Source: a virus (taxonomy: Duplodnaviria > Heunggongvirae > Uroviricota > Caudoviricetes). Taken from it: a stretch of 64,000 nucleotides of DNA. A program made the position numbers and the translations under genes. The notes below the pieces were generated by a model. That model made no database searches. It saw only the letters and a program-made list of their open reading frames with translations, and had not been told where the DNA came from. Below are positions 1-64,000 of this stretch, piece after piece; positions within the stretch are counted from its first letter, which is position 1, and each line of letters opens with the position of its first letter. The stretch lies in IMG/VR virus record IMGVR_UViG_3300035208_001992; one strand, written 5' to 3'.

Positions 1-58
1 TCAATATGTATTCATATGCAGTTGGCGGTGCAACAGTTTCACACGCGTGCCTAGCCAC
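1..58 (-). CDS. MARH-tag family protein, 5' end only (MARHACETVAPPTAYEYIL..., runs off window)
   Basis: Read by hand: GTG GCT AGG CAC GCG TGT GAA starting at 58. Overlaps the TAG (51-53) of the upstream mini-gene by 8 nt. Confidence 0.8.
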   Translation of the reverse strand, partial: MARHACETVAPPTAYEYIL

Positions 59-221
59 TGACTTGTGCCTGATGAGCAGCAGCCATGACTCGGATCTCGA
101 AGAGGCTATAATCGATTTGCAAGATGTCTAGAGATCTTCTTGCTCCATGGTGGAAGATTGACCGAAGCGGCTGTGGTAGGTCAACTGACCGATCTGGAAC
201 TTCACAGGCGTGTCTTGACAT
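51..221 (-). CDS. MARH-tag mini-protein, 56 aa (MSRHACEVPDRSVDLPQ...QVSG), not in ORF track
   Basis: ATG TCA AGA CAC GCC TGT GAA GTT CCA at 221 with AAGGGAG SD 9 nt upstream. Open to TAG at 51-53, which overlaps the next tagged start. Confidence 0.75.
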   Translation of the reverse strand: MSRHACEVPDRSVDLPQPLRSIFHHGARRSLDILQIDYSLFEIRVMAAAHQAQVSG

Positions 222-919
222 GGTACGTGCTCCCTTCTCAATTTGTAGATGTATTTGCGAAATTGACGAAAGCTTAGTCGCCCATGAGCTAACAGCGCTT
301 CAACTGGTATCTCATGCAGTTTCTTCGTGTAACCGTCACGCCAAAGTATTGTGCTACGTCCGTCACAGGTCTTCGTGCCAAGCATTCCGCGTGTCATACA
401 CCTGTTTTCAGAACGCAGCCAGATAAGGACGTTGGCGGCCACTGCTGGAATGATGAGATCAGCATGGTGCTCAATCACGTCTTGCCACGAATTGAACTGG
501 CTTGCGTCAAAATCAAATTCTTCAGCTTTGTCAGTTTCAGTTATCGTGTTGCCAACGATTGAGTACTTGCGTATTGTGATCTTTGGCTTATACGTGTCTG
601 AGCATACGTCAACCAGTGACATCGATCGATAGCTTTTTCCGAACTGCTCCAATTCGAGCCTTATGCTCATGACACCAGTTCGTCTAACATCTTTGCGACG
701 TTCAGCTGTTTCTACTAGCTCGTTGATGCGCTCTTCGACTGACTCATTCACGCGTGCATCATGGCTCATGTCATTGGCTTCAACGTCATCGTATGTAGGA
801 ACCACGCCACATGACTTGACAGAGAAGTCAAGACCGAGTATTCGCACAATGCCACTTCGCAATTTGTAAGCCTTGCGCAGTTGAGCGTGAGGATCTATCT
901 CACGCATGTGCCTAGCCAT
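128..919 (-). CDS. MARH-tag family protein (MARHMRE), 263 aa
   Basis: ORF track; N-terminal tag; 8-nt ATGGCTAG overlap with upstream stop; family blocks IVRILGLDF and LLAHGRLS. Confidence 0.85.
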   Translation of the reverse strand: MARHMREIDPHAQLRKAYKLRSGIVRILGLDFSVKSCGVVPTYDDVEANDMSHDARVNESVEERINELVETAERRKDVRRTGVMSIRLELEQFGKSYRSMSLVDVCSDTYKPKITIRKYSIVGNTITETDKAEEFDFDASQFNSWQDVIEHHADLIIPAVAANVLIWLRSENRCMTRGMLGTKTCDGRSTILWRDGYTKKLHEIPVEALLAHGRLSFRQFRKYIYKLRREHVPCQDTPVKFQIGQLTYHSRFGQSSTMEQEDL

Positions 920-1733
920 TTCGGAAGCAGTATGTTGTTGCGAGTCTTCGGTTGCGTCTGAAATCGCTACCGCAGATCTCAGTCAATTTTGCTGATACAG
1001 CATTAGCAACGTCAAAATCGATTTTGCCATCGTTCACTGGTATCGCGAGTCTTTCTGCGCACCTTTTGAAATCTCTTCCACGCATGACAAATTCTGCGTT
1101 GTTGTCATCTTGGCTTTTTGCATAGCAAGTGCTCTCCAACGTTTCGGCGTCGCGCGCGTCATAGAGGCATCGATATAACACAGAGCTAAGTATGATCTCG
1201 CCATTGCCGGACGTATCAACATCGTTGATCAAGTCAAGACATAAATCAGCGTCTTTCATCGTATACACGTGTTTCAAACCGCGTGATGTTAGCAGTTGTG
1301 AAACCATAGTGTTTGTCATGCCGCGCTCGTCCAGCGTTAAGTACTTCAACAGCGTTTCAGGCGTGTTACCAAATTTCATTTGATCAGCTAGAAACGGATG
1401 CGCTGCATGCAATTTGTAGTTGTAAGCGTCAGAATTTGGACAACAATAAGTTGTTTGACCGCCTACTGACCAATCTCTTGGCAATGCAGAAATTAGACCT
1501 GCAACGTCATGTATTGGACCAAGCAATCTCCAGTTGATGAGTCGCCGTGCTTCACCACGAGTAGTCAAGCCAACTACTAAAGCTTCAATACTTTCCTCAT
1601 CAACGTCATAGACGCTGAACAATTCAATGTCGATACCGCAGAAACGCATGATAGGACGATCTTTGACAGCACGCACAACATCAGTTGCTGTTGTGCAATC
1701 TGGATCGTATTGCTCAGCCATTCGTCTAGCCAT
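912..1733 (-). CDS. MARH-tag family protein (variant MARRMAE), 273 aa
   Basis: GGAG SD; ATGGCTAG overlap; family blocks MRFCGIDIEL and VNDGKIDF. Confidence 0.85.
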   Translation of the reverse strand: MARRMAEQYDPDCTTATDVVRAVKDRPIMRFCGIDIELFSVYDVDEESIEALVVGLTTRGEARRLINWRLLGPIHDVAGLISALPRDWSVGGQTTYCCPNSDAYNYKLHAAHPFLADQMKFGNTPETLLKYLTLDERGMTNTMVSQLLTSRGLKHVYTMKDADLCLDLINDVDTSGNGEIILSSVLYRCLYDARDAETLESTCYAKSQDDNNAEFVMRGRDFKRCAERLAIPVNDGKIDFDVANAVSAKLTEICGSDFRRNRRLATTYCFRNG

Positions 1734-2445
1734 GTGTTAGCTCCACTGCTTTTTCGAATACCAGATCTGTATTGAACTTACCATGTCCGTCTGTGATGTC
1801 ATCTATGCTGTACTTCAGCTTCATACGAGTGTTTTCAACGCGTATGACTTCGTCAAGAGACTCACCAGGCAGAATTGACGTCATAGTGTTGAAGCAGAAC
1901 GGGCCATCTCCACCGCTTAGCCAAGGTTTTGCTAGTTCACAATCGTTTGAAAGGCGCACGCGCAGCTCCTTTATGAAGTCTGCACCAAGTATGTACGTGG
2001 CTGAACGCTCGGGCAAGCCTGCAACCAACGCCGCTAAGCTTGAAACGCATTTGACGACTGAGTGTTCGCTCGGATCTATTGCTTGGCAGAAGAAAGCGCC
2101 TTCTTGGATGCGCTTTGGCGCCGATACGTAATAGAAACGTCGGTCACATGCTGAAGTGAAGATGAATTGCTTGAATGGTCGTGCTGGCTCGCCTTTCATT
2201 GTTAGTGTCAAGAGAGGCTTCCACGCGTCACTGCCACGCGGAAACAGCATACTAGCTGCTGTGTCTTCAACAGCGAAATTTGAGAGCGCATATTGAAGCA
2301 TTGTCAAGTGACTTGACGAGTTGACATTGTAGTCGACACCATGGAGTTTGATTTCTTTGCTTGCGATTAGCATGTCAATGATCAACGCTGCGTACTCAAT
2401 AGGATCGCTGGGTACAGTGTTGCGTTCACATGCATGCCTAGCCAT
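1726..2445 (-). CDS. MARH-tag family protein (MARHACE), 239 aa; start corrected from 2460
   Basis: ATG at 2445 with GGAG 9 nt upstream and 8-nt overlap with TAG at 2438-2440. Confidence 0.85.
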   Translation of the reverse strand: MARHACERNTVPSDPIEYAALIIDMLIASKEIKLHGVDYNVNSSSHLTMLQYALSNFAVEDTAASMLFPRGSDAWKPLLTLTMKGEPARPFKQFIFTSACDRRFYYVSAPKRIQEGAFFCQAIDPSEHSVVKCVSSLAALVAGLPERSATYILGADFIKELRVRLSNDCELAKPWLSGGDGPFCFNTMTSILPGESLDEVIRVENTRMKLKYSIDDITDGHGKFNTDLVFEKAVELTHG

Positions 2446-3148
2446 CGTTGTCGGCTCCAAGCAGCTTCAATGCACTAGCGATGTTCGATCGCAATTGATC
2501 ATTGCTCGAGATGAGCACACCTGTGCTATGCAATGATCCAACAAGATCTCGCAACGTGTTCTCAAGCTGCTTCACGCGATCGCTATATGCTTGCAAGGTA
2601 CGTGGCGGCTCGAAATCGATGTTGAAGATGCGTCTACGAGTGTCTTTTCTTGACGCAAGCAGAAACTTCTTGCTGTCCTGGTTAAGATCACCGACCAACG
2701 TCAATTGACATACTGCGCTTAAGCTTTCAAAATACTCACCATTGTTAGTGAATACGATGCGCTTGGATCCATTGCCACTATTGATCTGGTTGAATATCAT
2801 TGAAGCAGGATTGCGTACAGAGTCAAAATGAGCAGCACTCTTCAAGTACGGAAACAGATCAAGGTATATGATGATCCCTTGAGCGCTTGCGCGACCAAGC
2901 AATGGGTTACCTGGGCCATTGCCATCATGCGTCACGGACACGTTGTGTAGGCAAAACACAGACGGATCTATGCGTGTCCGCCAGCGTCCAGGTATGACTA
3001 AGACGCTACGTGACTTGTCTGCGTCAGCATAAGCAGTGATAAGCCATGATGCGAATGAACTGAACAACGCAGCATTGCTCTCAATTCCAGTCAAATCAAT
3101 GACCGTGTGCTGTTGAAGCGTTCCAAACATGTTTTCAAGATCAAGCAT
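2438..3148 (-). CDS. hypothetical protein, 236 aa; the only gene in the array without the tag
   Basis: ORF track; GGAG SD; ATGCTTGA 8-nt overlap; contains LTLVGDLNQD. Confidence 0.8.
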   Translation of the reverse strand: MLDLENMFGTLQQHTVIDLTGIESNAALFSSFASWLITAYADADKSRSVLVIPGRWRTRIDPSVFCLHNVSVTHDGNGPGNPLLGRASAQGIIIYLDLFPYLKSAAHFDSVRNPASMIFNQINSGNGSKRIVFTNNGEYFESLSAVCQLTLVGDLNQDSKKFLLASRKDTRRRIFNIDFEPPRTLQAYSDRVKQLENTLRDLVGSLHSTGVLISSNDQLRSNIASALKLLGADNDG

Positions 3149-4172
3149 TCAGTACTCCAAGTGTTAGTGAATCGCCCATCGCGACTATTCGATTTCTACC
3201 GCGAGTTTCGCGGGTGATGAAATTCATCTCATCAATTACGATTGTTGGATGGTCTTCATCTTTGTCATGCGCTTGTCCATGAGCGTCACGTCTCGCTCGT
3301 CTTTGCTGCTGCGCGTAGTCACCAAGCGCGAACATCGATTTTCCGGCACCTCGTGAAATGGTCATAGCTCCAACGTGCTTGTCACCTATGACCTTCATGA
3401 TAAACTCTGATTGACGCTTCTCTTCACGCGCAATACCAAGTTTGACGACTTCAACTGCTGCTCGTGCAGCATCACCCTGCAGGTTGCCGTCAACTAATAG
3501 ATCCTTCAGCATCCAGCTATGCTTGTTCTTTTCTTTGCCGCCAACAAGTTCAATGAATTCAATACGTACATCGTCATCATTGCTGCCAACGTGAGTCAAG
3601 TTCATAAAGTTTCGTACAACATACTCAGTGCCCTTGATTGAGTAGTTAGTCAGTTGATCTTTCTTTGCCAAGTATGTGAACAAATAACTCAAGTAGTTCT
3701 CAAGTATGCTCAACTTTATGCTCATTGGCAACTGGTCTGTCTCTGCTTGCAAGTCGCTCGAACGCACAGAGTGCATTGACGGCATATTCATTAAGCGACT
3801 GCCAATAGGCGCAAACCACATGCTACCGCTCATCGACTCGACGTTGATGAAAGGCTCAATGACAGGTTGCCCGCCAATTTTGATGATCTTGCCGTTCAAC
3901 GATAGTGCTGTAAGCACGAACGGGCGCATTGACGCTTGCATTGACAGATATGGTACGCACGTTTTTGAATGCTCAAGCCAATTGACGATGTTTTCTATGA
4001 ATGGCACGTCTTTCTGATCTGTCATATACGCGTAATCGATCCCATTGAACGGTGCTTGTGAGATCAAACAGATTTTGACGCCACAAAGACTGATGAACAA
4101 GTTGTCAGCAACCTTGCGATCAATACTGCGGATCACTGCGTATTCATCGACTTCGTGCATATGTCTGGTCAT
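3141..4172 (-). CDS. MARH-tag family protein (MTRHMHE), 343 aa, with P-loop-like C-terminal extension
   Basis: AGGAG SD; ATGA overlap; blocks ISLCGVKI and LLVDGNL; tail contains RGAGKS...IVIDE...IVAMGD. Confidence 0.85.
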   Translation of the reverse strand: MTRHMHEVDEYAVIRSIDRKVADNLFISLCGVKICLISQAPFNGIDYAYMTDQKDVPFIENIVNWLEHSKTCVPYLSMQASMRPFVLTALSLNGKIIKIGGQPVIEPFINVESMSGSMWFAPIGSRLMNMPSMHSVRSSDLQAETDQLPMSIKLSILENYLSYLFTYLAKKDQLTNYSIKGTEYVVRNFMNLTHVGSNDDDVRIEFIELVGGKEKNKHSWMLKDLLVDGNLQGDAARAAVEVVKLGIAREEKRQSEFIMKVIGDKHVGAMTISRGAGKSMFALGDYAQQQRRARRDAHGQAHDKDEDHPTIVIDEMNFITRETRGRNRIVAMGDSLTLGVLNA

Positions 4173-4821
4173 ACGTCATTCTCCTGTTTGTCAGCATACT
4201 TCAGTTTGTGTTGGCAATAAAGCTCAACTAACTTTGTTGGTGATACCGCTTTGTCAACTATGAGATCATCAAGCGGCACATACGTTGATGACCAGCACTG
4301 TTGTTGTTGATCAACATGAAACCTCAACACGTCCGATGGATTATTGACTTGAAACATCGACATAGTCAGCGGTTCGGTTTTGAGGATCAAGAAATCCACA
4401 GTGTCGAGCTTGTCATCGCCAGCTAGACACTCATAATCATTCTTGTGCACGCAAACGCCATCGATCCAAGCGTCAACAACTGCTACCTTAGCTATACTCA
4501 TTCGCGTGCTTTGTGGCAGCGCATCAACAAAGCGTTGCGGCGTTGTAGCGGTAACTAGTGCGTCATTGACGACAAAGCAATCATCAGCAACTGCCGACGT
4601 TAGATACAAGCGCCGACCTAGCTTGCATTCTAGCAACAGCGATCCGACGACCAATAAACTGCTTTGATGAATAGTGCCTGCTGACAAAAATGTCTAAGAC
4701 GGCTATCGTCTGAGTAAACCATCATGAATTCTATTCCGTAGATTTCAACCATGTTCGACTTACTGATCGCCGAAACTAGTTGAATCCACAGAGGTCTTTG
4801 CTCATACGCATGACGCGGCAC
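4169..4821 (-). pseudogene. MARH-tag family gene (MPRHAYE) split by a 1-nt frameshift (ORFs 4630..4821 and 4169..4687)
   Basis: The tagged 63-aa ORF overlaps an untagged 172-aa ORF carrying the family blocks QRFVDALP and LDDLIVDK. Adding one T to the T5 run at 4686-4690 gives a 217-aa protein of typical family length. Confidence 0.7.
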
Positions 4822-5446
4822 CGGTCACCTCATCGTCAAAGTAGTGGACCATGCTATTGAATTTCAGCTGCTCAACAAATTTTGTCGTAGCCTGTCCCGT
4901 GGCATCTATGATCTCCAAGTCATTTATGTTCAGACCATGAACACTCGAGTATCGCGTCGACAAGCTAAATTCGCCTTCTAGTGACTGCAATGTGAGTATT
5001 AGGTCGCCGTCGACCTCACCATGGTTGATTCGACGATGTACGGCTGTTGTCACTATCTTATGCAAAACGCTAGTGACGATCTCAATTGGAAAGCTGTCGA
5101 TCACTTGCTGTGCGTTTGAACCCATGAATTGAATCACAATGCTACCAAAGTCATGCATTGCCGTGCCAGAGTCTTTATTGACGTTCAACAATGATACTGC
5201 ATGTGCTTTGTTTGGCCATGAGAGCGTCAAATAGTCTGGGTCGAACATGAGCTGCTGCGGATCTGGCGTTCGACGATCTGGCATGTTCCATGGACCTACG
5301 TGTGCACGTATCTTCAAGTCCTTGGCTACCATCAAAAATTGACGGCCTAAGAACGTTACTGGTTCTGGGCCGTCATTTACTAGACGTCTTAGCATCTTTG
5401 CGAGATGCTGAGCAGGATTCAGTTCTTCATAGGCATGTCTTGCCAC
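4802..5446 (-). CDS. MARH-tag family protein (MARHAYE, GTG start), 214 aa
   Basis: AAGGAG SD; first gene after the promoter-like motif; its TGA stop lies in codons 6/7 of the next tag. Confidence 0.85.
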   Translation of the reverse strand: MARHAYEELNPAQHLAKMLRRLVNDGPEPVTFLGRQFLMVAKDLKIRAHVGPWNMPDRRTPDPQQLMFDPDYLTLSWPNKAHAVSLLNVNKDSGTAMHDFGSIVIQFMGSNAQQVIDSFPIEIVTSVLHKIVTTAVHRRINHGEVDGDLILTLQSLEGEFSLSTRYSSVHGLNINDLEIIDATGQATTKFVEQLKFNSMVHYFDDEVTGAASCV

Positions 5447-5458
5447 TTGCGCTCCTTT

Positions 5459-5497
5459 CTATTGCTAATAGTCATTTACTCAGTCGCAAGTTTACGC
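5459..5497 (-). promoter_or_regulatory. conserved promoter-like motif GCGTAAAC-N10-GTAAAT-N4-ATTAG-N3-TAG, copy 1
   Basis: Same blocks and identical spacing as 13727-13765; spans one of the few intergenic gaps in the array. Confidence 0.65.
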
Positions 5498-6127
5498 ATG
5501 GTTAACGTCTAACATTTTGAATGAATCTTGTAAGATCTTAGCAATTTTAGCATCGTCAATCTCGTGACCAGTCACAATCTCTGCGATGTCATCAACGATC
5601 GCTCTATGTCCATCAGAGCTGATCAATGTCAAGTCGTAAGATTCATTGTCATCACTGAGATTCACGACTACTCGTCTTTTAGCAATGCAACCAGCAACGC
5701 GATAATAGCGAGCTCTCATCAGCACCTTTAGAGACTTCAATCTGTCTGTAAGCGGTAAGTTGTCGATGTAGTGCTGCAAACCAACAGGTGCTTGACTAGG
5801 CCGGCCTTGCACGGCGTTAATCACAGCCGACTCGAAAAGCGTTGTCAATGAACATGGCATCGGCACACGCACAATTGTCGACGTGGTCAGTAATGTACTG
5901 TCGGCTAAACAGGTCCAGCCAGGTTGCAAATAAAAGAAGTCACCAGAATTGTCGAAACCAATTCGGGCGCCAACGCTTATTCTGAGCACTGTGTTAATGC
6001 CAAATAGTCTTACGATGCAATCCACATATTGAATATACTCGAACTCGTTTGTCATCACTGGCCCACGTCGAAACATGCCAACGATGATTTGGTCGATCAT
6101 CAGTTGCTCATGCGCGTGTCTGGCCAT
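5492..6127 (-). CDS. MARH-tag family protein (MARHAHE), 211 aa; start corrected from 6211
   Basis: AGGAGG SD before ATG 6127; 20-nt overlap with upstream TGA at 6108. Confidence 0.85.
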   Translation of the reverse strand: MARHAHEQLMIDQIIVGMFRRGPVMTNEFEYIQYVDCIVRLFGINTVLRISVGARIGFDNSGDFFYLQPGWTCLADSTLLTTSTIVRVPMPCSLTTLFESAVINAVQGRPSQAPVGLQHYIDNLPLTDRLKSLKVLMRARYYRVAGCIAKRRVVVNLSDDNESYDLTLISSDGHRAIVDDIAEIVTGHEIDDAKIAKILQDSFKMLDVNHA

Positions 6128-6659
6128 TGCGTTGCCTCCTAGGCTTCGTGATCCTAGCGATGATAGGAGCGATCTTGTTTTCGTTGATACTGCCGTCGCT
6201 GATGACGTCACTTAATTTCACTATTTGCGACTTGAGCGTTTTGTTGAAACCAATGATTACACTACGGCTGTATCCAACGATCGTACTGTTACGCGTGTAG
6301 CAGACACTGACGTATTTGTTGTCTTTCACGCCCATCTCTTCGATGCATGCTCTGACCGCATGCTCGATTAGATCCACTTTGATTTCGCTCAACACATTCT
6401 TGATCACGCTTTTAGCGATGTTCAACGGATCAACTATGGTGCTAGTGAAAAGATAGTAGTAGGCGTCATCTCCTTGGTGAAGATGAGCAACATCGACTCT
6501 GCCACGCCAAGGAGCTGCGCTTGGAACAGCATACAGCAGACCAACAGGATCCAAACGCAATTCAAAGATGATGCCGTCCAGCTTGAACTCTTGACCAGCG
6601 CATACAGCGCGTCGCACGCGCGAGCCGTTAGTTAGTGGTTCATACGCGTGTCTACTCAT
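6108..6659 (-). CDS. MARH-tag family protein (MSRHAYE), 183 aa; start corrected from 6716
   Basis: ATGAGTAG 8-nt overlap; blocks FKLDGIIF and VISDGSIN. Confidence 0.85.
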   Translation of the reverse strand: MSRHAYEPLTNGSRVRRAVCAGQEFKLDGIIFELRLDPVGLLYAVPSAAPWRGRVDVAHLHQGDDAYYYLFTSTIVDPLNIAKSVIKNVLSEIKVDLIEHAVRACIEEMGVKDNKYVSVCYTRNSTIVGYSRSVIIGFNKTLKSQIVKLSDVISDGSINENKIAPIIARITKPRRQRNGQTRA

Positions 6660-7299
6660 CTTCGTGCAACCTCTCGCGGTAACTGCCAAGCACCCACTTA
6701 AGAACAGCCTCACCATCGATTTTGCTATTCACTGTGATGTCGGCTATTTTGACGTTTGTTCTTTCTATGTCAAAATGCCTTTTGTAGCGCTTATTTGGTG
6801 GCAGCCATAACGCAGATAAGCTTAAGCGATTATTGCACCATACAGAAAAGATCAAATCGCTATGCACATACATACTATGCGTGCGCCTAACAGCTATGGA
6901 ACTTGGCAGTTCATCGTTGAACGGTAGCAAACTTGATTTCACGAGCATATCAATGATGCTTGACTTCGTTGGGCCAGGCATGCCATTCGTCAGCTGCATC
7001 TCATCAGTTGCAGTAAAGGCATACATTCCAGTGGCAGTGCGCGAGTACACAATGTCATTGCGCTCATAAGATTCACGTGCAATGTTGATCTTTGACAATG
7101 ATTCGGGATCATGACAGTCAATCATCACACGTCCAAAATCATGCGTGGCTTCTTCACCATCTTCATTCATGAAATAGAATGGCTCTTCATGTGAGCAGAC
7201 TAAGGCATTCAACCCACAAATTTCGATTGTTGCTGGCTTGCTGACAAGTGATCGAGCCCAGTCTATAGGTTGCATTCGTTCGTACATGTGCCTAGCCAT
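6652..7299 (-). CDS. MARH-tag family protein (MARHMYE), 215 aa; start corrected from 7356
   Basis: GGAG SD; ATGGCTAG overlap with the mini-gene stop at 7292. Confidence 0.85.
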   Translation of the reverse strand: MARHMYERMQPIDWARSLVSKPATIEICGLNALVCSHEEPFYFMNEDGEEATHDFGRVMIDCHDPESLSKINIARESYERNDIVYSRTATGMYAFTATDEMQLTNGMPGPTKSSIIDMLVKSSLLPFNDELPSSIAVRRTHSMYVHSDLIFSVWCNNRLSLSALWLPPNKRYKRHFDIERTNVKIADITVNSKIDGEAVLKWVLGSYRERLHEDE

Positions 7300-7456
7300 G
7301 TGATGCAGTCTCCATTTGTTCGCGATCATGCAGCATTCGAGCAAGCACTTGGTCACTAACTTGCAAGGTTTGGAATGGCTTCAAAGTTCCGTTCATTTGC
7401 ATAAAACTCACAACGATTTCTACTATGCCTGGCACTTCACATGCGTGCCTAGCCAT
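7292..7456 (-). CDS. MARH-tag mini-protein, 54 aa (MARHACEVPGIVEIV...ASHG), not in ORF track
   Basis: Translated by hand; coupled at both ends by ATGGCTAG overlaps. Confidence 0.8.
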   Translation of the reverse strand: MARHACEVPGIVEIVVSFMQMNGTLKPFQTLQVSDQVLARMLHDREQMETASHG

Positions 7457-7631
7457 GAGACATCAACCTAGCTGCAGGTGGCCTGATCTGTATAAGTGAT
7501 TCGGTGAACTGTTTGAACATCTTCTCAGCATCGACTTGCCCAAACGTTGACACTTCGTCAAACGCGCACCAAACTCGCGTGCCGCCGCGCAATCGCTGAA
7601 CATCAGGTACTTCACAACCGTGTCCAGCCAT
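7449..7631 (-). CDS. MARH-tag mini-protein, 60 aa (variant MAGHGCEVPD...); start corrected from 7673
   Basis: AGGAG SD 8 nt before ATG 7631; upstream mini-gene stops at the TGA inside the tag (7612). Confidence 0.75.
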   Translation of the reverse strand: MAGHGCEVPDVQRLRGGTRVWCAFDEVSTFGQVDAEKMFKQFTESLIQIRPPAARLMSHG

Positions 7632-7776
7632 TTGAGATCTCCTGTCGACGACGTCTTTCTTCCATTGCTTCATTTATCCATTTTGGTGACAAGTCATAGA
7701 CTCGTATCATGCGCCCGTCATTGCGCTCAATTGTCATGACATTTTCGTCTTTCACTTCTGCGCCGTGTCTAGCCAT
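7612..7776 (-). CDS. MARH-tag mini-protein, 54 aa (MARHGAEVKDENV...GWTRL), not in ORF track
   Basis: GGAGG SD before ATG GCT AGA CAC GGC GCA GAA at 7776; open to TGA at 7612. Confidence 0.8.
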   Translation of the reverse strand: MARHGAEVKDENVMTIERNDGRMIRVYDLSPKWINEAMEERRRRQEISNGWTRL

Positions 7777-8408
7777 TTGGCAACCTCCGCTTCTTTGAAT
7801 TTGTCAAAGCATATAAGTGCTCGCTCGAACAGGAAGTGTTCGTCAAGAGCGCCGTCTTTGATGCATTCATCTAACTTACAAATAGGCATAGGCATGATCA
7901 TGCGTCTGTCACTTGTCATTATCGCAAAGCCGATCAGCAAGTCATGACTACTTAAGTTGTATGTAATCAGCGAACGCAACAACGTATCACGAGAAATGCT
8001 GGTGATTTTTTTGATGCTAGATAAGATGTCGTAGCGCGCGATGATTGAAGATCTGACGTGGCAACCGATTACGTTAGAAATCAAGTTGTCAGGAGCGCAA
8101 TCAATCAACTCTTGCGCGTTAATGCTGGATGGAACATTGACACGATTAGACATGTTGTACGTGCCAGCGCCATCGTCCTCTGTCGAATTGAATCGTGCAA
8201 TAACGCTTTCACCAAGATCATGCCTGAATAACCATGTCACGTTGAGCCATTGACTGTCCGCAATTATGACGCGATCTTCATCGTAATCTGAGCCACAACG
8301 CCTCCACACTTTGCCATTAAGTCCATGCATAGTCGCGTCTATTGGACAAGCTAACGCGTTCATCCAGCGAGTCATTGGTTGACACTGTTCGTATGCGTGT
8401 CTAGGCAT
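7752..8408 (-). CDS. MARH-tag family protein (MPRHAYE), 218 aa; start corrected from 8441
   Basis: ATGCCTAG overlap; blocks QELIDCAP and CIKDGALD. Confidence 0.85.
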   Translation of the reverse strand: MPRHAYEQCQPMTRWMNALACPIDATMHGLNGKVWRRCGSDYDEDRVIIADSQWLNVTWLFRHDLGESVIARFNSTEDDGAGTYNMSNRVNVPSSINAQELIDCAPDNLISNVIGCHVRSSIIARYDILSSIKKITSISRDTLLRSLITYNLSSHDLLIGFAIMTSDRRMIMPMPICKLDECIKDGALDEHFLFERALICFDKFKEAEVAKWLDTAQK

Positions 8409-9057
8409 GGGTAGTATACAGCTTTCCAAATACAGCTTCAATCTGGTCTTTGGTTTGCTGCTTGAACGACAAGACCAAACGCATTATTCTATAGCGATCG
8501 AAATCACCATCACGCAACAGCGACGACAATGGAGCGCTTGCTGTTTCGGAGACGTTGAAGTGCGTGCTTGTCGCGCCAATCACAGCAAATTTTACATGCA
8601 ACGCGTCTTGCGCGTCTTCACTGATGACAACGTCCATCTTTGAGACGCAGTCACTCACATAGCTACTACGCCGAGACAAATCGAACGTTTTCACAACGTA
8701 ATCCTGAAAGGCATATCGCAGCAACTGCAACTTCTTGGACTTCGGAAGTTCGTCGACAATCTGCTGTGGCTCGCGACAATCCAATGGCTGACGTATACTA
8801 GTGAATCGGTCATTGCCTTCACGCCAGTTAGCCACAAAGTAATCGCGAGAACTCAAATATGATGTGTCAATAATCAAGCTCTTGAATGGGAATGTCATAA
8901 GCATGTCGCACTTGTCTTGATCTGTACCAGGCACTCCAATGAGCCAATCGAGCCTGAGCACACAGTTGACTCCGCAAAGTTTGACGTGTTGCGGTGTAGC
9001 AAGGCACTTCACTTGATCTTCCCATATTTGTCGATGTTCGACTGCATGCCTGCTCAT
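8401..9057 (-). CDS. MARH-tag family protein (MSRHAVE), 218 aa
   Basis: GGAG SD; ATGA overlap; blocks VKLCGVN, QQIVDELP and LLRDGDFD. Confidence 0.85.
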   Translation of the reverse strand: MSRHAVEHRQIWEDQVKCLATPQHVKLCGVNCVLRLDWLIGVPGTDQDKCDMLMTFPFKSLIIDTSYLSSRDYFVANWREGNDRFTSIRQPLDCREPQQIVDELPKSKKLQLLRYAFQDYVVKTFDLSRRSSYVSDCVSKMDVVISEDAQDALHVKFAVIGATSTHFNVSETASAPLSSLLRDGDFDRYRIMRLVLSFKQQTKDQIEAVFGKLYTTHA

Positions 9058-9686
9058 GCTTGTGCTCCAACGCGTTTGTCTTCGACAATTAAGCGCTTTT
9101 CAAGTAGTGACAGACTTAGCAATTTAGGCAAGTTGAACTTACCGTCTTCGCACACGTCAGCAATAGTGATCACAGCAACACCATGATGCTTGACATAGTC
9201 ACTCAACCTTCTTGTGATATAGCATTCTTTGAGGTCACAGCTGACAACGATTGACATCAAGCCAAACGTGATCTCGTATCCGATCGATCTGGCGTACAAT
9301 ATAAGGGCGTTAGTCAAGATCGACTCGAACACATTTCTGAGGTCAGTCGCAGGTATTGCGTCGACCAATGATTGAAGCGACGAGCTGCATATTGCATCAG
9401 CATGTCCGTTGATGTACTTAGATGCGGCGTCATGCTGGTAGATGAAAACATCGCTCTCGTCATCATACCAAGCAATAGCACAACCGTACTTGTTTTGACC
9501 GTAGCTCAACGCAAGACGGTCAGTCGTCTTAGGAACGAGCTCGTCGAACTTGCGCGTTGCATCTGCATTGAACATGCGTGCGCTCAAATCAATCAAGCCA
9601 ACGTGTACAACGTTGTTGTGTTGGATCATTTTGAGAAGATCTTGGTATTTGAGCACTTTACCGATCTCGCACATATGTCTAGCCAT
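9054..9686 (-). CDS. MARH-tag family protein (MARHMCE), 210 aa
   Basis: AGGAG SD; ATGGCTAG overlap; blocks QSLVDAIP and VCEDGKFN. Confidence 0.85.
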   Translation of the reverse strand: MARHMCEIGKVLKYQDLLKMIQHNNVVHVGLIDLSARMFNADATRKFDELVPKTTDRLALSYGQNKYGCAIAWYDDESDVFIYQHDAASKYINGHADAICSSSLQSLVDAIPATDLRNVFESILTNALILYARSIGYEITFGLMSIVVSCDLKECYITRRLSDYVKHHGVAVITIADVCEDGKFNLPKLLSLSLLEKRLIVEDKRVGAQA

Positions 9687-10374
9687 GTCCGATTACTCCT
9701 ACCTCGTCAGATGGCACTGTTACTCCAGCAGTGTTGAATCCGTTCAATGTAAGCTGCTCAAGCACATACTTGTCAACGCGCTTCACGTTCTCGACTAAGC
9801 TAGACATTGTACAGATTTTCTTGGCGTGGACAAGCACATCATAGTCACCGTTGCGCCAGACTAACTTTGTGAATTTGTTGTCGCTTCTTACCATTCTTAT
9901 GTTCGGCAGGTCGAGAATCAATGATGCAACATATTCAACTATGGTGAACAAAATCTGAGACAATGCATAATAGTGTTGTTGCGTGCCAGTGAATTCATCA
10001 ACAAGATCTTGAAGTCTGCCACAAAACGCTGTTGGTAATTTGTACCAGCTATTCTCAGAACCGGAACTGAACAGCTGCATGTCAGGTTGGTATGTGCCAC
10101 GACAAATTCGCGCTAGCGTGACTGATCTCGTAATGAACTTAAGAGGAGCACTAAGATCAAGATTGAGCATCGCAACGCTAACCGGCATGATATTGAACTC
10201 ATTGTCAAGCATGCTCACTTGCTCTTCACCAGACATACGAGTCATTGTGAAGAATGCACTGCTTACTGTGGCATCAATTCCGCAAAGTTTGATCGACAAT
10301 TGCTGGTTGCCGCGATCGAGATACTCCACCAAGCGATCACGTGGACTGACTCGTTCTGTCATGTGTCTAGCCAT
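9679..10374 (-). CDS. MARH-tag family protein (MARHMTE), 231 aa; start corrected from 10407
   Basis: GGAGG SD; TAATG overlap; blocks IKLCGID and QDLVDEF. Confidence 0.85.
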   Translation of the reverse strand: MARHMTERVSPRDRLVEYLDRGNQQLSIKLCGIDATVSSAFFTMTRMSGEEQVSMLDNEFNIMPVSVAMLNLDLSAPLKFITRSVTLARICRGTYQPDMQLFSSGSENSWYKLPTAFCGRLQDLVDEFTGTQQHYYALSQILFTIVEYVASLILDLPNIRMVRSDNKFTKLVWRNGDYDVLVHAKKICTMSSLVENVKRVDKYVLEQLTLNGFNTAGVTVPSDEVGVIGHG

Positions 10375-11129
10375 TACAGCAACCTCCGCGTATGATGCAG
10401 CTTCCAAATTTCGTCGTCTTTCACAGCAATGATGTCTTTCAACTTTGCCTCATCAAATTTCACAGCTTTAGCAGCAGACAGCGTGATGACGTCGACTCGA
10501 CGTTCAGCGCTCGCGTTTGTCATGACGACAAAGTCTTTCTTGACTCGACGTATATGGAATCTAGAGCCTTCCAATGAGTACGCCAGCACATAGTTGAGCA
10601 GCATTCTAGCTAACAGCGCGTCTTTGTCTTTAGCGCTGAGCTCATTCAACTGTTGCTTAATCACGTCCTGTCCAACGACCAGGTTGAATGGTTCTAAATC
10701 GCATGCTGGGTCTACGCGCCCGAACACGCGTCTACCACCATCAAAATTCGAACCATATAGCAAAGTCACCACATCGAATTGGTCGTCGGACGTTGCCGCA
10801 ACAAACGGGACGTCGATCGACGTTGCAGTCTGTGTGGTCGACTTTATTGATGCGAAGAACATTTCAGCAAAGCTACTGTAGCTCTTCCAACCGTCACGCG
10901 TTGTAACTGCATTGATCGGAAAATGAGCAGTGCTTGGATCAGAGCAATCGTCTAGTACGAGCTCAACTGTTTCTCTAAGATTGCTATCGACATATGTAAG
11001 TCTCTTTGCCGCTGAAGTAACGATGATCGGCAATCCATCGATCTCTAACTCGACTGGATCAGCGTACTTGATGAGTGCTTCAGCAAGCATATCTCGTCCA
11101 CAAGCCTTTTCAGTCATATGCCTAGGCAT
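10374..11129 (-). CDS. MARH-tag family protein (MPRHMTE), 251 aa
   Basis: ATGCCTAG overlap; block LEIDGLPI. Confidence 0.85.
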   Translation of the reverse strand: MPRHMTEKACGRDMLAEALIKYADPVELEIDGLPIIVTSAAKRLTYVDSNLRETVELVLDDCSDPSTAHFPINAVTTRDGWKSYSSFAEMFFASIKSTTQTATSIDVPFVAATSDDQFDVVTLLYGSNFDGGRRVFGRVDPACDLEPFNLVVGQDVIKQQLNELSAKDKDALLARMLLNYVLAYSLEGSRFHIRRVKKDFVVMTNASAERRVDVITLSAAKAVKFDEAKLKDIIAVKDDEIWKLHHTRRLL

Positions 11130-11769
11130 GATGCCTCAACAGTTTCTTGCGCTCCAATTCAGCGCGTAAGAACGTGAGCGGATGCTGGTACGACGCAAGT
11201 GTTCTGACGCTGCTGACAACTACATGCGTTGAAAGGAAGAGTGCAGCATCATCATTTCCAATAGGCTTGGCATAGCAAGTTTTTGTTCCTCCATCTTTGC
11301 AAAAGTTAGCGAGTGCTGCCAAGACGCATTTGCAACCAAACCAGAATTTGGTCTCATTGCTTAGCATGTCAAACGCTTCTCGTATGCTATTGACGGATCG
11401 ATATGATACTGCTTGCATCTCAATCGTTGATGACCTAGCCCAATCAGATGCTGTTTCAGCGTTCATCACTGCGATGTAAAACAAGCCAGATCCAAAGTTT
11501 GTGGCGAGGAAAGAATGCCAGTCAGTTGGAAGACGCTTCTCGTCCAAGCTGCCATCTGTCAGTTGCGCGTCACCGAGGTTGAACATCATGTTGGACGACG
11601 TGTTCTTTGCAAAAGCATATGCACTCTTCACAACTGTTTCAACATTAACGCGACATGGACGGACGTTCATTTGCAGATTGCCGAATAGTGGCACGCGTTC
11701 TTCTTGGCATTCGAACACTCGTTTGATCTGGTCTTCGAACGTTACTTGCTCAGCCATGTGTCTAGCCAT
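11122..11769 (-). CDS. MARH-tag family protein (MARHMAE), 215 aa
   Basis: GGAG SD; ATGGCTAG overlap. Confidence 0.85.
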   Translation of the reverse strand: MARHMAEQVTFEDQIKRVFECQEERVPLFGNLQMNVRPCRVNVETVVKSAYAFAKNTSSNMMFNLGDAQLTDGSLDEKRLPTDWHSFLATNFGSGLFYIAVMNAETASDWARSSTIEMQAVSYRSVNSIREAFDMLSNETKFWFGCKCVLAALANFCKDGGTKTCYAKPIGNDDAALFLSTHVVVSSVRTLASYQHPLTFLRAELERKKLLRHHA

Positions 11770-12439
11770 GAAGTGGGCTCCAATTCCGTATCAGTTCATT
11801 GCGTAGTTTAGCATATGGACGATCTGGCTCATGTATGATGCTTGCAACGTCACTAACAATGACGCTACCCTTTTGAGTATCATACAGTTCGATCAATCCG
11901 TCTGCGTTCAAGTGCATTCCAATGCGTTGCGGTACGTTACCGCATGCACCACCGAATTCCTGAGCAACATACATGTTGAGCTCATCTTGGTACTCGCGTG
12001 TGATGAACATGTCTTTGTGACATTTGCTCAAGCAATTAAACGCGTCTTGTATCGACTGCACTTCTAAATATGGCACAAGCTCACTGTCATTTCTTGTAGC
12101 ATACATCCAAGCTAGCGCACTTGGACGTCTTAGCGCAAAATGCTGTGACCTATACGATATGCCGTCCACTGACAGCAGACCATAACGACTCAAATCTTGT
12201 TTGGTCACAATCCTGTCATCGCTTGAAGGCCACATAATATATGATTCAATAATTGGCCTGCTAACTTGGTCAGGCATGTTCACGAACATCTTACGTTCTA
12301 TAGGCTCGCGTTGATTGAGCGACGTGTAGATCTTTATCTTCAGCTCTTTGTTCAACTCGAATGTCTGTGGTTCACTATTGTGTAGGACGCAAAGACAATG
12401 GAAGAAGCTTGGTCTAGTTTCAGTAGCATGCCGACTCAC
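11762..12439 (-). CDS. MARH-tag family protein (MSRHATE, GTG start), 225 aa; closest paralog of 13029..13694
   Basis: AAGGAG SD; aligns by eye with 13029..13694 (LRRPSALAWMY/LRTPNAYARIY; VIVSDVASII/VIISDVSQII). Confidence 0.85.
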   Translation of the reverse strand: MSRHATETRPSFFHCLCVLHNSEPQTFELNKELKIKIYTSLNQREPIERKMFVNMPDQVSRPIIESYIMWPSSDDRIVTKQDLSRYGLLSVDGISYRSQHFALRRPSALAWMYATRNDSELVPYLEVQSIQDAFNCLSKCHKDMFITREYQDELNMYVAQEFGGACGNVPQRIGMHLNADGLIELYDTQKGSVIVSDVASIIHEPDRPYAKLRNELIRNWSPLHG

Positions 12440-12466
12440 AGCAGATCTCCTTTGTTGATGACGTTG

Positions 12467-13036
12467 TTAGAACCAGCGTTCAACCTCTTCAATATCTATC
12501 ATGTGATTCGACACCAGTGCGCTGAGCATTATCTCAGGTGAGACGAAGAGCATCTCTTCAATGAAGCAGTGAGCGACTAGTCCAATGTCTTTTCCATGCG
12601 TGTTAGCAGTCAGGCGAGTCAAATGTGCTTGCCTGACTGCTTTGATCCGCTTACCTTCATGACCAATCTTGCTGAATCTTGATCGTCGCAAAACGCCTTT
12701 GACCATCTCAGTAGCAACTATGCCTTGATGCGCTTCTGACATGTCATCAATCAACTGCTGTGGATCAGCGCTGTGCATGGTAAGTTCTTCGTCAATCATT
12801 ATCATGTACTCGCTGCTCAACTTCTTGTGGCCGATCATGACGTTGAACTCATTGACGCGCTTCAATCGAACAGCATGTGATAACTCCAAGTCACTCTCAT
12901 CGCCTTCGTACACGTTTTCAAATGTGTCGATGACCATAGTGCATTCGATGTCATGGAACATCACCGTTTGCTCTTCACGCAAGTTGCTGGCCAATCGCGT
13001 CCAGCACGACAGTTCTTCTGGCATATGCCTAGACAT
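12467..13036 (-). CDS. MARH-tag family protein (MSRHMPE), 189 aa; start corrected from 13120
   Basis: GGAG SD; ATGTCTAG overlap; block QQLIDDMS. Confidence 0.85.
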   Translation of the reverse strand: MSRHMPEELSCWTRLASNLREEQTVMFHDIECTMVIDTFENVYEGDESDLELSHAVRLKRVNEFNVMIGHKKLSSEYMIMIDEELTMHSADPQQLIDDMSEAHQGIVATEMVKGVLRRSRFSKIGHEGKRIKAVRQAHLTRLTANTHGKDIGLVAHCFIEEMLFVSPEIMLSALVSNHMIDIEEVERWF

Positions 13037-13694
13037 GAGTACGACTCCATTGACGTACAAATTCATCGTAGAATTTGACGTACGGTTCATCAACCTCATT
13101 GATGATCTGTGACACGTCACTAATGATCACTTCTTCACAGGTGGAGTACGTTACGTCTAAGACATCTTCATTTATGACAACATTCAAAAACGTGCGTACG
13201 TCATTTATGCCGCGCTTCACTGAAAGATCTATTGCGAGTCTAAGGAAGAACTCGCTCGTGATGATCACGTCTTTGGTTAGCTTACTCAAGCACTCCCAAG
13301 TTTGTTTGATGGATCTGATGTCTTTGCACAACACGCTTTTGGATCCTTCAGCAAACGGATAAATCCTGGCATATGCGTTTGGCGTTCTCAACAGCATCTC
13401 TTCTGAAGCGAGTGATTCACTAGATGCCATCAGCAAGACGAATCGTGACGCTGGTCCTAATTCTGGATCAGTTCTAGTTTCGTTGGTTGTCCACGTTGCC
13501 CAGCCGTTGACTATTGGATGATGCAGTGTCTTGGATGTGTCTTGTGGGTACAGTATGTCATCAATAGATGCTGGAGTAGCGCTAACGCGCATCTGCAAAT
13601 CACTGTTCAATACGAATATCTGCGGATCGCAGCGTTTGATGTCACATAGGCAATTGTAGATGTCATCACGATCTTCGAATGCATGTCTAGCCAA
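13029..13694 (-). CDS. MARH-tag family protein (MARHAFE, TTG start), 221 aa; first gene of the array
   Basis: AAGGAG SD; lies downstream of the nrdJ terminator and the promoter-like motif. Confidence 0.85.
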   Translation of the reverse strand: MARHAFEDRDDIYNCLCDIKRCDPQIFVLNSDLQMRVSATPASIDDILYPQDTSKTLHHPIVNGWATWTTNETRTDPELGPASRFVLLMASSESLASEEMLLRTPNAYARIYPFAEGSKSVLCKDIRSIKQTWECLSKLTKDVIITSEFFLRLAIDLSVKRGINDVRTFLNVVINEDVLDVTYSTCEEVIISDVSQIINEVDEPYVKFYDEFVRQWSRTHV

Positions 13695-13726
13695 CTGTTG
13701 ATCTCCTTCAGTAGCAGTGATGATAC

Positions 13727-13765
13727 CTAGTACTAATCACTATTTACACATTGCATTGTTTACGC
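13727..13765 (-). promoter_or_regulatory. conserved promoter-like motif, copy 2 (head of MARH array)
   Basis: GCGTAAAC-aatgcaatgt-GTAAAT-agtg-ATTAG-tac-TAG; same spacing as 5459-5497. Confidence 0.65.
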
Positions 13766-13785
13766 CTGGTTAACAGCGGCCAATA

Positions 13786-13827
13786 GAAACAAAAGAGGCC
13801 GGCACCCTCATCGGATACCGGCCTCTT
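13786..13827 (-). terminator. intrinsic terminator after nrdJ
   Basis: Minus-strand hairpin AAGAGGCCGGTATCC-GATGA-GGGTGCCGGCCTCTT followed by TTGTTTC. Confidence 0.85.
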
Positions 13828-13852
13828 GCCTCAATTTGTGCTACTTAAGTTG

Positions 13853-16357
13853 TCAACAGCGCGAGTGACCGCATGCTGTACAATGCTGACATCCTTCTTC
13901 ACGAATGAACGATGCACTGCCACACGACGGGCAGATGTCAGGCGCTGGCGTCTTTGCCTTTGCACGCTTACGCGCAGTAGCAGTCACTGCTGCAGCAAGC
14001 TCAGGCAAAGTAGATGGTGCAAGCTCACCAACCGTCTGCATCTTGATGATCTCTTCCGTGATCTCGACGATCGCACGAGAGACTGCTTCTGGCATCGACC
14101 GGACTTGGTTCTTGCCGAAGCCGACGGAGTTAGCTCCGCCAATGCCGTTGAACTGCTCTGCAATCTCGCTGAGACGCTCCATTGGCGTCATCGGTCCATT
14201 GATCTGCAATGCCAATGAGCAAGCACGACCAATACCCTCTGCCATCGACGTGATGTCTGATCCAGCTTTGCCTGCTGTGATGAAGATCTCTACTGGACTG
14301 CCGTTCGCATCGACGTTCACTGTGACGAAGACGCGTCCAACTGGACTTTCCTTTTCGATGGTGAGACCGCGAGCCATCTTTGGACGCTCACGCATCTTGA
14401 TGATCGGCTCTTTCTTGTGCTTCTTGTCTTCAGCTTCTGCTTTGTCCTTGTCGCTCGGCTTCGTTGACAGCACCTGTTCGCTACGCGAACCATCGCGGTA
14501 GATCGTACCGCCTTTGCAGCCAAGCTTGTACATGAGCTCGTACAGCTCGCGTGTCTGGTCGACAGTGTAGTCGTTCGGCACATTGCATGTCTTCGAGATG
14601 CTGCTGTCGATCCAACGCTGCAACGTTGCTTGGACACTGACGTGTTCTTCAGGTGTCAGATCCATAGCACTAACGAACCACTTCGGCAGATCCTTTGCGT
14701 TTGGATTTGCAGCACGCCATTCAGCGACGATGTCGACGTCGATCTCAGTCGAACCAAGACGAGAATTGCGAGTGAACGTCCAAGCGTAGTATGGTTCAAT
14801 GCCTGTGGACGTGTTCACCATCGTGCCAGTCGTACCTGTTGGAGCAACAGTCAACAACGTCACGTTGCGCAGTCCATTTTCCTTGATTGCCTTGCGCACG
14901 TTTGCTGGAAGGCGCTTTGCATATCCAGACTGCAGCAACTTGCTGGCGTCGAATTTCGGGAACGATGACTTCTCTTGCGCGATTGCGCTCGACATGAGAT
15001 ACGCTTCCGACGCGATGAACTCGCCAAGCTTGTCGACAAACTCGTTGCCGCGCTTTGATCCGTACGCTAGCTCAAGCTTGATGAGCATCTCTGCAAGACC
15101 CATGATGCCGAGACCAATACGACGCTCGTCGAGCTGTTGTGTCTTGATCTCGTCCATGAAGTAGTGATTGAGATCAACCACGTTGTCCAAGAACCGTACA
15201 GCATATCTAACAGCAAGTCCAAGACTTTCCCAGTCAACCGACTTGTTCGGAAATACGAAACGGCTGAGGTTGAGCGCTCCCAAATTGCAGCAACCATAAG
15301 CAGGGAGCCCCTGCTCAGCGCACGGATTGCACGAAACGATCGGTGCAAAGTACGCTGAGTTTGATTCCTTGTTGTAACGCTCGATGAAGAAGATTCCTGG
15401 TTCGGCTGAGGCCCATGCTGATTCGATGATCTGGTTCCAAACGTCACGAGCCTTCAACGTCTTGTAGATGATTGTCTTGTATCCGTTCGACTTCCACTGC
15501 TTGAGATCACCATTCCAATCGATGTAGTGGTCATCACCAGTGTCTGGGAACTCGAGATTCCAATCTGCGTCGGCTTCAACGGCCGTCATGAACTCGTCAG
15601 AGATGCCGACCGAGATGTTGGCATTCACAATCTTTCCATCTTCGCGCTTTGCGTTGATGAAGTCGATGATGTCAGGATGCCAGTCATTCAGGATGAGCAT
15701 CAAAGCACCGCGACGTGATCCACCTTGTTCGATGAGTCCAGTCGTGAAGCTGTAGAGGCCGCCCCAGCTAACAGAGCCAGATGACCTGCCATTGACGCCT
15801 TTGACATATGCATAGCGCGGCCGTAAGCTTGACAAGTTGACACCAACGCCACCGCCGCGGCTCATGATCTCAGTCATCTCGCCTAGCGTATCAAGGATGC
15901 CACTACGGCTGTCTTTTGGAGATGGAATCACGTAGCAATTGAAGAGTGACAGCTGTTGGTCTGTTCCAGCTGCAGCTAGAATGCGTCCGCCTGGAACGAA
16001 GCGCCAATCGTCAAGCAGCCACTCGAAGTTGCGTGTCCAAGTGTCACGCTCATCTTCGTCTTCGACTGACGCGACGCCACGAGCAGTACGAGCCATTGCT
16101 TGCTCAGCTGTTAGCTCGAGAGGCTTGTCAACACTGTCCCAGTCTTGGGTTGTGGTCGTTCCGTCTCGGAGCTCGATTTCAACTTGCTTGCCGTAGCCAT
16201 CATGCTTGACTACTTTGCCGATGACGCGTTGACGCGATTTCTGATCGACACAAACAAGAACAACGTCACCGGTTTCCAGTGATTCTTTCTTCGTGTCTTT
16301 CAATGCATAACGATCGAGGAAGATTTTTTCGCCAAGCTCGTTCATCGGGTTGCTCAT
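13853..16357 (-). CDS. nrdJ: adenosylcobalamin-dependent (class II) ribonucleotide reductase with C-terminal TSCPD domain and Zn ribbon
   Basis: Motifs PGGRIL, NCYV, GGGVG, RRGA, NPCAEQ (catalytic Cys), CNLG, APTGT, SISKT, GCKGGTIYRDGSR. C-terminal EIFITAGKAG and CPSCG...EEGC..C..CG.SRC. Confidence 0.95.
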   Translation of the reverse strand: MSNPMNELGEKIFLDRYALKDTKKESLETGDVVLVCVDQKSRQRVIGKVVKHDGYGKQVEIELRDGTTTTQDWDSVDKPLELTAEQAMARTARGVASVEDEDERDTWTRNFEWLLDDWRFVPGGRILAAAGTDQQLSLFNCYVIPSPKDSRSGILDTLGEMTEIMSRGGGVGVNLSSLRPRYAYVKGVNGRSSGSVSWGGLYSFTTGLIEQGGSRRGALMLILNDWHPDIIDFINAKREDGKIVNANISVGISDEFMTAVEADADWNLEFPDTGDDHYIDWNGDLKQWKSNGYKTIIYKTLKARDVWNQIIESAWASAEPGIFFIERYNKESNSAYFAPIVSCNPCAEQGLPAYGCCNLGALNLSRFVFPNKSVDWESLGLAVRYAVRFLDNVVDLNHYFMDEIKTQQLDERRIGLGIMGLAEMLIKLELAYGSKRGNEFVDKLGEFIASEAYLMSSAIAQEKSSFPKFDASKLLQSGYAKRLPANVRKAIKENGLRNVTLLTVAPTGTTGTMVNTSTGIEPYYAWTFTRNSRLGSTEIDVDIVAEWRAANPNAKDLPKWFVSAMDLTPEEHVSVQATLQRWIDSSISKTCNVPNDYTVDQTRELYELMYKLGCKGGTIYRDGSRSEQVLSTKPSDKDKAEAEDKKHKKEPIIKMRERPKMARGLTIEKESPVGRVFVTVNVDANGSPVEIFITAGKAGSDITSMAEGIGRACSLALQINGPMTPMERLSEIAEQFNGIGGANSVGFGKNQVRSMPEAVSRAIVEITEEIIKMQTVGELAPSTLPELAAAVTATARKRAKAKTPAPDICPSCGSASFIREEGCQHCTACGHSRC

Positions 16358-16500
16358 GTGCGTTCTCCAAGTGGGTTCGATTTAGCTTGTAGGTTGGCTT
16401 GCGACCGGGAGTGGCCGCGTGAAGACAACTCGGCACAACCAAGGCGCAGAGTCGAGGTCAAATTTTGGTCGAATGTTTGAATTGATAAGTTGGAAGTTGG

Positions 16501-16521
16501 CTACTCACTAGGTATATTTAC
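16501..16521 (-). promoter_or_regulatory. partial copy of the promoter-like motif (GTAAAT-N12-TAG) upstream of nrdJ
   Basis: GTAAAT-atacctagtgag-TAG, with the same 12-nt spacing as the two array copies. Confidence 0.45.
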
Positions 16522-16525
16522 AATG

Positions 16526-17317
16526 TTAGCCTGGCATGATTCCAAGAGATCCACTGTAACGGCGCTTCATAGACTGTTGCAAGATGCGCAAGCGCCTGAC
16601 AAGTTCTAGCCGTGCTCTTGGCGTTGTGTTCTCGATGAATCTCTTGTACTTCGGCGGCAACAGTTTCGCTTCGATCGATTCGATCATCAATGATTCTGGC
16701 GGAGCTTTGATGAAGAGCGCAATCTTAGTGCTATCAGCCTTGCCACCAATCGACGCTTCGTCAAGAAGACGAGCACCGCGTTGCTCGAGGATGTAAATGA
16801 TCTCTTCGATGTATGCCCGTATCTCAGTTGGCGATCCATGATACGCTTTGTCGTGCTCAGGCGTCTTCTTCTCGAGGCCACGCGTACGCGTAGTTGCTGC
16901 CTGCTTCACGAACTTTGACTTCTTTGACATATAGTCGACAGCATGTACTATCTCATGCACGATCGAGCCACGATACGCGTCAAAGTACACGGTCGAGAAC
17001 GGTACATGAGGCACGCCACGAGCATCGATCACGTGCTTTTGCATTATGGACAGCCGCACGCGCATATGCTCTTTTGAGAAACCAGCACGCACTGATTTAT
17101 CATCGTCAGGCTTGATTTCGAACTTCAAATTCAATGGCACGTCAAGAGACTTGATCATGCCATGCGGGCCTTGCACATTACGTAGCACTAAGACTACAGA
17201 CTTATCTTCAAGTCGCAGTCCGTAGGCGTCAACGCACTTAGACACGATCTGACTTTCGATTTCATGCGTCAATGGCGAGTGATCAAAAGAGGCACCGGCA
17301 ATCGTTTGCTGGTCCAT
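16526..17317 (-). CDS. HEXXH (zincin-like) putative metallopeptidase
   Basis: IVHEIVHAVD with downstream Y.GSPTEIRAY (possible third ligand Glu); GGAG SD. Confidence 0.6.
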   Translation of the reverse strand: MDQQTIAGASFDHSPLTHEIESQIVSKCVDAYGLRLEDKSVVLVLRNVQGPHGMIKSLDVPLNLKFEIKPDDDKSVRAGFSKEHMRVRLSIMQKHVIDARGVPHVPFSTVYFDAYRGSIVHEIVHAVDYMSKKSKFVKQAATTRTRGLEKKTPEHDKAYHGSPTEIRAYIEEIIYILEQRGARLLDEASIGGKADSTKIALFIKAPPESLMIESIEAKLLPPKYKRFIENTTPRARLELVRRLRILQQSMKRRYSGSLGIMPG

Positions 17318-17328
17318 ACTTGCTCTCC

Positions 17329-17368
17329 AAAAGAAAGAGGGTCCTGCTGCAATGCAACAGAACCCTCT
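17329..17368 (-). terminator. intrinsic terminator
   Basis: Hairpin AGAGGGTTCTGTTGC-ATT-GCAGCAGGACCCTCT followed by TTCTTTT. Confidence 0.85.
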
Positions 17369-17384
17369 AGTTCATAATTTGGCG

Positions 17385-18188
17385 TTAGCCCAGTTGGCTA
17401 GCGGGGATTACCATGTTCGACACAGGACGTGCTTCTGTGCTGAGTTCAGCAGCAGTGACCGTGTTGATCTTGATCGACTTCGGCGTGCTTTCAATAGCGT
17501 CTTCAGACTTGCGCTTCTCTTCGGCAATGCCTTGCGCAGCAAGTTTGCACTTGTTTTCGCATTCGGCGCGCACACTTGCAGGAACGTCATCGACAGTTGC
17601 AGCTTCACCAAGACGGCCCATCTCCTTGAGACGATCGAGAGCGTCGGCAAGTTCGATTTCAAGCAGCTCGGTGTACTGCTGTTGCTCAAACTCGTCGAGT
17701 GCTGTCTTCTTCGCCAGCACAGCGTCTTCAGCAGCGCGCTTTTCAGCGTCGCGTGCAGACTTGTCAGCGTCCCATGCGCGCTTCCACTCGACGTATTCGA
17801 CCGGAGGATTCCGTTCATCGAGCTCGCGGATGTTAGCCATCGCGTCGAAGAACGCCTCCCAACGAATCCAGAAGTTGACCGTGCCGCGAACGGTCCAGTC
17901 GAAGCGCTTGAGACCGGCCATGACGAAGTCGCGCTCTTCAGCAGTGAGCACGATGAACGTTGCGTCCTTCATTGGACCATCAGGGTGCTTGAGCTCGGCA
18001 AGCTTCTTGCGCAGCTCCCAAACCTCGAAGATCTTCTCGCCTTGCGCGATGGACTCGAGAGCGAGCTGAACGCCATACAGACCAGAGATCACTTCGCGCA
18101 AGACGCGCTTGACGACCTTCTTGTCTTCGACCACGTCGACAATGGCCTGTGCTTCTGGTAGGGAGATGATGAACTTGTTGCTTGACAT
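17385..18188 (-). CDS. hypothetical protein with coiled-coil C-terminal half
   Basis: ORF track; GAGG SD; A/C-rich leader; Glu/Lys/Ala-rich helix. Confidence 0.8.
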   Translation of the reverse strand: MSSNKFIISLPEAQAIVDVVEDKKVVKRVLREVISGLYGVQLALESIAQGEKIFEVWELRKKLAELKHPDGPMKDATFIVLTAEERDFVMAGLKRFDWTVRGTVNFWIRWEAFFDAMANIRELDERNPPVEYVEWKRAWDADKSARDAEKRAAEDAVLAKKTALDEFEQQQYTELLEIELADALDRLKEMGRLGEAATVDDVPASVRAECENKCKLAAQGIAEEKRKSEDAIESTPKSIKINTVTAAELSTEARPVSNMVIPASQLG

Positions 18189-18265
18189 CAATTGACCTCA
18201 CGTTGTTTGTTTGTTGTTTGTTGTTTGAACCATGGCGTCTGCCATAGAGAGTTAGTCTCAAGAAC

Positions 18266-19174
18266 TCACGCTGTCGGAAGTCCTTGATCTATGAACGGTG
18301 CAGTTCTGTCCTGTTGCGGTATGTGATCGCGTATCAATGCTTTCGCATTCAACCGATCAGCCATCCAATCAAGAGTCTGTTGCTGCTTGAACATATTGGT
18401 GTTGTAGCTGTCAGTGAGCTGTCGCCACGCGTCGAATCCAAGCGTAGGCGTTGTAGCAACCACCTGCAGCGTGAAGCTCATTGTGAACTCACCTGGATTA
18501 TCAGCACTCATCGAGAACTGAATGCCGTCAGGCGTGAACCATCCATAGAGCAGTAGTCGCGGGAACACTAGCGTCGAGATGCCCATGACAATTCGATTCG
18601 CGGTCTGTTGCTGCACCTTGCGAGCGTCTTCGTACGAATTCTCGACTTGCTTGACAACGCCACTCTTGCGTACACGCCACTCATTAGCTAACGCGAGCAT
18701 AGCGTACAAGTTCTGCACGCCGATCGGAACTTTGGCGGAGTACAATCCACCAACGCTTGCTTGCATATACTCGCGTTGACCATGACGATGATCTGCAGCC
18801 ATCTCTTCAGAAGGTGGAGTCATTCCAGTATATTGCTGTGCAAGCGCGTATTGCTCTTTGGTACTCAAGTCGAACTGTGGAAAGATGTTGCCTGACGACA
18901 AGTTGAAACTCACTTGCATCGTGTTGTTCAGCGAACGTGTACGGCGTCGTCTCCAAATGTACATGTAGCCACAGTTGTTGCCAGCATCTTTTGCAACGCG
19001 CAATGGTATGTTGAAGTCAAGCTGTTCTGGATTGATCGTGAGCGCGATGTATTTCCCAGCGTCCATCCAGCTTTCGCACGAGATGATCCATGGATCACGC
19101 TGTACAACAGCATGCGTTGCGTCGAGCTTCCAGCCTTCAAGGCGTCTTTGGCTTTCGTCAACTGTGTCGGCCAT
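18266..19174 (-). CDS. putative tail-tube/baseplate-hub-like protein, paralog 1
   Basis: Paralog of 19182..20291 (INPE/INPD, GVQNLYAML, ANRI, FP.L.LYG). The beta-rich pattern suggests a tube-initiator-like fold (inference). Confidence 0.5.
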   Translation of the reverse strand: MADTVDESQRRLEGWKLDATHAVVQRDPWIISCESWMDAGKYIALTINPEQLDFNIPLRVAKDAGNNCGYMYIWRRRRTRSLNNTMQVSFNLSSGNIFPQFDLSTKEQYALAQQYTGMTPPSEEMAADHRHGQREYMQASVGGLYSAKVPIGVQNLYAMLALANEWRVRKSGVVKQVENSYEDARKVQQQTANRIVMGISTLVFPRLLLYGWFTPDGIQFSMSADNPGEFTMSFTLQVVATTPTLGFDAWRQLTDSYNTNMFKQQQTLDWMADRLNAKALIRDHIPQQDRTAPFIDQGLPTA

Positions 19175-19181
19175 TGTTCAC

Positions 19182-20291
19182 CTAACTTAGATTGTTGTTC
19201 TGGTTCGAAGCAACGTCGCTCGTTCGCGTACCGTCAAGCCTGCTGAGCAGCGTTGCCGCATATTCAGCTTCGGCTGTTCGCCTGTACTTCTCGTCGAGCT
19301 TTATCTTTGCTGCTTCAGCGACTGCGTTCACTTTCACACCAGCATTCGACGTAAGTCCAGCAACTTGCTTGCGTATCCAATCAGCCGCAGACAGCTGCGT
19401 TGGCGCTTTGTCACCATCATAGATGCGATCGTCGCAGACTCCACTCGGTGTTTGCACAGCTGACGGCATCACAAACGAATCATATCGAGCAGTGCTGCGA
19501 TACATCCCGTCCTTGTATGCTCGAATCATTGAATCGAATTGCGGCGCTGTGAGTGACGGATTCGAATCTGTGATCCACAACGAGAACGTCACATCAAAGT
19601 TGTTGTAATTATCGGCGCTCTCTGACCATTGCAAACCGCTATCCTCGAACAGCCCGTACAGCGTCAAGTTCGGGAACGCCAGAGAGTTAGTATTTACAAT
19701 GATCCGGTTGGCGACGGAGAAAGTTTGTTTCTGTCCGCCAAGTCCAGTCTCGTTCGAGTCAATGATCCACTTATCGTTCATCAATGACAGCATAGCGTAC
19801 AAGTTCTGCACGCCAACTGGTATCTTCGAATTGCCGCTATATAGCCCAACAGGTGATCCGGTCTTTGCAGATACCTTCACGGTCTTGAATCGTCCGTAGA
19901 CATTGTCGCCAGCTTGCGAGTCACTAGGCTTCATCACGCCTTTACTCGAGAAGCCAGTGTCATAGTTAGTGTTCGCGTATTGCCAGACCTTCTGCTTAAA
20001 GGCTTGATTGAACACAGGCTGGATATTGCCAGAGTTGAACTTGAATTGGATGACAGGAAAGTCGAAGACAGAGTTCGTGCGCGTCCAACGCCGCACAGTC
20101 ATGAATTTGTTGCCCTTCATCGACACTTCAGTCGAGAGGATCTTTACCGAAACTTCGAGCGAATCCGGATTTATGGGCAAGATGAGATACGCGCCAGACT
20201 TCAGCCAGCGATCTGATGTGATTGTCCACGCGTTGCTACGATCGTCTTTACCGACGAAGTCAACGTTGTTTGGATCTTGTATTTGTGCCAC
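19182..20291 (-). CDS. putative tail-tube/baseplate-hub-like protein, paralog 2
   Basis: Shares the same blocks as 18266..19174. Confidence 0.5.
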   Translation of the reverse strand: MAQIQDPNNVDFVGKDDRSNAWTITSDRWLKSGAYLILPINPDSLEVSVKILSTEVSMKGNKFMTVRRWTRTNSVFDFPVIQFKFNSGNIQPVFNQAFKQKVWQYANTNYDTGFSSKGVMKPSDSQAGDNVYGRFKTVKVSAKTGSPVGLYSGNSKIPVGVQNLYAMLSLMNDKWIIDSNETGLGGQKQTFSVANRIIVNTNSLAFPNLTLYGLFEDSGLQWSESADNYNNFDVTFSLWITDSNPSLTAPQFDSMIRAYKDGMYRSTARYDSFVMPSAVQTPSGVCDDRIYDGDKAPTQLSAADWIRKQVAGLTSNAGVKVNAVAEAAKIKLDEKYRRTAEAEYAATLLSRLDGTRTSDVASNQNNNLS

Positions 20292-20308
20292 ATGAACCCC
20301 GATGCAAT

Positions 20309-20342
20309 GAGAGAAGGCCCAGGACTATGCCGTCCTGGGCCC
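20309..20342 (-). terminator. intrinsic terminator
   Basis: Hairpin GGCCCAGGAC-GGCATA-GTCCTGGGCC followed by TTCTCTC. Confidence 0.7.
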
Positions 20343-20361
20343 AGTTAGTGGCCTAAACCAC

Positions 20362-21066
20362 TTACTCTGCAGCGACGCTGAGCTGCTGCGTGCAGAGGCC
20401 TTGGACCTCTGCATTGTCATGGAGCTCTGTCTTCAAGAAGAGCCAATCGGCACGCTTGAGCGAACGAGAGTTGTCCGTGACCTTGTCGATCAGCGTGTCG
20501 CTGTCGATTGTCTTTTCCTGGTACTGCAGCACGAGGGCCTTGAGGAAGTCCTTGACCTGCGAAGCCGCAATCTGCTGCTCAGGCGCACCTGGCGTTAGAT
20601 TGACAGTCTCGAAAGCAGGCTCCGACCTCATGGACTGCGGAAGCGCCACGTCGGAATCCTTCGAGAAGCGCGACGCTGTGATCTTCGCGGCCTTGGCGGC
20701 CTTGCGTGGATCACGAAGCTCTTCGAGCGCCTTTGTTGGGTCGACGAGGACGACAGTGCGGTTGTTGATGCTCTGGTCGAGATGAAACGATTCAGCGATC
20801 GACTTGTGAGGGACGACAGCTGAGATGTCCTGTGGAATGTCCGTGTTCTCGACGCGGAACGATTTCTTGCGGCCATCGGCCAGCTTGAAGTCGATCAGGA
20901 TGACCGCGTTTGTCTTGACATTGTTCCGGACAAAGACCGGAAGTTCATGTTTCACAAGAAACTTGACTGTGAGGTCTTCAGGATGATCTATCAAGTGCTT
21001 GAGCGCAAGCTCACGCGATTGAAGTTCGTCATGAAGCTTCTGCATGGGTGACATGTTTTCTGGCAT
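20362..21066 (-). CDS. hypothetical protein, 234 aa
   Basis: ORF track; followed by its own terminator. Confidence 0.8.
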   Translation of the reverse strand: MPENMSPMQKLHDELQSRELALKHLIDHPEDLTVKFLVKHELPVFVRNNVKTNAVILIDFKLADGRKKSFRVENTDIPQDISAVVPHKSIAESFHLDQSINNRTVVLVDPTKALEELRDPRKAAKAAKITASRFSKDSDVALPQSMRSEPAFETVNLTPGAPEQQIAASQVKDFLKALVLQYQEKTIDSDTLIDKVTDNSRSLKRADWLFLKTELHDNAEVQGLCTQQLSVAAE

Positions 21067-21092
21067 GGTATTTCTCTCTTGTTGGTTGTTTC

Positions 21093-21132
21093 AGTCGGTG
21101 AAATTGGTAAGTCGGTGAAGTTGTAAGTTGGT
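21093..21132. repeat. short intergenic tandem repeat (AGTCGGTGAA x2 plus a partial third copy, 16-17 nt period)
   Basis: Units start at 21093, 21110 and 21126. Confidence 0.55.
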
Positions 21133-21142
21133 TCTCGGCCTC

Positions 21143-24100
21143 CTAGTTAGCGATGCCAAGGGCGTCATCACTCAGCTTGACCTTCAGTAGCCTGTAGACC
21201 CTGCTTGAGATCATGACTGGGTTTCTTAGTGGAGCTCGCAGCGACAGCCGCTTCACCTCACGTCCGATTCCTTTCTGAGTCACTTCCTTCCAGTAGTATG
21301 GTTGCATGCGTCGGAAGCCACAAGCGCTAAGCACCTGTGCTTGCTTTGCAGTGCAATCAGTTTGGATGATAAGCAACCGTTGATCAACGACGATGTAGCC
21401 CAAGTCAATCTCAACAGCACGTGCTGCAGTGATTGCGTTGTACACAGACACTGTTGCTGTCTGGTCTGGCTTCTCGATCCGTCGTAGAATCCGCATCACC
21501 TGCTTGAACTCAGGCGTGTCGAACTCGTCAATGTTTGTCAATGTAGCACCGCTACGCTGCAGACGCTTGAGCAATATCGGCAACTGAGCTTCAGTCGTGA
21601 TTGGGAAGAACATGCTGTTGAACATCACGCGGTATCCAGGGATGCCCTTGATCTTCTTCCAAAGCGGATTGCTCTTTGTTGCTGGGACAACAAGCGTGAT
21701 CAAACCGTTTTGGTCGCCAATCGCTACTTGCAATGTAGCAGGATCATCAGTTAGCTTAGCGTCACGCTGCACTGGTCCTGAGATCGTGCGCTCATTGTCG
21801 CCAGGCTCTGGCGCTGGCTTACGCACGCGCTCTTCACCTGTACGGCGCTGCAGCGCTGCATCTTGCGTTGTTGTGAACTGCTTCGATGCGCGCTTGAACG
21901 ACATCATCAAGCGGCGATCATCATCATTTGGATTGACGCGATTGTCACTGATTGCTGAGTACACAGCGAGCACAGCCTTCGACTTCTTGAAGATCTGATG
22001 GAACTTGCCAATCATGACTGCTTCGTAGATCGTCGTCACAAGCGAGTTGTCGACGCTCAACGGGCGCTTTTCAAGGAACGTGGTCAGCTTCTGATCGAGC
22101 CCTTGCTTGCTAGCTGCACGAAGCAGCTTCACAATGCGTTGACGCATGATCGTCTCTTCATCGTCCTGTCCGATGTCGCGAAGATCGCGTTCAGCGCGCT
22201 GCTCGATCTCTTCCTCAGACACGCGGTTAGTCTGTGGGATGGACATCTCTTCTGGCTGAATGCCAGCAGTTGGCCATGGCTCGTAGACCTTGGATGAACC
22301 TGCAATGTCGCGATCTTCATGACGGATGTTGTCGTTGTCGAGACCATAGAACGTCAAGCGGACGGGCTTCAGTTCACCAGCGCGCTTTTCATCGCGGATG
22401 TACATGTAGCCTTGCTTCTTGGCTGCAATGACATACACGACCTTGTTCTCGATGCTTGTGTTGGGCTCACGCGGAATAAACGTCGGTAAGCCGTGGAACG
22501 TGGTTTCACGTGAAGGCTCGCGAATTTCATTGCGACGATCCAATTGCTTCCACACGAACTTCAGCGGATCACGATCCATCTGCTCTTTGGTATCGCATAG
22601 CTTGAGCAAGTACGAAGCGCGCCAGACGTTAGACATCTTGAGCTCGTACTCGTAGATGCTCTGGTGCAGGTCAAGCAAGTTGACGCTGCGTTGTCCGCTG
22701 CTGTACGTGTAATTGACCAAGTTGTACTCGCCAGAGATCTCACCGCTCGGTCCAGCCGTCTGCGGATTGACTGTGATCTCTTCGATCCACTTGTTCGAGT
22801 CGAAGTCAGACGAGACCTTCTTGTTGACGTTCTCACGCGTGATGAGTCGAGCTAACATAGCAGGCTCGAAGCTCTTCGTGCACAAGATGTTGTCAACGTA
22901 AACGTTCTTCGTCTGGCCTGTACGGAAGGCACGTGCGATCGATTGATCGAAGTCACCAGTGGTCCACGGAATCGTCAAGCGAATCACGCGGCTCACTGAT
23001 TGCATGTTCACACCCTCTTTGATCGAATTCTCGACCGCACAGAGGATGAATGGCGACTTGTTGTTCGGATCGCAGAACGCATCGAGATGCTCACGGTGCG
23101 CAGCGTCGTAGTAAGCAACGTCGCGATCAGTGAACCCGTTCTCTTTCAGGATACGCACCATGTGCTGCGCGATCAATGCGCGGTCACTCATGATGACGAT
23201 CTTGCCGATCTTCTCGCTCTCGGGTCCAGCCTGTTCTGCTGGCACAACGTAAGTGCCGCCTGTCGATGCGAAGTGCAATCGCACGCGTTCAAGCACCATA
23301 TTGTCCTTGGGACCACGCAACAGGTCTTCGACGTTGAAGCTCATGCGTTCGCGAACGGTACGCAGTGCTTCAGTGAAGACCGGGAAGCGCTCAGGCGCCG
23401 ACACTAACGCGCGAAGCGCCATGAGGCGTCCTGCAACAGTCGACGCTCGCATGTTTGTTGCAAGATCATTCGACTCGCTCTGCAAGCGTGCGATTTCGCG
23501 ATCTTCGTCTTCGATCGTGTCGGTCTCATCAACGTCTTCGAGTCCGTTGTCGTTGTCGGTCTCATTGTTGATGTGACCACCAAGAGCTTCAGTGAATTCG
23601 GCTGGGAACTGTTCCTCAGTCGAATCCCAAAGCGTCTTGTAGATATTGTAGACAACTGGAGCCTCTTGCTCGAAGTTAGCGAAGAAGAACTTCTCTTCCT
23701 TGCGAGGCATTTGGTACAGCCACTCTTCACGGCGCATCGTGATGACGCCACGACGCTGGATGTACTGACGTAGCTCCTTGAGCTTGTCATGGTTCCAATC
23801 ACGGCCGTTGTTCAACGTGTAGCGACGCTTGAAGTCAGCCACAGAACCAAGCATCGTCGGGTCAATGAACTTCACCTGGTTGAACATGTCTTGCGGCGAG
23901 CGCGAGATGAACGTGCCAGTCATGATGAACTTGTACTTCACACGCGATAGTGCCATACAGGCCTTGTGCGCGTAAGAACCAGTCTCGTAGTTGTTCTTGA
24001 TCTTGTGCGATTCGTCAAGGAACACGATGTTGACGCCGGCTTTGCTCAACATGTCCTCGACTACGGGGAACATGTACTCGACCTTGTGATGCACCTTGCC

Positions 24101-27061
24101 GTTCTGGCCTTGGCGTGTCTCACCAGTGAAGATCTTCACAGCGCTATTCGAGTCACCGAGATAGCTGTATGCTGTCAAGATCAGAGTGTTGTCTGGTGCG
24201 TCCTTGATGCTCTCCATGATTTCATTCGGAGACTTCAGCTGCTTCATGCGCACGTTCTTGTTGCGCAATGTCACAACGTTCAGGCGAGCTGTACCAGCCT
24301 TGTTGTTAGGATCACGAGCCGTGAACTTCTTGATTTCGCGGTAGAAGTTCGTGATGAGTGCATCAGGCATCACGATGAGCGCGCGAGGCTTCACGCCTTG
24401 CTCACGCAACATCTCGATTCGACGAATGATGAGCAAGATGGAGATCAGAGTCTTACCACCGCCCATGTCGACGTCGAGCACGCCCTTGTCAAGCTGGCCA
24501 GCCATACCAAGTGCACGCACCTGGTGAGGCTTCAGTTTGAAGAACTCAGCAACGCCGCGTGAGTTGAGATAGCGACCAAGCCCAGGGAACTTCAGATCGA
24601 GGTCTGGATTCTCGAGTGCTTCGAGCTGCTTCTCGATCTTCTCCTTCGCTTCCTCATAAGGAGGGAAGTCGACGACGCTTTGCTGCGCTGCCATGAGCAT
24701 CACGCGCAGTTGCGGGATGAACATGCGAGTTGCAAGCGACTTCAGGTCTTCATTGTCGTCTTCACCAATGAAGGTGTAACCGCGAGCAAGGGAAGATGCC
24801 TGTCCATCAATGACCGAGAACAATTTGAAGTACGTGTCGACCATGTTGTACAAGATTCGACTACCATTGTAAGATGCACGTAGCATCTCAACAGTGATCT
24901 CAATCAGGTCAGGCGTTGCGTTGTTAGACGCAGCAATCTGAGCCATGCCTTCATCTCGCAACAGGCCACGTGCCCAATCGACACGTAGAGGCTCGAGGCT
25001 GATTCCGTACTCATTGGCACTCGCCTCGTAACGAGAGATCGCGTCACGAATGTGCTTGCGCTCAAGCGCGACACCACGACTGTGCAAGTCAACGAAGTCG
25101 TAGTTGTTGAGTTCAGCAGCGTCATTGAACGTGCGAACGCGCAACTTGCCGTCTTCCTTCGTGTAGTAGTGGATCATCTTCTGATTGAAGTCCACGAACA
25201 CAGTGCGACCGGCATACTTGCGCATGAGCTCAGACGAGTCAACTTCATCCTTCAGCGACTTCGGCAATGTGCCAGTCACTTCGAAGTCAGGGAACTCAGT
25301 ACGACGATCGATGTTCTCGGCAACAATGAAGTAGCCTAGCGAGTTCTTGATCAGCTGCGATTCGATGTTCGGATCATTTTGAGGAGCACGTAGCGAAAGC
25401 TCACGGTGCTCAATCATTGGATCGCCAGTGCGTAGCAAGTTGTTGAGGCAACTTGTGCTCAGGTCATTGATGTTAGACGCAGTGATGACGAATGCGTCAT
25501 ATGTTGCGACCTTCAGCTCTTCAATCTTCATGCCAACGATGCCCCAGAAACCAATCACCATGTAGCTGACGACTGTTCCAGAGTTTGTGTTCGGCTTGAA
25601 TTTGTAGACACCAAAGTAGATGCCACCAGCACAGCCATTAGATGCATCGCCGACGCGGCCGTTCTTGTTGGCTTCGCCCCAAAGTTCGATGGGGATCGTC
25701 CATTCAACCGTACCGTGCTCAGAGCCGTTCATGCTCTTGATGACGCGCAGTTCACCGGCGGACAACACAAGCTTCGGATCAGCCTTGAACTTGACAAGGT
25801 TGAGCTTGCGGAAAAAGCGCTGACGGATGTATTCAGAGCTTACGGCGTTGTCTTCAGAGTCATGACCCGTCGAATACGTGAAGTTAGCGCCCATGCTGAT
25901 GCCAAGGCGCTCGTCTGCCTGGTTCTCACCTGGAGCAACGACTTGAGTCTTGCCAAGAGTGAAACCAATTGCAGCAGCCTGATGTCCATCGAAGAATGCA
26001 GCAACGTCTGACGCACTGCCGAACTTTGTGGTGTCAACAGCCTTTGAAGCGCCATGGACGATTGCCTTGTCGACTTGCTTCACAAGCTTGACGTCAATGC
26101 CATAGCGACGCACTGAACGCTTCTTGGACGCAACGTCACTTGAGCGCTCAGCATCATCTACGCCGTTGTTCTCGCCAGCAAGATCAGCAGCACTTTCGTC
26201 TTCTTCGCCTGCAGCCGGAGTGAGATCGAGATCTTCGATGTCTTCAGCGTCAACATCGACTGTGCGACGTGGCGCAGCTTCAACGAGCTGCATTTCAGTT
26301 TGCCGAGTGTCATCAACAAACGCAGTAGCGACGCTGCTAGGGCGACGACGCTTCTGGTGATGGAAGTCTGTGTCGACTTGGCCAATCACACCACTGAGAT
26401 TCTCGAGCCAACCGATATCTCCAGGGTTAGCCTTGTTGTCATCCATGTACGACTTGAGCGCACCAGGAAGACGCTGCGCAACAGACCGAGCCATGAGCTT
26501 AGCACGCGTGAAACGATTCATGAGAGCCTTTTGGATCTCACGCACCTGATTGATCTCAAGCTGTGCTTCAGATCTTGTCTGCAGTTCTTCACGACGAGCA
26601 GCGCGACGAGCAGAACGAAGTGCTTCGCGCTTTGCTTGTTCACGCGAGCGCTCAAAGCGCTTCTTGTCTTTTACGCTCAGCTTATGCAAGCGCTCTGCTT
26701 CAAGCTCACGCGCGAGCTTCTCAGCGCGTGTTTCACGTACTGGAGCCACAGGCCTCTTCGGAGGTGCTTGCCGTGAGTTACGTACAGGTGCAGGAGCCGG
26801 TTTCGGAGCACGACGAGGCACGGGCACTGGCTTTGCTGGTGCTCTCTTTGGCGCGGCTTTTGGTGCTGGCTTTGGCGCAGGCTTTGGCAGTGGCTTTGTG
26901 CGCCTCACTGGTTCTGGCTCACGCATCGGTCTACGCGCAGCAGGCTTCATCGGTTTTGCTGGAGCCTTCTTTGGAGCAGGCTTTGGTACTGGCTTCGCAG
27001 AACGCTTCGGAGGTGGAGGCGCAGCACGACGTGCAGTGACAATCTTTTCAAGCGGCGTCAT
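21143..27061 (-). CDS. large SNF2-family (SF2) helicase/ATPase, 1972 aa, with K/P/A/R-rich N-terminus
   Basis: LKPHQ (Q motif), DMGGGKT (Walker A), FLDESHKIKN (DExH), MTGT, KEGVNMQ, PWTTGDFDQSIARAFRTGQ. Confidence 0.9.
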   Translation of the reverse strand: MTPLEKIVTARRAAPPPPKRSAKPVPKPAPKKAPAKPMKPAARRPMREPEPVRRTKPLPKPAPKPAPKAAPKRAPAKPVPVPRRAPKPAPAPVRNSRQAPPKRPVAPVRETRAEKLARELEAERLHKLSVKDKKRFERSREQAKREALRSARRAARREELQTRSEAQLEINQVREIQKALMNRFTRAKLMARSVAQRLPGALKSYMDDNKANPGDIGWLENLSGVIGQVDTDFHHQKRRRPSSVATAFVDDTRQTEMQLVEAAPRRTVDVDAEDIEDLDLTPAAGEEDESAADLAGENNGVDDAERSSDVASKKRSVRRYGIDVKLVKQVDKAIVHGASKAVDTTKFGSASDVAAFFDGHQAAAIGFTLGKTQVVAPGENQADERLGISMGANFTYSTGHDSEDNAVSSEYIRQRFFRKLNLVKFKADPKLVLSAGELRVIKSMNGSEHGTVEWTIPIELWGEANKNGRVGDASNGCAGGIYFGVYKFKPNTNSGTVVSYMVIGFWGIVGMKIEELKVATYDAFVITASNINDLSTSCLNNLLRTGDPMIEHRELSLRAPQNDPNIESQLIKNSLGYFIVAENIDRRTEFPDFEVTGTLPKSLKDEVDSSELMRKYAGRTVFVDFNQKMIHYYTKEDGKLRVRTFNDAAELNNYDFVDLHSRGVALERKHIRDAISRYEASANEYGISLEPLRVDWARGLLRDEGMAQIAASNNATPDLIEITVEMLRASYNGSRILYNMVDTYFKLFSVIDGQASSLARGYTFIGEDDNEDLKSLATRMFIPQLRVMLMAAQQSVVDFPPYEEAKEKIEKQLEALENPDLDLKFPGLGRYLNSRGVAEFFKLKPHQVRALGMAGQLDKGVLDVDMGGGKTLISILLIIRRIEMLREQGVKPRALIVMPDALITNFYREIKKFTARDPNNKAGTARLNVVTLRNKNVRMKQLKSPNEIMESIKDAPDNTLILTAYSYLGDSNSAVKIFTGETRQGQNGKVHHKVEYMFPVVEDMLSKAGVNIVFLDESHKIKNNYETGSYAHKACMALSRVKYKFIMTGTFISRSPQDMFNQVKFIDPTMLGSVADFKRRYTLNNGRDWNHDKLKELRQYIQRRGVITMRREEWLYQMPRKEEKFFFANFEQEAPVVYNIYKTLWDSTEEQFPAEFTEALGGHINNETDNDNGLEDVDETDTIEDEDREIARLQSESNDLATNMRASTVAGRLMALRALVSAPERFPVFTEALRTVRERMSFNVEDLLRGPKDNMVLERVRLHFASTGGTYVVPAEQAGPESEKIGKIVIMSDRALIAQHMVRILKENGFTDRDVAYYDAAHREHLDAFCDPNNKSPFILCAVENSIKEGVNMQSVSRVIRLTIPWTTGDFDQSIARAFRTGQTKNVYVDNILCTKSFEPAMLARLITRENVNKKVSSDFDSNKWIEEITVNPQTAGPSGEISGEYNLVNYTYSSGQRSVNLLDLHQSIYEYELKMSNVWRASYLLKLCDTKEQMDRDPLKFVWKQLDRRNEIREPSRETTFHGLPTFIPREPNTSIENKVVYVIAAKKQGYMYIRDEKRAGELKPVRLTFYGLDNDNIRHEDRDIAGSSKVYEPWPTAGIQPEEMSIPQTNRVSEEEIEQRAERDLRDIGQDDEETIMRQRIVKLLRAASKQGLDQKLTTFLEKRPLSVDNSLVTTIYEAVMIGKFHQIFKKSKAVLAVYSAISDNRVNPNDDDRRLMMSFKRASKQFTTTQDAALQRRTGEERVRKPAPEPGDNERTISGPVQRDAKLTDDPATLQVAIGDQNGLITLVVPATKSNPLWKKIKGIPGYRVMFNSMFFPITTEAQLPILLKRLQRSGATLTNIDEFDTPEFKQVMRILRRIEKPDQTATVSVYNAITAARAVEIDLGYIVVDQRLLIIQTDCTAKQAQVLSACGFRRMQPYYWKEVTQKGIGREVKRLSLRAPLRNPVMISSRVYRLLKVKLSDDALGIAN

Positions 27062-27063
27062 TG

Positions 27064-27486
27064 TTAGGCTTCCTCTTCTACTGGACGCAGGAATTCTGCA
27101 GTTTCTTCATCGTCAGGCTGGCTTAGGGCAACGGCAGTTTTCAGCGCGTCAACATTGATCGCGCTTGCTTCACGCCATTTGCGGAATTCATCGAAGCTCT
27201 TGAAGTCCATGTCAAGCTCTTCGTTCAGATAATCAAGCGGTGACTGTGGCTCAACGCCGCGCAGTTCAGCTTGTTCATCATACAAGTCCTGTTGCGATTC
27301 AAGACGCTCAGCGTCTGCGAAACGAGGAACAGTGACTGAAAATTTGCGACACAAAGCGCGAATCTCTGCGCAGAACTGCTGTCTGCTATCTCGATCATAC
27401 TTTACAAGGTCGTCCTCGCATGTGCAGATCAAGATGTTAGCCAGCTCCTTAGCGCTGGATACATCGCTGAATATCTTTTCAGTCAT
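27064..27486 (-). CDS. hypothetical protein, 140 aa
   Basis: ORF track; AGGAG SD. Confidence 0.8.
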   Translation of the reverse strand: MTEKIFSDVSSAKELANILICTCEDDLVKYDRDSRQQFCAEIRALCRKFSVTVPRFADAERLESQQDLYDEQAELRGVEPQSPLDYLNEELDMDFKSFDEFRKWREASAINVDALKTAVALSQPDDEETAEFLRPVEEEA

Positions 27487-27498
27487 GGCTGCTCCTGA

Positions 27499-28020
27499 TT
27501 ACTGACGTAGGCCGAGTTCGGCGTCGAGTTGATCATTACTGCGAAGGCGTTCGATTTGTGTCCCGCCTGCAGCGATTTGTTGAAGCGACGTTGTCTGGTC
27601 GTGATCATGGTTGACGATCACGACCGCATGAATCTTGTCATTGAACAACAGTCGACGATCTTGTAGCGACATCACCCACCACGCGTTCTTCATCTTTGGG
27701 AAGACGTAGCGCACGCCAGCATCATCTTCATATGAGTACATGCCATGCGTCAAGTAGCAGATGTCGTTGCGGTCGATCTTCTTGATCGGTGTGAGTACGA
27801 AGATGCCCGACGAAGGCGATCCCTTCGTTACCATTGAGTCAATTGATGCGAACCAAAACTCTTCGTCTGATGGAAGAATTCCGCGATATTGCGAATCAAT
27901 GAAGCCGACTTTGCCAAGCGTCTTCGTGAGGATACGGTTCTTCGAGTGCGGGTTGTCGAGGTTCGCGCGAAACTTCACTAGCGAACTGACATTCCTAATT
28001 TTCCGATTGTCGGACATCAT
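27499..28020 (-). CDS. hypothetical protein, 173 aa
   Basis: ORF track; AGGAG SD. Confidence 0.8.
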   Translation of the reverse strand: MMSDNRKIRNVSSLVKFRANLDNPHSKNRILTKTLGKVGFIDSQYRGILPSDEEFWFASIDSMVTKGSPSSGIFVLTPIKKIDRNDICYLTHGMYSYEDDAGVRYVFPKMKNAWWVMSLQDRRLLFNDKIHAVVIVNHDHDQTTSLQQIAAGGTQIERLRSNDQLDAELGLRQ

Positions 28021-28056
28021 TGTATGGCTCCTGAGTTGTTAGTTGAGCGGCTTAAG

Positions 28057-28917
28057 TCAGGCCTTTGCTGGGCTTGTGACCATTTCATTTGTTGCACGAA
28101 TTGAACCGAGTTGCGCGCTTGCACCTGCTTGTAAGATCACGTCGAACGCGAGAGTAAATCGTTCCCAAGCGGTGATGCGATGACGAAGCAACGGGATCTT
28201 CCAAGTACCTGCTGCAAGTGATCCATTCAATGAACCATCTACAACCGAAACAATGTTTTCACCAGGGCGCTTGACATATGATCGCAAAAACGCTTGAGAT
28301 GACAAACCAACGTCGATACGGATGCAACTCACTGGGTCACGATCACATTCGACTTCAAGTTCATATCGCCAAGTTCGCGTTGTCGACGTTGTGGAAGCAA
28401 TTGTTGTCCACATATCGTTGTAGCTTATTGAAGCTTCAGCACTGCTACCAATTGCGTTTTGTAGACTTTGGAAAAGTCCACGGCTACGGGCACTCGCAAT
28501 GATACGTGAATCGCTTGCAACTGGAGCAGCTACGAGCATCTCAGTAGTAAGAGTTAGTCCCCCTCCTGGGTAGAAAATCCAACCAAGAACTACACGGAAA
28601 TCATCTGCACCGATTTCGAGTGCGCCATCGATTATCTGCAATGATGGCTGCGCGTACAGCTGCGAATCCAGTTGCCAAACGATGGTCTTTACTGTTGCAG
28701 CATTGCCAAAGTCACCAAGACTGGACGCAACTGTATTTGCTTCACTATAGAATACGCCTGCGCCAAAGATACCGCTGTTCGCGCCGACTTGCAGTTGGCC
28801 ATCAGTGATTTGTAGCCAAGGCGCTGATACGAGACCAATGCGTTTGCCTGCAGCAATTGCGCGATTCAGCGTTGTTGCATGCGCGTCGACATTGCCAACG
28901 AGAAATGATGCTTCCAT
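28057..28917 (-). CDS. putative virion (tail/baseplate) protein, 286 aa
   Basis: Beta-rich; at the end of the structural operon. Confidence 0.55.
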   Translation of the reverse strand: MEASFLVGNVDAHATTLNRAIAAGKRIGLVSAPWLQITDGQLQVGANSGIFGAGVFYSEANTVASSLGDFGNAATVKTIVWQLDSQLYAQPSLQIIDGALEIGADDFRVVLGWIFYPGGGLTLTTEMLVAAPVASDSRIIASARSRGLFQSLQNAIGSSAEASISYNDMWTTIASTTSTTRTWRYELEVECDRDPVSCIRIDVGLSSQAFLRSYVKRPGENIVSVVDGSLNGSLAAGTWKIPLLRHRITAWERFTLAFDVILQAGASAQLGSIRATNEMVTSPAKA

Positions 28918-28935
28918 TTGTAGCTTGTCCTGTTG

Positions 28936-31143
28936 TTAGAACGGTTGAATCACGTATTGATCATCGACAGTTGACGGCCGCACAAAGTAGGCAGCAAAGC
29001 CACGGCAACGACCTGAGATGACGAATGAGACAGATTCCCAAGCACCATCTATGAATCCAGCAAATAGACTTCCAGTGCAATCATCAGCAAGCGGCACAAG
29101 CACTGCTTCTGCGCGATCACCACTTGCGCGACGAATTACGATGCGCACTGATCCCTTCTTTGCATAGTTCTGGTCAGTGCCAAATAAAACCACAACAAGC
29201 CTTAGCCACTCAGCTGGATTGACGCGAAGTGGAATTTGACGTGACCGATAGCATTGCGCAACGCCACTTGAGTCTGCAAGCTTTGCGTCAATTACTGGCG
29301 TGTTGATTTCACCGCGACCATCCCAATCGATAGTATCAGCTGCAATCACTGTCGGCTGCAAGAAGTCTTCAGCCACAACAAGCTGCGCGCGTTGACCGAG
29401 ACCAAGCGCGTTGTCGATGCCTGGCATCACTTCAGCTGCTTGCTGTAAGCTTGTGTATCCGTGTTTGCCATCGCGCACAACTGTGAGCACACGTCGCTCG
29501 TCGAGCACACTTGTTAGCTTGACACCATCCCAAAAGGCAGATGCAAGTTGAGCGGTCTTTGCATATGTTGCTTCTTGCTTCAGCATCACAGCAAATAGCG
29601 CAGCGCCAACGTTGTCCATTGCGTATTCAGCTGTGTTCAACGCAGTGACTGAATCGACGCTTGCATATACGTTCTTTGTGAAGTGCACTTGCTTTGGCTC
29701 TTCGTAATCGGCCGGCACAGCTGCATCGATCCAGCTGTCGACGTCAAAGACGAGAACCTCATCTTGATTCAGGCCGTTCACGTCCGTGCCTTCGATTCTG
29801 AACGCAACAGTCGACGCAGGATTTGGTGGCATATCTGTCAACGCAATTCCAACGCGTCCTGGAGAAGGAATGCTTGTGTCAATCTCGTACCTGACGTTAG
29901 CGCTTTGCAGCACTTCAGTGAAAGCCATCACTATTGTTGGATCGATGTAGACTTGACCGTTCGTTCCTGCATGGAACGTCAACTGACGAGGCACTGCACC
30001 GTACTTGCGTACTGGAACTGTTGTACGCAACAACGCGGTCTTTGCAAGGCCACCAGTGATCACGATATCATCGTTCGCCACAGCATTGAATGTCACCGAG
30101 GTGTTGTCGTACTTTTGCACTGAGCCAGTTGCTGTGCGGCAATACACAATCACAAGATCATGCGTTGGACGCGAGTTGATGAGCAGCAACACGTTCTTCG
30201 TGCCAGCAATCCAATCAATCGCGATCTCTTGATCACCAGCATAGGCACGGAATATGACGTTAGCCATAGTCGTGAGTTCGACGTAGAAGCAGCTCGGTTT
30301 CGAGAACCAAGAACGACGCGTCACAGACCCATCAGTGTCGATCTTGATTGCGCTTGGCGCGAAAGTGTCACTACAGATGTAGCCAGATATTCCTGGCACA
30401 GACTGAGCGCTGCTCAAGATCATGCCAGAATTCGTGAGTTGGTCATATGGCTTTAGCCGACCAACAGACAAGTCATTGATGTCAATTCCATGTGGGTTGC
30501 GCACTGTAGGTGTGCCTGAACCAACATAGTTTCGGTGCACAATATCGCATGCGCTGAACCACGGACGATTCCAAGAATAGCCGTTTGAGTTGTCAGTGAT
30601 CAGCAGCGGAATGTCTCCATCGGACCAGATCACAACGCCGAGCACAACCATCGAATCAAGCACATCACGCGTGAATAGCGTCGAATCGTAGTAGTCGCTA
30701 AGCAGCACAGTTGACACAACCACAGACTGGACGAAGCCAACGCTTACCGTCTGTCCATCAGTCGTCAACGCGAGCTCATCAGAACGCTTCTCTGTTCGTT
30801 GGACATATACGAGCGTTTCTGAACCGCGCGATATCCCTGTTAGCGTAGCAGTTGTTGCTTCATTCAACGTGATCACGTCGCCTATTGGCGTGACTGCAGA
30901 GCCAGGAAACACAGTGACTTTCGAGTAGTCACTTGTATTGAGCACAGGCCAAAGTGGACGAGCTGTCCCATCAGCATTGTAGCGTGGATCAACAGCGTCG
31001 ACAATGCCGTAGCCATTGTTCGACATGAAGCGCGTGCGCTCACGCATTGAATCTTGCAAGAACATCAAGTGCCGACTAAGTGAATCAGGTGTCATGACTC
31101 CTGCGGCAGTATTCACAGACGACAAGAGGCTAGGCTCACTCAT
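28936..31143 (-). CDS. putative baseplate/tail structural protein, 735 aa; paralog of 49836..52358
   Basis: Shares HR...NPHGIDINDLSV...QL...G and FRIEGTDVNG blocks with 49836..52358. Confidence 0.6.
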   Translation of the reverse strand: MSEPSLLSSVNTAAGVMTPDSLSRHLMFLQDSMRERTRFMSNNGYGIVDAVDPRYNADGTARPLWPVLNTSDYSKVTVFPGSAVTPIGDVITLNEATTATLTGISRGSETLVYVQRTEKRSDELALTTDGQTVSVGFVQSVVVSTVLLSDYYDSTLFTRDVLDSMVVLGVVIWSDGDIPLLITDNSNGYSWNRPWFSACDIVHRNYVGSGTPTVRNPHGIDINDLSVGRLKPYDQLTNSGMILSSAQSVPGISGYICSDTFAPSAIKIDTDGSVTRRSWFSKPSCFYVELTTMANVIFRAYAGDQEIAIDWIAGTKNVLLLINSRPTHDLVIVYCRTATGSVQKYDNTSVTFNAVANDDIVITGGLAKTALLRTTVPVRKYGAVPRQLTFHAGTNGQVYIDPTIVMAFTEVLQSANVRYEIDTSIPSPGRVGIALTDMPPNPASTVAFRIEGTDVNGLNQDEVLVFDVDSWIDAAVPADYEEPKQVHFTKNVYASVDSVTALNTAEYAMDNVGAALFAVMLKQEATYAKTAQLASAFWDGVKLTSVLDERRVLTVVRDGKHGYTSLQQAAEVMPGIDNALGLGQRAQLVVAEDFLQPTVIAADTIDWDGRGEINTPVIDAKLADSSGVAQCYRSRQIPLRVNPAEWLRLVVVLFGTDQNYAKKGSVRIVIRRASGDRAEAVLVPLADDCTGSLFAGFIDGAWESVSFVISGRCRGFAAYFVRPSTVDDQYVIQPF

Positions 31144-31144
31144 C

Positions 31145-32254
31145 TTATTTGCTCCTGTTCAGTGCACGCGCGATTCGGTGCAACGCCGAGCCAGTGACTA
31201 AGTCAGGCTCGAGTTGCTTGCGGTATTTCTCTTTGAATTCATCGCTCATGCGTGTGCCATAGTTGCGCTTGATGATTTCCCAAGCTGACGCAGGCAACTC
31301 ACTTGCAGAACGCTCGAACTGCTTTCGAATAGTGCGTTCGAGCTCAAGCGTTGATATTTGCGTGTTAGCTGGAGGCTGTGGAGCGACCAGTCGCGGTCCA
31401 TCAATCATCTCAACATAGCTGTCGAGATCTTCATCATGGTCTTTTGGCTTTGACGGCACAGCAGGTTTGTTGACTACTGGCTTTGGCTTCACAATGGTTG
31501 ACGATGGCTTCGATGTTGGAGCAAGTGGTGGCTTTGGCTTCACTGCTGGTTTCTTCTTCGCAATGCCAGGCTTAGGCGGATACTTCTTACGTTGTGGCTT
31601 GTCTTGCTCGTCACGCACGCGTGTACGCGGACGTCCACGGCCCTTGTGCCCACCTGTCGCTTCGACTAAAGCATCGTCAAGCACAGTCTTGATCTTCTCG
31701 AGATCAGGCGTGTTTAGACCTTCGGCTGCAACCAAACGCGAAACGCCAGCATTGTACTCAAGCGTGACAGACCACTGGTTCTTGCGCGTGCGAAGTTCAC
31801 GCAGCGCTGTTAGCGTCTCATTGATGGTCTTTGAGAACTTACGCCAGAAGTAGTTGCTTGCATAGTACGGCGTCAATAGCTGTCGGTCACGCACAATCTT
31901 GATTGCAAGAGTTGCACGTGCCGACAGTGCCTTGTCAATGAATGCTTGCTTGAGACGAGCTTCAACAACTGAGGCCTCTGCAACATTCTCTTCAGCTGGC
32001 GCAACATACGGACCAACAATCGCTGATCTACTTGGCTGCCCATCAAAATCAGGTCTGCTAAGCATATAGTCAGTCCAAACTTCGAGCGTGTCTTTGTTGA
32101 CGTAAACTGCGCTCACGCCTTTGATTCCAACATCAGTAGCATACTGTGTTGGTGGCTGTTCATATGTCGTAATGCAATACGCACACCACTTGGCCTTCAC
32201 TGTGCCAACAGGCTGCTTGTCCTCGTTGCTGAAAACTGGATCCCAATTAGGCAT
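31145..32254 (-). CDS. hypothetical protein with AT-hook-like KGRGRPR and K/P-rich linker
   Basis: ORF track; start at 32254 preferred (GGGAG SD, ATGCCTAA overlap). Confidence 0.7.
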   Translation of the reverse strand: MPNWDPVFSNEDKQPVGTVKAKWCAYCITTYEQPPTQYATDVGIKGVSAVYVNKDTLEVWTDYMLSRPDFDGQPSRSAIVGPYVAPAEENVAEASVVEARLKQAFIDKALSARATLAIKIVRDRQLLTPYYASNYFWRKFSKTINETLTALRELRTRKNQWSVTLEYNAGVSRLVAAEGLNTPDLEKIKTVLDDALVEATGGHKGRGRPRTRVRDEQDKPQRKKYPPKPGIAKKKPAVKPKPPLAPTSKPSSTIVKPKPVVNKPAVPSKPKDHDEDLDSYVEMIDGPRLVAPQPPANTQISTLELERTIRKQFERSASELPASAWEIIKRNYGTRMSDEFKEKYRKQLEPDLVTGSALHRIARALNRSK

Positions 32255-32486
32255 CACCATTCTCCCGAGTGTCTTGAATCAACGTAAGCAAACGCTCAGC
32301 GCGCTCAATTGCGAGCACGTTAGTCGAAGTCGCGATCACTTGATTCGCGCTTTCTTCGAGCTTGGTGAGTTCTTCTTCAGACCAACTGTATCCTGCATTC
32401 GTTTCAGGCGCTGACGCTTGCACAACATTTTCAGTTGCAATGCCTGCGTCTTTCAGCAAGTTTGAAACGATCATCTTATCATACAT
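32247..32486 (-). CDS. hypothetical protein, 79 aa (MYDKMIV...); start corrected from 32594
   Basis: AGGAG SD 9 nt before ATG 32486; 8-nt ATGTATGA overlap with the holin-like gene. Confidence 0.65.
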   Translation of the reverse strand: MYDKMIVSNLLKDAGIATENVVQASAPETNAGYSWSEEELTKLEESANQVIATSTNVLAIERAERLLTLIQDTRENGDA

Positions 32487-32850
32487 TTGGTCCATCTCCT
32501 GTCGGCGCTGGTTGCGCTGCAATTGTTGCAGTTGTTGCGGCTGTTGCAGCTGTTGCGCTTGCATCACTCGTGTTTGTGATCTTTGTGCTGCCATTGCGGT
32601 CGCGCCCGATCTCGACGCCTTTTGTCAAGAAGACGTAGCTCAACAGTCCAAGCAATACCGTGATCATTGTCTCGGGTGGGTCAAGCTTGATGACCCAAAA
32701 CCTGAACAAACACGCTGCTAAGATGATGCTTGTCCAAAGCCGTCCGAAGCTTCCAGTTGAACCGCCCTTGTAGAACGGAGCAATGAAATTGTCCCAAGCT
32801 GTGATGATCGTGCTGCTAGCGCGTAGCCGCTCAATTATTGGCGTGCCCAT
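32479..32850 (-). CDS. holin-like small membrane protein (2 predicted TM segments)
   Basis: Hydrophobic stretches LWTSIILAACLFRFWVI and MITVLLGLLSYVFL; GGAGG SD; follows the tail genes. Confidence 0.5.
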   Translation of the reverse strand: MGTPIIERLRASSTIITAWDNFIAPFYKGGSTGSFGRLWTSIILAACLFRFWVIKLDPPETMITVLLGLLSYVFLTKGVEIGRDRNGSTKITNTSDASATAATAATTATIAAQPAPTGDGPNV

Positions 32851-32874
32851 GAGTTAGCCCTCCATATTATGAGT

Positions 32875-33672
32875 TCAATTCAATGCCAGTATGTCAGGTA
32901 AATTACGAGGTCCAAGCTCAAAGTCATAAATGCGCAGTACTTCTGCATAACGCGTTATTGGACGCGTAATCACGTATGCTGTTGTTGCGGTTGCACTTTG
33001 CGTGTAACCAACAGCAAGCGCCATTGCTTTTACTGTCGCACTTGTGGTGAGCTCGAATGAGCTTGTGTAAATTGCTGAGCTGCTAGTTGGCTCCGATCCA
33101 TCAATTGTGTAGTAGATCGTTGAGTTATGCGTTTCACACGTGATCGTTACCGTGACAGAACCAGAATATGAACCTGCTGCTGGCAAGATGACAGGAGTTG
33201 CAGCAGGCACTGGCTCACTTCCAGCTTCAAGCTGTTCAACGAATGCTTGAATCGGAGATCCAGGCCGTCGATACAAGATCGAAATGAGCTGCAAGTCAGC
33301 ACTTAGGTCAAATGAGAAATCAGGCAAGCGTACTGCGGGCCACTCACTCGTGACAACAGATCCGAGTATGTTGAAATAGATCGTCGTGCCAATGACATAC
33401 GCGAAAGCAATGCCGCGACTTGTGACGTCTCTCACAAAGAATGCAGTCACGTTGCTTGCGACTGTTTCTATGCTGCTTAGTGCTAATGGACTTCCAACAA
33501 TAGCGCGTTGAAGTGCATTGCTTGAGTCAAGCCAATACACGTGCAGATTCGCTGATTCAACTAACTGTACGGCGCTACCACGGCCGACAAGCACGCTTGA
33601 TCGACCATAGCTTAGCGTAATTACGCCGGCGCTTACTTGAGCTGTGTACGCGCCAACAACGGACGTAATCAT
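32875..33672 (-). CDS. virion protein with Fn3-associated/chitobiase-C-type domain
   Basis: TPVILPAAGSY...TIYYTIDGSEPT...Y...TVKAMA consensus. Confidence 0.75.
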   Translation of the reverse strand: MITSVVGAYTAQVSAGVITLSYGRSSVLVGRGSAVQLVESANLHVYWLDSSNALQRAIVGSPLALSSIETVASNVTAFFVRDVTSRGIAFAYVIGTTIYFNILGSVVTSEWPAVRLPDFSFDLSADLQLISILYRRPGSPIQAFVEQLEAGSEPVPAATPVILPAAGSYSGSVTVTITCETHNSTIYYTIDGSEPTSSSAIYTSSFELTTSATVKAMALAVGYTQSATATTAYVITRPITRYAEVLRIYDFELGPRNLPDILALN

Positions 33673-36662
33673 GGACTGACCGCTTTCACGTAGCTGTAAT
33701 TCAACGTCGCCGTTTTACCAATGTGCGACGCATGCAAATACAGCGTGTCTTTGTACACGTAGAAATGTGTCTCGTCTGGCGTTGTGCCACCAGCGCCAAT
33801 ATGGAACGTCAATGGAGTGCCGTTGACAGAGCAAGTGATCAACTCAGGTCGTTCATATTCGACACCGCAATACGATGGACTGTTTATCGCTGGTGGAATT
33901 TCAGTAGCAGCAGTCGCTATTTGTAGCGTTGCTTCTGCTGGAATCAAGTCACCGAGATAGTAGCATGCCGCTTGCATTGTAGACATTGACGTGCTCGGGA
34001 ATGTCTTGATCTGGTATGCAGTGTACGTGTCAAATGCTTGACCTGCACCGAACGTGATCTGCGACCACGGATTTATCAGCTGTGGCGTTGAGTGCGTCTT
34101 CCGAGAACGCTTTGCGCGTCCAGCAGTTCCGTGTATCCAATTCGCTCCGTCCCAATCCAGCTCAATCCCGATCGACGTTGGTATCTGCGTTCCGCAGACA
34201 AACAAGCTGTAGCACTTGTCGAGAATCACAACAGTCGAACTGTACTTTGCGTATTCATAGTCGCACGCGCGTACATACACAGACGCGAACGGAATCGGTC
34301 CATAAGGTGACGCGAAATGAGCTTCTTCATTACCAACGCCTTGCCTTTCAGTCATGCGATCAGTTTTCGGCAACGGATAGAAGTAGATGCGGCAACCAGC
34401 GTCATCTAACCTGAAGTCACCAGTCCATGGGCGTGAAGGCCCGTTGTCTGAGTCACGGAATAGGCCAAGCGTGCCATCCAGTGTTTGCTGAACTAGCCTC
34501 ACTGGGATCGTCAATATCGAGAAGTGATGATCGTCAATGCGGAAGATGCGACTAGTCAACCTGTAGTCAGATTCATATGCATCTTCCCAGTAGCCGAAGT
34601 AGTGACGCGTGTTTTTACGACGCATGATTCCGTCTGCGCCGACAGAGAACCAAGTTAGCGACGTTGGCGTATTGTAGTATGTTCCTGTGTGCAGCACAAT
34701 CAGGTCACCGTTGCTACGTAGACTTGTTGCGATCACGCTGTGCGTGTGTCTATCCGAACTATTGATTATTGCACAAGACCAAGCTAGCGTTTGGCCTGTA
34801 GCAATTTCGTGTCTCACTGCCCAATTTGGCGGACGATCATCGGCCGACACACGATCTTCGATAGCTGTAGTCACCCAAGTCAAATAGCCGTTGACTGCAG
34901 TCAACTTGCATGGTGCCACAGTCTTTTGACCATCGCGTGCGCTCGGCATCGCAACAGGCACGACCACGCGTGCAGTAAAGTCGAACACGCCATTTGTGTG
35001 ACCGACATACAGCTTTGACAACTCACGATCAACTGCAATTGCTTTGAGCTTCATGTTGATGCCGGCAGCTGCACCATAAGTAGTCACAGCACGCGTGCTG
35101 ATTTCATAGAGGACAATGCGCGTCTCGTGGATCATCCAAACGTGTCCGTTGAACACTTCCATCTGCAACGGTGGCTTAGTCAACGAGCAGAGCACTTCGC
35201 TCTCATGTGCCTTACCTAACTCTTGCCGATTGAGCCAGTATTCGAAGTTGTCGTCCATGGACACATAGTATAGCCATTGGTCTTCAGGCTGTTGCGCCAT
35301 TGCAAACGAAACAGGTTGCAAGCAGAACTGGCTACTACCATTGTCTTCTTGCGTTTCAATATCTGATCCTGCCCTGGTCAAGAACGTGCCAAGCTCAAAA
35401 TATGTCGATTTCGAACCGTCAGGTTTCTTGAACGGCAAGTGAGACGTTAGCGTAGTATTGATCAAGTCACGTGGATAGCGCTCGATGAAGTACGAGGCTG
35501 TGCCTGTAAGTCCAGGTTGATCGATTCGAACAACATCAACTACTGTTCTTGGAGAACGCGCGACTGCTGTTGTCGTGATCTTGCTCGACGCGTCAGTTGC
35601 AAATCCGTAGATCTGACATGACGGCGCAACGACAGGTCCACTGATCGCGTTGCTGACTCCTGGAACTTTGATTCGATCTTGCGATAGAAAACCAATGATT
35701 GGAGAATGCCAAGCACCAACGCGACTGAACGCGACTAGACAAATACCGTTCGCGTTCGTGACTGCTGTCGGAAACAGCATGAACTTGAGCAGTCGGCTAT
35801 TGTAATGAAACTGTGGCGACGCGCTACCAGGTAAATAAGTTGTTCCAATGAATCGCGCGATCTTTGTATAGTCATCGACTTCCAAGTTAGTCGACAACAC
35901 GTGTAGCAACCATGGATTTGAACGCTCATAATACGGTACGCGATCGATCATATGCGGGCTGTCTGTCGTTTTGCGATCTGTTCCAATGATGCTACCACCA
36001 TTGGCACTAGGATCTCCAGAATAGCCAACGTTGTAGTCTGATGAAGCATCGCGTAGACGAGACTCAATCAGCGCAGGTAAAGATTCAAGCGTCAACGGAC
36101 CTTGCTGCGCAGTCACTTCTGGAATGACCTTTATAGACAAATCAAGTAACGGATTGAACGCTAGCTCAACAGGATCGATGAGCACAGAAGCGTCAAGTGC
36201 TGATATCACCATTGGCGCAAACGGCGTACGTGCAGCTACACCACTGTTGTTCGCGTCATTTGTTTGATCGTCAGTGCTGTAGTTGTGAGACATATATGTC
36301 TGCTGGAGAACAGCACTGTGTTGCATGCTCTCAAGTACGCCGCTTGTGCTCAAGTCACTGATTGCATCTGCTTGCCGCATACGATTGCGACGAGCATTGT
36401 CTAACTCGACGCCATCAAGCAATCTGCCAATGCCAGCAACAGAGCCAACGTTTGCTGATTGCAACGTAGGCATACCGCGCATCTCAGCGAATGATGAATT
36501 TAGCTCAGCTGCTGATCCGCTTAGCGTTGCGCGCGTTACAGGCACAGGCCTGAGCCCAAGATGCGTGCACGAGTTCATGTAGAACATGTATGATGACATC
36601 CAACCGCCGCTTCCGCCGGGGATGCTTGACACCATGCGCTTCAATAGTTCGACGTTGATCAT
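33669..36662 (-). CDS. large tail/baseplate-associated protein, 997 aa, probable beta-propeller region
   Basis: ORF track; ATGA-coupled; propeller-like repeats (AIAVDRELSKLYVGHTNGV). Confidence 0.6.
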   Translation of the reverse strand: MINVELLKRMVSSIPGGSGGWMSSYMFYMNSCTHLGLRPVPVTRATLSGSAAELNSSFAEMRGMPTLQSANVGSVAGIGRLLDGVELDNARRNRMRQADAISDLSTSGVLESMQHSAVLQQTYMSHNYSTDDQTNDANNSGVAARTPFAPMVISALDASVLIDPVELAFNPLLDLSIKVIPEVTAQQGPLTLESLPALIESRLRDASSDYNVGYSGDPSANGGSIIGTDRKTTDSPHMIDRVPYYERSNPWLLHVLSTNLEVDDYTKIARFIGTTYLPGSASPQFHYNSRLLKFMLFPTAVTNANGICLVAFSRVGAWHSPIIGFLSQDRIKVPGVSNAISGPVVAPSCQIYGFATDASSKITTTAVARSPRTVVDVVRIDQPGLTGTASYFIERYPRDLINTTLTSHLPFKKPDGSKSTYFELGTFLTRAGSDIETQEDNGSSQFCLQPVSFAMAQQPEDQWLYYVSMDDNFEYWLNRQELGKAHESEVLCSLTKPPLQMEVFNGHVWMIHETRIVLYEISTRAVTTYGAAAGINMKLKAIAVDRELSKLYVGHTNGVFDFTARVVVPVAMPSARDGQKTVAPCKLTAVNGYLTWVTTAIEDRVSADDRPPNWAVRHEIATGQTLAWSCAIINSSDRHTHSVIATSLRSNGDLIVLHTGTYYNTPTSLTWFSVGADGIMRRKNTRHYFGYWEDAYESDYRLTSRIFRIDDHHFSILTIPVRLVQQTLDGTLGLFRDSDNGPSRPWTGDFRLDDAGCRIYFYPLPKTDRMTERQGVGNEEAHFASPYGPIPFASVYVRACDYEYAKYSSTVVILDKCYSLFVCGTQIPTSIGIELDWDGANWIHGTAGRAKRSRKTHSTPQLINPWSQITFGAGQAFDTYTAYQIKTFPSTSMSTMQAACYYLGDLIPAEATLQIATAATEIPPAINSPSYCGVEYERPELITCSVNGTPLTFHIGAGGTTPDETHFYVYKDTLYLHASHIGKTATLNYSYVKAVSP

Positions 36663-36671
36663 TGTGTGTCC

Positions 36672-39600
36672 TTATCCCAGTGAAATGCGCGCGGCAGTGA
36701 CTCTGATTCGCTGGTGCTCTAACGCACGAACGATCTGTCGGTTTTGCCGCAAGTCAAGGTTGTTCAACGGCGTATTCCAACCTAGATTTCCAACTGCAGT
36801 GTTTCGATCGTATCCGCACTCTTTCCAAGTCACGCGATGATTTGCAACTTGTAGTCCAGAGCCTACTCCGATAACAGTTCCGCCAGTAAGCACTGCGTCA
36901 ACTTGCGTACGCACTTTGACAAGCGTTGCATACATCGTATTCGTCCAAATGACGTTGTCATCTCGCGTTTCAATTACGCCAACAATTACGCCAACAAGTA
37001 AGCGACCATCAGAAGGCTCGAACGAAATAGCTTCAGCTGAAATCGCGCGTGTTGCTGGATTGAACCAGACAGCATACGCGCTGTTGTCAGGAACTGTAAG
37101 TGCGACTGCGTCAAAACCGGTTGCGACTTGACGCAAAACGAAATCTGTACCGATCAAGATAGGATCGTGACAACGAATGCGCGAGAACGTTGCGTTAGCA
37201 GTATAGCTTAGCAAATCAGTGAGCTGCTTACGCGCGTGCTTAGTGCTACCAGTTCTGCGAACGCGAACTTCACGCGTGCCAGTGATTGGCGTCAATGTTG
37301 TCAGCGATGTCTCAACGCCATCTACAACTGCAGACAATGCAATACCACCAACTCGCCCAGACAGCTTAAGCGCGATTTGCTTGCTGTTTGATGACAGCGT
37401 AAGACGCGTTGGAGCAGCACCAGAAGAGTAAAGCTCAAGATACACTGGATACGCTCCAGGTCTGTCAGACGGAACGAACATACGTAGTGACACGCCAGTC
37501 TGCACGTCTGAAGAATCGTTGAGCTGGCTGCTTGCGTCAGCTAAGAACAATGTGATCGTTGGCAGTGTTGCCTGATTAACATTGCTCTCTGGATACGTCA
37601 TCAACGCTAAGAAGTCTGTCGTGAGTTTGATCTCAACATCGAAATCTTGTTCAACATTGATGACACCTGGCAGCGCAGCAGCGAATAATCCGTCAACGCG
37701 CGTCGACATGAGAGCTTCATTGAAACCTATGATGGCAGGCGGATTGATCGGCACAGGGAACGATCCGTCAGTCAACATGCTGTGACGCAACAACCTAGCG
37801 CTGCTTGGATCACGGAAGTCGATTGATGTGCTTTGTTGGACTGAAACTGCTGTGCGTGAGCATATGATTGATCCAGGAGCCAATCGCAGTTTTCCGCTTG
37901 TAGCAGTTGTAGTGATCACACATGGTATCACAACAGGTGTGCTATCGCTGAATCCAGACATTGCGTCAGGATTGACTAAGCCTTCAATAGACCATAGCAT
38001 GCCGCTAACAAAGTCGCCGCTAGTCTCTGTTGACGTTCCAGTTCCATCTGTGAGTGAGATTGATCCAGTTGTAATTGAGATCGTCAACGTATTCGATCCA
38101 TCTGCAATAAGTATCGCACCAGACGTGACAACTTCAGCAGATGGTGCAGCACCATGGTTTGTGCGTGTACGCACTATGCTAGTTTGCCGTGTCGTTGTGT
38201 TGATCACGTACTTGTAAGTCACGCTGCAAATACGTGCCGTGATTGAGATCGAGAACAGCGTGACTGTTTTGCCAGTCGGCAACAGCGTAGAAGGATATGT
38301 CCAAGCGAATGCGCACGTTGCAGCAGTATAACTGAGCCTTGACCAGAACAATGTTGGAGCATTCAACCAGTTGAAGCCGCTGAAGACGTTGTACGCGCCA
38401 ACTGCATCTGTTGAGTCCCAGAGACTTAGCTGTTGCGCTTCGCCATTGACTGTTGCAGCGACTTTAGTTGGCGTAGCATTGCTTCCAACAGTCACATCAA
38501 TCAATGACGCGCCAAGTCGAGACGTAAGTGCAGTGCGTTGAGCAGCAATATGATAGTGGTAATTCACGTCATCAAGCGACGTGACAACTTCAGTCACTTC
38601 ATACTCTGGCAGCACATCAAGCTTTGCGATGTCAGACGACACCCCGTTGCGATAAGCAATGACCTTGAGCGTACCGTTACTTGGCACAGTCACAGGACCA
38701 GAAACAGTTGAACTGCTTGCAGTCGGCGTCGATCCGTCTACTGTGTAGTGCAGTGACGAGTTAGGACCATTTGGATTCACAGGCAAAATCGACGCGCTTA
38801 TCGAAGCAACAGACGTCTTTGGCAATATCGGTTGACGCTGATAGAAGCTCATGCTTTGGTTCAAACCAATCGCATATAATGATCGATCAGTTGTGAGAAC
38901 TCGAGCTTCTACTGTGTGCGCTTGCGCGTCGAACGGAATCGAAATCGTTGGGGGCGTTGCTGATTCAGCGGCAACGCCATCAATCGTCAGCACATGAATC
39001 AAAGGACTCGTATTGCTAGTTTCGTAATTGAAACCGGTTACAACGTCGTCATTAGCTCTAGCTGGTATGTTTATGTTGAACAGGATTGAGAAATAAAACC
39101 AAACATCTATTGATGACGAGTTAGACACTTGGCCTGACGCAACGTGTTTCATCACAGCGATAAGCGGATTATTGATCTGATAATCGCTTGGAACTCCAGG
39201 TCCTGGCATGACAGGATACGAATTGAACGGCAGCATTGAGCCTGGAGACCAAATCAAAGCTGTTGGACTCGTCGCTGGATCACTGTTGTCGAGCGTATAA
39301 AGAATCTGGAATGTTCCATCAGTCGGTTCGTCTTTCCAATGAATTTCAACTGCGTCGAACGCGTCTATGTAGTCTCGTGGCGTGCCATCCTCAGACGTGA
39401 AAACTGGTGGAGTTAGCGCAAAAGAGTACGTTTCGCTTGCGACTGGCGCTCGTTCTCCAGTAGAGTCACTCGCGTACGCTGCCTTCACAGTGACACTTGT
39501 ATTTAGGGCCAATGGATCGCCAACAACAAATGGATTCACATACGGTGTTCCAGTTGGTGGAATCGGCGTCAATCCGATGACAGCCAAATTCAATCCGGAA

Positions 39601-41114
39601 AGATACAGTGCACTGTCGACAACGCGCATGTCAAACATGTCCCAGATGCTAGGCAAGCTCAATACGCTTTGGATGTTAGTCACTATGACAGTCGCAACAC
39701 CAGTTGCCGGATCTATTGAATAGACGTTATTACCATTGTACTGCGTGTATTCAAGCGCATACAGTTTTGTTCCATCATTACATATACGGTGATAGCTCGA
39801 CGTCCATGTGTACGTCACTGATCCTGTGGCACAGTCAACCCCACGGATCTCTGAGAAATTCGTCATCTTCATGTACATGATACCGTTTAGGTACGTCATA
39901 TGTTCTGGATAGTCGTCAGGCATCGAGCAAACGAGTGTTAAGCTTGCATCGTCAGTGTTGATTGAATACAGTCCAAGCCACGATAAGAACACGTACAATG
40001 TAGTTCCGCTTGATTCGATCGCAATGTACTGCCTGTCAGCAGGCCCGATTGGCGTAAGAACTGGCGTTGTAGCATTAGGATCGGCCCATGACAACGCGCG
40101 CATGTTAGTCTGATCAACATAATAGATTCGGTTGTTGTGCCAAGTCATCAATTCTGGGACGTGAACGCTGGCAACTGATACAACAGATGTCATCACGCCT
40201 GTCGAGCGATTGACTAAATACGTTTCTCCATAGCCGCCAATGTTACCTGATACATAGAGCTCTGGCGCCCTCGAACAGATGAATCGAGTGTCACTTGTTG
40301 CGATGTGACTTGGCGCAGGCAAACTGGAACCTTGTGGATCCGCTCCGTCTGTTGTGTAACGCAGCGTCCAGCCTGCAGGTAAGTCAACCGGTGGCGTAAG
40401 TGTCACAGTGACAGGCCTGTTCACTGTCTTCGACAGTGGCGTAATCAATGGCACAGGTCGCGTGTCGATCTCGCCAGCAGCCAAGAACGCAATCGCTTGC
40501 GCATCTGTAAGTTCATCTGCTACAGTTAGTGGTCCAACTGCAAGTGTCAAGCCATAGCCAGTGTCACGATTGAGCGCACCAATTTGATTTCGCTTGAGCG
40601 AATCCCATGTATTGGCCCAGCCTGTACGATACACAGTGCCAGTTGGACTCTTGATTGCCATTGCGACAAGACTAGAACTGTCGTTCTCGATCACGCGCTT
40701 GAAAAACGTGACTTTATATATCACATCCGGTGGAATGATTTGTCCATAGAAATCGCCAGTGGCATCTCCACGAGCTGTTACTATGACGCTGTTGTAGTTG
40801 CTCCAGGCTAGTTGGAATCCACTAAAGTCGTAGCGATAGCAAATTGCAGGGCACGACGCGTTTGACGCATAGTTCCAAATACAGAACAACATCTGAGAAC
40901 TATTGCGCATGTCAAGGTCGAAGGACAGTGCATAGCTTCCATGATAGTTGTCGGTGCCGAACTGGTACGGACTGCCAAGGAAGTCTTTGTTTACCGCAGA
41001 TCCTTCAGGCATGCGCAGGAGACCACCGCTTGTATACGGGCTGCCGTTGTCGATGCCATATGGCTGGCTGTCCGACGCAAGCGTGTAATTCCAGTTCTCA
41101 GTGTAGATTCTCAT
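36672..41114 (-). CDS. tail fibre/receptor-binding-like protein, 1480 aa (Fn3-associated repeats, beta-propeller)
   Basis: Three YT.D..DP/TP repeats; the N-terminal ~200 aa are paralogous to 42313..48213. Confidence 0.7.
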   Translation of the reverse strand: MRIYTENWNYTLASDSQPYGIDNGSPYTSGGLLRMPEGSAVNKDFLGSPYQFGTDNYHGSYALSFDLDMRNSSQMLFCIWNYASNASCPAICYRYDFSGFQLAWSNYNSVIVTARGDATGDFYGQIIPPDVIYKVTFFKRVIENDSSSLVAMAIKSPTGTVYRTGWANTWDSLKRNQIGALNRDTGYGLTLAVGPLTVADELTDAQAIAFLAAGEIDTRPVPLITPLSKTVNRPVTVTLTPPVDLPAGWTLRYTTDGADPQGSSLPAPSHIATSDTRFICSRAPELYVSGNIGGYGETYLVNRSTGVMTSVVSVASVHVPELMTWHNNRIYYVDQTNMRALSWADPNATTPVLTPIGPADRQYIAIESSGTTLYVFLSWLGLYSINTDDASLTLVCSMPDDYPEHMTYLNGIMYMKMTNFSEIRGVDCATGSVTYTWTSSYHRICNDGTKLYALEYTQYNGNNVYSIDPATGVATVIVTNIQSVLSLPSIWDMFDMRVVDSALYLSGLNLAVIGLTPIPPTGTPYVNPFVVGDPLALNTSVTVKAAYASDSTGERAPVASETYSFALTPPVFTSEDGTPRDYIDAFDAVEIHWKDEPTDGTFQILYTLDNSDPATSPTALIWSPGSMLPFNSYPVMPGPGVPSDYQINNPLIAVMKHVASGQVSNSSSIDVWFYFSILFNINIPARANDDVVTGFNYETSNTSPLIHVLTIDGVAAESATPPTISIPFDAQAHTVEARVLTTDRSLYAIGLNQSMSFYQRQPILPKTSVASISASILPVNPNGPNSSLHYTVDGSTPTASSSTVSGPVTVPSNGTLKVIAYRNGVSSDIAKLDVLPEYEVTEVVTSLDDVNYHYHIAAQRTALTSRLGASLIDVTVGSNATPTKVAATVNGEAQQLSLWDSTDAVGAYNVFSGFNWLNAPTLFWSRLSYTAATCAFAWTYPSTLLPTGKTVTLFSISITARICSVTYKYVINTTTRQTSIVRTRTNHGAAPSAEVVTSGAILIADGSNTLTISITTGSISLTDGTGTSTETSGDFVSGMLWSIEGLVNPDAMSGFSDSTPVVIPCVITTTATSGKLRLAPGSIICSRTAVSVQQSTSIDFRDPSSARLLRHSMLTDGSFPVPINPPAIIGFNEALMSTRVDGLFAAALPGVINVEQDFDVEIKLTTDFLALMTYPESNVNQATLPTITLFLADASSQLNDSSDVQTGVSLRMFVPSDRPGAYPVYLELYSSGAAPTRLTLSSNSKQIALKLSGRVGGIALSAVVDGVETSLTTLTPITGTREVRVRRTGSTKHARKQLTDLLSYTANATFSRIRCHDPILIGTDFVLRQVATGFDAVALTVPDNSAYAVWFNPATRAISAEAISFEPSDGRLLVGVIVGVIETRDDNVIWTNTMYATLVKVRTQVDAVLTGGTVIGVGSGLQVANHRVTWKECGYDRNTAVGNLGWNTPLNNLDLRQNRQIVRALEHQRIRVTAARISLG

Positions 41115-42316
41115 TTGGTCTTATCCTGACGCGGAATTAGTTCGAGACCTTTTGACAGATCGTTTCCATTTACTGCTACTGCAATCCAATCCATCTGTGA
41201 CTTAGCCCAGAAGCATTGCTTTCCAAGATCTTCTCGATCGCCGCTGTACTTGATTGCTGGTATGCCACCGCGGTATCGAAGTGTTCCAGTCAACAGCAGT
41301 TTTATGGCCTCAGGAACGAATGGCTCGTCGTACAACGCGGCAACGCGCGTCAATAGCGCGCTTCCATCGATTTGTGTGGCGGTCTCAAGAAAGCCAAGAT
41401 CGAAGGCGTTCTCGGTAAGACGCCGTAGGCCAGTAAGAACAGTTGCGTCAGCTGTTAGCGTCTGATCAACGCATCTCGCAGCTAGCTGCATGTCTTTGCG
41501 TGTTACCTGCAACAAATGTTCTTGATTCGTGTGATTGCGCTTATGCCAGATATGAGTCACGTAGCTCTTGCGATCAAGCGCAACAACTTCATTGCCAGTC
41601 CTGAACATCGTCAAGCCAACGAAACCGTCTTCACCACCCCAACGCCCATCGAAGCTTGAGTTGAACACACGATTTTCATCGCCATCTAGTATCCCGTTTA
41701 CACGTCGGCATACGTCGATTGCAGCTAAGTTCATGCCAAGGTTGCAGCTCCAGCAAATCCATGAGCGCTCGAATACAAGCGGATTCAATACGAGACGATC
41801 GAAGCAGGATCCAAACACTAAGTGCTTGCACCAACTTGCGTTCAACCGTAGATCGTCTTGGACGTCGAGACCAAGCGTCTTCCAGCCAAGCAACGGGAAA
41901 TCAGGCGTCTGTCCTTCCGGCAATGTTTCATAGCGCAAGCCGCAGGTTATACGTGGCTGTTCAACAGCAAGCTGCAAAGCATGACGCTCAACTAGACTTG
42001 GCGACGGTATGCAATCACCATCGCTGAACAGGAATGGCCCGTTCAAGTTGTTAGCCAGTGCGTAATGAATACCAACATCACGTGTTCGACCGGCGCCAAA
42101 GCCATGCATGCTCGAATCTGCTGTATCAGTGACATGCAAATCGCAGCCAATAGTCTTGAATGCAGCAATGAAAGTTGCTGCGATTTGGGCAGACTCATCA
42201 GCGCATCGATCGCATACGAGGACAATAGCTTTAGGTGCTATAGTCTGCTTGACATATGCTGTCAATACTGGATAGAGGTTCTTCGCCTGGTTGTGAATCG
42301 GTATGATGACGATCAT
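41111..42316 (-). CDS. GT2-family (GT-A fold) glycosyltransferase
   Basis: VIIPIHNQ, FLFSDGDCIP (DxD), WSCNLG, FDGRWGGED, HIWH. Confidence 0.9.
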   Translation of the reverse strand: MIVIIPIHNQAKNLYPVLTAYVKQTIAPKAIVLVCDRCADESAQIAATFIAAFKTIGCDLHVTDTADSSMHGFGAGRTRDVGIHYALANNLNGPFLFSDGDCIPSPSLVERHALQLAVEQPRITCGLRYETLPEGQTPDFPLLGWKTLGLDVQDDLRLNASWCKHLVFGSCFDRLVLNPLVFERSWICWSCNLGMNLAAIDVCRRVNGILDGDENRVFNSSFDGRWGGEDGFVGLTMFRTGNEVVALDRKSYVTHIWHKRNHTNQEHLLQVTRKDMQLAARCVDQTLTADATVLTGLRRLTENAFDLGFLETATQIDGSALLTRVAALYDEPFVPEAIKLLLTGTLRYRGGIPAIKYSGDREDLGKQCFWAKSQMDWIAVAVNGNDLSKGLELIPRQDKTK

Positions 42317-45300
42317 GAGACTCGTGTCTCCTGCGCGCGTGTAGTTTGACCAGACAGCGGCGTGGATCCAGGGAATACAACAATGAATTGACCAGACGTT
42401 TGCGCAGCATCACCAGTCTCGTCGATTGAACGAACTGTCCAAGCATAGCGGCCAGGCTTTGTGAACGTGCGATTCACAACGCTTGTGGTAGCTGTGAAAT
42501 CATCATTGAATGTCCATAAATATGACACGTTGTTTCCGCCTGTTGCTACTGCAGTGAACGTAGCTTGCACGCCAGGCGTAACAGAAGATGGTGCTGCAAC
42601 GGCGAGTGATAAGCGATCAGACACTGTGAATGAGTGCGGGATAGTCTCACCAAGAGACCGTGATTCACCATCTGAACCATACCGCGCGAACTTGACAGTG
42701 TATGTGCCTGGGTCTAACACGCGTTCTATGTCGTCAGACACTGTGGCTTTTACTGTGTACTCATAGCCGTCACTGAAGATCATCTTCCAGAATGTTGGCG
42801 CGCTGCCAAACATTGGAATTGCTGGCAACTGTGCCTTATCGAATTGCACATAGACATGTCTTGGAATCGACGCGTTGATTGTAGCATAATCTGTTGTCTG
42901 ATGCGAGAACTCGATCATGCGTACTGGCGATCTGCCATCGTATGCAAAACTGCCGTCTATCATAGCTACAGGCTCATTGACATTTATGGCATTCAAAAAA
43001 GAGATCGAAGGCAGTGCAATGATTGTAGCTGCGTTGTCAACAGTCAAGACACCTTCATCCAACGAAGAACTCATTGGTGTAAGGTTGCTGCTGCGCTTAT
43101 ATAGAACTTGATCGCCGGCCTTATAGTACAGCGCAGCAGCATTTGGATTCTGCGCTGGACTCCACTTCAATGGAACCATGCCGTTGCTCTCAGGATACGA
43201 ACCGACAGCATAGTTCTCAACAGGTACATCGTTGTTGTCTGTCAACACAGGTGCAGCAGGAGGCGTTGGCGTTCCGTAGTCGAAGCAGTTGTCTAACTCG
43301 CTCGCAGTCAATCCAGCATAGCCGCGCACAAAGCCAGCACTAGTGACTTCATTATGCCCGTTGTTCTCTTGCACGCGACGTTGACGCATGATTATTCGAG
43401 GACGTGGCAGTTGAGCAGGCGTTGGCCCGCAATCGACCCAGCCTGTATCAAAGATCGGCGCGTTGAGTTCTGTTTCTGGCATCAACATCGTGCGCAACAG
43501 CATGCGGCCAGCAGCAATTTTGCGGCCGCAATGCCATACAGGACGTCCGAACGCTGAGATGTAAATAGGTATGCTCAACGCAACAGGTGTCCAAGTCGAC
43601 GTATTGAAAAGCTGCACGTACGATATTGGCGTTGTGTTGTTCTTAATGTACTCGCATAGCCGCGATGATACGCAACTCTCTGTGACGTCTGTTACGAGCA
43701 CGACATCGTTTATTGCAGCTCGATCTGTGTCCCATCCACAGAAAATGGAGTTGTCAGTTCTGCCTGCTTCTGTAGCTGTCTGCCGTCTAAATCTGAACCA
43801 AGCATTGCCATTGTCGAACGTGTCGTACGGGAAATCGAATTGATGCTCGCGGAAGCGATGAAGCAATTCGTTTGTTAGTACTGGAGCACGCATTGTAGCT
43901 TCGGTTGGATCTCCATACACGTCACCTGTCATGCCGTTCACTCTAAGCTTGACGTCTAAATACGTGTATGCGCGAAGCAATGATGTCCAATCGAAATAGA
44001 CATCCGATAGACTACGCTTGATATTCCAAGACCCATACTCAGTGCAGATCTTTGAGCCATGCCCAATTTTCGATGCTATCCTGAACAAGCTGGAAGAACT
44101 TGCGACACTGCTCACAATCATTACGCGTCCAACTATATCAACTGGCAATGGATCGAATGACGCGTCTGTTGTGCTGTTGTACGGCACAACGTTGAACGCT
44201 TCGCCTGGAGATGTAGCGTACAACGATGTGATAGCTTGACCGACAATTCCTGGAGTGACAGTCACAGTTGCACCAGCAAAATTCATGTTGCTTGGACCAC
44301 TGATTTCAATAGTGCCTGGCATCACCCATGGATAGCTTTGCGCTGGCTCTCCGCCAGTCACCACCATGGCTTGTATTTGCTGCACGGTATACGCAGCTAT
44401 GCCTTCTCCTGTGAACGATAACGTTGTTAGCTCGTCGACTCCAATCACTGTTGGCTCAGCTGTTAAAAGCTGTTCAACAACAAGTGAGTCTATAGCGTCA
44501 TAGCCACGCACTATTATGTTGACAAGCAAGCCACGAGCAAATTTCACTGTGACTCGCATGTATGTAGCGCTGTTTGCGTCATATGTTGGCGCTGTTGCAA
44601 CGTCAGGTACTATGCCAAAGTAGTTGCCAACGCGAGCCAAGTGCCGAGACACTCCAGGCATTTTCAATCTGAAATCGCCTGCTATAGTGAAACCAACAAA
44701 TACTCCCTCGTATTCACCGTATTCATTGAATACAGCCACGCCACAGAAAGCTGGCAGCACGTCAGAACGTAATGTGACTCCATCACCAGCTGCATCATTG
44801 ACTGTCACAGAATTGTTTGGTGCGTCGAATGTTGCGTTGTTAGTAACATTCCAAAAACGCTGTGAGCACACGTTGTCAATCGGTGAACACAACACGTTGT
44901 AACCAGTCAAAATTGACCAAGCTGAGCCGTCACTTGCGTGCAGAACTTCCCAGAACCTTGCGTACTTTGTCACCGACGATGTAGCTCCGATAAATGCTTT
45001 GGCCGCTACTTGCGTTGAAGCTCTCAAGAACAATGGACCAGTATACAAATCTGACGATTCAGTCGGCTCTGATCCATCGAGTGTGTATCGAATTTGAGCA
45101 TTGGCGTCCGTGCAACTGATCTTGACCTGCATTGCTGTGCCTGTATCAATCGATCCGCTACGCGGCGCTATCTCAGGAATCGGTACAACAGTTGTTGGAC
45201 CAACATACTGCGTGATCATCTGGCTGATTTCGCGATTGTAGCTCACAGCGCGCAACACACTCGGGTCAGCGACAACCATCGATACAGGCGTTCCAAGAGT

Positions 45301-48213
45301 TCCAACAACAGAACGGTTGTTGATGACAAGCTCGTACTTGTCTGCAACATATGCGCCTTCATTGATCGTTGCAATGATGCGTGAATGACTGTCTGGTGTG
45401 ATCGTAACGAGCTTGACGCCGTTTGGCTGTGAGCTCACAGCAATGACCGGGTCAGCAGGATCAGGTACTAGTTCGACGTTGCCGTTCTCAATGAAGTCAT
45501 TTGCATGTGCAATACCGCAATTGACGAACGTTGAGTATGGCGCAACTGTCAGCACGCCATCTAGCGCAATGAGCGCAACGGTTGATCCGGCGCCGCCGCG
45601 CAAGTCTGTTTGCCAGAAATGACTTGACAAGCCAGTTGAACCAGCGCCATTAGCACCATCAATGTTATTGCGCATAACATTCCTATCTGGTATGGCTACG
45701 TTACCGCCAGGCAACCAACCTGTGTCTGCAATAAGCGTTGCTCCAGCAGCATCCCAAATACCGAATCTGAACATCCCAAGGATCTCGTTCCAAGCTGCTC
45801 TCAATTTCAAGCCACTTCCAGAAACAGACAAGCTTCCGTCAAATCCAGTGATCAGCGTTGCTGTTGTACCGCGGATGAAGAAGTTGATCTGGCCGCCGTT
45901 GCGAACAAATTCGATCAGACGAACGTTTGATGAGAACTCAGGAGATGCTGTGTGTGCACCGAACCTGAATGAACCTGTGGTTGTGATGTCAAGTTCAAGA
46001 CACTGGTATTTCTCTTCACGGCCTATTGAGCACAACGGCGAAAACATATCACGCGTGTACATCTTTGATGACACGATACCAGTGACGTTAGTATCTATTG
46101 TGAGAGTGCCGCCAGACATAGTACGACGGCCACTGAATTGCCAAGCACCGTTTTCTACCCATGGTTCGATGCGCTTGATTGCACCACCAAATGAGATCAC
46201 GTATGACGAGACGTCGATCGCGCTGTCACCAATAGATGCATGCGTTGCGATTGCTGCTATTGTAGTGTCTGTCTCAATCATCACAGGTACCGTATACGCT
46301 GGTGAAGACAATGACGGCATTGATCCATTTGTAGTGAAACGGGTCGTCGCGCCAGAGCCAGGTCCTGTGATTTCGATTATTGCTTGGTTTTTGTTTATGC
46401 CGCGCGGCGGTGCTATAGATGGAGGCGCGCAGAATGTAGCAGTGAGACGCTCTTCAAGCTCGCCAACAGTTAGTCCATCTAGCACAGAAATCGGTCCGAT
46501 AGACCAATTGCCTTGTCCGCCATTGTTTGTCGAACCAATTTGATTCAATAGGTACGGGTCATATGACACGGCCCAACCAGTCGTGTAGCGCAAGCCACTC
46601 GGCGTTGTCACCTGCATCGCGATTTCTGATTCGCTTGACGATATTGGCTTCATCAAATACACAATCGTGTACTTACCGACTTCATTGATTTCGGTTCCGG
46701 TGAAGTCACCGTCAACAGTCGAGCCTTGACCAGACGCAAGCTCTACATGCTCATTATACCAAGTATGTGAAACCCAGCCAAGCTTGATTCCAGTGGCAGT
46801 GCGCTCGATTGCAGGCGAATACGCAGTGCTGCTATAGCGCAACACAGTGAAGATCATGTTGGTGCCAGCAGCATAAGTATCGAGCAAGAATTTCAAGGCT
46901 GTGTTGCCACGGTATGCTTGATCAACGTTAGTCACGTACTTGTTTATGAAGCTGCTAGTAGCTGGGAATTCGCAACGACCATAATTGAAATGCTCGCCAG
47001 AGCCGATCATGCTGTACGGAACGCTCGAGAAACCTAGCTCATAGTTCCAGGCCTCTACGTACTTGCGCGCACGAGCTGGCAGTACATAGTTCAAAGACAC
47101 TATGTTGCTATCGATGTACAGCGCTTTCACTGCGAACGCACGCACTTGAGCTGTAGCAGCAATGTTGAACGGCGCTGTGTACTCAGCCGAGCTTATCGTC
47201 GGATCTGAGCCATCTATTGTGTAGTAAATCGTTGCGCTTGCAGACGCGCAAGCAAGCGTGACGTTTGTTGTGTGCGTCTCGCTCTCGACGCTGAATTCAG
47301 CAGTCGGTGTTGCGCATGTTGGATTCGCAACGACAACGTAAGGTGTCGTGACTATCTTACTGTCAACAAAGTCGACCAGGACTGCATATGCCTTGATCGT
47401 TGTATTCGCAGTCAAATGAATTGGTGCCGAATACGAAGCTGACGTTGGTGTCGGATCAGATCCATCAAGCGTGTAGTAGATCACTGCACTTGGAGTAGCA
47501 CATGTGATTTCAACGTCGACGCTGAAGTCAAACGAGCCTGCTGCTGGAGCAAATACTGGATTTGCACATGTAGGAACTGGGCCATTGGCTCTCAAGTCAT
47601 CGGCTTCAAGACTAGTGAGCTGATCTTGCACTGCCATCGTTCCAACGAGCCACTCGCCAGAACCTGAAGTGTTAGAACCAATCTGGTTGTGCTTCGTGCT
47701 GTCTCCAACAGGATTCCAGCCAGACACAAAAGTAGCTCCGCTTGGAGCTCTTACATGCATCGCAATTTCAGAATTGTTGCTATCAACTATGCGCCTGAGA
47801 TACATCACTTGATACGTACCGACTTCGGCAACTTCTTGTCCGTTGAAGTCGATGTCTACGCCAGCGCCATTTCCGCTACTGGAACCTAGTCCAGCAGTGT
47901 AGCTAGACCAGCCAAGCAACACGCCAGAAGCTGAACGTTGGATTGCTGGAAATGACGAGCTGCCACCGTAAACCAAGATGATGAACATCAAGTCTACAGC
48001 TGCACTGGACATGTCAAGATCGAATGTCAACGCATAATTGCCGTCATAGTTCTGACCTTGAAAATCGTAGTAGCCTTGGAAATCTTTGTTGACGAACTCT
48101 CCAACAGGCAAATGCAACGAACCAGCAGCAGTGTACGGACTGCCATTGTTGATCGCATACGGGAGCGAGTTGCCTGTTAGCGTGTAATCCCAGGTCTCAT
48201 TGTAAGTTCTCAT
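42313..48213 (-). CDS. giant tail fibre/adhesin-like protein, 1966 aa (at least 4 Fn3-associated repeats, C-terminal PKD-like domain)
   Basis: IYYTLDGSDPT, IYYTIDGSDPT, RFTTNGSMPS, IRYTLDGSEPT; SYLWTFND...FTKPGRY; duplicated N-terminal module (RTYNETWDY/RKYVEAWNY). Confidence 0.75.
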   Translation of the reverse strand: MRTYNETWDYTLTGNSLPYAINNGSPYTAAGSLHLPVGEFVNKDFQGYYDFQGQNYDGNYALTFDLDMSSAAVDLMFIILVYGGSSSFPAIQRSASGVLLGWSSYTAGLGSSSGNGAGVDIDFNGQEVAEVGTYQVMYLRRIVDSNNSEIAMHVRAPSGATFVSGWNPVGDSTKHNQIGSNTSGSGEWLVGTMAVQDQLTSLEADDLRANGPVPTCANPVFAPAAGSFDFSVDVEITCATPSAVIYYTLDGSDPTPTSASYSAPIHLTANTTIKAYAVLVDFVDSKIVTTPYVVVANPTCATPTAEFSVESETHTTNVTLACASASATIYYTIDGSDPTISSAEYTAPFNIAATAQVRAFAVKALYIDSNIVSLNYVLPARARKYVEAWNYELGFSSVPYSMIGSGEHFNYGRCEFPATSSFINKYVTNVDQAYRGNTALKFLLDTYAAGTNMIFTVLRYSSTAYSPAIERTATGIKLGWVSHTWYNEHVELASGQGSTVDGDFTGTEINEVGKYTIVYLMKPISSSESEIAMQVTTPSGLRYTTGWAVSYDPYLLNQIGSTNNGGQGNWSIGPISVLDGLTVGELEERLTATFCAPPSIAPPRGINKNQAIIEITGPGSGATTRFTTNGSMPSLSSPAYTVPVMIETDTTIAAIATHASIGDSAIDVSSYVISFGGAIKRIEPWVENGAWQFSGRRTMSGGTLTIDTNVTGIVSSKMYTRDMFSPLCSIGREEKYQCLELDITTTGSFRFGAHTASPEFSSNVRLIEFVRNGGQINFFIRGTTATLITGFDGSLSVSGSGLKLRAAWNEILGMFRFGIWDAAGATLIADTGWLPGGNVAIPDRNVMRNNIDGANGAGSTGLSSHFWQTDLRGGAGSTVALIALDGVLTVAPYSTFVNCGIAHANDFIENGNVELVPDPADPVIAVSSQPNGVKLVTITPDSHSRIIATINEGAYVADKYELVINNRSVVGTLGTPVSMVVADPSVLRAVSYNREISQMITQYVGPTTVVPIPEIAPRSGSIDTGTAMQVKISCTDANAQIRYTLDGSEPTESSDLYTGPLFLRASTQVAAKAFIGATSSVTKYARFWEVLHASDGSAWSILTGYNVLCSPIDNVCSQRFWNVTNNATFDAPNNSVTVNDAAGDGVTLRSDVLPAFCGVAVFNEYGEYEGVFVGFTIAGDFRLKMPGVSRHLARVGNYFGIVPDVATAPTYDANSATYMRVTVKFARGLLVNIIVRGYDAIDSLVVEQLLTAEPTVIGVDELTTLSFTGEGIAAYTVQQIQAMVVTGGEPAQSYPWVMPGTIEISGPSNMNFAGATVTVTPGIVGQAITSLYATSPGEAFNVVPYNSTTDASFDPLPVDIVGRVMIVSSVASSSSLFRIASKIGHGSKICTEYGSWNIKRSLSDVYFDWTSLLRAYTYLDVKLRVNGMTGDVYGDPTEATMRAPVLTNELLHRFREHQFDFPYDTFDNGNAWFRFRRQTATEAGRTDNSIFCGWDTDRAAINDVVLVTDVTESCVSSRLCEYIKNNTTPISYVQLFNTSTWTPVALSIPIYISAFGRPVWHCGRKIAAGRMLLRTMLMPETELNAPIFDTGWVDCGPTPAQLPRPRIIMRQRRVQENNGHNEVTSAGFVRGYAGLTASELDNCFDYGTPTPPAAPVLTDNNDVPVENYAVGSYPESNGMVPLKWSPAQNPNAAALYYKAGDQVLYKRSSNLTPMSSSLDEGVLTVDNAATIIALPSISFLNAINVNEPVAMIDGSFAYDGRSPVRMIEFSHQTTDYATINASIPRHVYVQFDKAQLPAIPMFGSAPTFWKMIFSDGYEYTVKATVSDDIERVLDPGTYTVKFARYGSDGESRSLGETIPHSFTVSDRLSLAVAAPSSVTPGVQATFTAVATGGNNVSYLWTFNDDFTATTSVVNRTFTKPGRYAWTVRSIDETGDAAQTSGQFIVVFPGSTPLSGQTTRAQETRVS

Positions 48214-48623
48214 TGCTTCTGTCTCCTGGTAGCGCGGCGTAATAGCACGATTAGACTCTCAATGGCTTCGTGATTCTTACGGATCTTCGGATGAAGTCTA
48301 AGTCCTGGCAATTCATCACACCAACGCCAGCTCATCGACTCGAATGAAAGCTTTGGATCAAATTCGTTGTTGTAGATCTTTATGAAGATCCAGACACGCC
48401 TTGACACACGCATACTGCCATCGAACTCACGTGCGTCAATCCCGATTTCTTCGCGAAGCTCACGACGGATCGCATCGAGTGGCGATTCATGCATCTCGAT
48501 GCCGCCTCCAAAGAAGCCCCAAGTCTGCGGGTTGCCAACTTGGTTACTGCGTAGCTCCATCAAGAACCGACCAGTTTGCTTCGCGTAGATCAAGCAGAAA
48601 GCAGCGCCAACAGGGCCACTCAT
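48210..48623 (-). CDS. NUDIX hydrolase
   Basis: Nudix box GGIEMHESPLDAIRRELREEIG (GX5EX7REUXEEXG). Confidence 0.9.
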   Translation of the reverse strand: MSGPVGAAFCLIYAKQTGRFLMELRSNQVGNPQTWGFFGGGIEMHESPLDAIRRELREEIGIDAREFDGSMRVSRRVWIFIKIYNNEFDPKLSFESMSWRWCDELPGLRLHPKIRKNHEAIESLIVLLRRATRRQKQ

Positions 48624-49300
48624 ATAATAGCCTCACACGTGAATTCAGCTTGGAAGTAGTCATTGAAGCGCACGTCAGCAACAACGCTATGGATGTTGAA
48701 CACCTGTCCATCAACAACAATGTAGAATTTGATGCTGTAGTTAGTGCGCAGCCCAACAACATTCGCAGTCTTGCGCTGGCCAACAATGTAGAAGTCAAAC
48801 GGTTTCGTCAATAGTCTGTTTGCTGTGCGTTCGATTAACAGCGCTGCTACAAGCGTAGCAGGCAACGCGATCTCAGTGCCTAAGTAACTGAATTGTAGCA
48901 CGTCAGACGTTGTCAACCACAGCTTATAGCAGTAGCTCTCATTTGACGCGTTCATCACTTTGACTGTACCAATGCTGTCGGCATTGTTGAAGTCGGCAGC
49001 AACGCGCGCTGAAAACATCAAGTACGGATTCAAGCCACGCCGAACACTGAAGATGCGAATCGGACTTGTGACTTGTCTAAGAGACGTGTTGAAATTGAAA
49101 TACGCGTCATTAGAAAACTTCAAAGCCGAGCATTCTAGCTCGGCATAGCCATCGTCATCACTTGCATTGTCTCGAATTAGTCTGCCAAGATACGTGCCAA
49201 CAGCCGTCTCGCCTGGCGCAGTAGTGTATCCATTCCAAAACGCCTTTAGACCGGCGCCTTCAGCTGCAATTTCAGTCTCGCCAGGTCTTTGCACTACCAT
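48620..49300 (-). CDS. putative structural protein, 226 aa
   Basis: ORF track; GGAG SD; within the structural operon. Confidence 0.6.
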   Translation of the reverse strand: MVVQRPGETEIAAEGAGLKAFWNGYTTAPGETAVGTYLGRLIRDNASDDDGYAELECSALKFSNDAYFNFNTSLRQVTSPIRIFSVRRGLNPYLMFSARVAADFNNADSIGTVKVMNASNESYCYKLWLTTSDVLQFSYLGTEIALPATLVAALLIERTANRLLTKPFDFYIVGQRKTANVVGLRTNYSIKFYIVVDGQVFNIHSVVADVRFNDYFQAEFTCEAII

Positions 49301-49302
49301 TG

Positions 49303-49839
49303 TTACTCCTCGAAATCGTCTGCGATGAATGCGTCAGCATCAGTCGCTTCGAGATAGGCGTTGTCAGGATAGATGATGTTTGTCAGCGCGTTTGGTGACA
49401 TATACAAGCCAAATGAAAGCAGCGGGCTGAAGCACGCAATTTGCAACCAAGCCCACTGATGCCCAACAGATATTGCGTAAGTGTTCTCAAGTCCACCATT
49501 GCCAAGCTTCTGAGGCTCAAGGTCGATCCAATCATATCCTTGATAGCGCTGGTACTGCGTAGTTGACTTGAAGATCGACGTATCTTGCTGGTACCGCCAG
49601 CCATAGACACGAAACGCGCCAGTCGGCATCATCTCGCGTGCTTGCGCGTAGATCAACAGAAACGGTGCAGTGTGGTTAGCGTCGTAGTTCAATGGCAAGC
49701 GCACAGATCGATAAAGCGGTTCTGCGTATCGCGTGTCGCGCACACCACTCATTGTCTGACGAGGCAATGGCCAGTCGAATCGCGCTGACAAATCTCGAAA
49801 GCGTGGGCGTTCGAGATCTTCAATTATGATCGTCTTCAC
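49303..49839 (-). CDS. putative structural protein, 178 aa
   Basis: ORF track; GTGA overlap. Confidence 0.6.
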   Translation of the reverse strand: MKTIIIEDLERPRFRDLSARFDWPLPRQTMSGVRDTRYAEPLYRSVRLPLNYDANHTAPFLLIYAQAREMMPTGAFRVYGWRYQQDTSIFKSTTQYQRYQGYDWIDLEPQKLGNGGLENTYAISVGHQWAWLQIACFSPLLSFGLYMSPNALTNIIYPDNAYLEATDADAFIADDFEE

Positions 49840-52358
49840 TGGAAATTCCTCAAGGCCAAGCCTCCAATGAGTCCAGCTTGCTGATCAACCGGACCTCTGT
49901 TAAGAGTTGAAGGCTTCAGCATGCGCGCATCAGTGATTGCTGATACAGTGCCATTGTGTTCAACGTTGGCGATCTTGCAACGAGCGCTTCCTCGATTACG
50001 TGCGCCGGCCATTATGGCCAAGCGCGTATTTCCGACGTTCTTCGAATCAAGCACAACCCATCGCGTCAACTTACGCCAAGCGCGAGATGTGAACGCGAAA
50101 GAACTGCGTTCTTTCTCAGGGTTAGCCGGCTCATAGCAGCTCAAGTCATTCAATTCGATTGACTCTGTTGCTTGAGCTCCAGTTGCATCTATTCCAGCAA
50201 TCTGCAGTTTGACGTAAAATGCTTTGTCTTCATCATAGCCAGGATCTGTCGACATGTTGTCGATGATTGCTGTTGAAATCTTGCAATAATGATCAGGCCC
50301 GTCCATCACATCGCGCTCTTCAATCAAGAAGTACTGCTTTGCGTCCGAATCGTTCCTGATGCTCTTCGTCATGTACATGCGAAGCTTAGTGCCGTTTGGC
50401 AATGTGCCTTGTGGCTGATTGATCTTGAAGTACATGTTCACAGCATCATATTCGCTCTCAGCATATGTTGCGCTGCCACCTGCGAAGTTAGTGACATCGA
50501 ATTTGTTGCTAGCGACAGACGTTGCACTCAACGAATACGTATTGCCTTCAACACCAAGCTTGTTCACAGTTATCGAAACGCGTTCTGCAACGCTAGATGC
50601 AATAGCACGACGTTGAAATAACGGATTGTTGTTCAGCGCAACAGCGAGACTAAACGCAGTGTTCTCTGTTGTCTGTCCAACGTTGAAATCAACGCCAGCA
50701 GCAAGTGACACGTAATTCGTTGCACTGCCAAATGATACTGTAATCTCATCGCTTGCATCAAGCGCGTTCGAAAGTAGATCGATTGAAGCAGTTGCAGCCA
50801 TGCCAGACGGCACTGCTCCAGTACCAATGACTTCGATATAGCCTTTGCTGTTTCGGCCTGATTCAAACGGATCAACGACGTAGGTGAAAACATCTCCATC
50901 GCGTACTGCACGAGCATCGATGAACACGAAATTGTCGTGGCGTCTCCAATAGTGACTACCTAAAATCTGGCCGTTACGTCGAACAATGCCATCCCATTCA
51001 GACTGCACTAACGCGTAGTACGCGCCAGCCCAATGAGCTTGTAGCATCAAAATGGCTTCATCACCTGTTGATGCAAGCGTGTAGATAAGCCGACGAGTGC
51101 CAATGAAGTTCTTGTCTAGAATCATGATCGAGCCACTCGGATTCCTGATCTGCTTCTTCATCGGGCTGTTCACGACACCGAGCGCTATTTGCGAGTAGAC
51201 GTCTAGTGACGTTGCGTCAACTGTCATCGCACTTGTATCAGCAAGTGATGCGACTTCAATCAATTGAGGCGCGGTCTTAAGCACGCCAGTTGAATCAACT
51301 TCGACTGCAATGTCGAGACTGAGACCAGCAAACTTGCCAAGATCACATGACTGTGCTTCAGGTTCGACAACTCGTCCACCTGCAATGACAGGTCCTTCAG
51401 TCACAGCACGAAAATCGATCACAGCAGAGAACATGCGTTTCGGCACAATCTCAAGATCGTTTGAATGCGTTAGCGTGACTGTCACAGGACCTGGATGAGA
51501 GAATCCAAAGTCCATGAGCGTTGTTCCGTCAACCCAGTCAGCTGCAACTTCGTAGCCAGTGTCTGTTGCTTGCACTAGTGGCTTTGCAGTTGGGATTGCC
51601 GGCAATATCGCGTAATAGCGTCCTGGTGCCACAAATCGACCAATCGGATCGATCGAGATCTCGTAGTCAAGCTGATACGCTGTTCGACGACCAGGAATGC
51701 CGTAGTCGCTCTCAGATGGCACAACATAGCCAGTCGGAAACAGCTGTGCAAGAAGTGTCACGCCATTCACGCTTAGGTCATCTATGCTGATGCCATGCGC
51801 ATTGGCAGCATTCGTGTATTTGCCCTTTGCTGCTCTGTGCTCGACATCGGCAATCGCAGCGTTCGGCCTGTTTTGACTATAGTACAATGCAGTCTGATCG
51901 ATGTCTCGCTGCGTATCACTCTTAGTCAGCACGGCCAACAAGATGCTGTGCTCAACGTTACGTGCGTCGTATTCAACAGATGTCATCAGTTCGACGTACG
52001 ATGTTGGGTAGCGTTCGAGCTCAACTGTTCTGTTGAACTTGTTAGTAGTCGTAGCTGAAATCGACTCGATTGTGAGCACCAAAAACAGCTTGTCATTGTC
52101 TGGCCATTGTAGATCAGTGATGTCACCTGACAGAGTTGCAGCCGATCCATCTGGAAACAATGCAGTTCCAGTGGTAATGTGCAAGCGTTCTTGAGTTGCA
52201 TCCCAAGTGACTGCCAATTGCGATGGCTCAAGCGTTTCAGATACCTGCGAGATGATCCCGCTGATGATCATATTTCCGCTCAACCCAAGCAACTTTGAGA
52301 TTGCCGTTTGCAGGCCCTGTAGGTCACTACTAAGCAGCGCCTCTGAGAATTGCATCAC
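49836..52358 (-). CDS. putative baseplate/tail structural protein, 840 aa; paralog of 28936..31143
   Basis: HR...NAHGISIDDLSV block; the AGVDFNVG...TAFSLAVALN module is shared with 54359..58318. Confidence 0.6.
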   Translation of the reverse strand: MMQFSEALLSSDLQGLQTAISKLLGLSGNMIISGIISQVSETLEPSQLAVTWDATQERLHITTGTALFPDGSAATLSGDITDLQWPDNDKLFLVLTIESISATTTNKFNRTVELERYPTSYVELMTSVEYDARNVEHSILLAVLTKSDTQRDIDQTALYYSQNRPNAAIADVEHRAAKGKYTNAANAHGISIDDLSVNGVTLLAQLFPTGYVVPSESDYGIPGRRTAYQLDYEISIDPIGRFVAPGRYYAILPAIPTAKPLVQATDTGYEVAADWVDGTTLMDFGFSHPGPVTVTLTHSNDLEIVPKRMFSAVIDFRAVTEGPVIAGGRVVEPEAQSCDLGKFAGLSLDIAVEVDSTGVLKTAPQLIEVASLADTSAMTVDATSLDVYSQIALGVVNSPMKKQIRNPSGSIMILDKNFIGTRRLIYTLASTGDEAILMLQAHWAGAYYALVQSEWDGIVRRNGQILGSHYWRRHDNFVFIDARAVRDGDVFTYVVDPFESGRNSKGYIEVIGTGAVPSGMAATASIDLLSNALDASDEITVSFGSATNYVSLAAGVDFNVGQTTENTAFSLAVALNNNPLFQRRAIASSVAERVSITVNKLGVEGNTYSLSATSVASNKFDVTNFAGGSATYAESEYDAVNMYFKINQPQGTLPNGTKLRMYMTKSIRNDSDAKQYFLIEERDVMDGPDHYCKISTAIIDNMSTDPGYDEDKAFYVKLQIAGIDATGAQATESIELNDLSCYEPANPEKERSSFAFTSRAWRKLTRWVVLDSKNVGNTRLAIMAGARNRGSARCKIANVEHNGTVSAITDARMLKPSTLNRGPVDQQAGLIGGLALRNFQ

Positions 52359-53674
52359 AGGATTATCCCTCCGCTTGACAGCACTAGTGCCGAGCGATCG
52401 CTGTTGTGCGCAATTGAATCCTCAAGCTGCTTGAACACCGGCTTGAGCATCAAGTGCCCACCGCTCCAGCTTTCAGCAGCATGCGTGTTTGCAACATAGG
52501 AGTAGTTCATTGACCTGTAGCCACGACGAATCGGGTTAGTCGATATGTTCAATCGAGCGCTTGCTCCACCAGCAAATCGAAATTCGATGCGCTGTGCTGC
52601 GCCAGACCACTTCACGTTCGTTGGTGTGCCAAAATCGAGTGTGATGACGTCGTCGATCACGAGTTGTTCAAGCTCAGCTTGTCCAGAGATCAATAGATCA
52701 ATTTCGACTGGTACAGGCATAGGCAGTTCAACGCCAAATGCAGCTTGCCCAAGCTCGTCGAGCTCGAGTTCAATCACATCAAGCGACCGCGGCGTCATAT
52801 GTCCGTGCTCGAAACGCCAGAGACAAAGATCGCCAGCACGTATAGGCAAAGTCACACCGACTTCGTTCCTGCTTGCCGTAGCTGTATCAATATCATAGCT
52901 GTGGAATTCAGCAGTGACAAGCAGCTCATCTGATCCGACACCAAATGTCTTTCCACCTGCAACGTCAAACACATATGGGCCTGACATGCTTGGCAGTGGC
53001 ACGCGCGCAGATCGATACGCAACAAGCGTTTTCAAGTAAGCGAATGAATTGACTGCCACGTTCTCGACTATCTCATTCACAGTCACGCGCCAACGCGAAC
53101 GTTGCTGCGTAATCACTGCGTCACGTGAAGCGGCCGTTACTTTGGTCTCAGGCGTAGTGATGATTGTTGCCATTGGTCGTGACACAAAGAACAACCGATC
53201 ACCTGGAACGATGAACGTATCGACGTCAACGATCAGCTCAGTCTCACCTGGCTTTGCTGCGCGTACAACAGTTGCTGGAAAAGCAATGTAGTTGAGACGA
53301 GTGTCAACAGCATAGTTGCCAAGCAACGGTGCGTCGAGGTACAACACATATGTCGTTGATCCATCGGTCTCGAAAATCGCTTGGTAGCGCGTGACAACAG
53401 TCTGCTCAATTCGAGCGATGTCAAACAACGCGCCGTCAACCATGCCAGGAGGCAGGCTTCCAACGAACAGCTGACGTTCACCTGTAGAAGCGCGGCGTTT
53501 AAGACCGATCGACAAACGTGATGAGATAGTGCCAATACCAGCGTCCACGCGAGCCGCAAAACGAGCCTCGCCAGTCATCGCTGGATCTACGCTGATTGGC
53601 ATACCTCCATACGTCCAGACTGGAACAGTCCGCACTGGAAGCTGTTGCCGCAGCAGCTCGCGTGCCGCGATCAC
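52355..53674 (-). CDS. putative structural protein, 439 aa
   Basis: ORF track; GTGA overlaps at both ends. Confidence 0.6.
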   Translation of the reverse strand: MIAARELLRQQLPVRTVPVWTYGGMPISVDPAMTGEARFAARVDAGIGTISSRLSIGLKRRASTGERQLFVGSLPPGMVDGALFDIARIEQTVVTRYQAIFETDGSTTYVLYLDAPLLGNYAVDTRLNYIAFPATVVRAAKPGETELIVDVDTFIVPGDRLFFVSRPMATIITTPETKVTAASRDAVITQQRSRWRVTVNEIVENVAVNSFAYLKTLVAYRSARVPLPSMSGPYVFDVAGGKTFGVGSDELLVTAEFHSYDIDTATASRNEVGVTLPIRAGDLCLWRFEHGHMTPRSLDVIELELDELGQAAFGVELPMPVPVEIDLLISGQAELEQLVIDDVITLDFGTPTNVKWSGAAQRIEFRFAGGASARLNISTNPIRRGYRSMNYSYVANTHAAESWSGGHLMLKPVFKQLEDSIAHNSDRSALVLSSGGIIL

Positions 53675-54342
53675 TTCGGAATCTCGCGCACGCGCTTGAT
53701 TGCAGCCATCACGCGTGAATAGTTGGAGCCGTCCTTGTTCGCTGCCTCGATGATTGCGCGGATGGCTTGTGGCACTGTTGGCTTGTTAGCCGTACGACCA
53801 ATGACGCGCTCATTGAGCAACCATAGCTGACGCTTGCTCAAACGCAGTGCGTTGAACTCTTGCTCTGTGAGACCAAAGTCACGTAAGTCACGATTGATCA
53901 ACTCGTCGAATAGCTCTTCAGGCGAGAGCTCACTTGGCTGATTGAGCGCGCCATTCGATTGTGGAACGTCAGAGATGATCTCAGCAGAGACGACTTCGTC
54001 TTCATTGATCGTCACTTGGATGTCTTCCCAAGGATTGGCCTCTGTCGGCGTGCTCTTTGTGAAGACTTCTGTCGTGATCTGCGGCTGCTCTGGTTCTACT
54101 TGCGTGGGCGCAGCAACAACTGCGACCAGCGCGTTTGCGTCAATCGGTTGTGGCTTTGCGTAGGCCGGATCGAAGTATGGCAGTGGCGTAGGCTCAGCGT
54201 GGACCACACGCACAGTTCCACTACGGACGCTCTGACCGCCAAGCAGCTTAGCGCGCACGCCAGCATAGGCTCCTTGCGTCATGACAATTGTGCCATCAGG
54301 TCGTTGAACTACGAGTTCTACGTTGTGCGGGTGGTTGTCCAT
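53671..54342 (-). CDS. hypothetical protein, 223 aa
   Basis: GAGG SD before ATG 54342. Confidence 0.7.
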   Translation of the reverse strand: MDNHPHNVELVVQRPDGTIVMTQGAYAGVRAKLLGGQSVRSGTVRVVHAEPTPLPYFDPAYAKPQPIDANALVAVVAAPTQVEPEQPQITTEVFTKSTPTEANPWEDIQVTINEDEVVSAEIISDVPQSNGALNQPSELSPEELFDELINRDLRDFGLTEQEFNALRLSKRQLWLLNERVIGRTANKPTVPQAIRAIIEAANKDGSNYSRVMAAIKRVREIPK

Positions 54343-54358
54343 TATGTGCCTCAATTTG

Positions 54359-57300
54359 TTAGTGTGTGAACATCAAGCGGTTGACAAAGATCTCGCGACT
54401 GTGCTTTACGTGAATCGGAATGCGCAAGCGAGCGTAAGCGTATTCGTGACCGACTTCGTTCGGTATCGGGCTTGACACAACTTTTGCAATCGCAACGATC
54501 TCACCGATTGATCCGTTGGCATCAGCAAAGTCCAGGCGTGAAACGAAAGCTCGTGTTCGTGGATCTGCGTCCTCAAGCTTGAACCATGGTGCATAACCGC
54601 TTATTGGCCAGGCTTGTCCATTCACAACGTCGGCATCAACTGTGCCGCTAAATTGCTGTGTCACAGTCAACAGCGCGCCAGTACGTGCTGCAAGGAAGCC
54701 AACAGCTGCTGCGCCAAACGTCCAACTGCGAATCTCAAGGACCGCGTTGTTGACTCGAACCCATGCTGCAGAATTGAACGTGTTAGAAGCGCGCAAAGCG
54801 TCTGCAATGTTCAATGCTGTGCCAGCTGCATCAACGCCTGCTTCGAAGTCAACACCATATGCAACGTTCACAACACCAGCAGGCGTCGTGATCGTAAGCA
54901 CTTCATTTGACCAAGCACCAGCGCCAACTGAAATCAACGCTGTATTTGGACGCGCGAGGCCTTGTGGTGTCAATGGTTTGGTTGGATCCCAATACGTGTA
55001 ACCGCCGCGGCCAATCACATAGCCAACGAGCTTGAATAGCACATTGCCTGCGAGAGCACGCGCGTTCAATTGCAGTCCCTCATCAGTGATCACGATGATT
55101 GGGTCGCCAGGCACACCATCATATTCGCCATTCGAATCGATGAAGCTTCTCTCAATTGCGCCTGCATCTATGTCAGACACAGTCGTGATGAGCGTATTGA
55201 ATCGTAGGTTTCCACAGATGTCCATTGTGGACGCAGCTGCCCAAGTAGGTAGTGCGCTGCTGTCAGCTATGCCAAGCAAATCGCTGCCATTCAATTCAAA
55301 GTCGGCTAACGCCTGGTCAACACTATGAGTAGCAGCAAACAGATGAGTAGCTGCCGATACAAGCCCAGACGTTGCTGCACTGCCAGCTACATTTGTCTCA
55401 CAGCCATAGAACCCAGTGTTCTGCACATTGCCTGCAGCGTTCACACCATATCGTGTCTTTGTTGTCGCCGAGTACTGGTGGCCTTGGAACGCGCAATGCG
55501 AGATGCGAGCTGTGCCAGACACTAGCGTCGTTTCAATGCCAAGTTCTGATTTGAACTCTTCTGCAATCGATGAACCGATCACATCAGCAGTTCCATTGAT
55601 GAGCGACTGCGCAAGTTCAAGATCGAGCATTGCAGGTGAGGCACCAACAGAAATTGTGTCGGCTCCGATGACGTCAACATTGGCGCCTGTCACGCGTACT
55701 TCAAGTCCGTGTGTGGCAATCGCTGCGCCGATCGCAACCGCGTTTCCTTCAAGCGTGGTTGCAACAATCCAACTGGTGTTAGGCTGTAGCGAAAATGTAG
55801 CCGCACCAACGATGAATTGCAGCACGTCATCACCGTTGGGCGTAAGCCCGACAACAGAGATGCGGTACTGTTTCAACGAGTGCTTCTTGTCAACGATCGA
55901 GTTCTCGACAACCAGCATTGCGTTCGGCAAATCAGACAAGCGCGCTGCTTGATCAAGGCCGATGATCATGCCATTGATCTTGAATGGAACAGTTGTCTCA
56001 CCGCGCACTGCTTCGTAGTCATCTGCATACCAAGCAGCAGGATCATTTGGTTGCTCAGCCTTGACTTCGATCGCGCCATTTGCATTGGCCTCGATCTCAG
56101 GCAAGTTGAGAGCGAGTCGGCCACGACGAATCGCGTGAACAACAACTCGTCGATCAAGCGCATCTACAGTCCTGGCCCAGTTCTCGAAGTCAGCAGGAGA
56201 CCAACGATCTCCAGCTTTACCTGTACCGCTACGAGTCTTCGAAAGGTCGAGATAGTAGTCTTGAGCTGGTGGAACATAAAAGTCATGTTCGAACGCACCA
56301 GCATCGAGACCTTCATTGCCGAGCGGGAATGCAGAGCGCCGAAGTTCACGCGCGTCAATCTCAACGAAAGAGCGTACGTCAACAGTCAAATTCGAGATGT
56401 AAGGTGCAGCACCAATAGCAGTGCTGTTGTCAAGCAATGCAAAGTCTGCTACGTCGAAGTCAACGTTGGACGGATCAACGAACGGCTGTGCAGCATTCAG
56501 CTGCGATATTGCATCGATGTTCGCGCCAGACCACGTTGCTGTTCCAGCAGCGCCTGTGTTGACAACACAGCATCTGATTGTGACTACGTCTCCACCAGTA
56601 CCGAGCACTGTAGTGTTTGGCAAGTTCACAGCGCACAGCTCAAGATTCAGTGCGCTAGTTGAGGCACCGAACGCGCCAGACGAAACGCCGGCCGTATGCT
56701 GCACGTGTATAGACGAACCAATGATCCAGCCGATCGCATGGCCAGCGCCGAAGCTAGCGATTCGACCAGCGCAACTTGAGCGGCTTCGGACAACGCTGTT
56801 AGCCAGCACGAAACGAGCTGAGCTAAGCACAGTCGGCTCGATGAAGTTTGCACTGCCGCCATTTGCGAATTCGAGCTTCAGCGACTTAAAGATGACCAAC
56901 ACGTTTGCGTTTGGCCTTAGCTTCTGCGCGCTTAAGATCGGCAGCCGACGACGGCTTGCCTTCCAGCCAGCAACTGTGATTGAGCCAATACCAGCATAGC
57001 GTCGATCGAGTGCAAGTGTGTTTGGTGACAGCACTCCAAGATCAATTTCAGCTAGTGGGCTGCTGTCATTTCGTCCGCGTATCAAGTAAGTGACTGCGTT
57101 GTCTACTGGAGCGCGACGCGTCCAATCAAGCAAGAAATCTGTGATCGTCATTGGATCATCGACAGATCCTGCTGCATTCGACAAACCACTAGTGGACAAG
57201 TCAACGTGGAATTCAAGCGCGTTCAGCAGATGCGTCTTTTGGAAAGCACCAGCGTCAGCATAGCCTGTCACGCGATCACGACCGAAAACGTCTGTATCAA

Positions 57301-58318
57301 GCGCTTCGATTGAGATAGTGGTTGGCACTATGGCATAGCCTAGTCCAAGCGCTGCTCCGCTATGCACAGGCCAGTATGCGCTTGAACGCACGACTGAACA
57401 TCCATCAGATCCAATGAACGTGAAAGGATCTTCATGCGTTGCATCGATTTGCAGCGGATTCCAGATGATCTGCGTAAACGGATCGAGACCAGCGGCGTCA
57501 GGCTCGAACGTTTGTGGGCTGACACCATTGTACAAAATCGACGATGACAGAAGCCCGTAAGCACTGCCACCTGCGTACAGCGATGTTGTTGCTGTTGTCC
57601 ACGTCACGACAGCAGTAGAGCCAACAGATTGCGTACCGATATTGCGGCCGCTATACAGCTGGCAACCTTCGACGCGCACAAATTCGTGGCTGCCGACAGA
57701 GTTAGCTCCATACAGCACTGTGTTGTGCGCTGCGCAAACGCGACTTGTCGAATCAGCGCCAACAAATGAAATCAGACGATTGCCATAGCCATTGTCAGAT
57801 ACGATGTTGTTTTTGAAGACAAGCGTCGAGTTCGTCGGTGTTGTGACGTCAATGAAGCGCCAACCGTTTGAAGCAAGCGGCAATGCGAGATCAAGCAATA
57901 GACCTGACACGCGAATGTTGAGCCGTAGCGGATTCACAAATCGAATCAATGCACCTGTTGAGCTTGGCGCAGTGATGCCAACACCATACGCAGCAGGTGA
58001 GCGTAGTACTGGGAATCCATATTTGCTTGGATTCGCAGCGCTGAACGCTATGCGTGAGCCTGGCGAACAGCTGAAGTTCATGAACGTGATTTGGTTTTCA
58101 GCTGTGAACAGGTTTCCAACACCACGTAGTTTGAAGTCGATGTTAATCGCAGCGCCGTCAAAAGACATGCCGGTATCGAGCACACTGCCCGTATCGAATG
58201 CTGCGGCCTGCACTGCAGCAAGCCGATCACGCACGTCGCTCCATGAATACGGATCGGTCTCGGTGCCGGCATAACCGGAACCAGAACGGCCGATGTCAAC
58301 ATGCTTGATCTCAGACAT
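54359..58318 (-). CDS. tailspike/depolymerase-like protein with three tandem beta-helix modules and a C-terminal tail-attachment-like domain
   Basis: Three units start HVDI/HVDL/YLDL...G..(DP/DR) and end D..G..R...DAGA(F/I)(Q/E), a pectin-lyase-like/choice-of-anchor-Q pattern. C-terminal ITDEG...GEI. Confidence 0.65.
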   Translation of the reverse strand: MSEIKHVDIGRSGSGYAGTETDPYSWSDVRDRLAAVQAAAFDTGSVLDTGMSFDGAAINIDFKLRGVGNLFTAENQITFMNFSCSPGSRIAFSAANPSKYGFPVLRSPAAYGVGITAPSSTGALIRFVNPLRLNIRVSGLLLDLALPLASNGWRFIDVTTPTNSTLVFKNNIVSDNGYGNRLISFVGADSTSRVCAAHNTVLYGANSVGSHEFVRVEGCQLYSGRNIGTQSVGSTAVVTWTTATTSLYAGGSAYGLLSSSILYNGVSPQTFEPDAAGLDPFTQIIWNPLQIDATHEDPFTFIGSDGCSVVRSSAYWPVHSGAALGLGYAIVPTTISIEALDTDVFGRDRVTGYADAGAFQKTHLLNALEFHVDLSTSGLSNAAGSVDDPMTITDFLLDWTRRAPVDNAVTYLIRGRNDSSPLAEIDLGVLSPNTLALDRRYAGIGSITVAGWKASRRRLPILSAQKLRPNANVLVIFKSLKLEFANGGSANFIEPTVLSSARFVLANSVVRSRSSCAGRIASFGAGHAIGWIIGSSIHVQHTAGVSSGAFGASTSALNLELCAVNLPNTTVLGTGGDVVTIRCCVVNTGAAGTATWSGANIDAISQLNAAQPFVDPSNVDFDVADFALLDNSTAIGAAPYISNLTVDVRSFVEIDARELRRSAFPLGNEGLDAGAFEHDFYVPPAQDYYLDLSKTRSGTGKAGDRWSPADFENWARTVDALDRRVVVHAIRRGRLALNLPEIEANANGAIEVKAEQPNDPAAWYADDYEAVRGETTVPFKINGMIIGLDQAARLSDLPNAMLVVENSIVDKKHSLKQYRISVVGLTPNGDDVLQFIVGAATFSLQPNTSWIVATTLEGNAVAIGAAIATHGLEVRVTGANVDVIGADTISVGASPAMLDLELAQSLINGTADVIGSSIAEEFKSELGIETTLVSGTARISHCAFQGHQYSATTKTRYGVNAAGNVQNTGFYGCETNVAGSAATSGLVSAATHLFAATHSVDQALADFELNGSDLLGIADSSALPTWAAASTMDICGNLRFNTLITTVSDIDAGAIERSFIDSNGEYDGVPGDPIIVITDEGLQLNARALAGNVLFKLVGYVIGRGGYTYWDPTKPLTPQGLARPNTALISVGAGAWSNEVLTITTPAGVVNVAYGVDFEAGVDAAGTALNIADALRASNTFNSAAWVRVNNAVLEIRSWTFGAAAVGFLAARTGALLTVTQQFSGTVDADVVNGQAWPISGYAPWFKLEDADPRTRAFVSRLDFADANGSIGEIVAIAKVVSSPIPNEVGHEYAYARLRIPIHVKHSREIFVNRLMFTH

Positions 58319-58321
58319 CTG

Positions 58322-58627
58322 TTATTCCTTGGTTGCGCTTGGTTGGAACGCGATGTTTGGGTAAGTGCGAGAGCGATTGATGTCACGCACGTATCCGAGT
58401 TCGTCGCGAACACCAGACAGTCGAAGTGCGAGCAGGTTTTCCATGAGCTCAAGCTCGAGCTGGCGCTCGGCCCAAGTGTATTGATCGTTGACGTACGGAA
58501 CTTGAGACGGTGAGTATTTCTTAGCCGTCTCGATGGATGTCTGTTCTGCGTGTTGCTCTTCTGGCGTCAGCGGAGAATCAGCGAGTGCATCAGCAAGTTC
58601 AGCGTCATCATGGTTTGAAGTTGTCAT
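58322..58627 (-). CDS. hypothetical protein, 101 aa
   Basis: ORF track; AAGGA SD. Confidence 0.7.
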   Translation of the reverse strand: MTTSNHDDAELADALADSPLTPEEQHAEQTSIETAKKYSPSQVPYVNDQYTWAERQLELELMENLLALRLSGVRDELGYVRDINRSRTYPNIAFQPSATKE

Positions 58628-58656
58628 TTGGTTGTGTCCTTAGTTGGTGATGATGC

Positions 58657-58690
58657 AAGAAACGGGCCGAGAGGAAACCCCTCGGCCCGC
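58657..58690 (-). terminator. intrinsic terminator
   Basis: Hairpin CGGGCCGAGGGG-TTT-CCTCTCGGCCCG followed by TTTCTT. Confidence 0.85.
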
Positions 58691-58717
58691 CACTGGCGAA
58701 CGACGCGCCTGAGAGGG

Positions 58718-59212
58718 TTAGTCCCGCTTCAGGTCAGCGTACTTGCCGACGCCTTCCTTCCATGACTTCTTCACGGCGCGAGAGATCTTCGGGCCGACGC
58801 CTGGACGGTGGTGGACTGGCTGGTACCCTGCAGCGCGACGACGCTTCATGACGACGGCCATGATGTTGCGTGCGGTGTCGGTGACCGGCTTGCCCGAGCG
58901 GAGGAAGACTCCATTTGGCTTGCGAATGACGCGAAGCTTGAGCTTCTTGTCGGTCTTGGCCTTCTCGAGGATGGTCTCGACCTTCTTCTTGTCCGTGATG
59001 AGCTTGCCCTTGTAGATGCCGATCCAGCGGTTGCCCTTCTTCTGGTAGCGCTCGGGCAAGATCGTGGTGATCTTCTTGCTGTAGCGCTTTGAGGCGGCGT
59101 CCACGAACACGCGGACTTCGTCGGTGTTGGGCATCTCAGCAACCAGAACTTCGTAGCCGCTGGCCTTGAGTTCCTGGACGGCAGCAGCGATGCGAGCGTC
59201 AGTCTTCTTCAT
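58718..59212 (-). CDS. very basic (Lys/Arg-rich) protein, 164 aa, possible DNA-binding/core protein
   Basis: GGAG SD before ATG 59212; GC-rich third positions; has its own terminator. Confidence 0.7.
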   Translation of the reverse strand: MKKTDARIAAAVQELKASGYEVLVAEMPNTDEVRVFVDAASKRYSKKITTILPERYQKKGNRWIGIYKGKLITDKKKVETILEKAKTDKKLKLRVIRKPNGVFLRSGKPVTDTARNIMAVVMKRRRAAGYQPVHHRPGVGPKISRAVKKSWKEGVGKYADLKRD

Positions 59213-59301
59213 GACTATTCTCCATTGTAGGATGACTTGTTGAACTTGTGATTTGATTTGCAAATTGGATTGATGAGTGGGAGCATAGCTCCACGTGATA
59301 A

Positions 59302-59330
59302 GAGTTAGTCAATTCTGGACTGACTAACTC
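59302..59330. repeat. perfect 10-bp inverted repeat GAGTTAGTCA-N9-TGACTAACTC
   Basis: Overlaps the stop codon of 59329..61452; weak U-tract, so either a terminator or an operator. Confidence 0.6.
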
Positions 59331-61452
59331 AAAGTTTGAAGTATTCGCGCAAACGGTCAAGCAATCCGCGTGACGGCTTGTCTTCTTTGATCAAGCCCAT
59401 CTCATACAGCGCTGAATCGACTTTGATATATTGCTTGCCAAGATTTTCAATGACGTTGTGAGCGAACCACCAAGTGTTCTGTCCATCGTTGAGTGTTGGG
59501 ATATCGACTTCACCTTGACGTAGCTGCGAGAAGATCACAGCTTGTAGTGGGTTGTCAATCTCGCCACTAAATATGGTCAGTGGCTTATGCATTCTGTCAC
59601 CGCTGCTTGACTGAAGTTTGAGATCAGGCAGCACCTTGCTGTACTTGGCCTTAAGACGATCAAGCTCAGTTTGGTCAATCCGCGTTGAGTACACCTTCAC
59701 ATGGATTGGCCAGTGGGTCACTGCATCACGTACAAGCTTGATCCATGGCGCATGTTCTGGAGTTTCACTTGCTACTCGCGCAGTGACTTCAGCATCAATT
59801 GGTAGCACGGTGTATCCCCTCTTGATCACGTTATCGATTTGTTTTTGCATTGTTGTTAGCGTATCTCGTATATCCACGCCATCTTCAGAATCATAAATGA
59901 ATCCTTTGCTGTCTATCCTTTCCAGAAGACTGGGCGATAACGACGTGTTGAAACCAATGCACATGATTTCTTTGTCTCGCGTTGTCACATACAATGATGG
60001 CTTCATTGTTCTGCCAAATAGGTCTTTAGCCTCTTTGACAGCGCGTGCAACAGCACGATTAAGCTCATTTGTAAAGTAGCCTGGCATCTTCACGTAGAAT
60101 GTTCCAACCCAAGGCTTGTCCTTCGACTCTGGCGCAACGCGAGCTTCAACGTCGTGTGATGTCCTATGCAACGTCCAACGCCCAAGTCGTTTTTTGACGC
60201 TAAAGATTTCTAAATCTGGATACCGTTTTTCTTGCATGTAGCGACGTTCAGCAAGGGCATGTCCTGCTTTCTGCTTTTCCCAGAAATCAAGAATTGACTG
60301 ATCATCAGTCAAATTTGATATGGCAGATTTAGCGTGGTCAATCATCATTTTGGGTGTCAGCTCTAGCCGATACGCAACGGCCATCACTTTTCTCTCTGCG
60401 TTAGCGATGCCGCGCGTACTGCGCGCAGCTGCCTTTACTGGCACCACGTTCTTGATACCTCGCTTGGATAGCCACGCCAAATCGCTATGAACTAGTGTGC
60501 CAAGTGGATCAGTCCCATTTGGCCCGTTGTTCATCACCCAGTACTCAGGAATCACCATTGGCTTCAAGATGACTTCTTCGCTTGCAACGCGAGCTACTAC
60601 AGCGCTCGGTGATAGCATATGTTTCTTGACAAGCTGAGCTTGCATTGTTGCTTTATAGCTCTTCACGAATTCACTCGCTTCGATTTCGCTGGTAGGGAAA
60701 TCTGTTGACCAAAGCATTTTCAACGTGTGATCTGAGTGGCATAAGTCATCAGGCCAAACAGTGAGATTAAAGAAATCTTCAGCTTCTTTGAAGCTCCTGA
60801 TTTCGATTTCGACGATTGCTAGAATTGAATTTGATTCATGCTGCGTTAGTTTCACAACGTTATGAAGCTTTATGAATCTGACGCGCGCATTTTTATCTAA
60901 AGACCGCTTGACCTTTTCTTCGATTTTAGAAACAACAATTATCTTTGGCATCAGCATGAAATATGGAGCGACCAACGTGATTGGAAACAGAGGTGTCTCA
61001 GGCGCGACGCGAGCTGTTACTGCTTGATCCGCAATCGAATACTTGCCGCCTGGTTTGCGCTTGATCACGTATAACTTTGCTTGAGAAAAAAAGTTTATGA
61101 TTACAGTGTCTTTGTTGGTCATGCTGCGCTTTTGGCGTTTCCAAAAGTCTACTACTTGCGCGTCATCATAGTCTACACCGGCGTTAGTCAAGTAGTTTAC
61201 TTGATCTTGCATTGTCAACTTCAGCTTGAACGAAATCGCTAGTACAGTTTCGGCATCATGCGATACGACTGCTGCTTTGACTGGCTCAACATGGTCGCGG
61301 TTTACACCATTCGTGACGAAGTAGTCGTAACCAAATTCGATTGCTTCGTCTAATTGCTTTGTGCGCGACATTTGAAGCCAATACTCTTTGATCACTATTG
61401 GCTTGATCTTCTCGACCTCTGCAGCAGTTCTGGCTGAGACTAACAAGCTCAT
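59329..61452 (-). CDS. modular (polyprotein-like) protein, 707 aa, five modules delimited by V-x-A-R-(V/T)-A-x-E
   Basis: Linker Val codons at 61440, 61020, 60600, 60150 and 59787; modules 1 and 3 are homologous. Confidence 0.8.
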   Translation of the reverse strand: MSLLVSARTAAEVEKIKPIVIKEYWLQMSRTKQLDEAIEFGYDYFVTNGVNRDHVEPVKAAVVSHDAETVLAISFKLKLTMQDQVNYLTNAGVDYDDAQVVDFWKRQKRSMTNKDTVIINFFSQAKLYVIKRKPGGKYSIADQAVTARVAPETPLFPITLVAPYFMLMPKIIVVSKIEEKVKRSLDKNARVRFIKLHNVVKLTQHESNSILAIVEIEIRSFKEAEDFFNLTVWPDDLCHSDHTLKMLWSTDFPTSEIEASEFVKSYKATMQAQLVKKHMLSPSAVVARVASEEVILKPMVIPEYWVMNNGPNGTDPLGTLVHSDLAWLSKRGIKNVVPVKAAARSTRGIANAERKVMAVAYRLELTPKMMIDHAKSAISNLTDDQSILDFWEKQKAGHALAERRYMQEKRYPDLEIFSVKKRLGRWTLHRTSHDVEARVAPESKDKPWVGTFYVKMPGYFTNELNRAVARAVKEAKDLFGRTMKPSLYVTTRDKEIMCIGFNTSLSPSLLERIDSKGFIYDSEDGVDIRDTLTTMQKQIDNVIKRGYTVLPIDAEVTARVASETPEHAPWIKLVRDAVTHWPIHVKVYSTRIDQTELDRLKAKYSKVLPDLKLQSSSGDRMHKPLTIFSGEIDNPLQAVIFSQLRQGEVDIPTLNDGQNTWWFAHNVIENLGKQYIKVDSALYEMGLIKEDKPSRGLLDRLREYFKL

Positions 61453-61898
61453 TCTCTGACCCCGATTGCTTGTCCAATGAAGTTGCGAACCTTTTCACTG
61501 CCAGTATTGTATTTCTCAACAATGGCTTTGACCAAGTCGTCAACAGAGCGCGCATGGCTGTCAAGCTTCACAAAGAAAATAGCGCGGCCCATACCACCAC
61601 CGCGAGGCATGCCAACGTTCTCAGCAGAAAAAGCTCGTAATTTGTCGAAGTCAAGTTTGGTGAATCTTTCATCGCGCAAACTCTCAATGATGTCTTCTGG
61701 TGCTGCATCAGGAATCAACAACGTGTACGCAACAAGTCTGAATGCTTCACATGTCTCTGCAAAGTCGAATATGTCATGCTGTATGAGTGCACGCAATTTC
61801 TTTGCGATGTCATTTGGATCATGTGGCTCGCCTGACCGACGAGCTACTACAAGTCCAGCGCGTTGCGCAATTGCTGCTACGTTGTTAGTACTGCTCAT
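61449..61898 (-). CDS. hypothetical protein, 149 aa (start 61898, TGATG overlap)
   Basis: GAGG SD; contains VVARR near the N-terminus. Confidence 0.7.
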   Translation of the reverse strand: MSSTNNVAAIAQRAGLVVARRSGEPHDPNDIAKKLRALIQHDIFDFAETCEAFRLVAYTLLIPDAAPEDIIESLRDERFTKLDFDKLRAFSAENVGMPRGGGMGRAIFFVKLDSHARSVDDLVKAIVEKYNTGSEKVRNFIGQAIGVRE

Positions 61899-63223
61899 CA
61901 GATGCCTCGCTGTTTCGAAAACCATTCAAGATCTGCCCGTGTCTTAATCGTCTTGGTCTTGATCAAACGCTTGTTCGCGTACCAAGCTACTCTGAACTCG
62001 ACTTGCCTCGGAAGCTTGTCAATGACGGCGTTCCACAGGTATTCGATTTCGTCTGCTTGGAAGTGTCCGTTGCGACGGCAATGGTAGACAATGATCCTAT
62101 CACCTGCAACAGTCGATCGCACGACATGGATTGGCGTCTTCACACCAGCTTCCTTCTCGACTCTCAATGAGAATCCAGCTTGCTTGAAGATCTTGCTCTC
62201 TAACGCAACGTCACGCACGTTTTCTGCGTCTTTGATGAAGACAACTGGAGCAAACTTAGGATGCAGTAGTGCCTTCGTGACATGCGCGTCTTGACTTGCA
62301 AGGAAGCCGCGATATGGATCAAGCAATTTCCTGAATTCGACGCGCTTCTCAGGCGTCCATACGAACGTGTCTTCTGTGATGCTCTTGATCATGAACGCTG
62401 CAAGACTCTTGTACAGGTCAGACAGCTGCTTCTTGGATCCGCGCCAATGCAAAGTCCTTGACAAAGCATCGAGCATAGTACTCATTTCAGCAGGCGAGCG
62501 CTCGACTGTAGCCAACGATGCTTTGACCACGTTCCACTTGGCATCTTCACCAATCAACTTTGGAAGCGTCTCGTTGTTGATCACGACGTAAACAGGATCG
62601 CCATCTTTGATGTAGTAAAGTCTGATCTGCGCGATGTGGCCAAGCTTGCTATAGAGCAAAGACAGTTTCTTGTGCTCAACAGGATTCGAGCGCTCAGCGT
62701 TAGTAGCCTTGCACTGTGCAAGGACAACGCCACGAGTCGAAATCGCAATGATGTCAACAGCTCCATAGCTTCCTGCTGAGCGGCCAACCCAAATGTACTT
62801 ATTGCTCGCACGCATCTTCTTTGCTTGAGCAGCCTCAAAACCGAAGCCAGCGTCACGGCGCTCAATCTGTCTTTGGATACCGACCTCATGAGAGACCGCA
62901 TTCTTCGACGGCGGGAACTCCTTGAGGAAGTCGACAAGTGCTCGGCCATCTTGAAATCCAGCGAACTTGTATTTTGCAGTGAGCTTTGTGAACTCTGCCA
63001 AGATCTCTGTTGACAAAGGACGACCAACAGGCTTGCGAACGTTTTTGCCTTGCTTCTTTGCTTCACGCTGTGCTTTGGCTTGACGCGCTCTAGCAATGAG
63101 CCCAAACCAAATTGGGCGCACTTCTTCATATAGCTTCACTAAAGCGTCGTGATGCTTGCCTGGCACACCATCAGCTATGAGCTTACGGATGCCGCGTACG
63201 TTAGCTTCAACTGAATGCGTCAT
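61898..63223 (-). CDS. PD-(D/E)xK nuclease, Hjc-like Holliday-junction-resolvase domain, with a possible degenerate second copy
   Basis: G.GFE...K.R...RSAGSYGAVDIIAI...VLAQCK matches the archaeal-type Hjc pattern. Confidence 0.65.
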   Translation of the reverse strand: MTHSVEANVRGIRKLIADGVPGKHHDALVKLYEEVRPIWFGLIARARQAKAQREAKKQGKNVRKPVGRPLSTEILAEFTKLTAKYKFAGFQDGRALVDFLKEFPPSKNAVSHEVGIQRQIERRDAGFGFEAAQAKKMRASNKYIWVGRSAGSYGAVDIIAISTRGVVLAQCKATNAERSNPVEHKKLSLLYSKLGHIAQIRLYYIKDGDPVYVVINNETLPKLIGEDAKWNVVKASLATVERSPAEMSTMLDALSRTLHWRGSKKQLSDLYKSLAAFMIKSITEDTFVWTPEKRVEFRKLLDPYRGFLASQDAHVTKALLHPKFAPVVFIKDAENVRDVALESKIFKQAGFSLRVEKEAGVKTPIHVVRSTVAGDRIIVYHCRRNGHFQADEIEYLWNAVIDKLPRQVEFRVAWYANKRLIKTKTIKTRADLEWFSKQRGI

Positions 63224-64000
63224 GCTATTTTCCTGTATGTAAGCTTGCGTGCTTCTTGCTCATAAGGTTGCCAGTGTATGCCTTTGGCTGCTCGAGCAAG
63301 CGCTTCACGGCTGAACTTCTTAAGAACTTCAATCACGTCATCAACATTGTCGTAAGTTACTCTGACGTGCTTTGCAAAATACATGTAGCCAATGCGAAAA
63401 ACATCTTCATCATTTTCATATGTGCGCTCAACAAGCGCATCTATAACGAGGCCTTCTTCATCACACCAAAGGCCAATGACTCGTTGACGTAAGTCCAGTC
63501 CGCGATCTATGTTACTAAGCTCTCGTATGGCTGCGTCATGTCTAAGTCCATACGGACTCAAGCCGTACTCGTGCGCAAGCTTGAATGGGTACGTATCAGC
63601 TTCGACTGCAACGCGCGCACTAACGTCTTTGTCTTCTATTTCTTCTATTTCTTCTACTTCTTCCGCAGACCCATCAGAAGTTTTGTCGAAGTATTTGGCG
63701 GCAGAAGGAGTGACTTTGAATTTTATGCCGGGCTTGTGAGCTTTGTAGACAGGATGCGTGTTGTTGCCTGGAAGGACGCCATATACAGCTTTGCCAAACG
63801 AATTGGCGTTCCTAAAAACAATGCCATCATAGCCTGAGTTTTTCAGAAGAGCAGCGAATTCAAGACTGCCACCAATCGTTTCACGAAGTATGAAGTATGG
63901 CTTTTTTGGAACATCTCCACCTTTATATTGCTCATAATTGATGCCGTCATTAGGATGATGTATCATCACGTTGCTGCCGTTCACATAGAACGACTGCACA
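63220..64000 (-). CDS. hypothetical protein, probably 3' part only (may start beyond window), with a VSARVAVE linker
   Basis: ORF open to the window edge; linker Val at 63624; contains GYDGIVF. Confidence 0.7.
   Translation of the reverse strand, partial: VQSFYVNGSNVMIHHPNDGINYEQYKGGDVPKKPYFILRETIGGSLEFAALLKNSGYDGIVFRNANSFGKAVYGVLPGNNTHPVYKAHKPGIKFKVTPSAAKYFDKTSDGSAEEVEEIEEIEDKDVSARVAVEADTYPFKLAHEYGLSPYGLRHDAAIRELSNIDRGLDLRQRVIGLWCDEEGLVIDALVERTYENDEDVFRIGYMYFAKHVRVTYDNVDDVIEVLKKFSREALARAAKGIHWQPYEQEARKLTYRKIA

Follow-up and report, generated by a model that had tools for sequence, protein, structure and literature searches.

The tagged array and its borders

The 64-kb stretch of DNA analysed here (the window) belongs to an uncultured phage that is known only from metagenomes, with a genome of at least 305 kb and a lineage unrelated to any cultured phage. 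Its left part holds an array of minus-strand genes whose products begin with a common heptapeptide, M-[ASPT]-R-H-[AMG]-x-E (the tag). From the border of the operon to the left edge of the window, the features are:

13793..13827 (-): strong terminator-like hairpin, 15 bp stem, 3' of the ribonucleotide reductase gene
13700..13790 (-): candidate promoter of the array operon, a conserved intergenic region containing a TGTAAATA box at 13741-13748
13029..13694 (-): first operon gene, long member, LARHAFE, TTG start, 221 aa
12467..13036 (-): long member, MSRHMPE, 189 aa
11762..12439 (-): long member, VSRHATE, Arg encoded by CGG, 225 aa
11122..11769 (-): long member, MARHMAE, 215 aa
10374..11129 (-): long member, MPRHMTE, 251 aa
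9679..10374 (-): long member, MARHMTE, 231 aa, absent from one wastewater contig
9054..9686 (-): long member, MARHMCE, 210 aa
8401..9057 (-): long member, MSRHAVE, 218 aa, chosen for the structure model
7752..8408 (-): long member, MPRHAYE, 218 aa
7612..7776 (-): mini-gene, MARHGAE, 54 aa
7449..7631 (-): mini-gene, MAGHGCE, Gly for Arg3, 60 aa
7292..7456 (-): mini-gene, MARHACE, 54 aa
6652..7299 (-): long member, MARHMYE, 215 aa
6108..6659 (-): long member, MSRHAYE, 183 aa, orthologue L001:3451-3978 (36% identity)
5492..6127 (-): long member, MARHAHE, 211 aa
4802..5446 (-): long member, VARHAYE, 214 aa, orthologue L001:5873-6457 (26% identity)
4169..4821 (-): frameshifted long member (from tblastn), VPRHAYE, Arg encoded by CGT
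3141..4172 (-): long member, MTRHMHE, 343 aa, orthologue L001:6438-7298 (28% identity)
2438..3148 (-): untagged gene of a different family within the array, 236 aa
1726..2445 (-): long member, MARHACE, 239 aa
912..1733 (-): long member, MARRMAE, Arg for His4, 273 aa
128..919 (-): long member, MARHMRE, 263 aa
51..221 (-): mini-gene, MSRHACE, 56 aa, 94-nt overlap with the end of the previous gene
1..58 (-): start of a long member, VARHACE (g58), 244 aa when complete, with five more tagged genes beyond

The first-pass annotation listed 23 tagged starts, and direct reading found all of them, every one on the minus strand; 18 use ATG, four GTG (58, 4821, 5446, and 12439) and one TTG (13694). The invariance claimed for the tag also holds, with Glu7 in 23/23, Arg3 in 22/23 (Gly at 7631), and His4 in 22/23 (Arg at 1733). 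The strict expression x[ASPT]RH[AMG]xE, run on the six-frame translation of the whole 64 kb, gave 21 matches (against a mean of 0.3, and at most 2, in 50 shuffles), and all 21 were array start codons within 1-13694; the tag is thus exclusive to the array, as had been stated, with no strict match elsewhere in the window. For about 20 of the 23 tagged starts, a GGAG-type Shine-Dalgarno sequence lying 7-15 nt 5' supports the start codon. In public data, the start chosen by gene callers for tagged genes is frequently Met5 or a later codon.

The array extends beyond the left edge of the window into the adjoining sequence (L003), where the remainder of g58 is followed by MTRAMLE, MTRRMAE, MPRHMHE, MARHMPE, and MRGRAFE, and it totals about 28 tagged genes. 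Four mini-genes lie in the window (starts at 221, 7456, 7631, and 7776). A further candidate, 4821 as a separate gene of 63 aa, was rejected: tblastn matched that tagged piece (4630-4821) and a 172-aa piece in a different frame (4169-4687) to a single orthologue, L001:2829-3458, which makes it the N-terminal piece of the frameshifted long member.

L001, a related metagenomic phage, has the same array, with 11 tagged starts of the form M-[AP]-R-H-[AMG]-C-E; Cys6 is present in 10 of these 11, as against 7/23 in the window. Array orthologues in the two phages share 26-36% identity, whereas the flanking genes share 42-59%, and the untagged gene at 2438-3148 is likewise better conserved (42% identity to L001:7300-8034). 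The tag is retained in two further related metagenomic assemblies despite the divergence of the bodies; P0019 and P0029 are relatives from further samples. Within the array, member 12439 is a paralog of member 13694 (32% identity, E 2e-32), and three more weak motifs, together with a single predicted fold, are common to the long members. Judged by sequence and structure model, the long members are one new, strongly diverged paralog family. The idea that the tag heads unrelated proteins consequently survives in part: it heads both the long family and a mini-gene supported by L001 (221, with the tagged orthologue L001:1958-2161 at 36% identity), but the long members are not mutually unrelated. 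The array proteins are mainly acidic to neutral and Cys-rich. The long ones have no match in Pfam or PHROGs, and Foldseek, a search that the first-pass annotation had proposed, found no PDB or BFVD hit at E<=0.001 for the long-member model; in the fold search, the best VIA Z was 6.3, under the tool's noise guide, and Atlas TM was at most 0.39.

The hairpin at 13793..13827 separates the ribonucleotide reductase gene from the array and is kept in L001 together with about 60 nt behind it. A second TGTAAATA box lies at 16515-16522, 5' of the reductase gene. Since the array adjoins this gene, lies behind a terminator, and shares the box, it may form its own operon, of early or middle type rather than co-expressed with head genes. 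Such an arrangement would suit a tag that acts as a regulatory N-terminus, either as a degradation signal that a host or phage protease would recognise to time the removal of early proteins or as a nascent-peptide or start-region element that adjusts the level of translation, because one common signal would permit joint control of an operon that seems to stand alone near an early- or middle-type gene. However, we know of no bacterial N-terminal degradation signal that the tag resembles, and regulation leaves unexplained its likeness to the A-R-x-small-x-E at module borders of other proteins (see below). We consider this explanation improbable.

Conservation of the tag as peptide and as DNA

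The DNA of the tag is dual-coded: besides the peptide, it harbours a TAG stop and favours AGR codons. TAG occupies nt 5-7 in 17/28 tags and terminates the preceding gene at 12/24 window junctions (8-nt overlap), while Arg is encoded by AGR in 22/26 tags, compared with 28% in array bodies and 13% in other genes. Moreover, a wastewater contig has a joint (9675->10364) across 11 nt common to two tags, by which exactly one gene is lost. These observations favour the idea that conservation is chiefly of the nucleic acid, ATG-GCT-AGR-CAY serving as start, upstream stop, re-initiation site, and short repeat at which unequal recombination occurs, with the peptide as a by-product.

Several features argue against this. 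The information content shows codon periodicity, being limited to codons 1-5 and 7, where third positions contribute little, whereas codon 6 and codons 8-10 are unconstrained; 5' of the tags, the Shine-Dalgarno sequence is the sole conserved element. The third positions of His and Glu vary like the background (CAC:CAT 13:11 and GAA:GAG 20:8, the same as in other genes). Arg and Ser change codon family, CGN being used for Arg in 4/26 tags of this genome and 2/11 of L001, and both AGY and TCN for Ser. Furthermore, the first operon gene, whose start coincides with no upstream gene end, bears the tag in both phages (the L001 tag reads GCA CGG, without TAG), and the tag is also retained after gaps of 27 nt and 45 nt and after overlaps of other lengths. 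The tag region has no match to an Rfam family. A by-product peptide is therefore given little credence here, and the proposal that selection acts on the peptide, made on the basis of synonymous codon variation, is upheld by the codon periodicity, the free His and Glu codons, and the switches of codon family.

The tag DNA nevertheless has uses of its own. It contains the stop of the gene before it, which would couple translation of neighbouring genes, and its first 11 nt provide microhomology for the loss or gain of whole gene cassettes. A junction in which start, stop, and recombination site fit into 11-21 nt neatly illustrates how an array can grow and shrink.

A second motif and the fate of the tag

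Outside the array, a conserved gene cluster of the same genome carries a second motif, [VI]-x-A-R-[VTI]-[ASG]-x-E, near N-termini and at module borders. Two of its bearers are:

59329..61452 (-): polyprotein-like gene outside the array, 707 aa, with copies of A-R-[VT]-A-x-E
63220..63999 (-): C-terminal part of a 404-aa gene outside the array, with VSARVAVE behind an acidic linker

There are 13 copies of the motif, compared with 0.26 in shuffles. It ends at residues 10-24 in five neighbouring genes, with further copies at internal module borders; in the 707-aa gene, A-R-[VT]-A-x-E ends at residues 12, 152, 292, 442, and 563. The motif is retained in homologues at 24-37% identity, the distant relative L021 has it at the same positions, and at the module borders of P0020 homologues, A, R, and E are invariant columns. 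The 404-aa gene also has an ART-PolyVal-like N-terminal stretch, for which Pfam gave no match, and the link to ART is a lead only.

Cleavage by the SPN3US prohead protease follows A-x-E, and the favoured P4 residue is Val (PMC10052503). At the level of sequence, the second motif has the form of such a giant-phage site (V-A-x-E, both N-terminal and internal), which suggests that it is a prohead-protease site; its bearers may be head proteins. When the window and the fetched flanks, part of a genome of at least 305 kb, were searched with Pfam and PHROGs, neither a prohead protease nor a capsid or portal family turned up.

The tag and the second motif have a common skeleton, small-R-x-small-x-E: Arg occupies P5 in 38/40 tags and 33/33 motif copies, Glu P1 in 39/40 and 31/33, and Ala P6 in 22/40 and 29/33. 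In sequence terms, residues 5-7 of the tag ([AMG]-x-E) fit the T4-type prohead-protease motif, with a hydrophobic or small P3 and Glu at P1, in 39/40. Because the tag resembles the genome's own probable protease cut site, the most likely explanation is a head-loading label that is cut off, and we put at roughly 45% the probability that the tag is a minimal propeptide for capsid targeting and cleavage, borne by packaged proteins in a T4-like system of larger scale. The tag would be recognised as a peptide by one common phage partner, the likeliest being the prohead protease with the assembly core; it would carry each protein into the prohead and then be removed after Glu7. The array would then represent about 28 fast-diverging proteins that travel in the capsid and probably enter the next host along with the DNA. 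One enzyme might cut both the tag and the second motif, and cleavage of the tag might be coupled to packaging and ejection.

The match is imperfect, however. P4 is His in 36/40 tags but in 0/33 motif copies, which have Val, Thr, or Ile; at P3, half of the tags have Ala or Gly and 20/40 have Met, a residue that none of the 33 copies shows there; and the second motif has a hydrophobic P8, which a protein starting at P7 cannot have. These mismatches mean that the same enzyme is possibly unable to cut the tag. In addition, no documented propeptide of this kind is as short as seven residues, 28 species of cargo would to our knowledge be without precedent, and the array proteins are mainly acidic to neutral and Cys-rich, whereas the T4 internal proteins are basic. 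The possible early or middle expression of the array, and the lack of protease, capsid, and portal matches in the window and fetched flanks, also count against this reading.

Another possibility is that the tag stays on the mature proteins, as a docking peptide for a phage or host partner or the virion, or as a metal-binding N-terminus. In 39/40 tags, the second residue is one of A, S, P, and T, all of which permit removal of the initiator methionine (PMC10052503). Since this removal leaves X-R-H, His would be third in the mature chain, with Cys6 and Glu7 as possible further ligands. The frequency of His4 (36/40), that of Cys6 in L001 (10/11), and the deviation of His4 and Met5 from the candidate cut motif would all accord with retention. 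In the AlphaFold model of member 8401..9057, residues 1-10 are coil before the first helix, which would make a cut site there accessible. Their pLDDT of about 70 is atypical of full disorder and accords with retention. Yet His4, replaced by Arg or Ala in four members, varies more than Glu7 and Arg3, an order more readily explained by a cut site than by metal binding centred on His; Cys6 occurs in just 7/23 window tags; and the same seven residues stand on proteins of 54 aa and 343 aa alike, which argues for a signal and against an element of the fold. Retention thus seems unlikely, though it deserves some weight.

If the tag is indeed a label for capsid loading and cleavage, it would be the shortest known and could serve as a very small tag with which to package foreign proteins; A-R-x-small-x-E would be a simple sequence rule by which virion cargo and maturation cuts could be predicted in this lineage; and the whole new protein family would become candidate injected host-takeover or anti-defence factors, with 28 co-injected proteins constituting the largest injected arsenal known. 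The label DNA combines a start codon, an upstream stop, and recombination microhomology, so that the array could be seen as a self-expanding system of effector cassettes. The full proposition, in which a seven-residue label loads about 28 rapidly diversifying proteins into the head of a >300 kb phage for co-injection from a self-expanding cassette array, is a doubtful one at present.

Comparison with known packaging systems

The analogy with T4 drawn in the first-pass annotation is strengthened by the occurrence of A-R-[VTI]-[ASG]-x-E at the N-termini and module borders of other proteins. In T4, the CTS propeptides are 10-19 aa long and end at a site for the prohead protease gp21, which removes them (PMC9026906, PMC3012670), and the T-even internal proteins are described as highly diverse defence proteins in which the CTS alone is conserved (PMC3012670, PMC9026906). 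As with the CTS of IPI, IPII, IPIII, and Alt, one short N-terminal peptide ending in x-E is found here on otherwise diverse bodies; to speak of a new protein-targeting system was therefore an overstatement, the principle being the same (PMC3012670). The array differs in that its tag has 7 residues and no sequence likeness to the CTS, that about 28 genes lie in one operon as against three or four T4 genes, and that its bodies are one diverged paralog family plus mini-genes, mostly acidic, for which cleavage and packaging are only proposed. The lineage, too, is unrelated to any cultured phage, and if the main reading is true, the T4 strategy of a conserved tag arose or persists in unrelated giant environmental phages on a scale of about 28 genes.

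In the giant phages, SPN3US gp245 and phiKZ gp175 cut at A-x-E or S/A/G-x-E, propeptides are cut several times, and head and ejection proteins form paralog families (PMC10052503, PMC5694885). The second motif, A-R-V-A-x-E, resembles these substrates in its P1 Glu, small P3, and P4 Val, but its invariant P5 Arg is particular to the lineage of the array phage. The tag departs further from these sites, with its P4 His and frequent P3 Met, and its seven residues contrast with SPN3US propeptides of 20-254 aa. No proteins homologous to those of SPN3US or phiKZ were found in the window and the fetched flanks.

Finally, polyvalent and other head-packaged effectors travel inside the capsid, enter the host together with the DNA, and are freed by proteolysis (PMC5512222). 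The array would share the theme of packaged effectors with the polyvalent proteins, T4 Alt, and P1 Dar, and its 404-aa neighbour is ART-PolyVal-like; unlike the domains of one giant polyvalent polypeptide, however, its units are separate small genes.

Tagged starts and the layout of the array

All 23 tagged starts proposed in the first-pass annotation proved, when read directly, to be start codons of minus-strand genes, and most are preceded by a GGAG-type ribosome site 7-15 nt upstream. The restriction of the tag to the array, also proposed there, was borne out by a search with the strict pattern x-[ASPT]-R-H-[AMG]-x-E, which gave 21 matches in the six-frame translation of the entire 64-kb window (shuffled mean, 0.3), all of them on ATG, GTG or TTG within 1-13694. 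Two other starts carry one-residue variants, MARRMAE (1733) and MAGHGCE (7631). Public gene calls often place the start of array genes at Met5 or beyond, so the tag is concealed in databases. The array extends past the window's left edge, as seen in L003, an overlapping public contig, and comprises around 28 tagged genes in total.

Features at the two ends of the array
L003, left of the window: rest of g58 and five further tagged genes (MTRAMLE, MTRRMAE, MPRHMHE, MARHMPE, MRGRAFE)
13853-16357: class II ribonucleotide reductase gene, upstream of the array

On L003, a cREC-domain gene and others come after the tagged genes. At the opposite end, a 15-bp terminator hairpin lies behind the reductase gene and is followed by a conserved intergenic stretch ahead of the first array gene. 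The TGTAAATA box occurs at 13741-13748 and 16515-16522, intergenic positions upstream of the array and of the reductase gene, respectively; with four matches in the window versus 0.8 expected, it may be a promoter element common to the two. A scan for sigma-70-type promoters gave 29 matches against a shuffle mean of 20.7 (sd 4.9), a difference of about 1.7 sd that was not taken as significant, and Rfam gave no match in 1-14000.

The array has irregular members. A frameshift splits one member into two frames, giving the 63-aa gene at 4821 and the ORF at 4169-4687. In an independent ENA assembly, a 243-kb contig breaks off next to this frameshifted member (4169-4821), near window position 4845, which may point to differences between strains or to faulty assembly here. 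A 236-aa gene that belongs to a different family and lacks the tag lies inside the array (2438-3148); its protein, which contains an H-D-G-N-G-P-G-N-P block, has 42% identity with L001:7300-8034, L001 being a contig from a related metagenomic phage with the same array. The L001 array also encodes two small proteins of strongly hydrophobic, membrane-like character, L001:4639-4941 and L001:5602-5880, which lack the tag and are absent from the window's array.

Selection on the tag and the family behind it

The proposal that selection acts on the peptide agrees with the codon patterns, though the DNA is constrained as well: conservation of the tag is at both levels but mainly at that of the peptide. 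Information content is confined to codons 1-5 and 7 and falls at third positions, and upstream of the starts the ribosome site alone is conserved. The His and Glu codons are as variable as in the remaining genome, several tags encode Arg by CGN, and Ser is drawn from both codon families. Moreover, the operon's first gene retains the tag in both phages although there is no upstream gene to terminate. The constraint on the DNA is apparent at the gene junctions: of the 24 in the window, 13 overlap by 8 nt, and twelve of these thirteen use the TAG inside the tag sequence GCT-AGR as the upstream gene's stop. AGR encodes Arg in 22 of 26 tags, versus 13-28% elsewhere, a bias that reflects this embedded TAG. 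In a wastewater contig (a single one, at low depth), 9675 is joined to 10364 over 11 letters common to two tags, so that exactly gene 9679-10374 is missing; this hints at cassette loss via recombination between tags. That the tag is mainly a nucleic-acid junction would fit the overlaps and this joint and would leave the codon patterns and the first gene to be explained, and it is judged very unlikely. A palindromic DNA site within the tag (CAC-ATG-TG or CAC-GCG-TG) was considered and dropped, the required TG being present in only 7 of the 23 window tags.

Beyond the tag, the proteins had been described as highly diverged, with the tag also heading unrelated peptides. The divergence stands, as does the unrelatedness of the mini-genes, all four of which fall outside the long family (for the one at 221, the L001 orthologue is tagged too); the long members, however, are one very diverged family, by both alignments and model. 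BLASTP connects only a few pairs, but alignments of 17 and of 32 members have common blocks: h-x-h-x-G-[IL] around residue 35-45, Q-x-h-h-D-x-h-P in mid-protein and h-x-D-h-x-x-D-G at the C-terminus. AlphaFold, run from the 32-row alignment, gave a single fold (pLDDT 71, pTM 0.69) in which residues 1-10 are coil ahead of the first helix. No Pfam or PHROG family matched the array family, and a fold-search check of the model gave no convincing match; in its C-terminal half, a weak resemblance (Z around 5) to chimallin and type III secretion chaperones was treated as noise. The array proteins are largely acidic to neutral, and Cys-rich.

Relatives and the rest of the genome

Among cultured phages, no match was found by megablast of 1-14000 or by tblastn with one array protein and with the proteins of 840 and 439 aa, and the reductase had distant matches only. 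Protein scans and tag-DNA patterns found nothing in IMG/VR, and the profile A1 offered no stretch of sufficient conservation for such a scan. In JGI metagenome contigs, the tag-DNA pattern had 16 single matches, none with a second tag, which were put down to chance. An HMM search of the whole library (1.8 billion representatives) returned only the window's own genes and the proteins P0018 and P0019, to which a profile search built on 32 members added P0029 alone. In L001 (16.6 kb), which carries one of P0018 and P0019, the order of reductase, terminator, array and cREC gene is kept, and 11 starts have M-[AP]-R-H-[AMG]-C-E; between the window and L001, orthologous array genes have 26-36% identity and flanking genes 42-59%, with the tag unchanged. 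The window's DNA occurs unchanged in two runs, one from a landfill and one from groundwater, and in pieces at 95-99% identity in two wastewater runs; no RNA run is listed among the sequencing runs that contain it.

Other large genes encode a 1972-aa protein with an SNF2 helicase core (window 21143-27061), an 886-aa protein combining radical-SAM and methyltransferase domains (L004:1765-4425, on DNA reaching beyond the window's end), and proteins of 1480 and 1966 aa (window 36672-41114 and 42313-48213) with repeated Fn3-associated / CHB_HEX_C domains. The latter set, one protein of which has PKD domains, are likely surface or fibre proteins.

A second motif and the comparison with T4

Cluster bearing the second motif
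Window 59329-63999 and L004:5023-12124: five or six neighbouring genes whose products have [VI]-x-A-R-[VTI]-[ASG]-x-E close to the N-terminus as well as at module borders

The second motif has 13 copies, versus 0.26 in shuffles. In the polyprotein-like 707-aa protein P0020 (59329-61452, minus strand), V-x-A-R-V-A-x-E-type motifs end at residues 12, 152, 292, 442 and 563; in the genes directly upstream, partly on L004, they end at residues 10, 14 and 24, with internal sites besides. Homologues of the 707-aa protein (24-37% identity) have the A, R and E as invariant columns at module borders, and L021, which is distantly related and has its genes in the same order, has the motif at matching positions. 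The prohead protease of SPN3US cleaves after A-x-E, favours Val at P4 and cuts propeptides at several sites (PMC10052503). Given this specificity and the motif's placement and conservation, it is best read as a candidate maturation-protease site, and the cluster would likely be a set of protease-processed proteins.

A 404-aa protein in this region (L004:7019-8233, its last 259 codons being window 63220-63999) has an N-terminal stretch, F-x-R-W-F-G-x-S-K-V-V-D...G-x-P-L-x-V-Y, like the start of an ART-PolyVal ADP-ribosyltransferase domain, then an acidic linker, VSARVAVE and a C-terminal module; it had an Atlas structure match (TM 0.62 by target) and no match in a Pfam search, and an AlphaFold model of it reached a pLDDT of only 31. 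The ART likeness is a lead. In the 441-aa protein without the motif (window 61898-63223), residues ~120-222 of the Atlas model resemble Hjc/Cas4-type PD-(D/E)XK nucleases, a lead only. Immediately upstream of the cluster is a ferritin-like protein (L004:4448-5026).

Profile comparison found no relation between the array family and P0020. The tag and the second motif agree, counting back from a presumed cut after Glu7 (P1), in a small P6 (mostly Ala), Arg at P5, Glu at P1 and, in half of the tags, Ala/Gly at P3; the tag departs in having His at P4 and, in the other half, Met at P3, and in the absence of P8. In T4, internal proteins and Alt are loaded into the prohead via N-terminal peptides of 10-19 residues, which are then removed by gp21, and T-even internal proteins are diverse except for this targeting peptide (PMC9026906, PMC3012670). 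By analogy, the leading reading is that the array follows the same principle, with the tag loading proteins into the prohead and then being cut off, at a probability of roughly 45%. Counted against it are the His and Met, the shortness of the tag and the acidic, Cys-rich proteins; an uncleaved N-terminus for docking or metal binding is rather unlikely. Also counted against prohead loading are the adjoining early-type gene, with the TGTAAATA box common to the array and the reductase upstream region, and the finding of no protease or capsid gene in the window or reachable flanking DNA; a regulatory or degradation tag, which would not account for the likeness to the second motif, seems distinctly improbable. 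Set beside the T4 internal proteins, the array has a shorter tag and far more numerous genes, and its phage lineage is one without a cultured relative.

Follow-up and report, generated by a model that had tools for sequence, protein, structure and literature searches.

A recurrent −8 nt stop/start overlap coincides with a conserved N-terminal tag in a phage gene array

Coupled ORFs in which a stop codon and the next start are spaced by −8 nt form a recognized class that is enriched, and a −4 spacing is known to limit the choice of residue 2 (PMC12548453). In phage T4, the gp21 prohead protease cleaves a capsid targeting sequence (CTS) off the internal proteins IPI, IPII, IPIII, and Alt (PMC3012670, PMC7411985); the giant phage SPN3US has an AXE cleavage motif (PMC7411985). 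In T4-type phages, promoter/stem-loop motifs (PeSL) flank mobile gene cassettes, a role that rests on indels between closely related genomes (PMC2839356, PMC4122927). Here, we compare these systems with an array of tagged phage genes in a 64-kb window, i.e., the whole stretch of DNA that was analyzed.

The part of the array within the window lies on the (−) strand (51..13694) and comprises 23 tagged genes, the untagged gene 2438-3148, and 4821/4687, a member that is probably frameshifted; the array extends past the low end of the window. In all, 24 minus-strand genes, from 13694 to 58, share the N-terminus M-[ASPT]-R-H-[AMG]-x-E, a 7-residue tag; tag starts lie at 13694, 13036, 12439, 11769, 11129, 10374, 9686, 9057, 8408, 7776, 7631, 7456, 7299, 6659, 6127, 5446, 4821, 4172, 2445, 1733, 919, 221, and 58. 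In the 1733 tag, H4 is replaced by R, and the plus strand contains a single chance match to the tag pattern. The array represents about 24–28 members of one very diverged family, whose proteins had no match in Pfam or PHROGs; an AlphaFold2 model of an array protein (pLDDT 43) was too poor for a structure search. On the array strand, no strong terminators were found inside the array, where weak 5-7-pair stem-loops occurred at chance level, as did sigma-70-like sites. Since the sole strong intrinsic terminator on this strand (13793..13827) follows nrdJ, the array is probably transcribed as a long polycistronic RNA. A 45-nt gap within the array (5447..5491, minus strand), which shares a GCGTAAAC...GTAAAT motif with the region upstream of 13694, may mark where a second operon begins.

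At exactly 12 junctions, the upstream stop is the TAG inside ATG-NNT-AGR, at +5 to +7 of the next, co-directional gene, with 8 bases shared. The sequence ATGGCTAG forms this −8 junction at 11762..11769 (upstream C-terminus ...LHG), 9679..9686 (...GHG), 7449..7456 (between two mini-genes, ...SHG), 7292..7299 (...SHG), 2438..2445 (downstream of the untagged gene 2438-3148, ...NDG), 1726..1733 (...THG), and 912..919 (...RNG), all on the (−) strand. The same strand carries ATGCCTAG at 11122..11129 (...HHA) and 8401..8408 (...THA); ATGTCTAG at 13029..13036, where the TAG that ends the 13694 gene (...THV) lies within the start of the 13036 gene; ATGAGTAG at 6652..6659 (...EDE); and GTGGCTAG at 51..58, downstream of mini-gene 221 (...VSG). 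The reading xAT-GNN-TAG accounts for the upstream C-termini HG, NG, DG, HA, and HV, as the original prediction had proposed, and also for DE and SG. Three further minus-strand junctions lack the TAG and have a −20 spacing, the upstream stop being the TGA across tag codons 6-7 (+17 to +19): 4802..4821 (CCG CGT), 6108..6127 (GCC AGA), and 7612..7631, where codon 3 is GGA (Gly) and the 7776 gene stops at this TGA.

Three minus-strand tags contain a TAG that is not used. At the first array gene (13687..13694, TTG GCT AGA), no upstream gene reads in; at the 10374 tag (10367..10376), TAATG ends the upstream gene (−1 spacing); and at 7752..7776, the upstream 8408 gene crosses the tag out of frame and terminates after 25 nt. 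Read in the alternative frame, the 10374 and 7776 sites give ...NG-TAG (...C-N-G-TAG at 10374), so that both look like putative relics of former −8 junctions whose frame has changed. The original prediction had listed the 12 TAG stops, the TGA stops at 4821, 6127, and 7631, and the unused TAGs at 13694, 10374, and 7776, and all were reproduced, the 12 exactly as given. The −8 overlaps that it had mentioned outside the tag are likewise real: one, ATGCTTGA, has the stop TGA and lies at the start of the untagged gene (3141..3148, minus strand), with the same co-directional geometry as the 12 tag junctions, and two more are found outside the array at 32486 and 32254. Several junctions are irregular: gene 221 is nested by 94 nt, the 7776 junction has a spacing of −25, and there are gaps at both 12439 and 5446.

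Codon choice within the tag is very strongly biased at precisely the bases that form the TAG. As already counted in the original prediction, 20 of the 22 Arg3 codons are AGA or AGG; the AGR share is 27% for array bodies and 12% for the other genes (P = 7e-10). The third base of codon 2 is T in 17/23 tags (7.4 expected; P = 5e-5), and 15 tags carry a TAG at +5, where 1.9 would be expected (P = 1e-11); the remaining synonymous tag sites are near expectation (His CAC, 12/23; Glu GAA, 17/23). TAG serves as the stop in 14/23 array genes versus 2/28 other genes (P = 5e-5), and TGA at +17 is weakly enriched (14/23 versus 9.1 expected; P = 0.03). The phase that includes −8 and −20 is used by 16 of the 21 overlapping array junctions, compared with ~32% in prokaryotes generally (P = 3e-5; PMC3887535). 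By the TAG excess and the phase bias, −8 overlaps occur here above chance and with constraint on the shared bases. Among non-array junctions, 10/27 have ATGA or GTGA overlaps, and the tags that use ATGA are the two with an A-initial codon 2 (AGC at 9057 and ACC at 4172).

We consider it likely that the junction is the known −8 nt stop/start overlap, made systematic by the shared tag, spread by duplication, and held by selection. The 8-base overlap is real but fairly ordinary, the −8 class of tightly spaced, co-translated genes being already recognized, and it is systematic here because every array gene begins with the same tag. Overlapping stops and starts are habitual in this phage, mostly as ATGA or GTGA. 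A small residue at tag position 2 (GCN, CCN, TCN) makes ATGA impossible, and with Arg at position 3, the sole stop that fits the next phase is T-AG, formed from NNT + AGR. A T-ending codon 6 followed by the Glu7 codon provides a second stop, TGA, 12 nt downstream. The arrangement probably had a single origin and was multiplied by the duplications that enlarged the gene family; this descent is something that we infer, because 13694 and 12439 are the only pair still clearly alignable, the other bodies having diverged almost beyond recognition. The junction would then have been frozen by two constraints, the upstream stop and the tag, acting on the same bases: a change in AGR or in the preceding T would lose the upstream stop, and a change of the Arg would damage the tag.

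A variant strain offers a natural test of this arrangement. In its version of the 7631 gene (P0044), codon 3 is AGA and the protein begins MARH, compared with GGA and MAGH in the window. The upstream protein, P0046, has 50 aa and ends in SNG at the restored TAG, compared with 54 aa in its window counterpart, which ends in SNGWTRL and is read through to the TGA. Judged from these sequences, the strain variant shows both predicted stops in use, which agrees with the original claim that one short stretch supplies start, tag, upstream stop, and fallback stop. A ribosome that terminates at the TAG would have passed the next AUG by 5-7 nt, and a GGAG ribosome site lies 8-12 nt upstream of that AUG; either re-initiation or local unfolding could then lead members of one long mRNA to be co-expressed. 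From the sequence, translational coupling at the junctions is plausible. At 19/23 junctions, the gene has its own GGAG-type ribosome site, a motif seen at 5% of random positions, and folding at junctions is no greater than at random positions; with each gene having its own ribosome site and the junctions not unusually folded, coupling may not be needed.

The tag is a short N-terminal peptide ending in small residue-x-Glu and is common to 23–24 diverse genes. Most likely, it is a head-maturation protease site or, like the T4 CTS, a signal for loading into the head. The tag peptide also occurs, as A-R-V-A-x-E, away from the junctions, with four internal copies (0.0 expected) in a 707-aa gene (59329..61452, minus strand) and one copy in 63220-63999. 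Its Arg codon is CGC or CGA in 5/5 cases (always so in the 707-aa gene) versus AGR in 20/22 tags (P = 3e-4). These two genes gave no match in Pfam or PHROGs, and no protease gene was identified within the 64-kb window. Initiation at Met5 rather than Met1 was rejected on the grounds that the ribosome site lies 8-12 nt before Met1 and that R-H is kept through synonymous changes. We also rejected TAG recoding, given long ORFs that are open under the standard code and no tRNA in the window. JGI calls for several members (P0001, P0009, P0011, and P0012, for example) start at Met5 or further downstream, and because such starts hide the tag, similar arrays may be under-annotated.

Stop use explains only part of the AGR bias, since AGR is kept in 7/8 tags whose TAG cannot act as a stop (P = 7e-4 versus the body share of AGR; P = 0.009 versus the N-terminal share); TAG presence is weakly tied to stop usability (12/15 versus 3/8; P = 0.07). 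This retention would be expected if the GCT-AGR choice served translation initiation or an RNA-level signal, with the TAG being merely where the upstream frame ends, a reading to which we give a small chance. It would also fit the enrichment of AGR in codons 2-12 of non-array genes (8/20, compared with 12% overall) and the first array gene, which has no upstream gene and still carries GCT AGA. However, the 20/22 AGR tags exceed even the 40% N-terminal share (P = 1e-6), and AGR makes up just 3 of 29 Arg codons at codons 8-20 of array genes. Neither the T at codon position 2.3 nor the 16/21 upstream genes in the TAG-usable frame would be explained, the region has no match in Rfam, and folding at the junctions is unremarkable. 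Early NGG codons tend to reduce expression of E. coli genes.

The original prediction went on to propose that the ~21-nt junction is a portable recombination module, at which exchange inserts, deletes, or reorders whole genes without loss of start, tag, stop, or coupling, giving an integrase-free cassette array. We regard this as unlikely, and found no sign of such exchange. The idea has some appeal: the junction is the only DNA still common to the members, so any unequal exchange guided by homology would need to lie there; the clear paralogues 13694 and 12439 have an unrelated member between them; the array includes an unrelated gene that lacks the tag, 2438-3148, flanked on both sides by −8 junctions; mini-genes with CEVP-type leaders lie 7 kb apart; and there is precedent in the repeated regulatory motifs that mediate modular shuffling in T4-type phages (PMC2839356). 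Nevertheless, exact identity between junctions does not exceed 15 nt (median about 6-7), far below the length of PeSL motifs and short for efficient homologous recombination, and the paralogues 13694 and 12439, with nucleotide identity of ~45-70% per 30-nt window, show no sharper edge at the tags. The irregular junctions (221, 7776, 12439, and 5446) are not clean junction-to-junction products.

Under the cassette model, presence/absence differences bounded within ATGNNTAGRCAY are expected. The large assemblies (306, 278, 243, and 93 kb) all encode identical proteins, and in a 97%-identical strain, variants of the 7776, 7631, and 7299 genes lie on one 1,265-bp contig whose gene set agrees with the local order in the window. 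Whole-gene swaps are not the pattern among orthologues in related phages either, where the centers of genes vary and both ends are conserved or identical, contrary to the predicted shuffling. A Mantel test of array distance against similarity was uninformative, as it rests almost wholly on one paralogue pair. Relatives were found neither by megablast of the array nor by tblastn of an array member and a 735-aa neighbor against 50,697 phage records, nor by IMG/VR scans with an array protein, nrdJ, P0035, and P0022, nor by two metagenome scans. The junction DNA pattern gave 44 single matches in IMG/VR, none with a second tag, which is chance level, and a profile search of 1.84 billion cluster representatives returned only this phage's own genes and two relatives on short contigs. 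The further proposal that tag-plus-stop is a selected, self-contained joint, with microhomology exchange shuffling the cargo as a jumbo-phage route to diversify head-loaded proteins, appears quite improbable.

It is hardly credible that a +1 frameshift at the TAG, rare elsewhere in the window (2/28 stops), creates fusion polyproteins (...H-G-R-H-A-x-E) that a protease then cuts at the tag: such a shift would enter the downstream frame at codon 3 with R-H-A-x-E intact, and the 707-aa protein with its repeated A-R-V-A-x-E sites resembles a polyprotein, but the P-site codon before the TAG (GGC, GCC, or GTC) is not slippery, the ribosome site precedes the TAG by 13-17 nt, compared with ~3 nt in prfB, and the start codon and ribosome site of each gene make fusion unnecessary.

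If the −8 overlap is indeed fixed by the tag, as we favor, a conserved N-terminal tag and the overlap habit jointly determine the DNA at a gene boundary, which would account for the unusual codon usage, the surplus of TAG stops, and the repeated HG, NG, and HA C-termini. As in the known −8 nt coupled ORFs (NTGNNTRR; termination-reinitiation; PMC12548453, PMC6728339, PMC3887535), the array genes are co-directional, have the upstream stop 5-7 nt inside the downstream gene and the ribosome site within the last codons of the upstream gene, and show the shortest overlap possible in that phase. They differ in that the overlap lies in a conserved N-terminal tag, so that 12 junctions follow in a row, and in that the Arg codon leaves TAG as the only possible stop, behind which the Glu codon supplies another. 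The tag resembles the T4 CTS and the SPN3US AXE motif as a short, Glu-ending N-terminal peptide on diverse proteins, with a small residue three positions earlier and with the motif recurring inside another protein of the same phage. In contrast to the array, T4 ipIII and ipII are 115 nt apart with no stop/start overlap, and the putative cleavage or packaging tag is carried by about 24–28 members of one very diverged family. The idea behind PeSL cassettes is the same as that proposed for the array, namely, that a short repeat separating accessory genes allows whole genes to be gained, lost, or exchanged by recombination that needs no integrase. However, PeSL motifs are longer and regulatory, with a promoter and a terminator-like stem-loop, and the array repeat consists of ≤15 identical coding bases; no border of the PeSL type (several tens of bases with promoter and stem-loop) was found at the array junctions, where the longest exact match is 15 nt, nor were any indels of the PeSL kind seen among the assemblies. 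If junction-to-junction exchange were nevertheless true, large phages would have a new means of rearranging a cargo set, and the shuffling joint would match the PeSL cassettes of T4-type phages, but in coding sequence.

A row of minus-strand genes occupies bases 1–13694 of the window, is read from 13694 to 58 and continues beyond the window edge. The tag M-[ASPT]-R-H-[AMG]-x-E opens 23 genes of this array (genes and junctions are named by the coordinate of the tag start), and a 24th (1733) carries R in place of H; on the opposite strand, the tag pattern was matched once, by chance. Upstream of the array are a class II ribonucleotide reductase gene (13853–16357) and a strong terminator at 13793–13827; inside the array there is no strong terminator, and sigma-70-like sites occur at chance level. 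Beyond the array, the window codes for very large proteins, all of them on the same strand, including a SNF2 helicase and Fn3-associated and PKD domain proteins, and yielded no PHROG match and no tRNA. Since the proteins are encoded on a 305,891-bp contig, the source is an uncultivated jumbo phage; nucleotide and translated searches of phage records returned no deposited relative. The G+C content of the array is ~5% below that of its surroundings. Outside the array (13853–64000), the tetranucleotide CTAG shows strong depletion (62 observed versus 195 expected from base composition); within it (1–13694), there is no such depletion (46 observed, 14 of them in tags, versus 53 expected).

At 12 junctions (13036, 11769, 11129, 9686, 8408, 7456, 7299, 6659, 2445, 1733, 919, and 58), adjacent genes overlap by 8 nt, and the upstream gene stops at a TAG whose T is the third base of tag codon 2 and whose AG opens codon 3. 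The TAG is absent at 7631, 6127, and 4821, where the same frame ends at a TGA spanning codon 6 and the Glu7 codon (20-nt overlap), and is present yet used by no gene at 13694, 10374, and 7776. These counts (12 TAG stops, 3 TGA, and 3 unused TAG) reproduce those of the original prediction, and the 8-nt overlaps it had noted outside the tag, at 3148, 32486, and 32254 in the window, are likewise present, with TGA or TAA as the stop. Other forms comprise ATGA junctions (9057 and 4172), a TAATG junction (10374), a 25-nt overlap (7776), a nested start (221; 94 nt), and two gaps (12439 and 5446). The phase of the 8- and 20-nt overlaps accounts for 16 of the 21 overlapping array junctions, compared with ~32% of overlaps in prokaryotes at large (P = 3e-5; PMC3887535). 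At the unused TAGs of 10374 and 7776, the other frame reads ...N-G-TAG, and from their sequence these sites look like former 8-nt junctions whose upstream gene underwent a frame change close to its 3' end.

The start of mini-gene 221 (51–221, minus strand) falls 94 nt within the 919 gene (128–919, minus strand), in a different frame, and is served by a strong AAGGGAG ribosome site; gene 919 reads through the 221 tag without stopping in it. An untagged gene of 236 aa (2438–3148, minus strand) lies within the array, overlaps its neighbors by 8 nt on either side (ATGCTTGA upstream, ATGGCTAG downstream), and has no detectable similarity to the array family (hhalign E = 0.65). At 4169–4821 (minus strand), a tagged ORF (4630–4821; 63 aa) and an untagged ORF (4169–4687) overlap in different frames, the latter carrying the mid-protein family motif P-Q-x-h-h-D-x-L-P (a weak match, E = 0.012); because their combined length is that of a normal member, they are probably one frameshifted member.

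The coincidence of tag and stop is real and far beyond chance. Arg3 is encoded by AGA or AGG (AGR) in 20 of 22 tags, against an AGR share of 27% in array gene bodies and 12% in other window genes (P = 7e-10). T is the third base of codon 2 in 17 of 23 tags (7.4 expected; P = 5e-5), and 15 tags contain TAG where 1.9 would be expected (P = 1e-11). Synonymous sites elsewhere in the tag (His4, CAC/CAT 12/10; the AGR third base, 13 A/9 G; the Ala5 codons and Glu7) are near expectation, indicating that the constraint acts on T, A, and G rather than on the entire tag DNA. Pairwise comparison placed the similarity of most member pairs at noise level, so inheritance alone, without selection, would have lost these bases. 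As an internal control, the 707-aa gene at 59329–61452 contains four copies of a closely similar peptide, A-R-V-A-x-E, and 63220–63999 contains one (both minus strand); Arg is encoded by CGC or CGA in all five cases (P = 3e-4 versus tags). Of the 23 array genes, 14 end in TAG, compared with 2 of 28 other genes, and the fallback TGA is weakly enriched (14/23 versus 9.1 expected; P = 0.03).

That TAG and TGA act as first and fallback stops is shown directly by a strain difference at 7631. A slightly different strain is represented by a 1,265-bp ENA contig that contains variants of three array genes (7299, 7631, and 7776), its 7299 gene being 97% identical to the window version. There, MARHGCE opens the 7631 gene, and its upstream neighbor encodes a 50-residue protein with the C-terminus ...EISNG. 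The window version of the gene opens with MAGHGCE (GCT GGA), and its upstream neighbor encodes 54 residues with the C-terminus ...EISNGWTRL. A one-base change converts the tag Arg to Gly, removes the neighbor's TAG, and extends the neighbor's translation to the TGA at +17, which shows that both genes share these bases. Since Arg3 is the family norm (22/23), the Gly3 of the window is probably the derived state.

Stop use does not explain the entire bias. AGR is retained in seven of the eight tags whose TAG is unusable as a stop (P = 7e-4 versus the body AGR share; P = 0.009 versus the 40% N-terminal share), and a preference for AGR is also seen within the first 12 codons of non-array genes (8 of 20). 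The presence of TAG is loosely linked to its usability (12/15 versus 3/8; P = 0.07). A start-proximal codon preference or recent loss of stop use may therefore account for part of the AGR bias.

Outside the array, ATGA/GTGA overlaps dominate (10 of 27 junctions). This form requires A as the first base of codon 2 (PMC12548453) and is thus unavailable to tags with Ala, Pro, or TCN-encoded Ser at residue 2; the tags that do use ATGA are the two with AGC-Ser and ACC-Thr at codon 2 (9057 and 4172). An overlap of 8 nt is the next shortest, and Arg at position 3 leaves T-AG as the sole fitting stop, which needs NNT followed by AGR. The 8-nt spacing is itself a recognized class, enriched among closely spaced co-directional genes (PMC12548453). 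The array is best read as a case of a known kind of stop/start overlap that the conserved tag confined to one form, that duplication spread, and that double selection maintains.

A G-rich ribosome site (GGAG, GAGG, or AGGA) lies 8–12 nt before the tag ATG at 19 of 23 junctions versus 5% of random array positions, and junction folding is neither above nor below that of random positions. A ribosome ending the upstream gene would halt a few bases beyond the next AUG, with the ribosome site just behind it, and in such arrangements translation is coupled by termination-reinitiation or local unfolding (PMC12548453, PMC6728339). We infer from this layout that the array genes would be translationally coupled; each could also initiate independently. 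A start at the internal Met5 of the H-M variants was rejected, as the ribosome site is spaced for Met1 and R-H is kept through synonymous changes. JGI calls of window genes include P0001, P0003, P0009, P0011, P0012, P0014, P0018, and P0020; many JGI member calls begin at Met5 (MCEIG..., MREID..., MAEQY...), right after the upstream stop, so that the tag and the overlap are invisible in those annotations. The motif GCGTAAAC, followed after 10–11 nt by GTAAAT...ATTAG, is common to 13700–13775 and 5447–5495 (both minus strand); it lies ahead of the first array gene and of the gene following the 45-nt gap, both with non-ATG starts (TTG and GTG), and may be a phage promoter dividing the array into two operons.

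The original prediction had further raised the possibility that recombination between junctions inserts, deletes, or shuffles whole genes; array content and order would then differ between relatives, with breakpoints within ATGNNTAGRCAY. We found no support for such shuffling. The pair 13694/12439 with an unrelated member between, the untagged unrelated gene at 2438–3148 with 8-nt junctions on each side, and similar mini-genes 7 kb apart are compatible with past rearrangement but do not prove it. Identical stretches common to two junctions are no longer than 15 bases and typically 6–7; the sole clearly related member pair, 13694/12439, is old (~45–70% identity per 30-nt window) and its identity has no sharper edge at the tags; and the large assemblies with these proteins (306, 278, 243, and 93 kb) all encode identical sequences, the called start alone differing. 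In a profile search of 1.84 billion representatives, the family members belonging to other, related phages numbered just two (P0022 and P0023, plus their clusters), and metagenome and IMG/VR scans for relatives were empty. Among orthologues of one family member from related phages, P0035, P0050, and P0051 have nearly identical first 32 residues, identical last 28 residues, and a much more variable center; together with P0023, they show three variable sites in the first 32 residues and ~60% identity overall. Conserved ends around a variable center point to change or exchange inside genes and not to whole-gene swaps at the junction. Small in-frame indels, including a five-residue tandem duplication (VEFKY), also occur in this cluster.

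The closest known counterpart of gene shuffling via junctions is the PeSL cassettes of T4-type phages, whose motifs are longer than the bases shared by array junctions, are regulatory, and are backed by indels between close relatives (PMC2839356). The tag itself is similar to both the capsid targeting sequence of T4 and the SPN3US cleavage motif AXE (PMC3012670, PMC7411985). The 707-aa protein contains A-R-V-A-[PS]-E at residues 147, 287, 437, and 558 and S-A-R-T-A-A-E near its N-terminus; the pieces between sites are ~120–150 aa long, and homology links segments 1 and 3 (Z = 23). The protein has the appearance of a polyprotein or scaffold with cleavage sites of the same type as the tag, and the recurrence of A-R-V-A-x-E in this modular protein supports a putative role of the tag as a protease site. 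The T4 internal-protein genes ipIII and ipII lie 115 nt apart with no overlap, and the array thus differs from T4 in that the neighbor's stop is written into the tag.

What the first reader, a model, noticed from the sequence alone, without database searches (positions are those of the whole stretch)
128..13694. The long tagged proteins form one deeply diverged paralog family with three further conserved blocks
Seen by eye in most 180-270 aa members. (1) A beta-hairpin usually ~20-30 aa after the tag: RILGLDF, RFCGIDI, KLHGVDY, SLCGVKI, EIYGIEF, KLDGIIF, EICGLNA, KLCGVNC, KLCGIDA, EIDGLPI. (2) A central helix: QRFVDALP, QQVIDSFP, QHYIDNLP, QELIDCAP, QQIVDELP, QSLVDAIP, QDLVDEFT, QQLIDDMS. (3) A C-terminal block: VISDGSIN, CIKDGALD, LLRDGDFD, VCEDGKFN, LLVDGNLQ, VNDGKID. 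No catalytic motif is conserved. Inference: a shared scaffold with hypervariable surfaces, expanded to about 18 copies as expected of an arms-race binder family. I do not recognise the family.
Basis: partly seen in the sequence, partly recalled or inferred. Interest (0 to 1): 0.75.

Follow-up and report, generated by a model that had tools for sequence, protein, structure and literature searches.

The report
New leader-tagged paralog family, jumbo phage
Fourteen of the 18 long genes in this giant-phage gene array are very diverged copies of one previously undescribed protein. It may be cargo loaded into the phage head, as in T4 and phiKZ-type phages, but that role is untested.

Summary
The three blocks are real and lie in the same order. 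With the leader removed, leave-one-out tests place 13 intact genes and one frameshifted gene in one family. Gene 10374-11129 is unsupported. Three tagged genes (13029-13694, 11762-12439, 11122-11769) form a separate subfamily, and the untagged gene 2438-3148 is unrelated. So there are about 14 copies, not 18.

A family profile searched against 1.84 billion proteins returned only its 14 training members and five tagged, three-block proteins from other metagenome contigs.

Two AlphaFold models (pLDDT 64 and 83) show the same order of helices and strands. The blocks sit at structural positions: a Gly hairpin turn, a helix-Pro-helix junction, and an Asp-Gly turn before the last helix. The stretch between blocks 1 and 2 varies from 54 to 133 residues.

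No Pfam, PHROG, NCBIfam, PDB or BFVD match was found, including the phiKZ internal-head-protein family PF12699.

Function is inferred only. My leading reading (about 40%) is head-packaged, protease-trimmed cargo like T4 internal proteins. A non-virion role is a serious rival, because the array shares a promoter-like element with the ribonucleotide reductase gene.

This scan has already found leader-tagged paralog arrays in other jumbo phages, so the kind is not new. The family is.

The parts
12467..13036 (-). Family member (189 aa), leader MSRHMPE
   Evidence: Block test z 7.3, 0/500 shuffles. hhalign P 4e-6 over 164 columns.
9679..10374 (-). Family member (231 aa)
   Evidence: Block test z 4.3, 0/500. 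hhalign P 1.6e-3, N-terminal part only.
9054..9686 (-). Family member (210 aa)
   Evidence: Block test z 3.6, 0/500. hhalign P 3e-5.
8401..9057 (-). Reference member (218 aa). Block 1 = residues 24-36 (nt 8950-8988), block 2 = 95-120 (nt 8698-8775), block 3 = 172-188 (nt 8494-8544).
   Evidence: Block test z 9.8. hhalign P 1e-9. AF2 model pLDDT 63.7, pTM 0.60.
7752..8408 (-). Family member (218 aa)
   Evidence: Block test z 4.1, 0/500. hhalign P 3e-4.
6652..7299 (-). Family member (215 aa)
   Evidence: Block test z 9.1. hhalign P 5.5e-6 over 162 columns.
6108..6659 (-). Shortest member (183 aa). Has a 36%-identical counterpart, P0015, on another contig.
   Evidence: Block test z 7.2. AF2 pLDDT 83.3, pTM 0.77. 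BLAST to P0015 E 7.5e-24.
5492..6127 (-). Family member (211 aa)
   Evidence: Block test z 5.3, 0/500. hhalign P 1e-3 over 157 columns.
4802..5446 (-). Family member (214 aa), weaker support
   Evidence: Block test z 2.8, 4/500. Clear block 2, QQVIDSFP.
4169..4821 (-). Frameshifted member. The leader and block 1 are in one frame, blocks 2 and 3 in another. The frame change is near a T5 run at 4685-4692.
   Evidence: Block test on the two pieces z 8.0. Frames shown, T5 run located. The same sequence is in contigs of two runs.
3141..4172 (-). Family member (343 aa) with a C-terminal extension of about 110 aa
   Evidence: Block test z 7.6. hhalign P 6.6e-5. Block 3 to C-terminus is 114 residues.
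1726..2445 (-). Probable member (239 aa)
   Evidence: Block test z 3.0, 1/500. hhalign P 0.018, block 1 region only.
912..1733 (-). Family member (273 aa). Its leader has Arg in place of His (MARRMAE).
   Evidence: Block test z 4.2, 0/500.
128..919 (-). Family member (263 aa)
   Evidence: Block test z 4.8, 0/500. hhalign alone is weak, P 0.067.
10374..11129 (-). Tagged 251-aa protein, membership doubtful
   Evidence: Has EIDGLPI at the block 1 position, but block test z 1.4 (43/500) and hhalign P 0.17.
13029..13694 (-). Subfamily B member, tagged, lacks the three blocks
   Evidence: 31% identical to 11762-12439, E 2e-28. Block test z 1.3.
11762..12439 (-). Subfamily B member
   Evidence: z 0.1.
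11122..11769 (-). Probable third subfamily B member
   Evidence: Colinear 92-column hhalign match to the B pair, P 0.01.
2438..3148 (-). Untagged 236-aa gene inside the array, not a family member
   Evidence: Block test z -0.1, hhalign P 0.67.
13793..13827 (-). Terminator-like hairpin (15-bp stem followed by a T-rich tail) between the reductase gene and the array
13742..13765 (-). Promoter-like bipartite motif GCGTAAAC-N10-GTAAAT upstream of the first array gene
   Evidence: Two exact copies in the window, none in 100 shuffles.
5474..5497 (-). Second copy of the same motif, upstream of gene 4802-5446

Best explanation
Shown: 13 intact genes and one frameshifted gene in the array are tandem paralogs of one undescribed protein of about 180-270 aa.

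Its layout is: a 7-residue leader M-[ASPT]-R-H-[AMG]-x-E; a helix; a beta-hairpin with its Gly at about residue 29 (block 1); a beta region of variable length; a helix-Pro-helix junction (block 2, Q-x-h-h-D-x-h-P); a three-stranded sheet; an Asp-Gly tight turn (block 3); and a C-terminal helix. The conserved positions are core hydrophobics plus turn and cap residues. The blocks therefore mark a shared fold rather than an active site.

Inferred, about 40%: the leader is a T4-CTS-like loading signal that the prohead protease clips after Glu7. The diversified bodies would then be cargo that enters the host with the DNA and acts on variable host targets such as defence systems.

I put the homology claim alone at about 0.9.
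For: Homology:
- Leave-one-out tests with the leader removed.
- The family profile retrieves only family members out of 1.84e9 proteins. Five of them were not in the training set, come from other contigs, and carry the leader and all three blocks.
- The two AF2 models have the same order of secondary-structure elements.
- Their top-50 structural-neighbour lists share 14 entries, where about 0.05 is expected by chance.
- AF2 with the paralog alignment gives pTM 0.77, against 0.35 for the Atlas single-sequence model.
- Conserved columns are hydrophobic or G/P/D.
- Block similarity falls with gene distance, Spearman -0.29, p 0.011.

Cargo reading:
- The leader ends [A/M/G]-x-E, which fits the cleavage motifs reported for phiKZ (S-x-E) and SPN3US (A-x-E) prohead proteases (PMC5694885).
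- It shares A-R-x-A-x-E with the ARVA[PSV]E motif, which recurs four times inside the polyprotein-like gene 59329-61452 and once in 63220-63999.
- The leader is selected at the peptide level. Its codons vary synonymously, and Arg is kept as CGG or CGT where no upstream stop overlaps it.
- SPN3US paralogs gp53 and gp54 keep identical N-termini carrying a cleavage site while their bodies have diverged to 34% identity.
- T-even internal proteins are a diverse set that share only the CTS (PMC3012670).
Against: - There are no virion proteomics and no expression data.
- His at leader position 4 is near-invariant (Arg in one gene), while the other motif in this genome always has Val there. That suggests two distinct codes.
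- The array lies directly after the ribonucleotide reductase gene, not among recognisable head genes. Its promoter-like GTAAATA element also occurs upstream of the reductase gene. This hints at co-expression with nucleotide-metabolism genes, which in T4 are not late genes (my own knowledge).
- No prohead protease was examined in this window.
- The models were built from overlapping alignments, so they are not independent.
Confidence: 0.4

Rival explanations
1. The family consists of intracellular, non-virion host-takeover or anti-defence proteins made with the nucleotide-metabolism genes. The leader would serve another purpose, such as recognition by a phage chaperone, protease or localisation factor, or control of stability.
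For: The array follows the ribonucleotide reductase gene. It has its own terminator-bounded unit with a GTAAATA-type promoter-like element, which is also found upstream of the reductase gene. The His-versus-Val difference from the ARVAxE motif is systematic.
Against: The leader ends in the small/hydrophobic-x-Glu pattern typical of prohead-protease sites and closely resembles the ARVAxE sites of the same genome. Promoter timing in this phage is unknown.
Confidence: 0.3
2. The family consists of structural inner-body or core components of the giant head, like the phiKZ inner body, rather than effectors. Diversity would reflect relaxed constraint.
For: phiKZ-like phages build their internal head structures from paralog families processed by the head protease.
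Against: No member matches PF12699 even at E of 10 or less. Fourteen very different copies with a variable-length insert fit target diversity better than they fit a repetitive structure.
Confidence: 0.12
3. The leader is mainly a translational-coupling device. Its ATGNCTAG sequence holds the upstream stop codon. The bodies would be an ordinary accessory gene family with no addressing function.
For: In most junctions the upstream TAG lies inside leader codons 2-3. The leader's Arg is AGR in 19 of the 21 leaders that have Arg at position 3, against 11-28% AGR elsewhere.
Against: R-H-[AM]-x-E is kept in genes with their own Shine-Dalgarno sequence and no overlapping stop (12439, 5446, 4821). Synonymous codons vary freely. 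Related phages keep the same peptide.
Confidence: 0.08
4. The three blocks are chance or convergent motifs, and the proteins do not share ancestry.
For: Pairwise BLAST is non-significant for nearly all pairs. The motifs were defined after inspection.
Against: Leave-one-out tests with controls, recovery of untrained members from 1.84e9 proteins, constant spacing and concordant models.
Confidence: 0.03

Closest known systems
Phage T4 / T-even internal proteins (IPI, IPII, IPIII, Alt) with the capsid targeting sequence
   Same: A short conserved N-terminal leader ending x-Glu sits on otherwise highly diverse proteins encoded in a variable locus. In T4 the leader loads them into the prohead and is removed by the head protease, and IPI* blocks a host restriction enzyme (PMC3012670).
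   Different: The leader here is 7 residues with a different sequence. The bodies here are mostly one diverged family of 180-340 aa, not unrelated small proteins. There are at least 14 copies. Packaging and cleavage have not been shown. No sequence or fold match was found.
phiKZ / SPN3US internal head (ejection) protein paralogs, Pfam PF12699 (e.g. SPN3US gp53/gp54)
   Same: These are jumbo-phage paralog families whose N-termini stay conserved and carry a protease site while the bodies diverge (gp53/gp54 share an identical first 15 residues at 34% overall identity, PMC5694885).
   Different: No PF12699 match even at E of 10 or less. SPN3US propeptides are mostly longer than 100 residues, whereas this leader has 7. 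The predicted fold is different and unassigned.
Leader-tagged paralog arrays noted earlier by this scan in other jumbo phages (e.g. e1-5666510, e1-1956708, e1-183733)
   Same: Many tandem, fast-diverging genes that share a short N-terminal tag in a giant phage.
   Different: The tags and body folds are unrelated. No sequence look-alike of this family exists in the scan's index.

Membership tests
T4-type internal proteins with CTS | Short N-terminal leader ending hydrophobic/small-x-Glu | tested here: met
   M-x-R-H-[AMG]-x-E on every tagged gene.
T4-type internal proteins with CTS | Leader removed by the prohead protease, and protein present inside the capsid | not testable with these tools
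   The phage is uncultivated and has no proteome. No RNA run was listed.
T4-type internal proteins with CTS | Sequence homology to IPI, IPII, IPIII or Alt | tested here: not met
   No Pfam, PHROG or NCBIfam family for any of 25 members.
phiKZ-like internal head proteins (PF12699) | Match to the Pfam model | tested here: not met
   hmmscan of all 25 members at E of 10 or less lists 12 weak families, and PF12699 is not among them.
phiKZ-like internal head proteins (PF12699) | Processing at S/A/G-x-E by the head protease | tested here: inconclusive
   The [A/M/G]-x-E motif is present at residues 5-7, but cleavage is untested.
Type III secretion chaperone / YbjN / HPF-like alpha-beta sandwiches | Clear structural similarity of the C-terminal half | tested here: inconclusive
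   VIA-align Z 3.4-5.5 for both models, below the 7-8 typical of unmatched models.
Chimallin N-terminal domain (201phi2-1 gp105, PhuN) | Clear structural similarity | tested here: inconclusive
   Z 4.2-5.5, rmsd 3.4-5.8 over 75-111 residues, in both lists.

The most novel reading that the evidence does not exclude
The R-H leader may be a second addressing code, distinct from the ARVAxE protease code of the same genome. It would route a purpose-built, diversified binder scaffold to a destination other than the capsid. The scaffold would have a constant C-terminal lobe with a conserved polar cluster (Gln, Asp, Arg/Lys, Asp-Gly) that docks one common partner, and a variable N-terminal beta lobe that recognises targets. 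That would be a phage-encoded repertoire system of a new kind.
Probability: 0.15. Interest if true: 0.8.

Novelty: new variant of a known kind. Interest (0 to 1): 0.45.

Why it matters
If the family is head-loaded cargo, this phage carries one of the largest single-scaffold sets of injected proteins known. It would be a natural library in which the fold is fixed and one lobe varies. That would help in finding anti-defence activities, and the 7-residue leader could become a minimal packaging tag.

Even without a known function, the work defines a new protein family confined to a small clade of uncultivated jumbo phages. It also gives a tested member list, so later work does not treat all tagged genes as one family.

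Tried and rejected
- Pairwise BLAST without the leader found only one significant pair.
- A crude global leave-one-out HMM gave weak signals.
- The word-index homolog search found only the window's own proteins.
- Reductase-anchored searches found nothing in viral contigs. In metagenome contigs they found only bacterial loci without tags.
- Searches of viral contigs with P0017 and P0023 found nothing.
- The leader DNA pattern in viral contigs gave 23 single matches with no array, taken as chance.
- Foldseek against PDB for both models and against BFVD gave no hit at E of 0.001 or below.
- VIA-align wide gave a best Z of 5.8 and 5.3, which is within noise.
- Two ESM Atlas look-ups gave TM of 0.39 or less and no feature hits.
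- A PDB sequence profile search gave nothing.
- Subfamily B against the main family gave P 0.17, although the best local alignment falls on block 2.
- No whole genome is held for this window.
I therefore could not read the rest of the array beyond the window's left edge, or the relatives' contigs.
- No RNA holder was listed for the stretch.
Full report
**Context.** The window belongs to a 305,891-bp contig of an uncultivated phage. It has no near match among GenBank phages and almost no PHROG or Pfam hits outside a helicase and a class II ribonucleotide reductase. From 13694 down to the window's left edge, the minus strand carries an unbroken array of genes. Nearly all begin with M-[ASPT]-R-H-[AMG]-x-E. 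Most junctions are 8-nt overlaps, ATGNCTAG, in which the upstream TAG stop lies inside leader codons 2-3. Genes with their own ribosome-binding site and no overlap still keep R-H-A-x-E, and leader codons vary synonymously, so the leader is selected as a peptide.

**The observation.** MAFFT aligns the three blocks in register in 14 tagged proteins. Spacing is regular:
- the block 1 Gly lies at residue 27-36 in 13 of the 14 window members, and at exactly 29 in six of them;
- block 1 to block 2 is 54-133 residues;
- block 2 to block 3 is 57-91 residues;
- the tail after block 3 is 11-50 residues, except for a 114-residue extension in 3141-4172.

**Is it more than chance?** Pairwise BLAST without the leader detects only 13029-13694 vs 11762-12439 (E 2e-28). 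All other pairs have E of 0.004 or more. Profile methods do see the family.
- *hhalign.* In leave-one-out hhalign (leader stripped, single sequence against a profile of the others), seven window members gave full-length or near-full-length hits at P 1e-9 to 3e-4, and four gave weaker or partial hits. Twenty-five negatives (unrelated window proteins and reversed members) all had P of 0.17 or more.
- *Block test.* In a leave-one-out, colinear three-block PSSM test, 12 of 14 window members beat all 500 shuffles (z 3.6-9.8). Gene 1726-2445 was reached by 1 of 500 shuffles and 4802-5446 by 4 of 500. Gene 10374-11129 failed (43 of 500). The two pieces of the frameshifted gene 4169-4821 scored z 8.0. 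Controls scored z of 1.8 or less. One caveat: block positions came from an alignment that contained the test sequence, though its own segment was left out of the matrix.
- *Library search.* This is the strongest independent test. The 14-sequence profile was searched against 1.84 billion representative proteins. It returned only its 14 training members plus five others (E 4e-5 to 7e-4). Those five carry the leader and all three blocks and come from other contigs: 16.6 kb, 101.8 kb, and short contigs from several sources. P0015 is 36% identical to gene 6108-6659 over its full length. The other four have no close counterpart in the window.

**Who is not a member.** The tagged genes 13029-13694, 11762-12439 and, weakly, 11122-11769 (P 0.01, colinear) form a separate subfamily B. 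Its profile does not match the main family significantly (P 0.17), although the best local alignment falls on block 2. The untagged gene 2438-3148 and the mini-genes of 54-60 aa are unrelated. So the leader is portable across at least two body types plus short peptides. The main family has 13 intact members, one frameshifted member and one doubtful member in this window, not about 18.

**Structure.** AF2 with the paralog alignment gave pLDDT 63.7 and pTM 0.60 for 8401-9057. For 6108-6659 it gave pLDDT 83.3 and pTM 0.77, against pTM 0.35 for the Atlas single-sequence model of the same protein. Both models have the same order of elements:
1. helix 11-20;
2. a hairpin with the block 1 Gly at its turn;
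3. further strands, poorly predicted and of variable length;
4. a short helix starting at the block 2 Gln (Lys in 6108-6659), then a break at the Pro position;
5. a long helix;
6. three antiparallel strands;
7. a mini-hairpin with the block 3 Asp-Gly at its turn;
8. a C-terminal helix.

Conserved columns beyond the leader are hydrophobic, or Gly, Pro or Asp. There are two further semi-conserved positions: an Asp before block 2 and a basic residue about 25 residues after it. This fits a shared scaffold without an obvious catalytic motif. The two models' top-50 structural-neighbour lists share 14 entries, against about 0.05 expected by chance. However, the models were built from overlapping alignments.

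**Known families.** No member matches Pfam, PHROGs, NCBIfam or PDB sequences. PF12699, the phiKZ-type internal head protein family, is absent even at E of 10 or less. Foldseek against PDB and BFVD gave nothing at E of 0.001 or below. The exhaustive VIA-align search peaked at Z 5.8 and 5.3, below the level usual for unmatched models. The recurring weak neighbours are small alpha-beta sandwiches: type III secretion chaperones, ribosome hibernation factors and the chimallin N-terminal part. I treat the fold as unassigned.

**How it most likely works.** The body family is established. Its role is inferred.

The leader ends in small/hydrophobic-x-Glu, the kind of site reported for phiKZ and SPN3US prohead proteases (PMC5694885). 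It shares A-R-x-A-x-E with the ARVA[PSV]E motif, which recurs four times inside the polyprotein-like gene 59329-61452 and once in 63220-63999. I confirmed only that the motif is present. SPN3US gp53 and gp54, and the T-even internal proteins, show the same logic: a conserved leader on diverged cargo. My leading reading (about 40%) is therefore head-loaded, protease-trimmed cargo whose variable N-terminal lobe addresses different host targets.

Three things count against it. The His-versus-Val difference from the other motif is systematic. The array follows the reductase gene behind a strong terminator-like hairpin. It is also preceded by a bipartite motif, GCGTAAAC-N10-GTAAAT, found twice in the array. 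The GTAAATA part of that motif also sits upstream of the reductase gene, which hints at co-expression with nucleotide-metabolism genes. A non-virion effector role (about 30%) therefore remains a serious rival.

**Population data.** Contigs from a landfill run and a groundwater run hold the 14 kb identically, including the frameshift, but they may be the source of this DNA. A wastewater run holds fragments 95-99% alike. Of the 23 listed differences, 13 are synonymous and 10 are not. All four in 912-1733 (codons 210-226) are non-synonymous, and 7 of 8 in 11122-11769 are synonymous. This fits functional genes, but it is too little to test for an arms race. One low-depth contig skips 9676-10363, exactly one start-to-start cassette between two leader junctions. 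Block similarity falls with gene distance (Spearman -0.29, p 0.011). Both observations fit growth and loss by unequal recombination at the conserved junctions.

**Novelty.** The kind of system is known from T4 and phiKZ-type phages: leader-tagged, diversified paralogs in a giant phage. This scan has met it several times on other DNA. The family itself, its fold and its leader are new and are confined to a small clade. I rate it a new variant of a known kind, of moderate interest.

**Limits.** I could not read the rest of the array, the relatives' gene neighbourhoods or the protease.

Noticed in passing
window 13793-13827 (-), 13742-13765 (-), 5474-5497 (-), 16515-16522 (-): A strong terminator-like hairpin follows the reductase gene. 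The array is preceded by GCGTAAAC-N10-GTAAAT, which has a second exact copy before gene 4802-5446. GTAAATA also lies in the intergenic region upstream of the reductase gene. Two of its three minus-strand copies in 64 kb are intergenic.
   Followed up: partly
window 9676-10363: One low-depth (2x) contig of a wastewater run joins 9675 to 10364. That deletes exactly one start-to-start cassette (gene 9679-10374) between two leader-coding junctions that share 11 identical bases. It suggests cassette gain and loss by recombination at the junctions. The evidence is weak.
   Followed up: partly
window 4685-4692 (-): A T5 run lies where the reading frame of family member 4169-4821 changes. This could be a pseudogene, an assembly error or slippage. 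The same sequence is in contigs of two runs, which may be the source of this DNA.
   Followed up: partly
window 7612-7776, 7449-7631, 7292-7456, 51-221 (-): Four overlapping mini-genes of 54-60 aa keep only the leader (one has a degenerate form, MAGHGCE). Three of them continue with CEVP after the leader's His/Gly residues.
   Followed up: no
window 59329-61452 and 63220-63999 (-): Five in-frame copies of ARVA[PSV]E: four inside the 707-aa ORF at spacings of about 120-150 codons, and one in the next-but-one ORF. The core A-R-x-A-x-E is shared with the array's leader.
   Followed up: partly
leader codon 3 of the array genes: The leader's Arg is AGA or AGG in 19 of the 21 leaders with Arg at position 3, against 11% in the large genes and 28% in the array bodies. 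The bias comes from the overlapping upstream TAG stop.
   Followed up: yes
window 13853-16357 (-); loci L001-L012: The closest relatives of the phage's class II ribonucleotide reductase in metagenome contigs (about 55% identity) sit in bacterial loci next to gyrase-like genes. This is a possible but untested hint about the source lineage or host.
   Followed up: no
window 3141-3480 (-): Member 3141-4172 carries an extra C-terminal extension of about 110 aa with a highly charged Gln/Arg/Asp-rich stretch that is absent from the other members.
   Followed up: no
One is an Asp in the beta region before block 2 (71%). The other is a basic residue about 25 residues after block 2 (Arg or Lys in 17 of 19).
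   Followed up: partly

Follow-up and report, generated by a model that had tools for sequence, protein, structure and literature searches.

A recurrent eight-residue tag at the joints of a shuffled multi-module jumbo-phage protein may mark sites of head-protease cutting

Head-maturation proteases of several phages recognize short linear sites. Those of phiKZ and 201phi2-1, as well as T4 gp21, all cleave on the C-terminal side of Glu, and SPN3US gp245 cuts after A-x-E; T4 gp21 belongs to family S77 and phiKZ gp175 to MEROPS family S80. The phiKZ protein gp93 is cleaved at SLE-13, SPN3US gp53 and gp54 have an AXE-12 site, and phiKZ gp162 is cleaved at 17/18 and 137/138, with more than one of its fragments seen in the capsid. 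In T4, the capsid targeting sequence of IPI, IPII, IPIII and Alt is a portable leader of 10 residues that is removed by gp21. Its targeting and processing determinants are separable, and Asp at the position of the Glu blocks processing but not targeting. T4 internal proteins enter the host with the DNA and counter host restriction. A second relevant class is that of the phage polyvalent proteins, which hold 2-15 distinct domains in one polypeptide and for which delivery with the DNA and release into units by peptidases have been proposed (Iyer et al. 2017, PMC5512222).

The DNA analysed here is a stretch of 64,000 nucleotides (hereafter the window) from the virus IMGVR_UViG_3300035208_001992, an uncultured jumbo phage; the cluster of the 707-aa protein considered below sits on a contig of 305,891 bp (a phage of ~306 kb). 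One landfill run and one groundwater run, each a possible source, matched the full window at every position, and near-identical fragments of it occurred in two wastewater runs. No informative variation was seen among runs, and no RNA run was among the sequencing runs listed as carrying the window. All long ORFs in the window are co-directional. Its gene content includes a class II-type ribonucleotide reductase, a NUDIX hydrolase, a GT2 glycosyltransferase and giant proteins with Ig-like CHB_HEX_C/PKD domains, the remaining ORFs being mostly orphans.

Adjoining large fibre-like proteins with Ig-like domains is a minus-strand ORF at 59329..61452, which is open, starts with ATG and encodes a protein of 707 aa (80.7 kDa, pI 9.1). 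Upstream of it lie, in order, a 158-aa ORF, a 441-aa ORF and a second tag-bearing ORF (63220..63999). No match of the 707-aa protein or its neighbours to Pfam or PHROGs passed the cut-off (for the 707-aa protein, E <= 0.1 and E <= 0.01, respectively), and a tblastn search with the 707-aa protein against 50,697 phage records gave no match.

Five copies of V-x-A-R-[VT]-A-x-E punctuate this protein, at residues 5, 145, 285, 435 and 556, in the forms VSARTAAE, VTARVAPE, VVARVASE, VEARVAPE and VTARVASE. An earlier note on this DNA had reported five such tags at spacings of 140, 140, 150 and 121 codons and a last module of 152 aa, and translation of the ORF recovered the same arrangement; the last module measures 152 aa when counted from the Val of its tag and 144 aa past the Glu. 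The features of the gene are as follows, with model residues referring to the AlphaFold model of residues 285-707 described below.

59329..61452, minus strand: whole multi-module ORF, 707 aa; 4-nt overlap (ATGA) between its ATG and the stop codon of the 158-aa ORF upstream
61417..61452, minus strand: N-terminal leader, residues 1-12, ending in tag 1 VSARTAAE (5-12); predicted to be removed as a propeptide
61021..61416, minus strand: module 1 body, residues 13-144; paralogue of module 3
60997..61020, minus strand: tag 2 VTARVAPE, residues 145-152
60601..60996, minus strand: module 2 body, residues 153-284; a homologous module is present in P0002/P0006 and P0007
60577..60600, minus strand: tag 3 VVARVASE, residues 285-292; in the first low-confidence stretch (model residues 1-10), modelled as coil
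60151..60576, minus strand: module 3 body, residues 293-434; best conserved module, mostly at pLDDT 74-87
60127..60150, minus strand: tag 4 VEARVAPE, residues 435-442; midway along a 17-residue coil (pLDDT <50) that links the final strand of module 3 to the opening strand of module 4
59788..60126, minus strand: module 4 body, residues 443-555; its homologue in P0004 is the second module, and P0002 and P0007 lack it; core at pLDDT 73-81
59764..59787, minus strand: tag 5 VTARVASE, residues 556-563; in a low-confidence stretch (model residues 270-283), assigned as helix by DSSP
59332..59763, minus strand: module 5, residues 564-707; always last in members with a visible C-terminus, ending in a conserved amphipathic helix

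Recurrence of the tag is far from what composition would give. In 20,000 shuffles of the 707-aa protein, no shuffle contained more than one strict motif (mean 5e-05), and the relaxed form AR.A.E averaged 0.013 copies with at most 2; the real protein has five of each. In a six-frame translation of the window, the strict motif was limited to ORF 59329..61452 (five copies) and ORF 63220..63999 (one copy). The codons used for the tag vary among copies (Ala as GCC, GCT, GCG or GCA; Arg as AGA, CGC or CGA; Val as GTC, GTT or GTA; Glu as GAG or GAA). Two readings at the nucleotide level were rejected, namely a DNA-level signal, given that synonymous codons change from copy to copy, and internal translation starts, given that the Val at P8 (counting back from the Glu as P1) is encoded by GTC, GTA or GTT, never GTG, with no consistent Met nearby. 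These features imply that the signal is a peptide.

Relatives of the 707-aa protein are few. An exhaustive HMMER search of 1.84 billion representatives returned only four other proteins, and a cluster look-up added P0006 and P0007; among ~15 billion proteins the relatives form three other lineages only, all of them multi-module chains. No relatives were detected in scans of viral, metagenome and genome contigs. In distant jumbo-phage contigs, found via a 735-aa neighbour, the tag pattern gave 3 matches against 4 in the reversed control, so the tag is not in use there. PF03420 matched none of those contigs, and likewise none of the control genomes. The four lineages are built as follows, where m denotes a module numbered as in the window protein.

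P0001 (the window protein), 707 aa: tag-m1-tag-m2-tag-m3-tag-m4-tag-m5
P0002/P0006, 595/596 aa: tag-mA-tag-m2-tag-m3-tag-m5
P0007, partial, 452 aa: ...m2-tag-m3-tag-m5
P0004, 792 aa, on a 200,689-bp contig: tag-m3-tag-m4-tag-X-tag-X-tag-X-tag-m5

Between lineages, whole modules have been added, lost or multiplied exactly at the tags, and the N-terminus and every joint retain the tag, so that the modular protein with tags at its module boundaries that the earlier note had read from one gene holds in four lineages. Module 5 is the sole module common to every family member whose C-terminus is seen. A relaxed family pattern, [AS]R[VITK][AGSD].[ED], matched 5, 4, 2 and 6 times in the four members, at the N-terminus and joints only, compared with a shuffle mean of 0.04-0.06. 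Across 18 aligned tags, Arg is invariant at P5 (18/18), Ala occupies P6 in 17, V/I/T occupies P4 in 17 and A/G/S occupies P3 in 17; P1 is Glu in 16 and Asp in two, the latter being two of the six tags of P0004. V or I was also found at P8 in 16 of the 18, a position that lay outside the pattern used to select them. The flanks are at background information content. A weak [FL]-P recurs 4-5 residues past the Glu, and the tag is retained at 28-39% overall identity between members while the flanks drift.

Homology of modules 1 and 3, proposed in the same note, was borne out by blastp (E 4e-13, 25% identity across 150 columns). The remaining module pairs have no detectable likeness (blastp E >= 0.025), and phmmer found no module paralogues elsewhere in the window. 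The alignment of modules 1 and 3 starts exactly at the tag, and the full-length members all begin with a tag and none ends with one, which assigns each tag to the N-terminal end of its following module.

One could read the paralogy of modules 1 and 3, with an alignment beginning at the tag, and the weak [FL]-P that recurs past it, as signs that the tag has no function of its own, being either part of the architecture of a repeated fold or an idle remnant of in-frame fusions between formerly separate tagged genes. We consider this very improbable. Most modules are not detectably homologous to one another, yet all are tagged; the tag outlasts the drift of its flanks; it is also present in an unrelated protein (that of ORF 63220..63999); and the tags that could be modelled fall in low-confidence inter-domain stretches, two of three as coil and none inside a domain.

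The modelled position of the tags rests on two AlphaFold models. The full-length model is poor (mean pLDDT 46.8), with its lowest blocks coinciding with four of the five tags and with weak structure matches that are each confined to one module (29-144, 153-249 and 576-680). The model of residues 285-707 was built from a shallow alignment of eight aligned rows and has a mean pLDDT of 64. Of its six stretches with pLDDT <50, three hold a tag (tag 3 in model residues 1-10, tag 4 in 148-159 and tag 5 in 270-283), one (233-242) lies within module 4 and two (363-378 and 388-423) lie within module 5, which is at pLDDT 51-72 until its C-terminal part drops below 50. The first secondary-structure element of the next module begins 5-6 residues past each tag; two of the three tags are coil and tag 5 is assigned as helix by DSSP at low confidence. 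The independent domains on flexible linkers that had been suggested for a check by AlphaFold are seen in residues 285-707 with moderate confidence and from a shallow alignment, with the tags in low-confidence inter-domain stretches.

The folds of the modules were uninformative. Wide searches with VIA-align gave best Z scores of 5.6 and 4.6, which correspond to generic alpha+beta arrangements, and Foldseek searches of the modules against BFVD and PDB gave no match at E <= 0.001. In the ESM Atlas, there was no feature match for the modules and all structure matches had TM <0.5. The modules match no known fold or family and thus give no independent pointer to a role as capsid cargo.

We then compared the tag with the sites of known head proteases. 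Substrates in giant phages (phiKZ gp93 and gp162; SPN3US gp53/gp54) resemble the 707-aa protein in the small P3 and Glu P1 of the motif, in the 12-13-residue length of the N-terminal propeptide (a predicted one here) and in having several motif copies per protein. The small or aliphatic P3 and Glu P1 of such substrates correspond to A/G/S and Glu in nearly all of the aligned tags, and a short N-terminal propeptide ending in the site corresponds to leaders of 12, 12 and 13 residues in P0001, P0002 and P0004. There are also clear differences. The present motif spans eight residues and always has Arg at P5, it parts five similar-sized folded modules instead of serving propeptide trimming or shredding, and the two sets of proteins have no sequence or fold similarity. 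The T4 capsid targeting sequence is likewise a portable, Glu-ending leader, of ~10 residues there and of 12 residues on unrelated bodies here; however, it has been described only N-terminally on single-body proteins, whereas the present tag is also internal, at every joint.

The small P3, the Glu at P1 and the 12-residue leader are in keeping with the Glu-specific prohead proteases of T4, phiKZ and SPN3US, and the retention of phiKZ gp162 fragments provides a precedent for several kept pieces from one precursor. Since the tag resembles a giant-phage head-protease site, the chain is probably cut into five small proteins. By analogy with these systems, we consider it moderately probable that the chain enters the prohead and is cleaved, on the C-terminal side of each tag's Glu, by the phage's Glu-specific head-maturation protease; it is from this likeness that we infer the cutting, its positions, the enzyme and the location in the capsid. 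The ORF would then encode a precursor of five independently folding alpha+beta modules of ~13-17 kDa each, each headed by [VI]-x-A-R-[VIT]-[AGS]-x-E. This precursor would be taken into the prohead, where a protease of the T4 gp21, phiKZ gp175 or SPN3US gp245 type would cut behind the Glu of every tag. Predicted products are a 12-residue propeptide and proteins of 16.0, 16.1, 17.1, 13.7 and 16.7 kDa, and the five small proteins would stay in the capsid as internal or ejected proteins. Among the scanned ORFs of the 64-kb window, out of a contig of 305,891 bp, there was no protease match in Pfam or PHROG.

Several features count against cutting in the prohead. Two of the six P0004 tags end in Asp, the residue that in the T4 leader prevents processing. 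A cut behind the Glu would leave modules 1-4 with an eight-residue C-terminal tail, and we know of no described system in which such tails are left on the products after a cut of this kind. In addition, conservation of the tag from P8 to P4 goes well beyond the P3-P1 rule of known proteases. If the chain is cut in the prohead, V/I at P8, Ala at P6, Arg at P5 and V/I/T at P4 may give extended substrate recognition, capsid targeting or both, comparable to the T4 leader.

The same conservation could instead mean that the tags are never cut and act as repeated docking peptides, anchoring the full-length chain at several points to a partner, for example the scaffold or core, the inside of the capsid, the portal or the DNA, much as a multivalent cargo-loading peptide would. 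Eight conserved residues are more than the known Glu-protease rules need, Asp replaces Glu in two of the 18 tags, and in T4 the targeting function can be separated from processing within the capsid targeting sequence. Nevertheless, docking appears unlikely to us: the Glu is retained in the other 16 tags, the full-length members all begin with a tag 5-8 residues from the Met and none ends with one, which is the pattern of a removable leader, and the array proteins described below carry the same skeleton right at Met-1.

Cutting could also take place outside the capsid. A different phage or host endopeptidase might act in the cytoplasm, at late expression or after delivery, and the protein would then be a true polyprotein. 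Conservation at the joints and the position of the tags in linkers argue for cleavage and are silent on its place and enzyme, and release by peptidases has been proposed for phage polyvalent proteins (PMC5512222). The 707-aa protein is similar to these in having many unrelated domains in one chain (modules 1 and 3 are the sole similar pair among the five, and modules 3-5 form separate domains in the 285-707 model) and in its place among late/virion genes. However, it has neither the catalogued conflict domains nor the embedded zincin-like peptidase of polyvalent proteins, and release here would need a linear site at each joint together with a protease acting in trans. The HExxH motif is absent from every family member, and the 707-aa protein itself lacks a peptidase domain. 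The window does encode an orphan HEXXH protein (16526..17317), named in the earlier note for co-expression, which was rejected as a candidate for the processing protease because it has no peptidase family, Pfam or PDB sequence match. With a small P3, Glu at P1 and a 12-residue leader being hallmarks of head-protease substrates, we hold cutting elsewhere than in the capsid to be improbable.

The tag is not confined to this family. In the unrelated ORF 63220..63999, a sixth copy was found:

63601..63624, minus strand: sixth tag VSARVAVE, at the joint of two regions, after an acidic linker

In P0011, a homologue of 397 aa that is 54% identical to the protein of this ORF, the tag is kept as VSARVAAE, although the acidic linker differs. 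In addition, ~20 array genes at 1-13.7 kb of the window start with M-[ASP]-R-H-[AMG]-x-E. This array leader and the A-R-[VIT]-[AGS]-x-E tag have a common R-x-small-x-E skeleton with equal spacing. One short leader is thus found on unrelated proteins, as in T4: the P0001 family, the P0010/P0011 family and, in variant form, the ~20 array genes all carry it. The earlier note had taken the tags of the 707-aa protein for a second peptide-code system in this genome. That part of it probably does not hold, because the array leader has the same skeleton and spacing, which makes one recognition system with two dialects the simpler reading. The tag is probably a dialect of the array-leader code rather than a second code, as judged from the two motifs.

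In this study, we report a comparison of this protein family in four lineages, with shuffling of modules at the tags, together with a structure model of the joints, which is what is new here. As read from the sequences, the family is distinct from the closest known systems in its long and specific tag with an invariant Arg, in the regular recurrence of this tag at the joints of equal-sized modules and in cassette-like shuffling across four lineages. A further and more tentative suggestion, which we regard as possible but rather doubtful, is that the tag is a self-contained cassette joint, by which tagged small proteins are strung in frame onto a chain anchored by module 5, loaded into the capsid as one unit and then separated by the head protease.

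If the tags are cut, one gene would give five small proteins in fixed 1:1 ratios inside the capsid, and the tag would mark processed head cargo of an uncultured giant phage from sequence alone. The tag would also offer a way to study how extended specificity arises in prohead proteases, and, being long, specific and portable with its invariant Arg, A-R-V-A-x-E could provide a handle for loading foreign proteins into large capsids. If the cassette reading is true, a DNA phage would be using a true polyprotein strategy, with five or more mature proteins, and the processed virion proteome could be read directly from the gene sequence alone. The lineage would then shuffle its capsid-delivered cargo by adding, deleting and multiplying tag-plus-module cassettes. 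The module swaps at the tags suggest a simple route by which these phages may diversify the proteins that enter the host with the DNA.

Sequence on the downstream side of the joint tag ([VI]-x-A-R-[VIT]-[AGS]-x-E, the eight-residue element that heads each module of the 707-aa protein) showed a second, weak feature. In about half of the 18 aligned tags, including those of unrelated modules, [FL]-P was present at P4'-P5', four to five residues past the final Glu, with a hydrophobic strand after it.

A second ORF with the tag (63220..63999, minus strand) has a reading frame that is open up to the window edge. Its homologue P0011 (397 aa) is approximately 138 residues longer at the N-terminus, so the gene is probably truncated by the end of the window. 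Between the two proteins the tag is kept, and the acidic linker preceding it differs. Three further features were noted:

61898..63223, minus strand, 441-aa ORF between the two tag-bearing genes
1..13694, minus strand, tandem array of about 20 genes starting with the N-terminal motif M-[ASP]-R-H-[AMG]-x-E
16526..17317, minus strand, 263-aa protein with an HEIVH motif in its sequence

The tag was absent from the 441-aa ORF, residues 146-179 of which gave a weak, sub-threshold match (E 0.076) to Hjc, an archaeal Holliday-junction resolvase family. The leaders of the tandem array and the joint tag have an R-x-small-x-E skeleton in common. By sequence, the HEIVH protein matched neither a Pfam family nor a solved structure, and its sole match was a weak PHROG of unknown function.

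Distant relatives of the 735-aa protein of the window (28936..31143) were detected, at 24-26% identity, on two other contigs: L002, an IMG/VR contig of 349,793 bp with direct terminal repeats, and L003, of 196,895 bp. A pattern search indicated that the ARVAxE tag is not in use on either of them. In a separate observation, an identical 18-mer was present twice in G001, at positions 313672 and 314037, 365 bp apart.

Immediately 3' of the stop codon of the 707-aa gene, GTTAGTCA / TGACTAAC form a perfect inverted repeat of 8 bp with a loop of 9 (59304..59328). It is followed by a second, imperfect hairpin, and a T-run was absent from both.

Module 5 (59332..59763, minus strand) was present in every family member whose C-terminus was seen, always as the last module, and no other module was so universal. 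At its C-terminal end is an amphipathic helix that is conserved, G-L-[LM]-x-R-L-R-x-x-x-x-L. Module 5 might serve to anchor the chain or to make its interactions.
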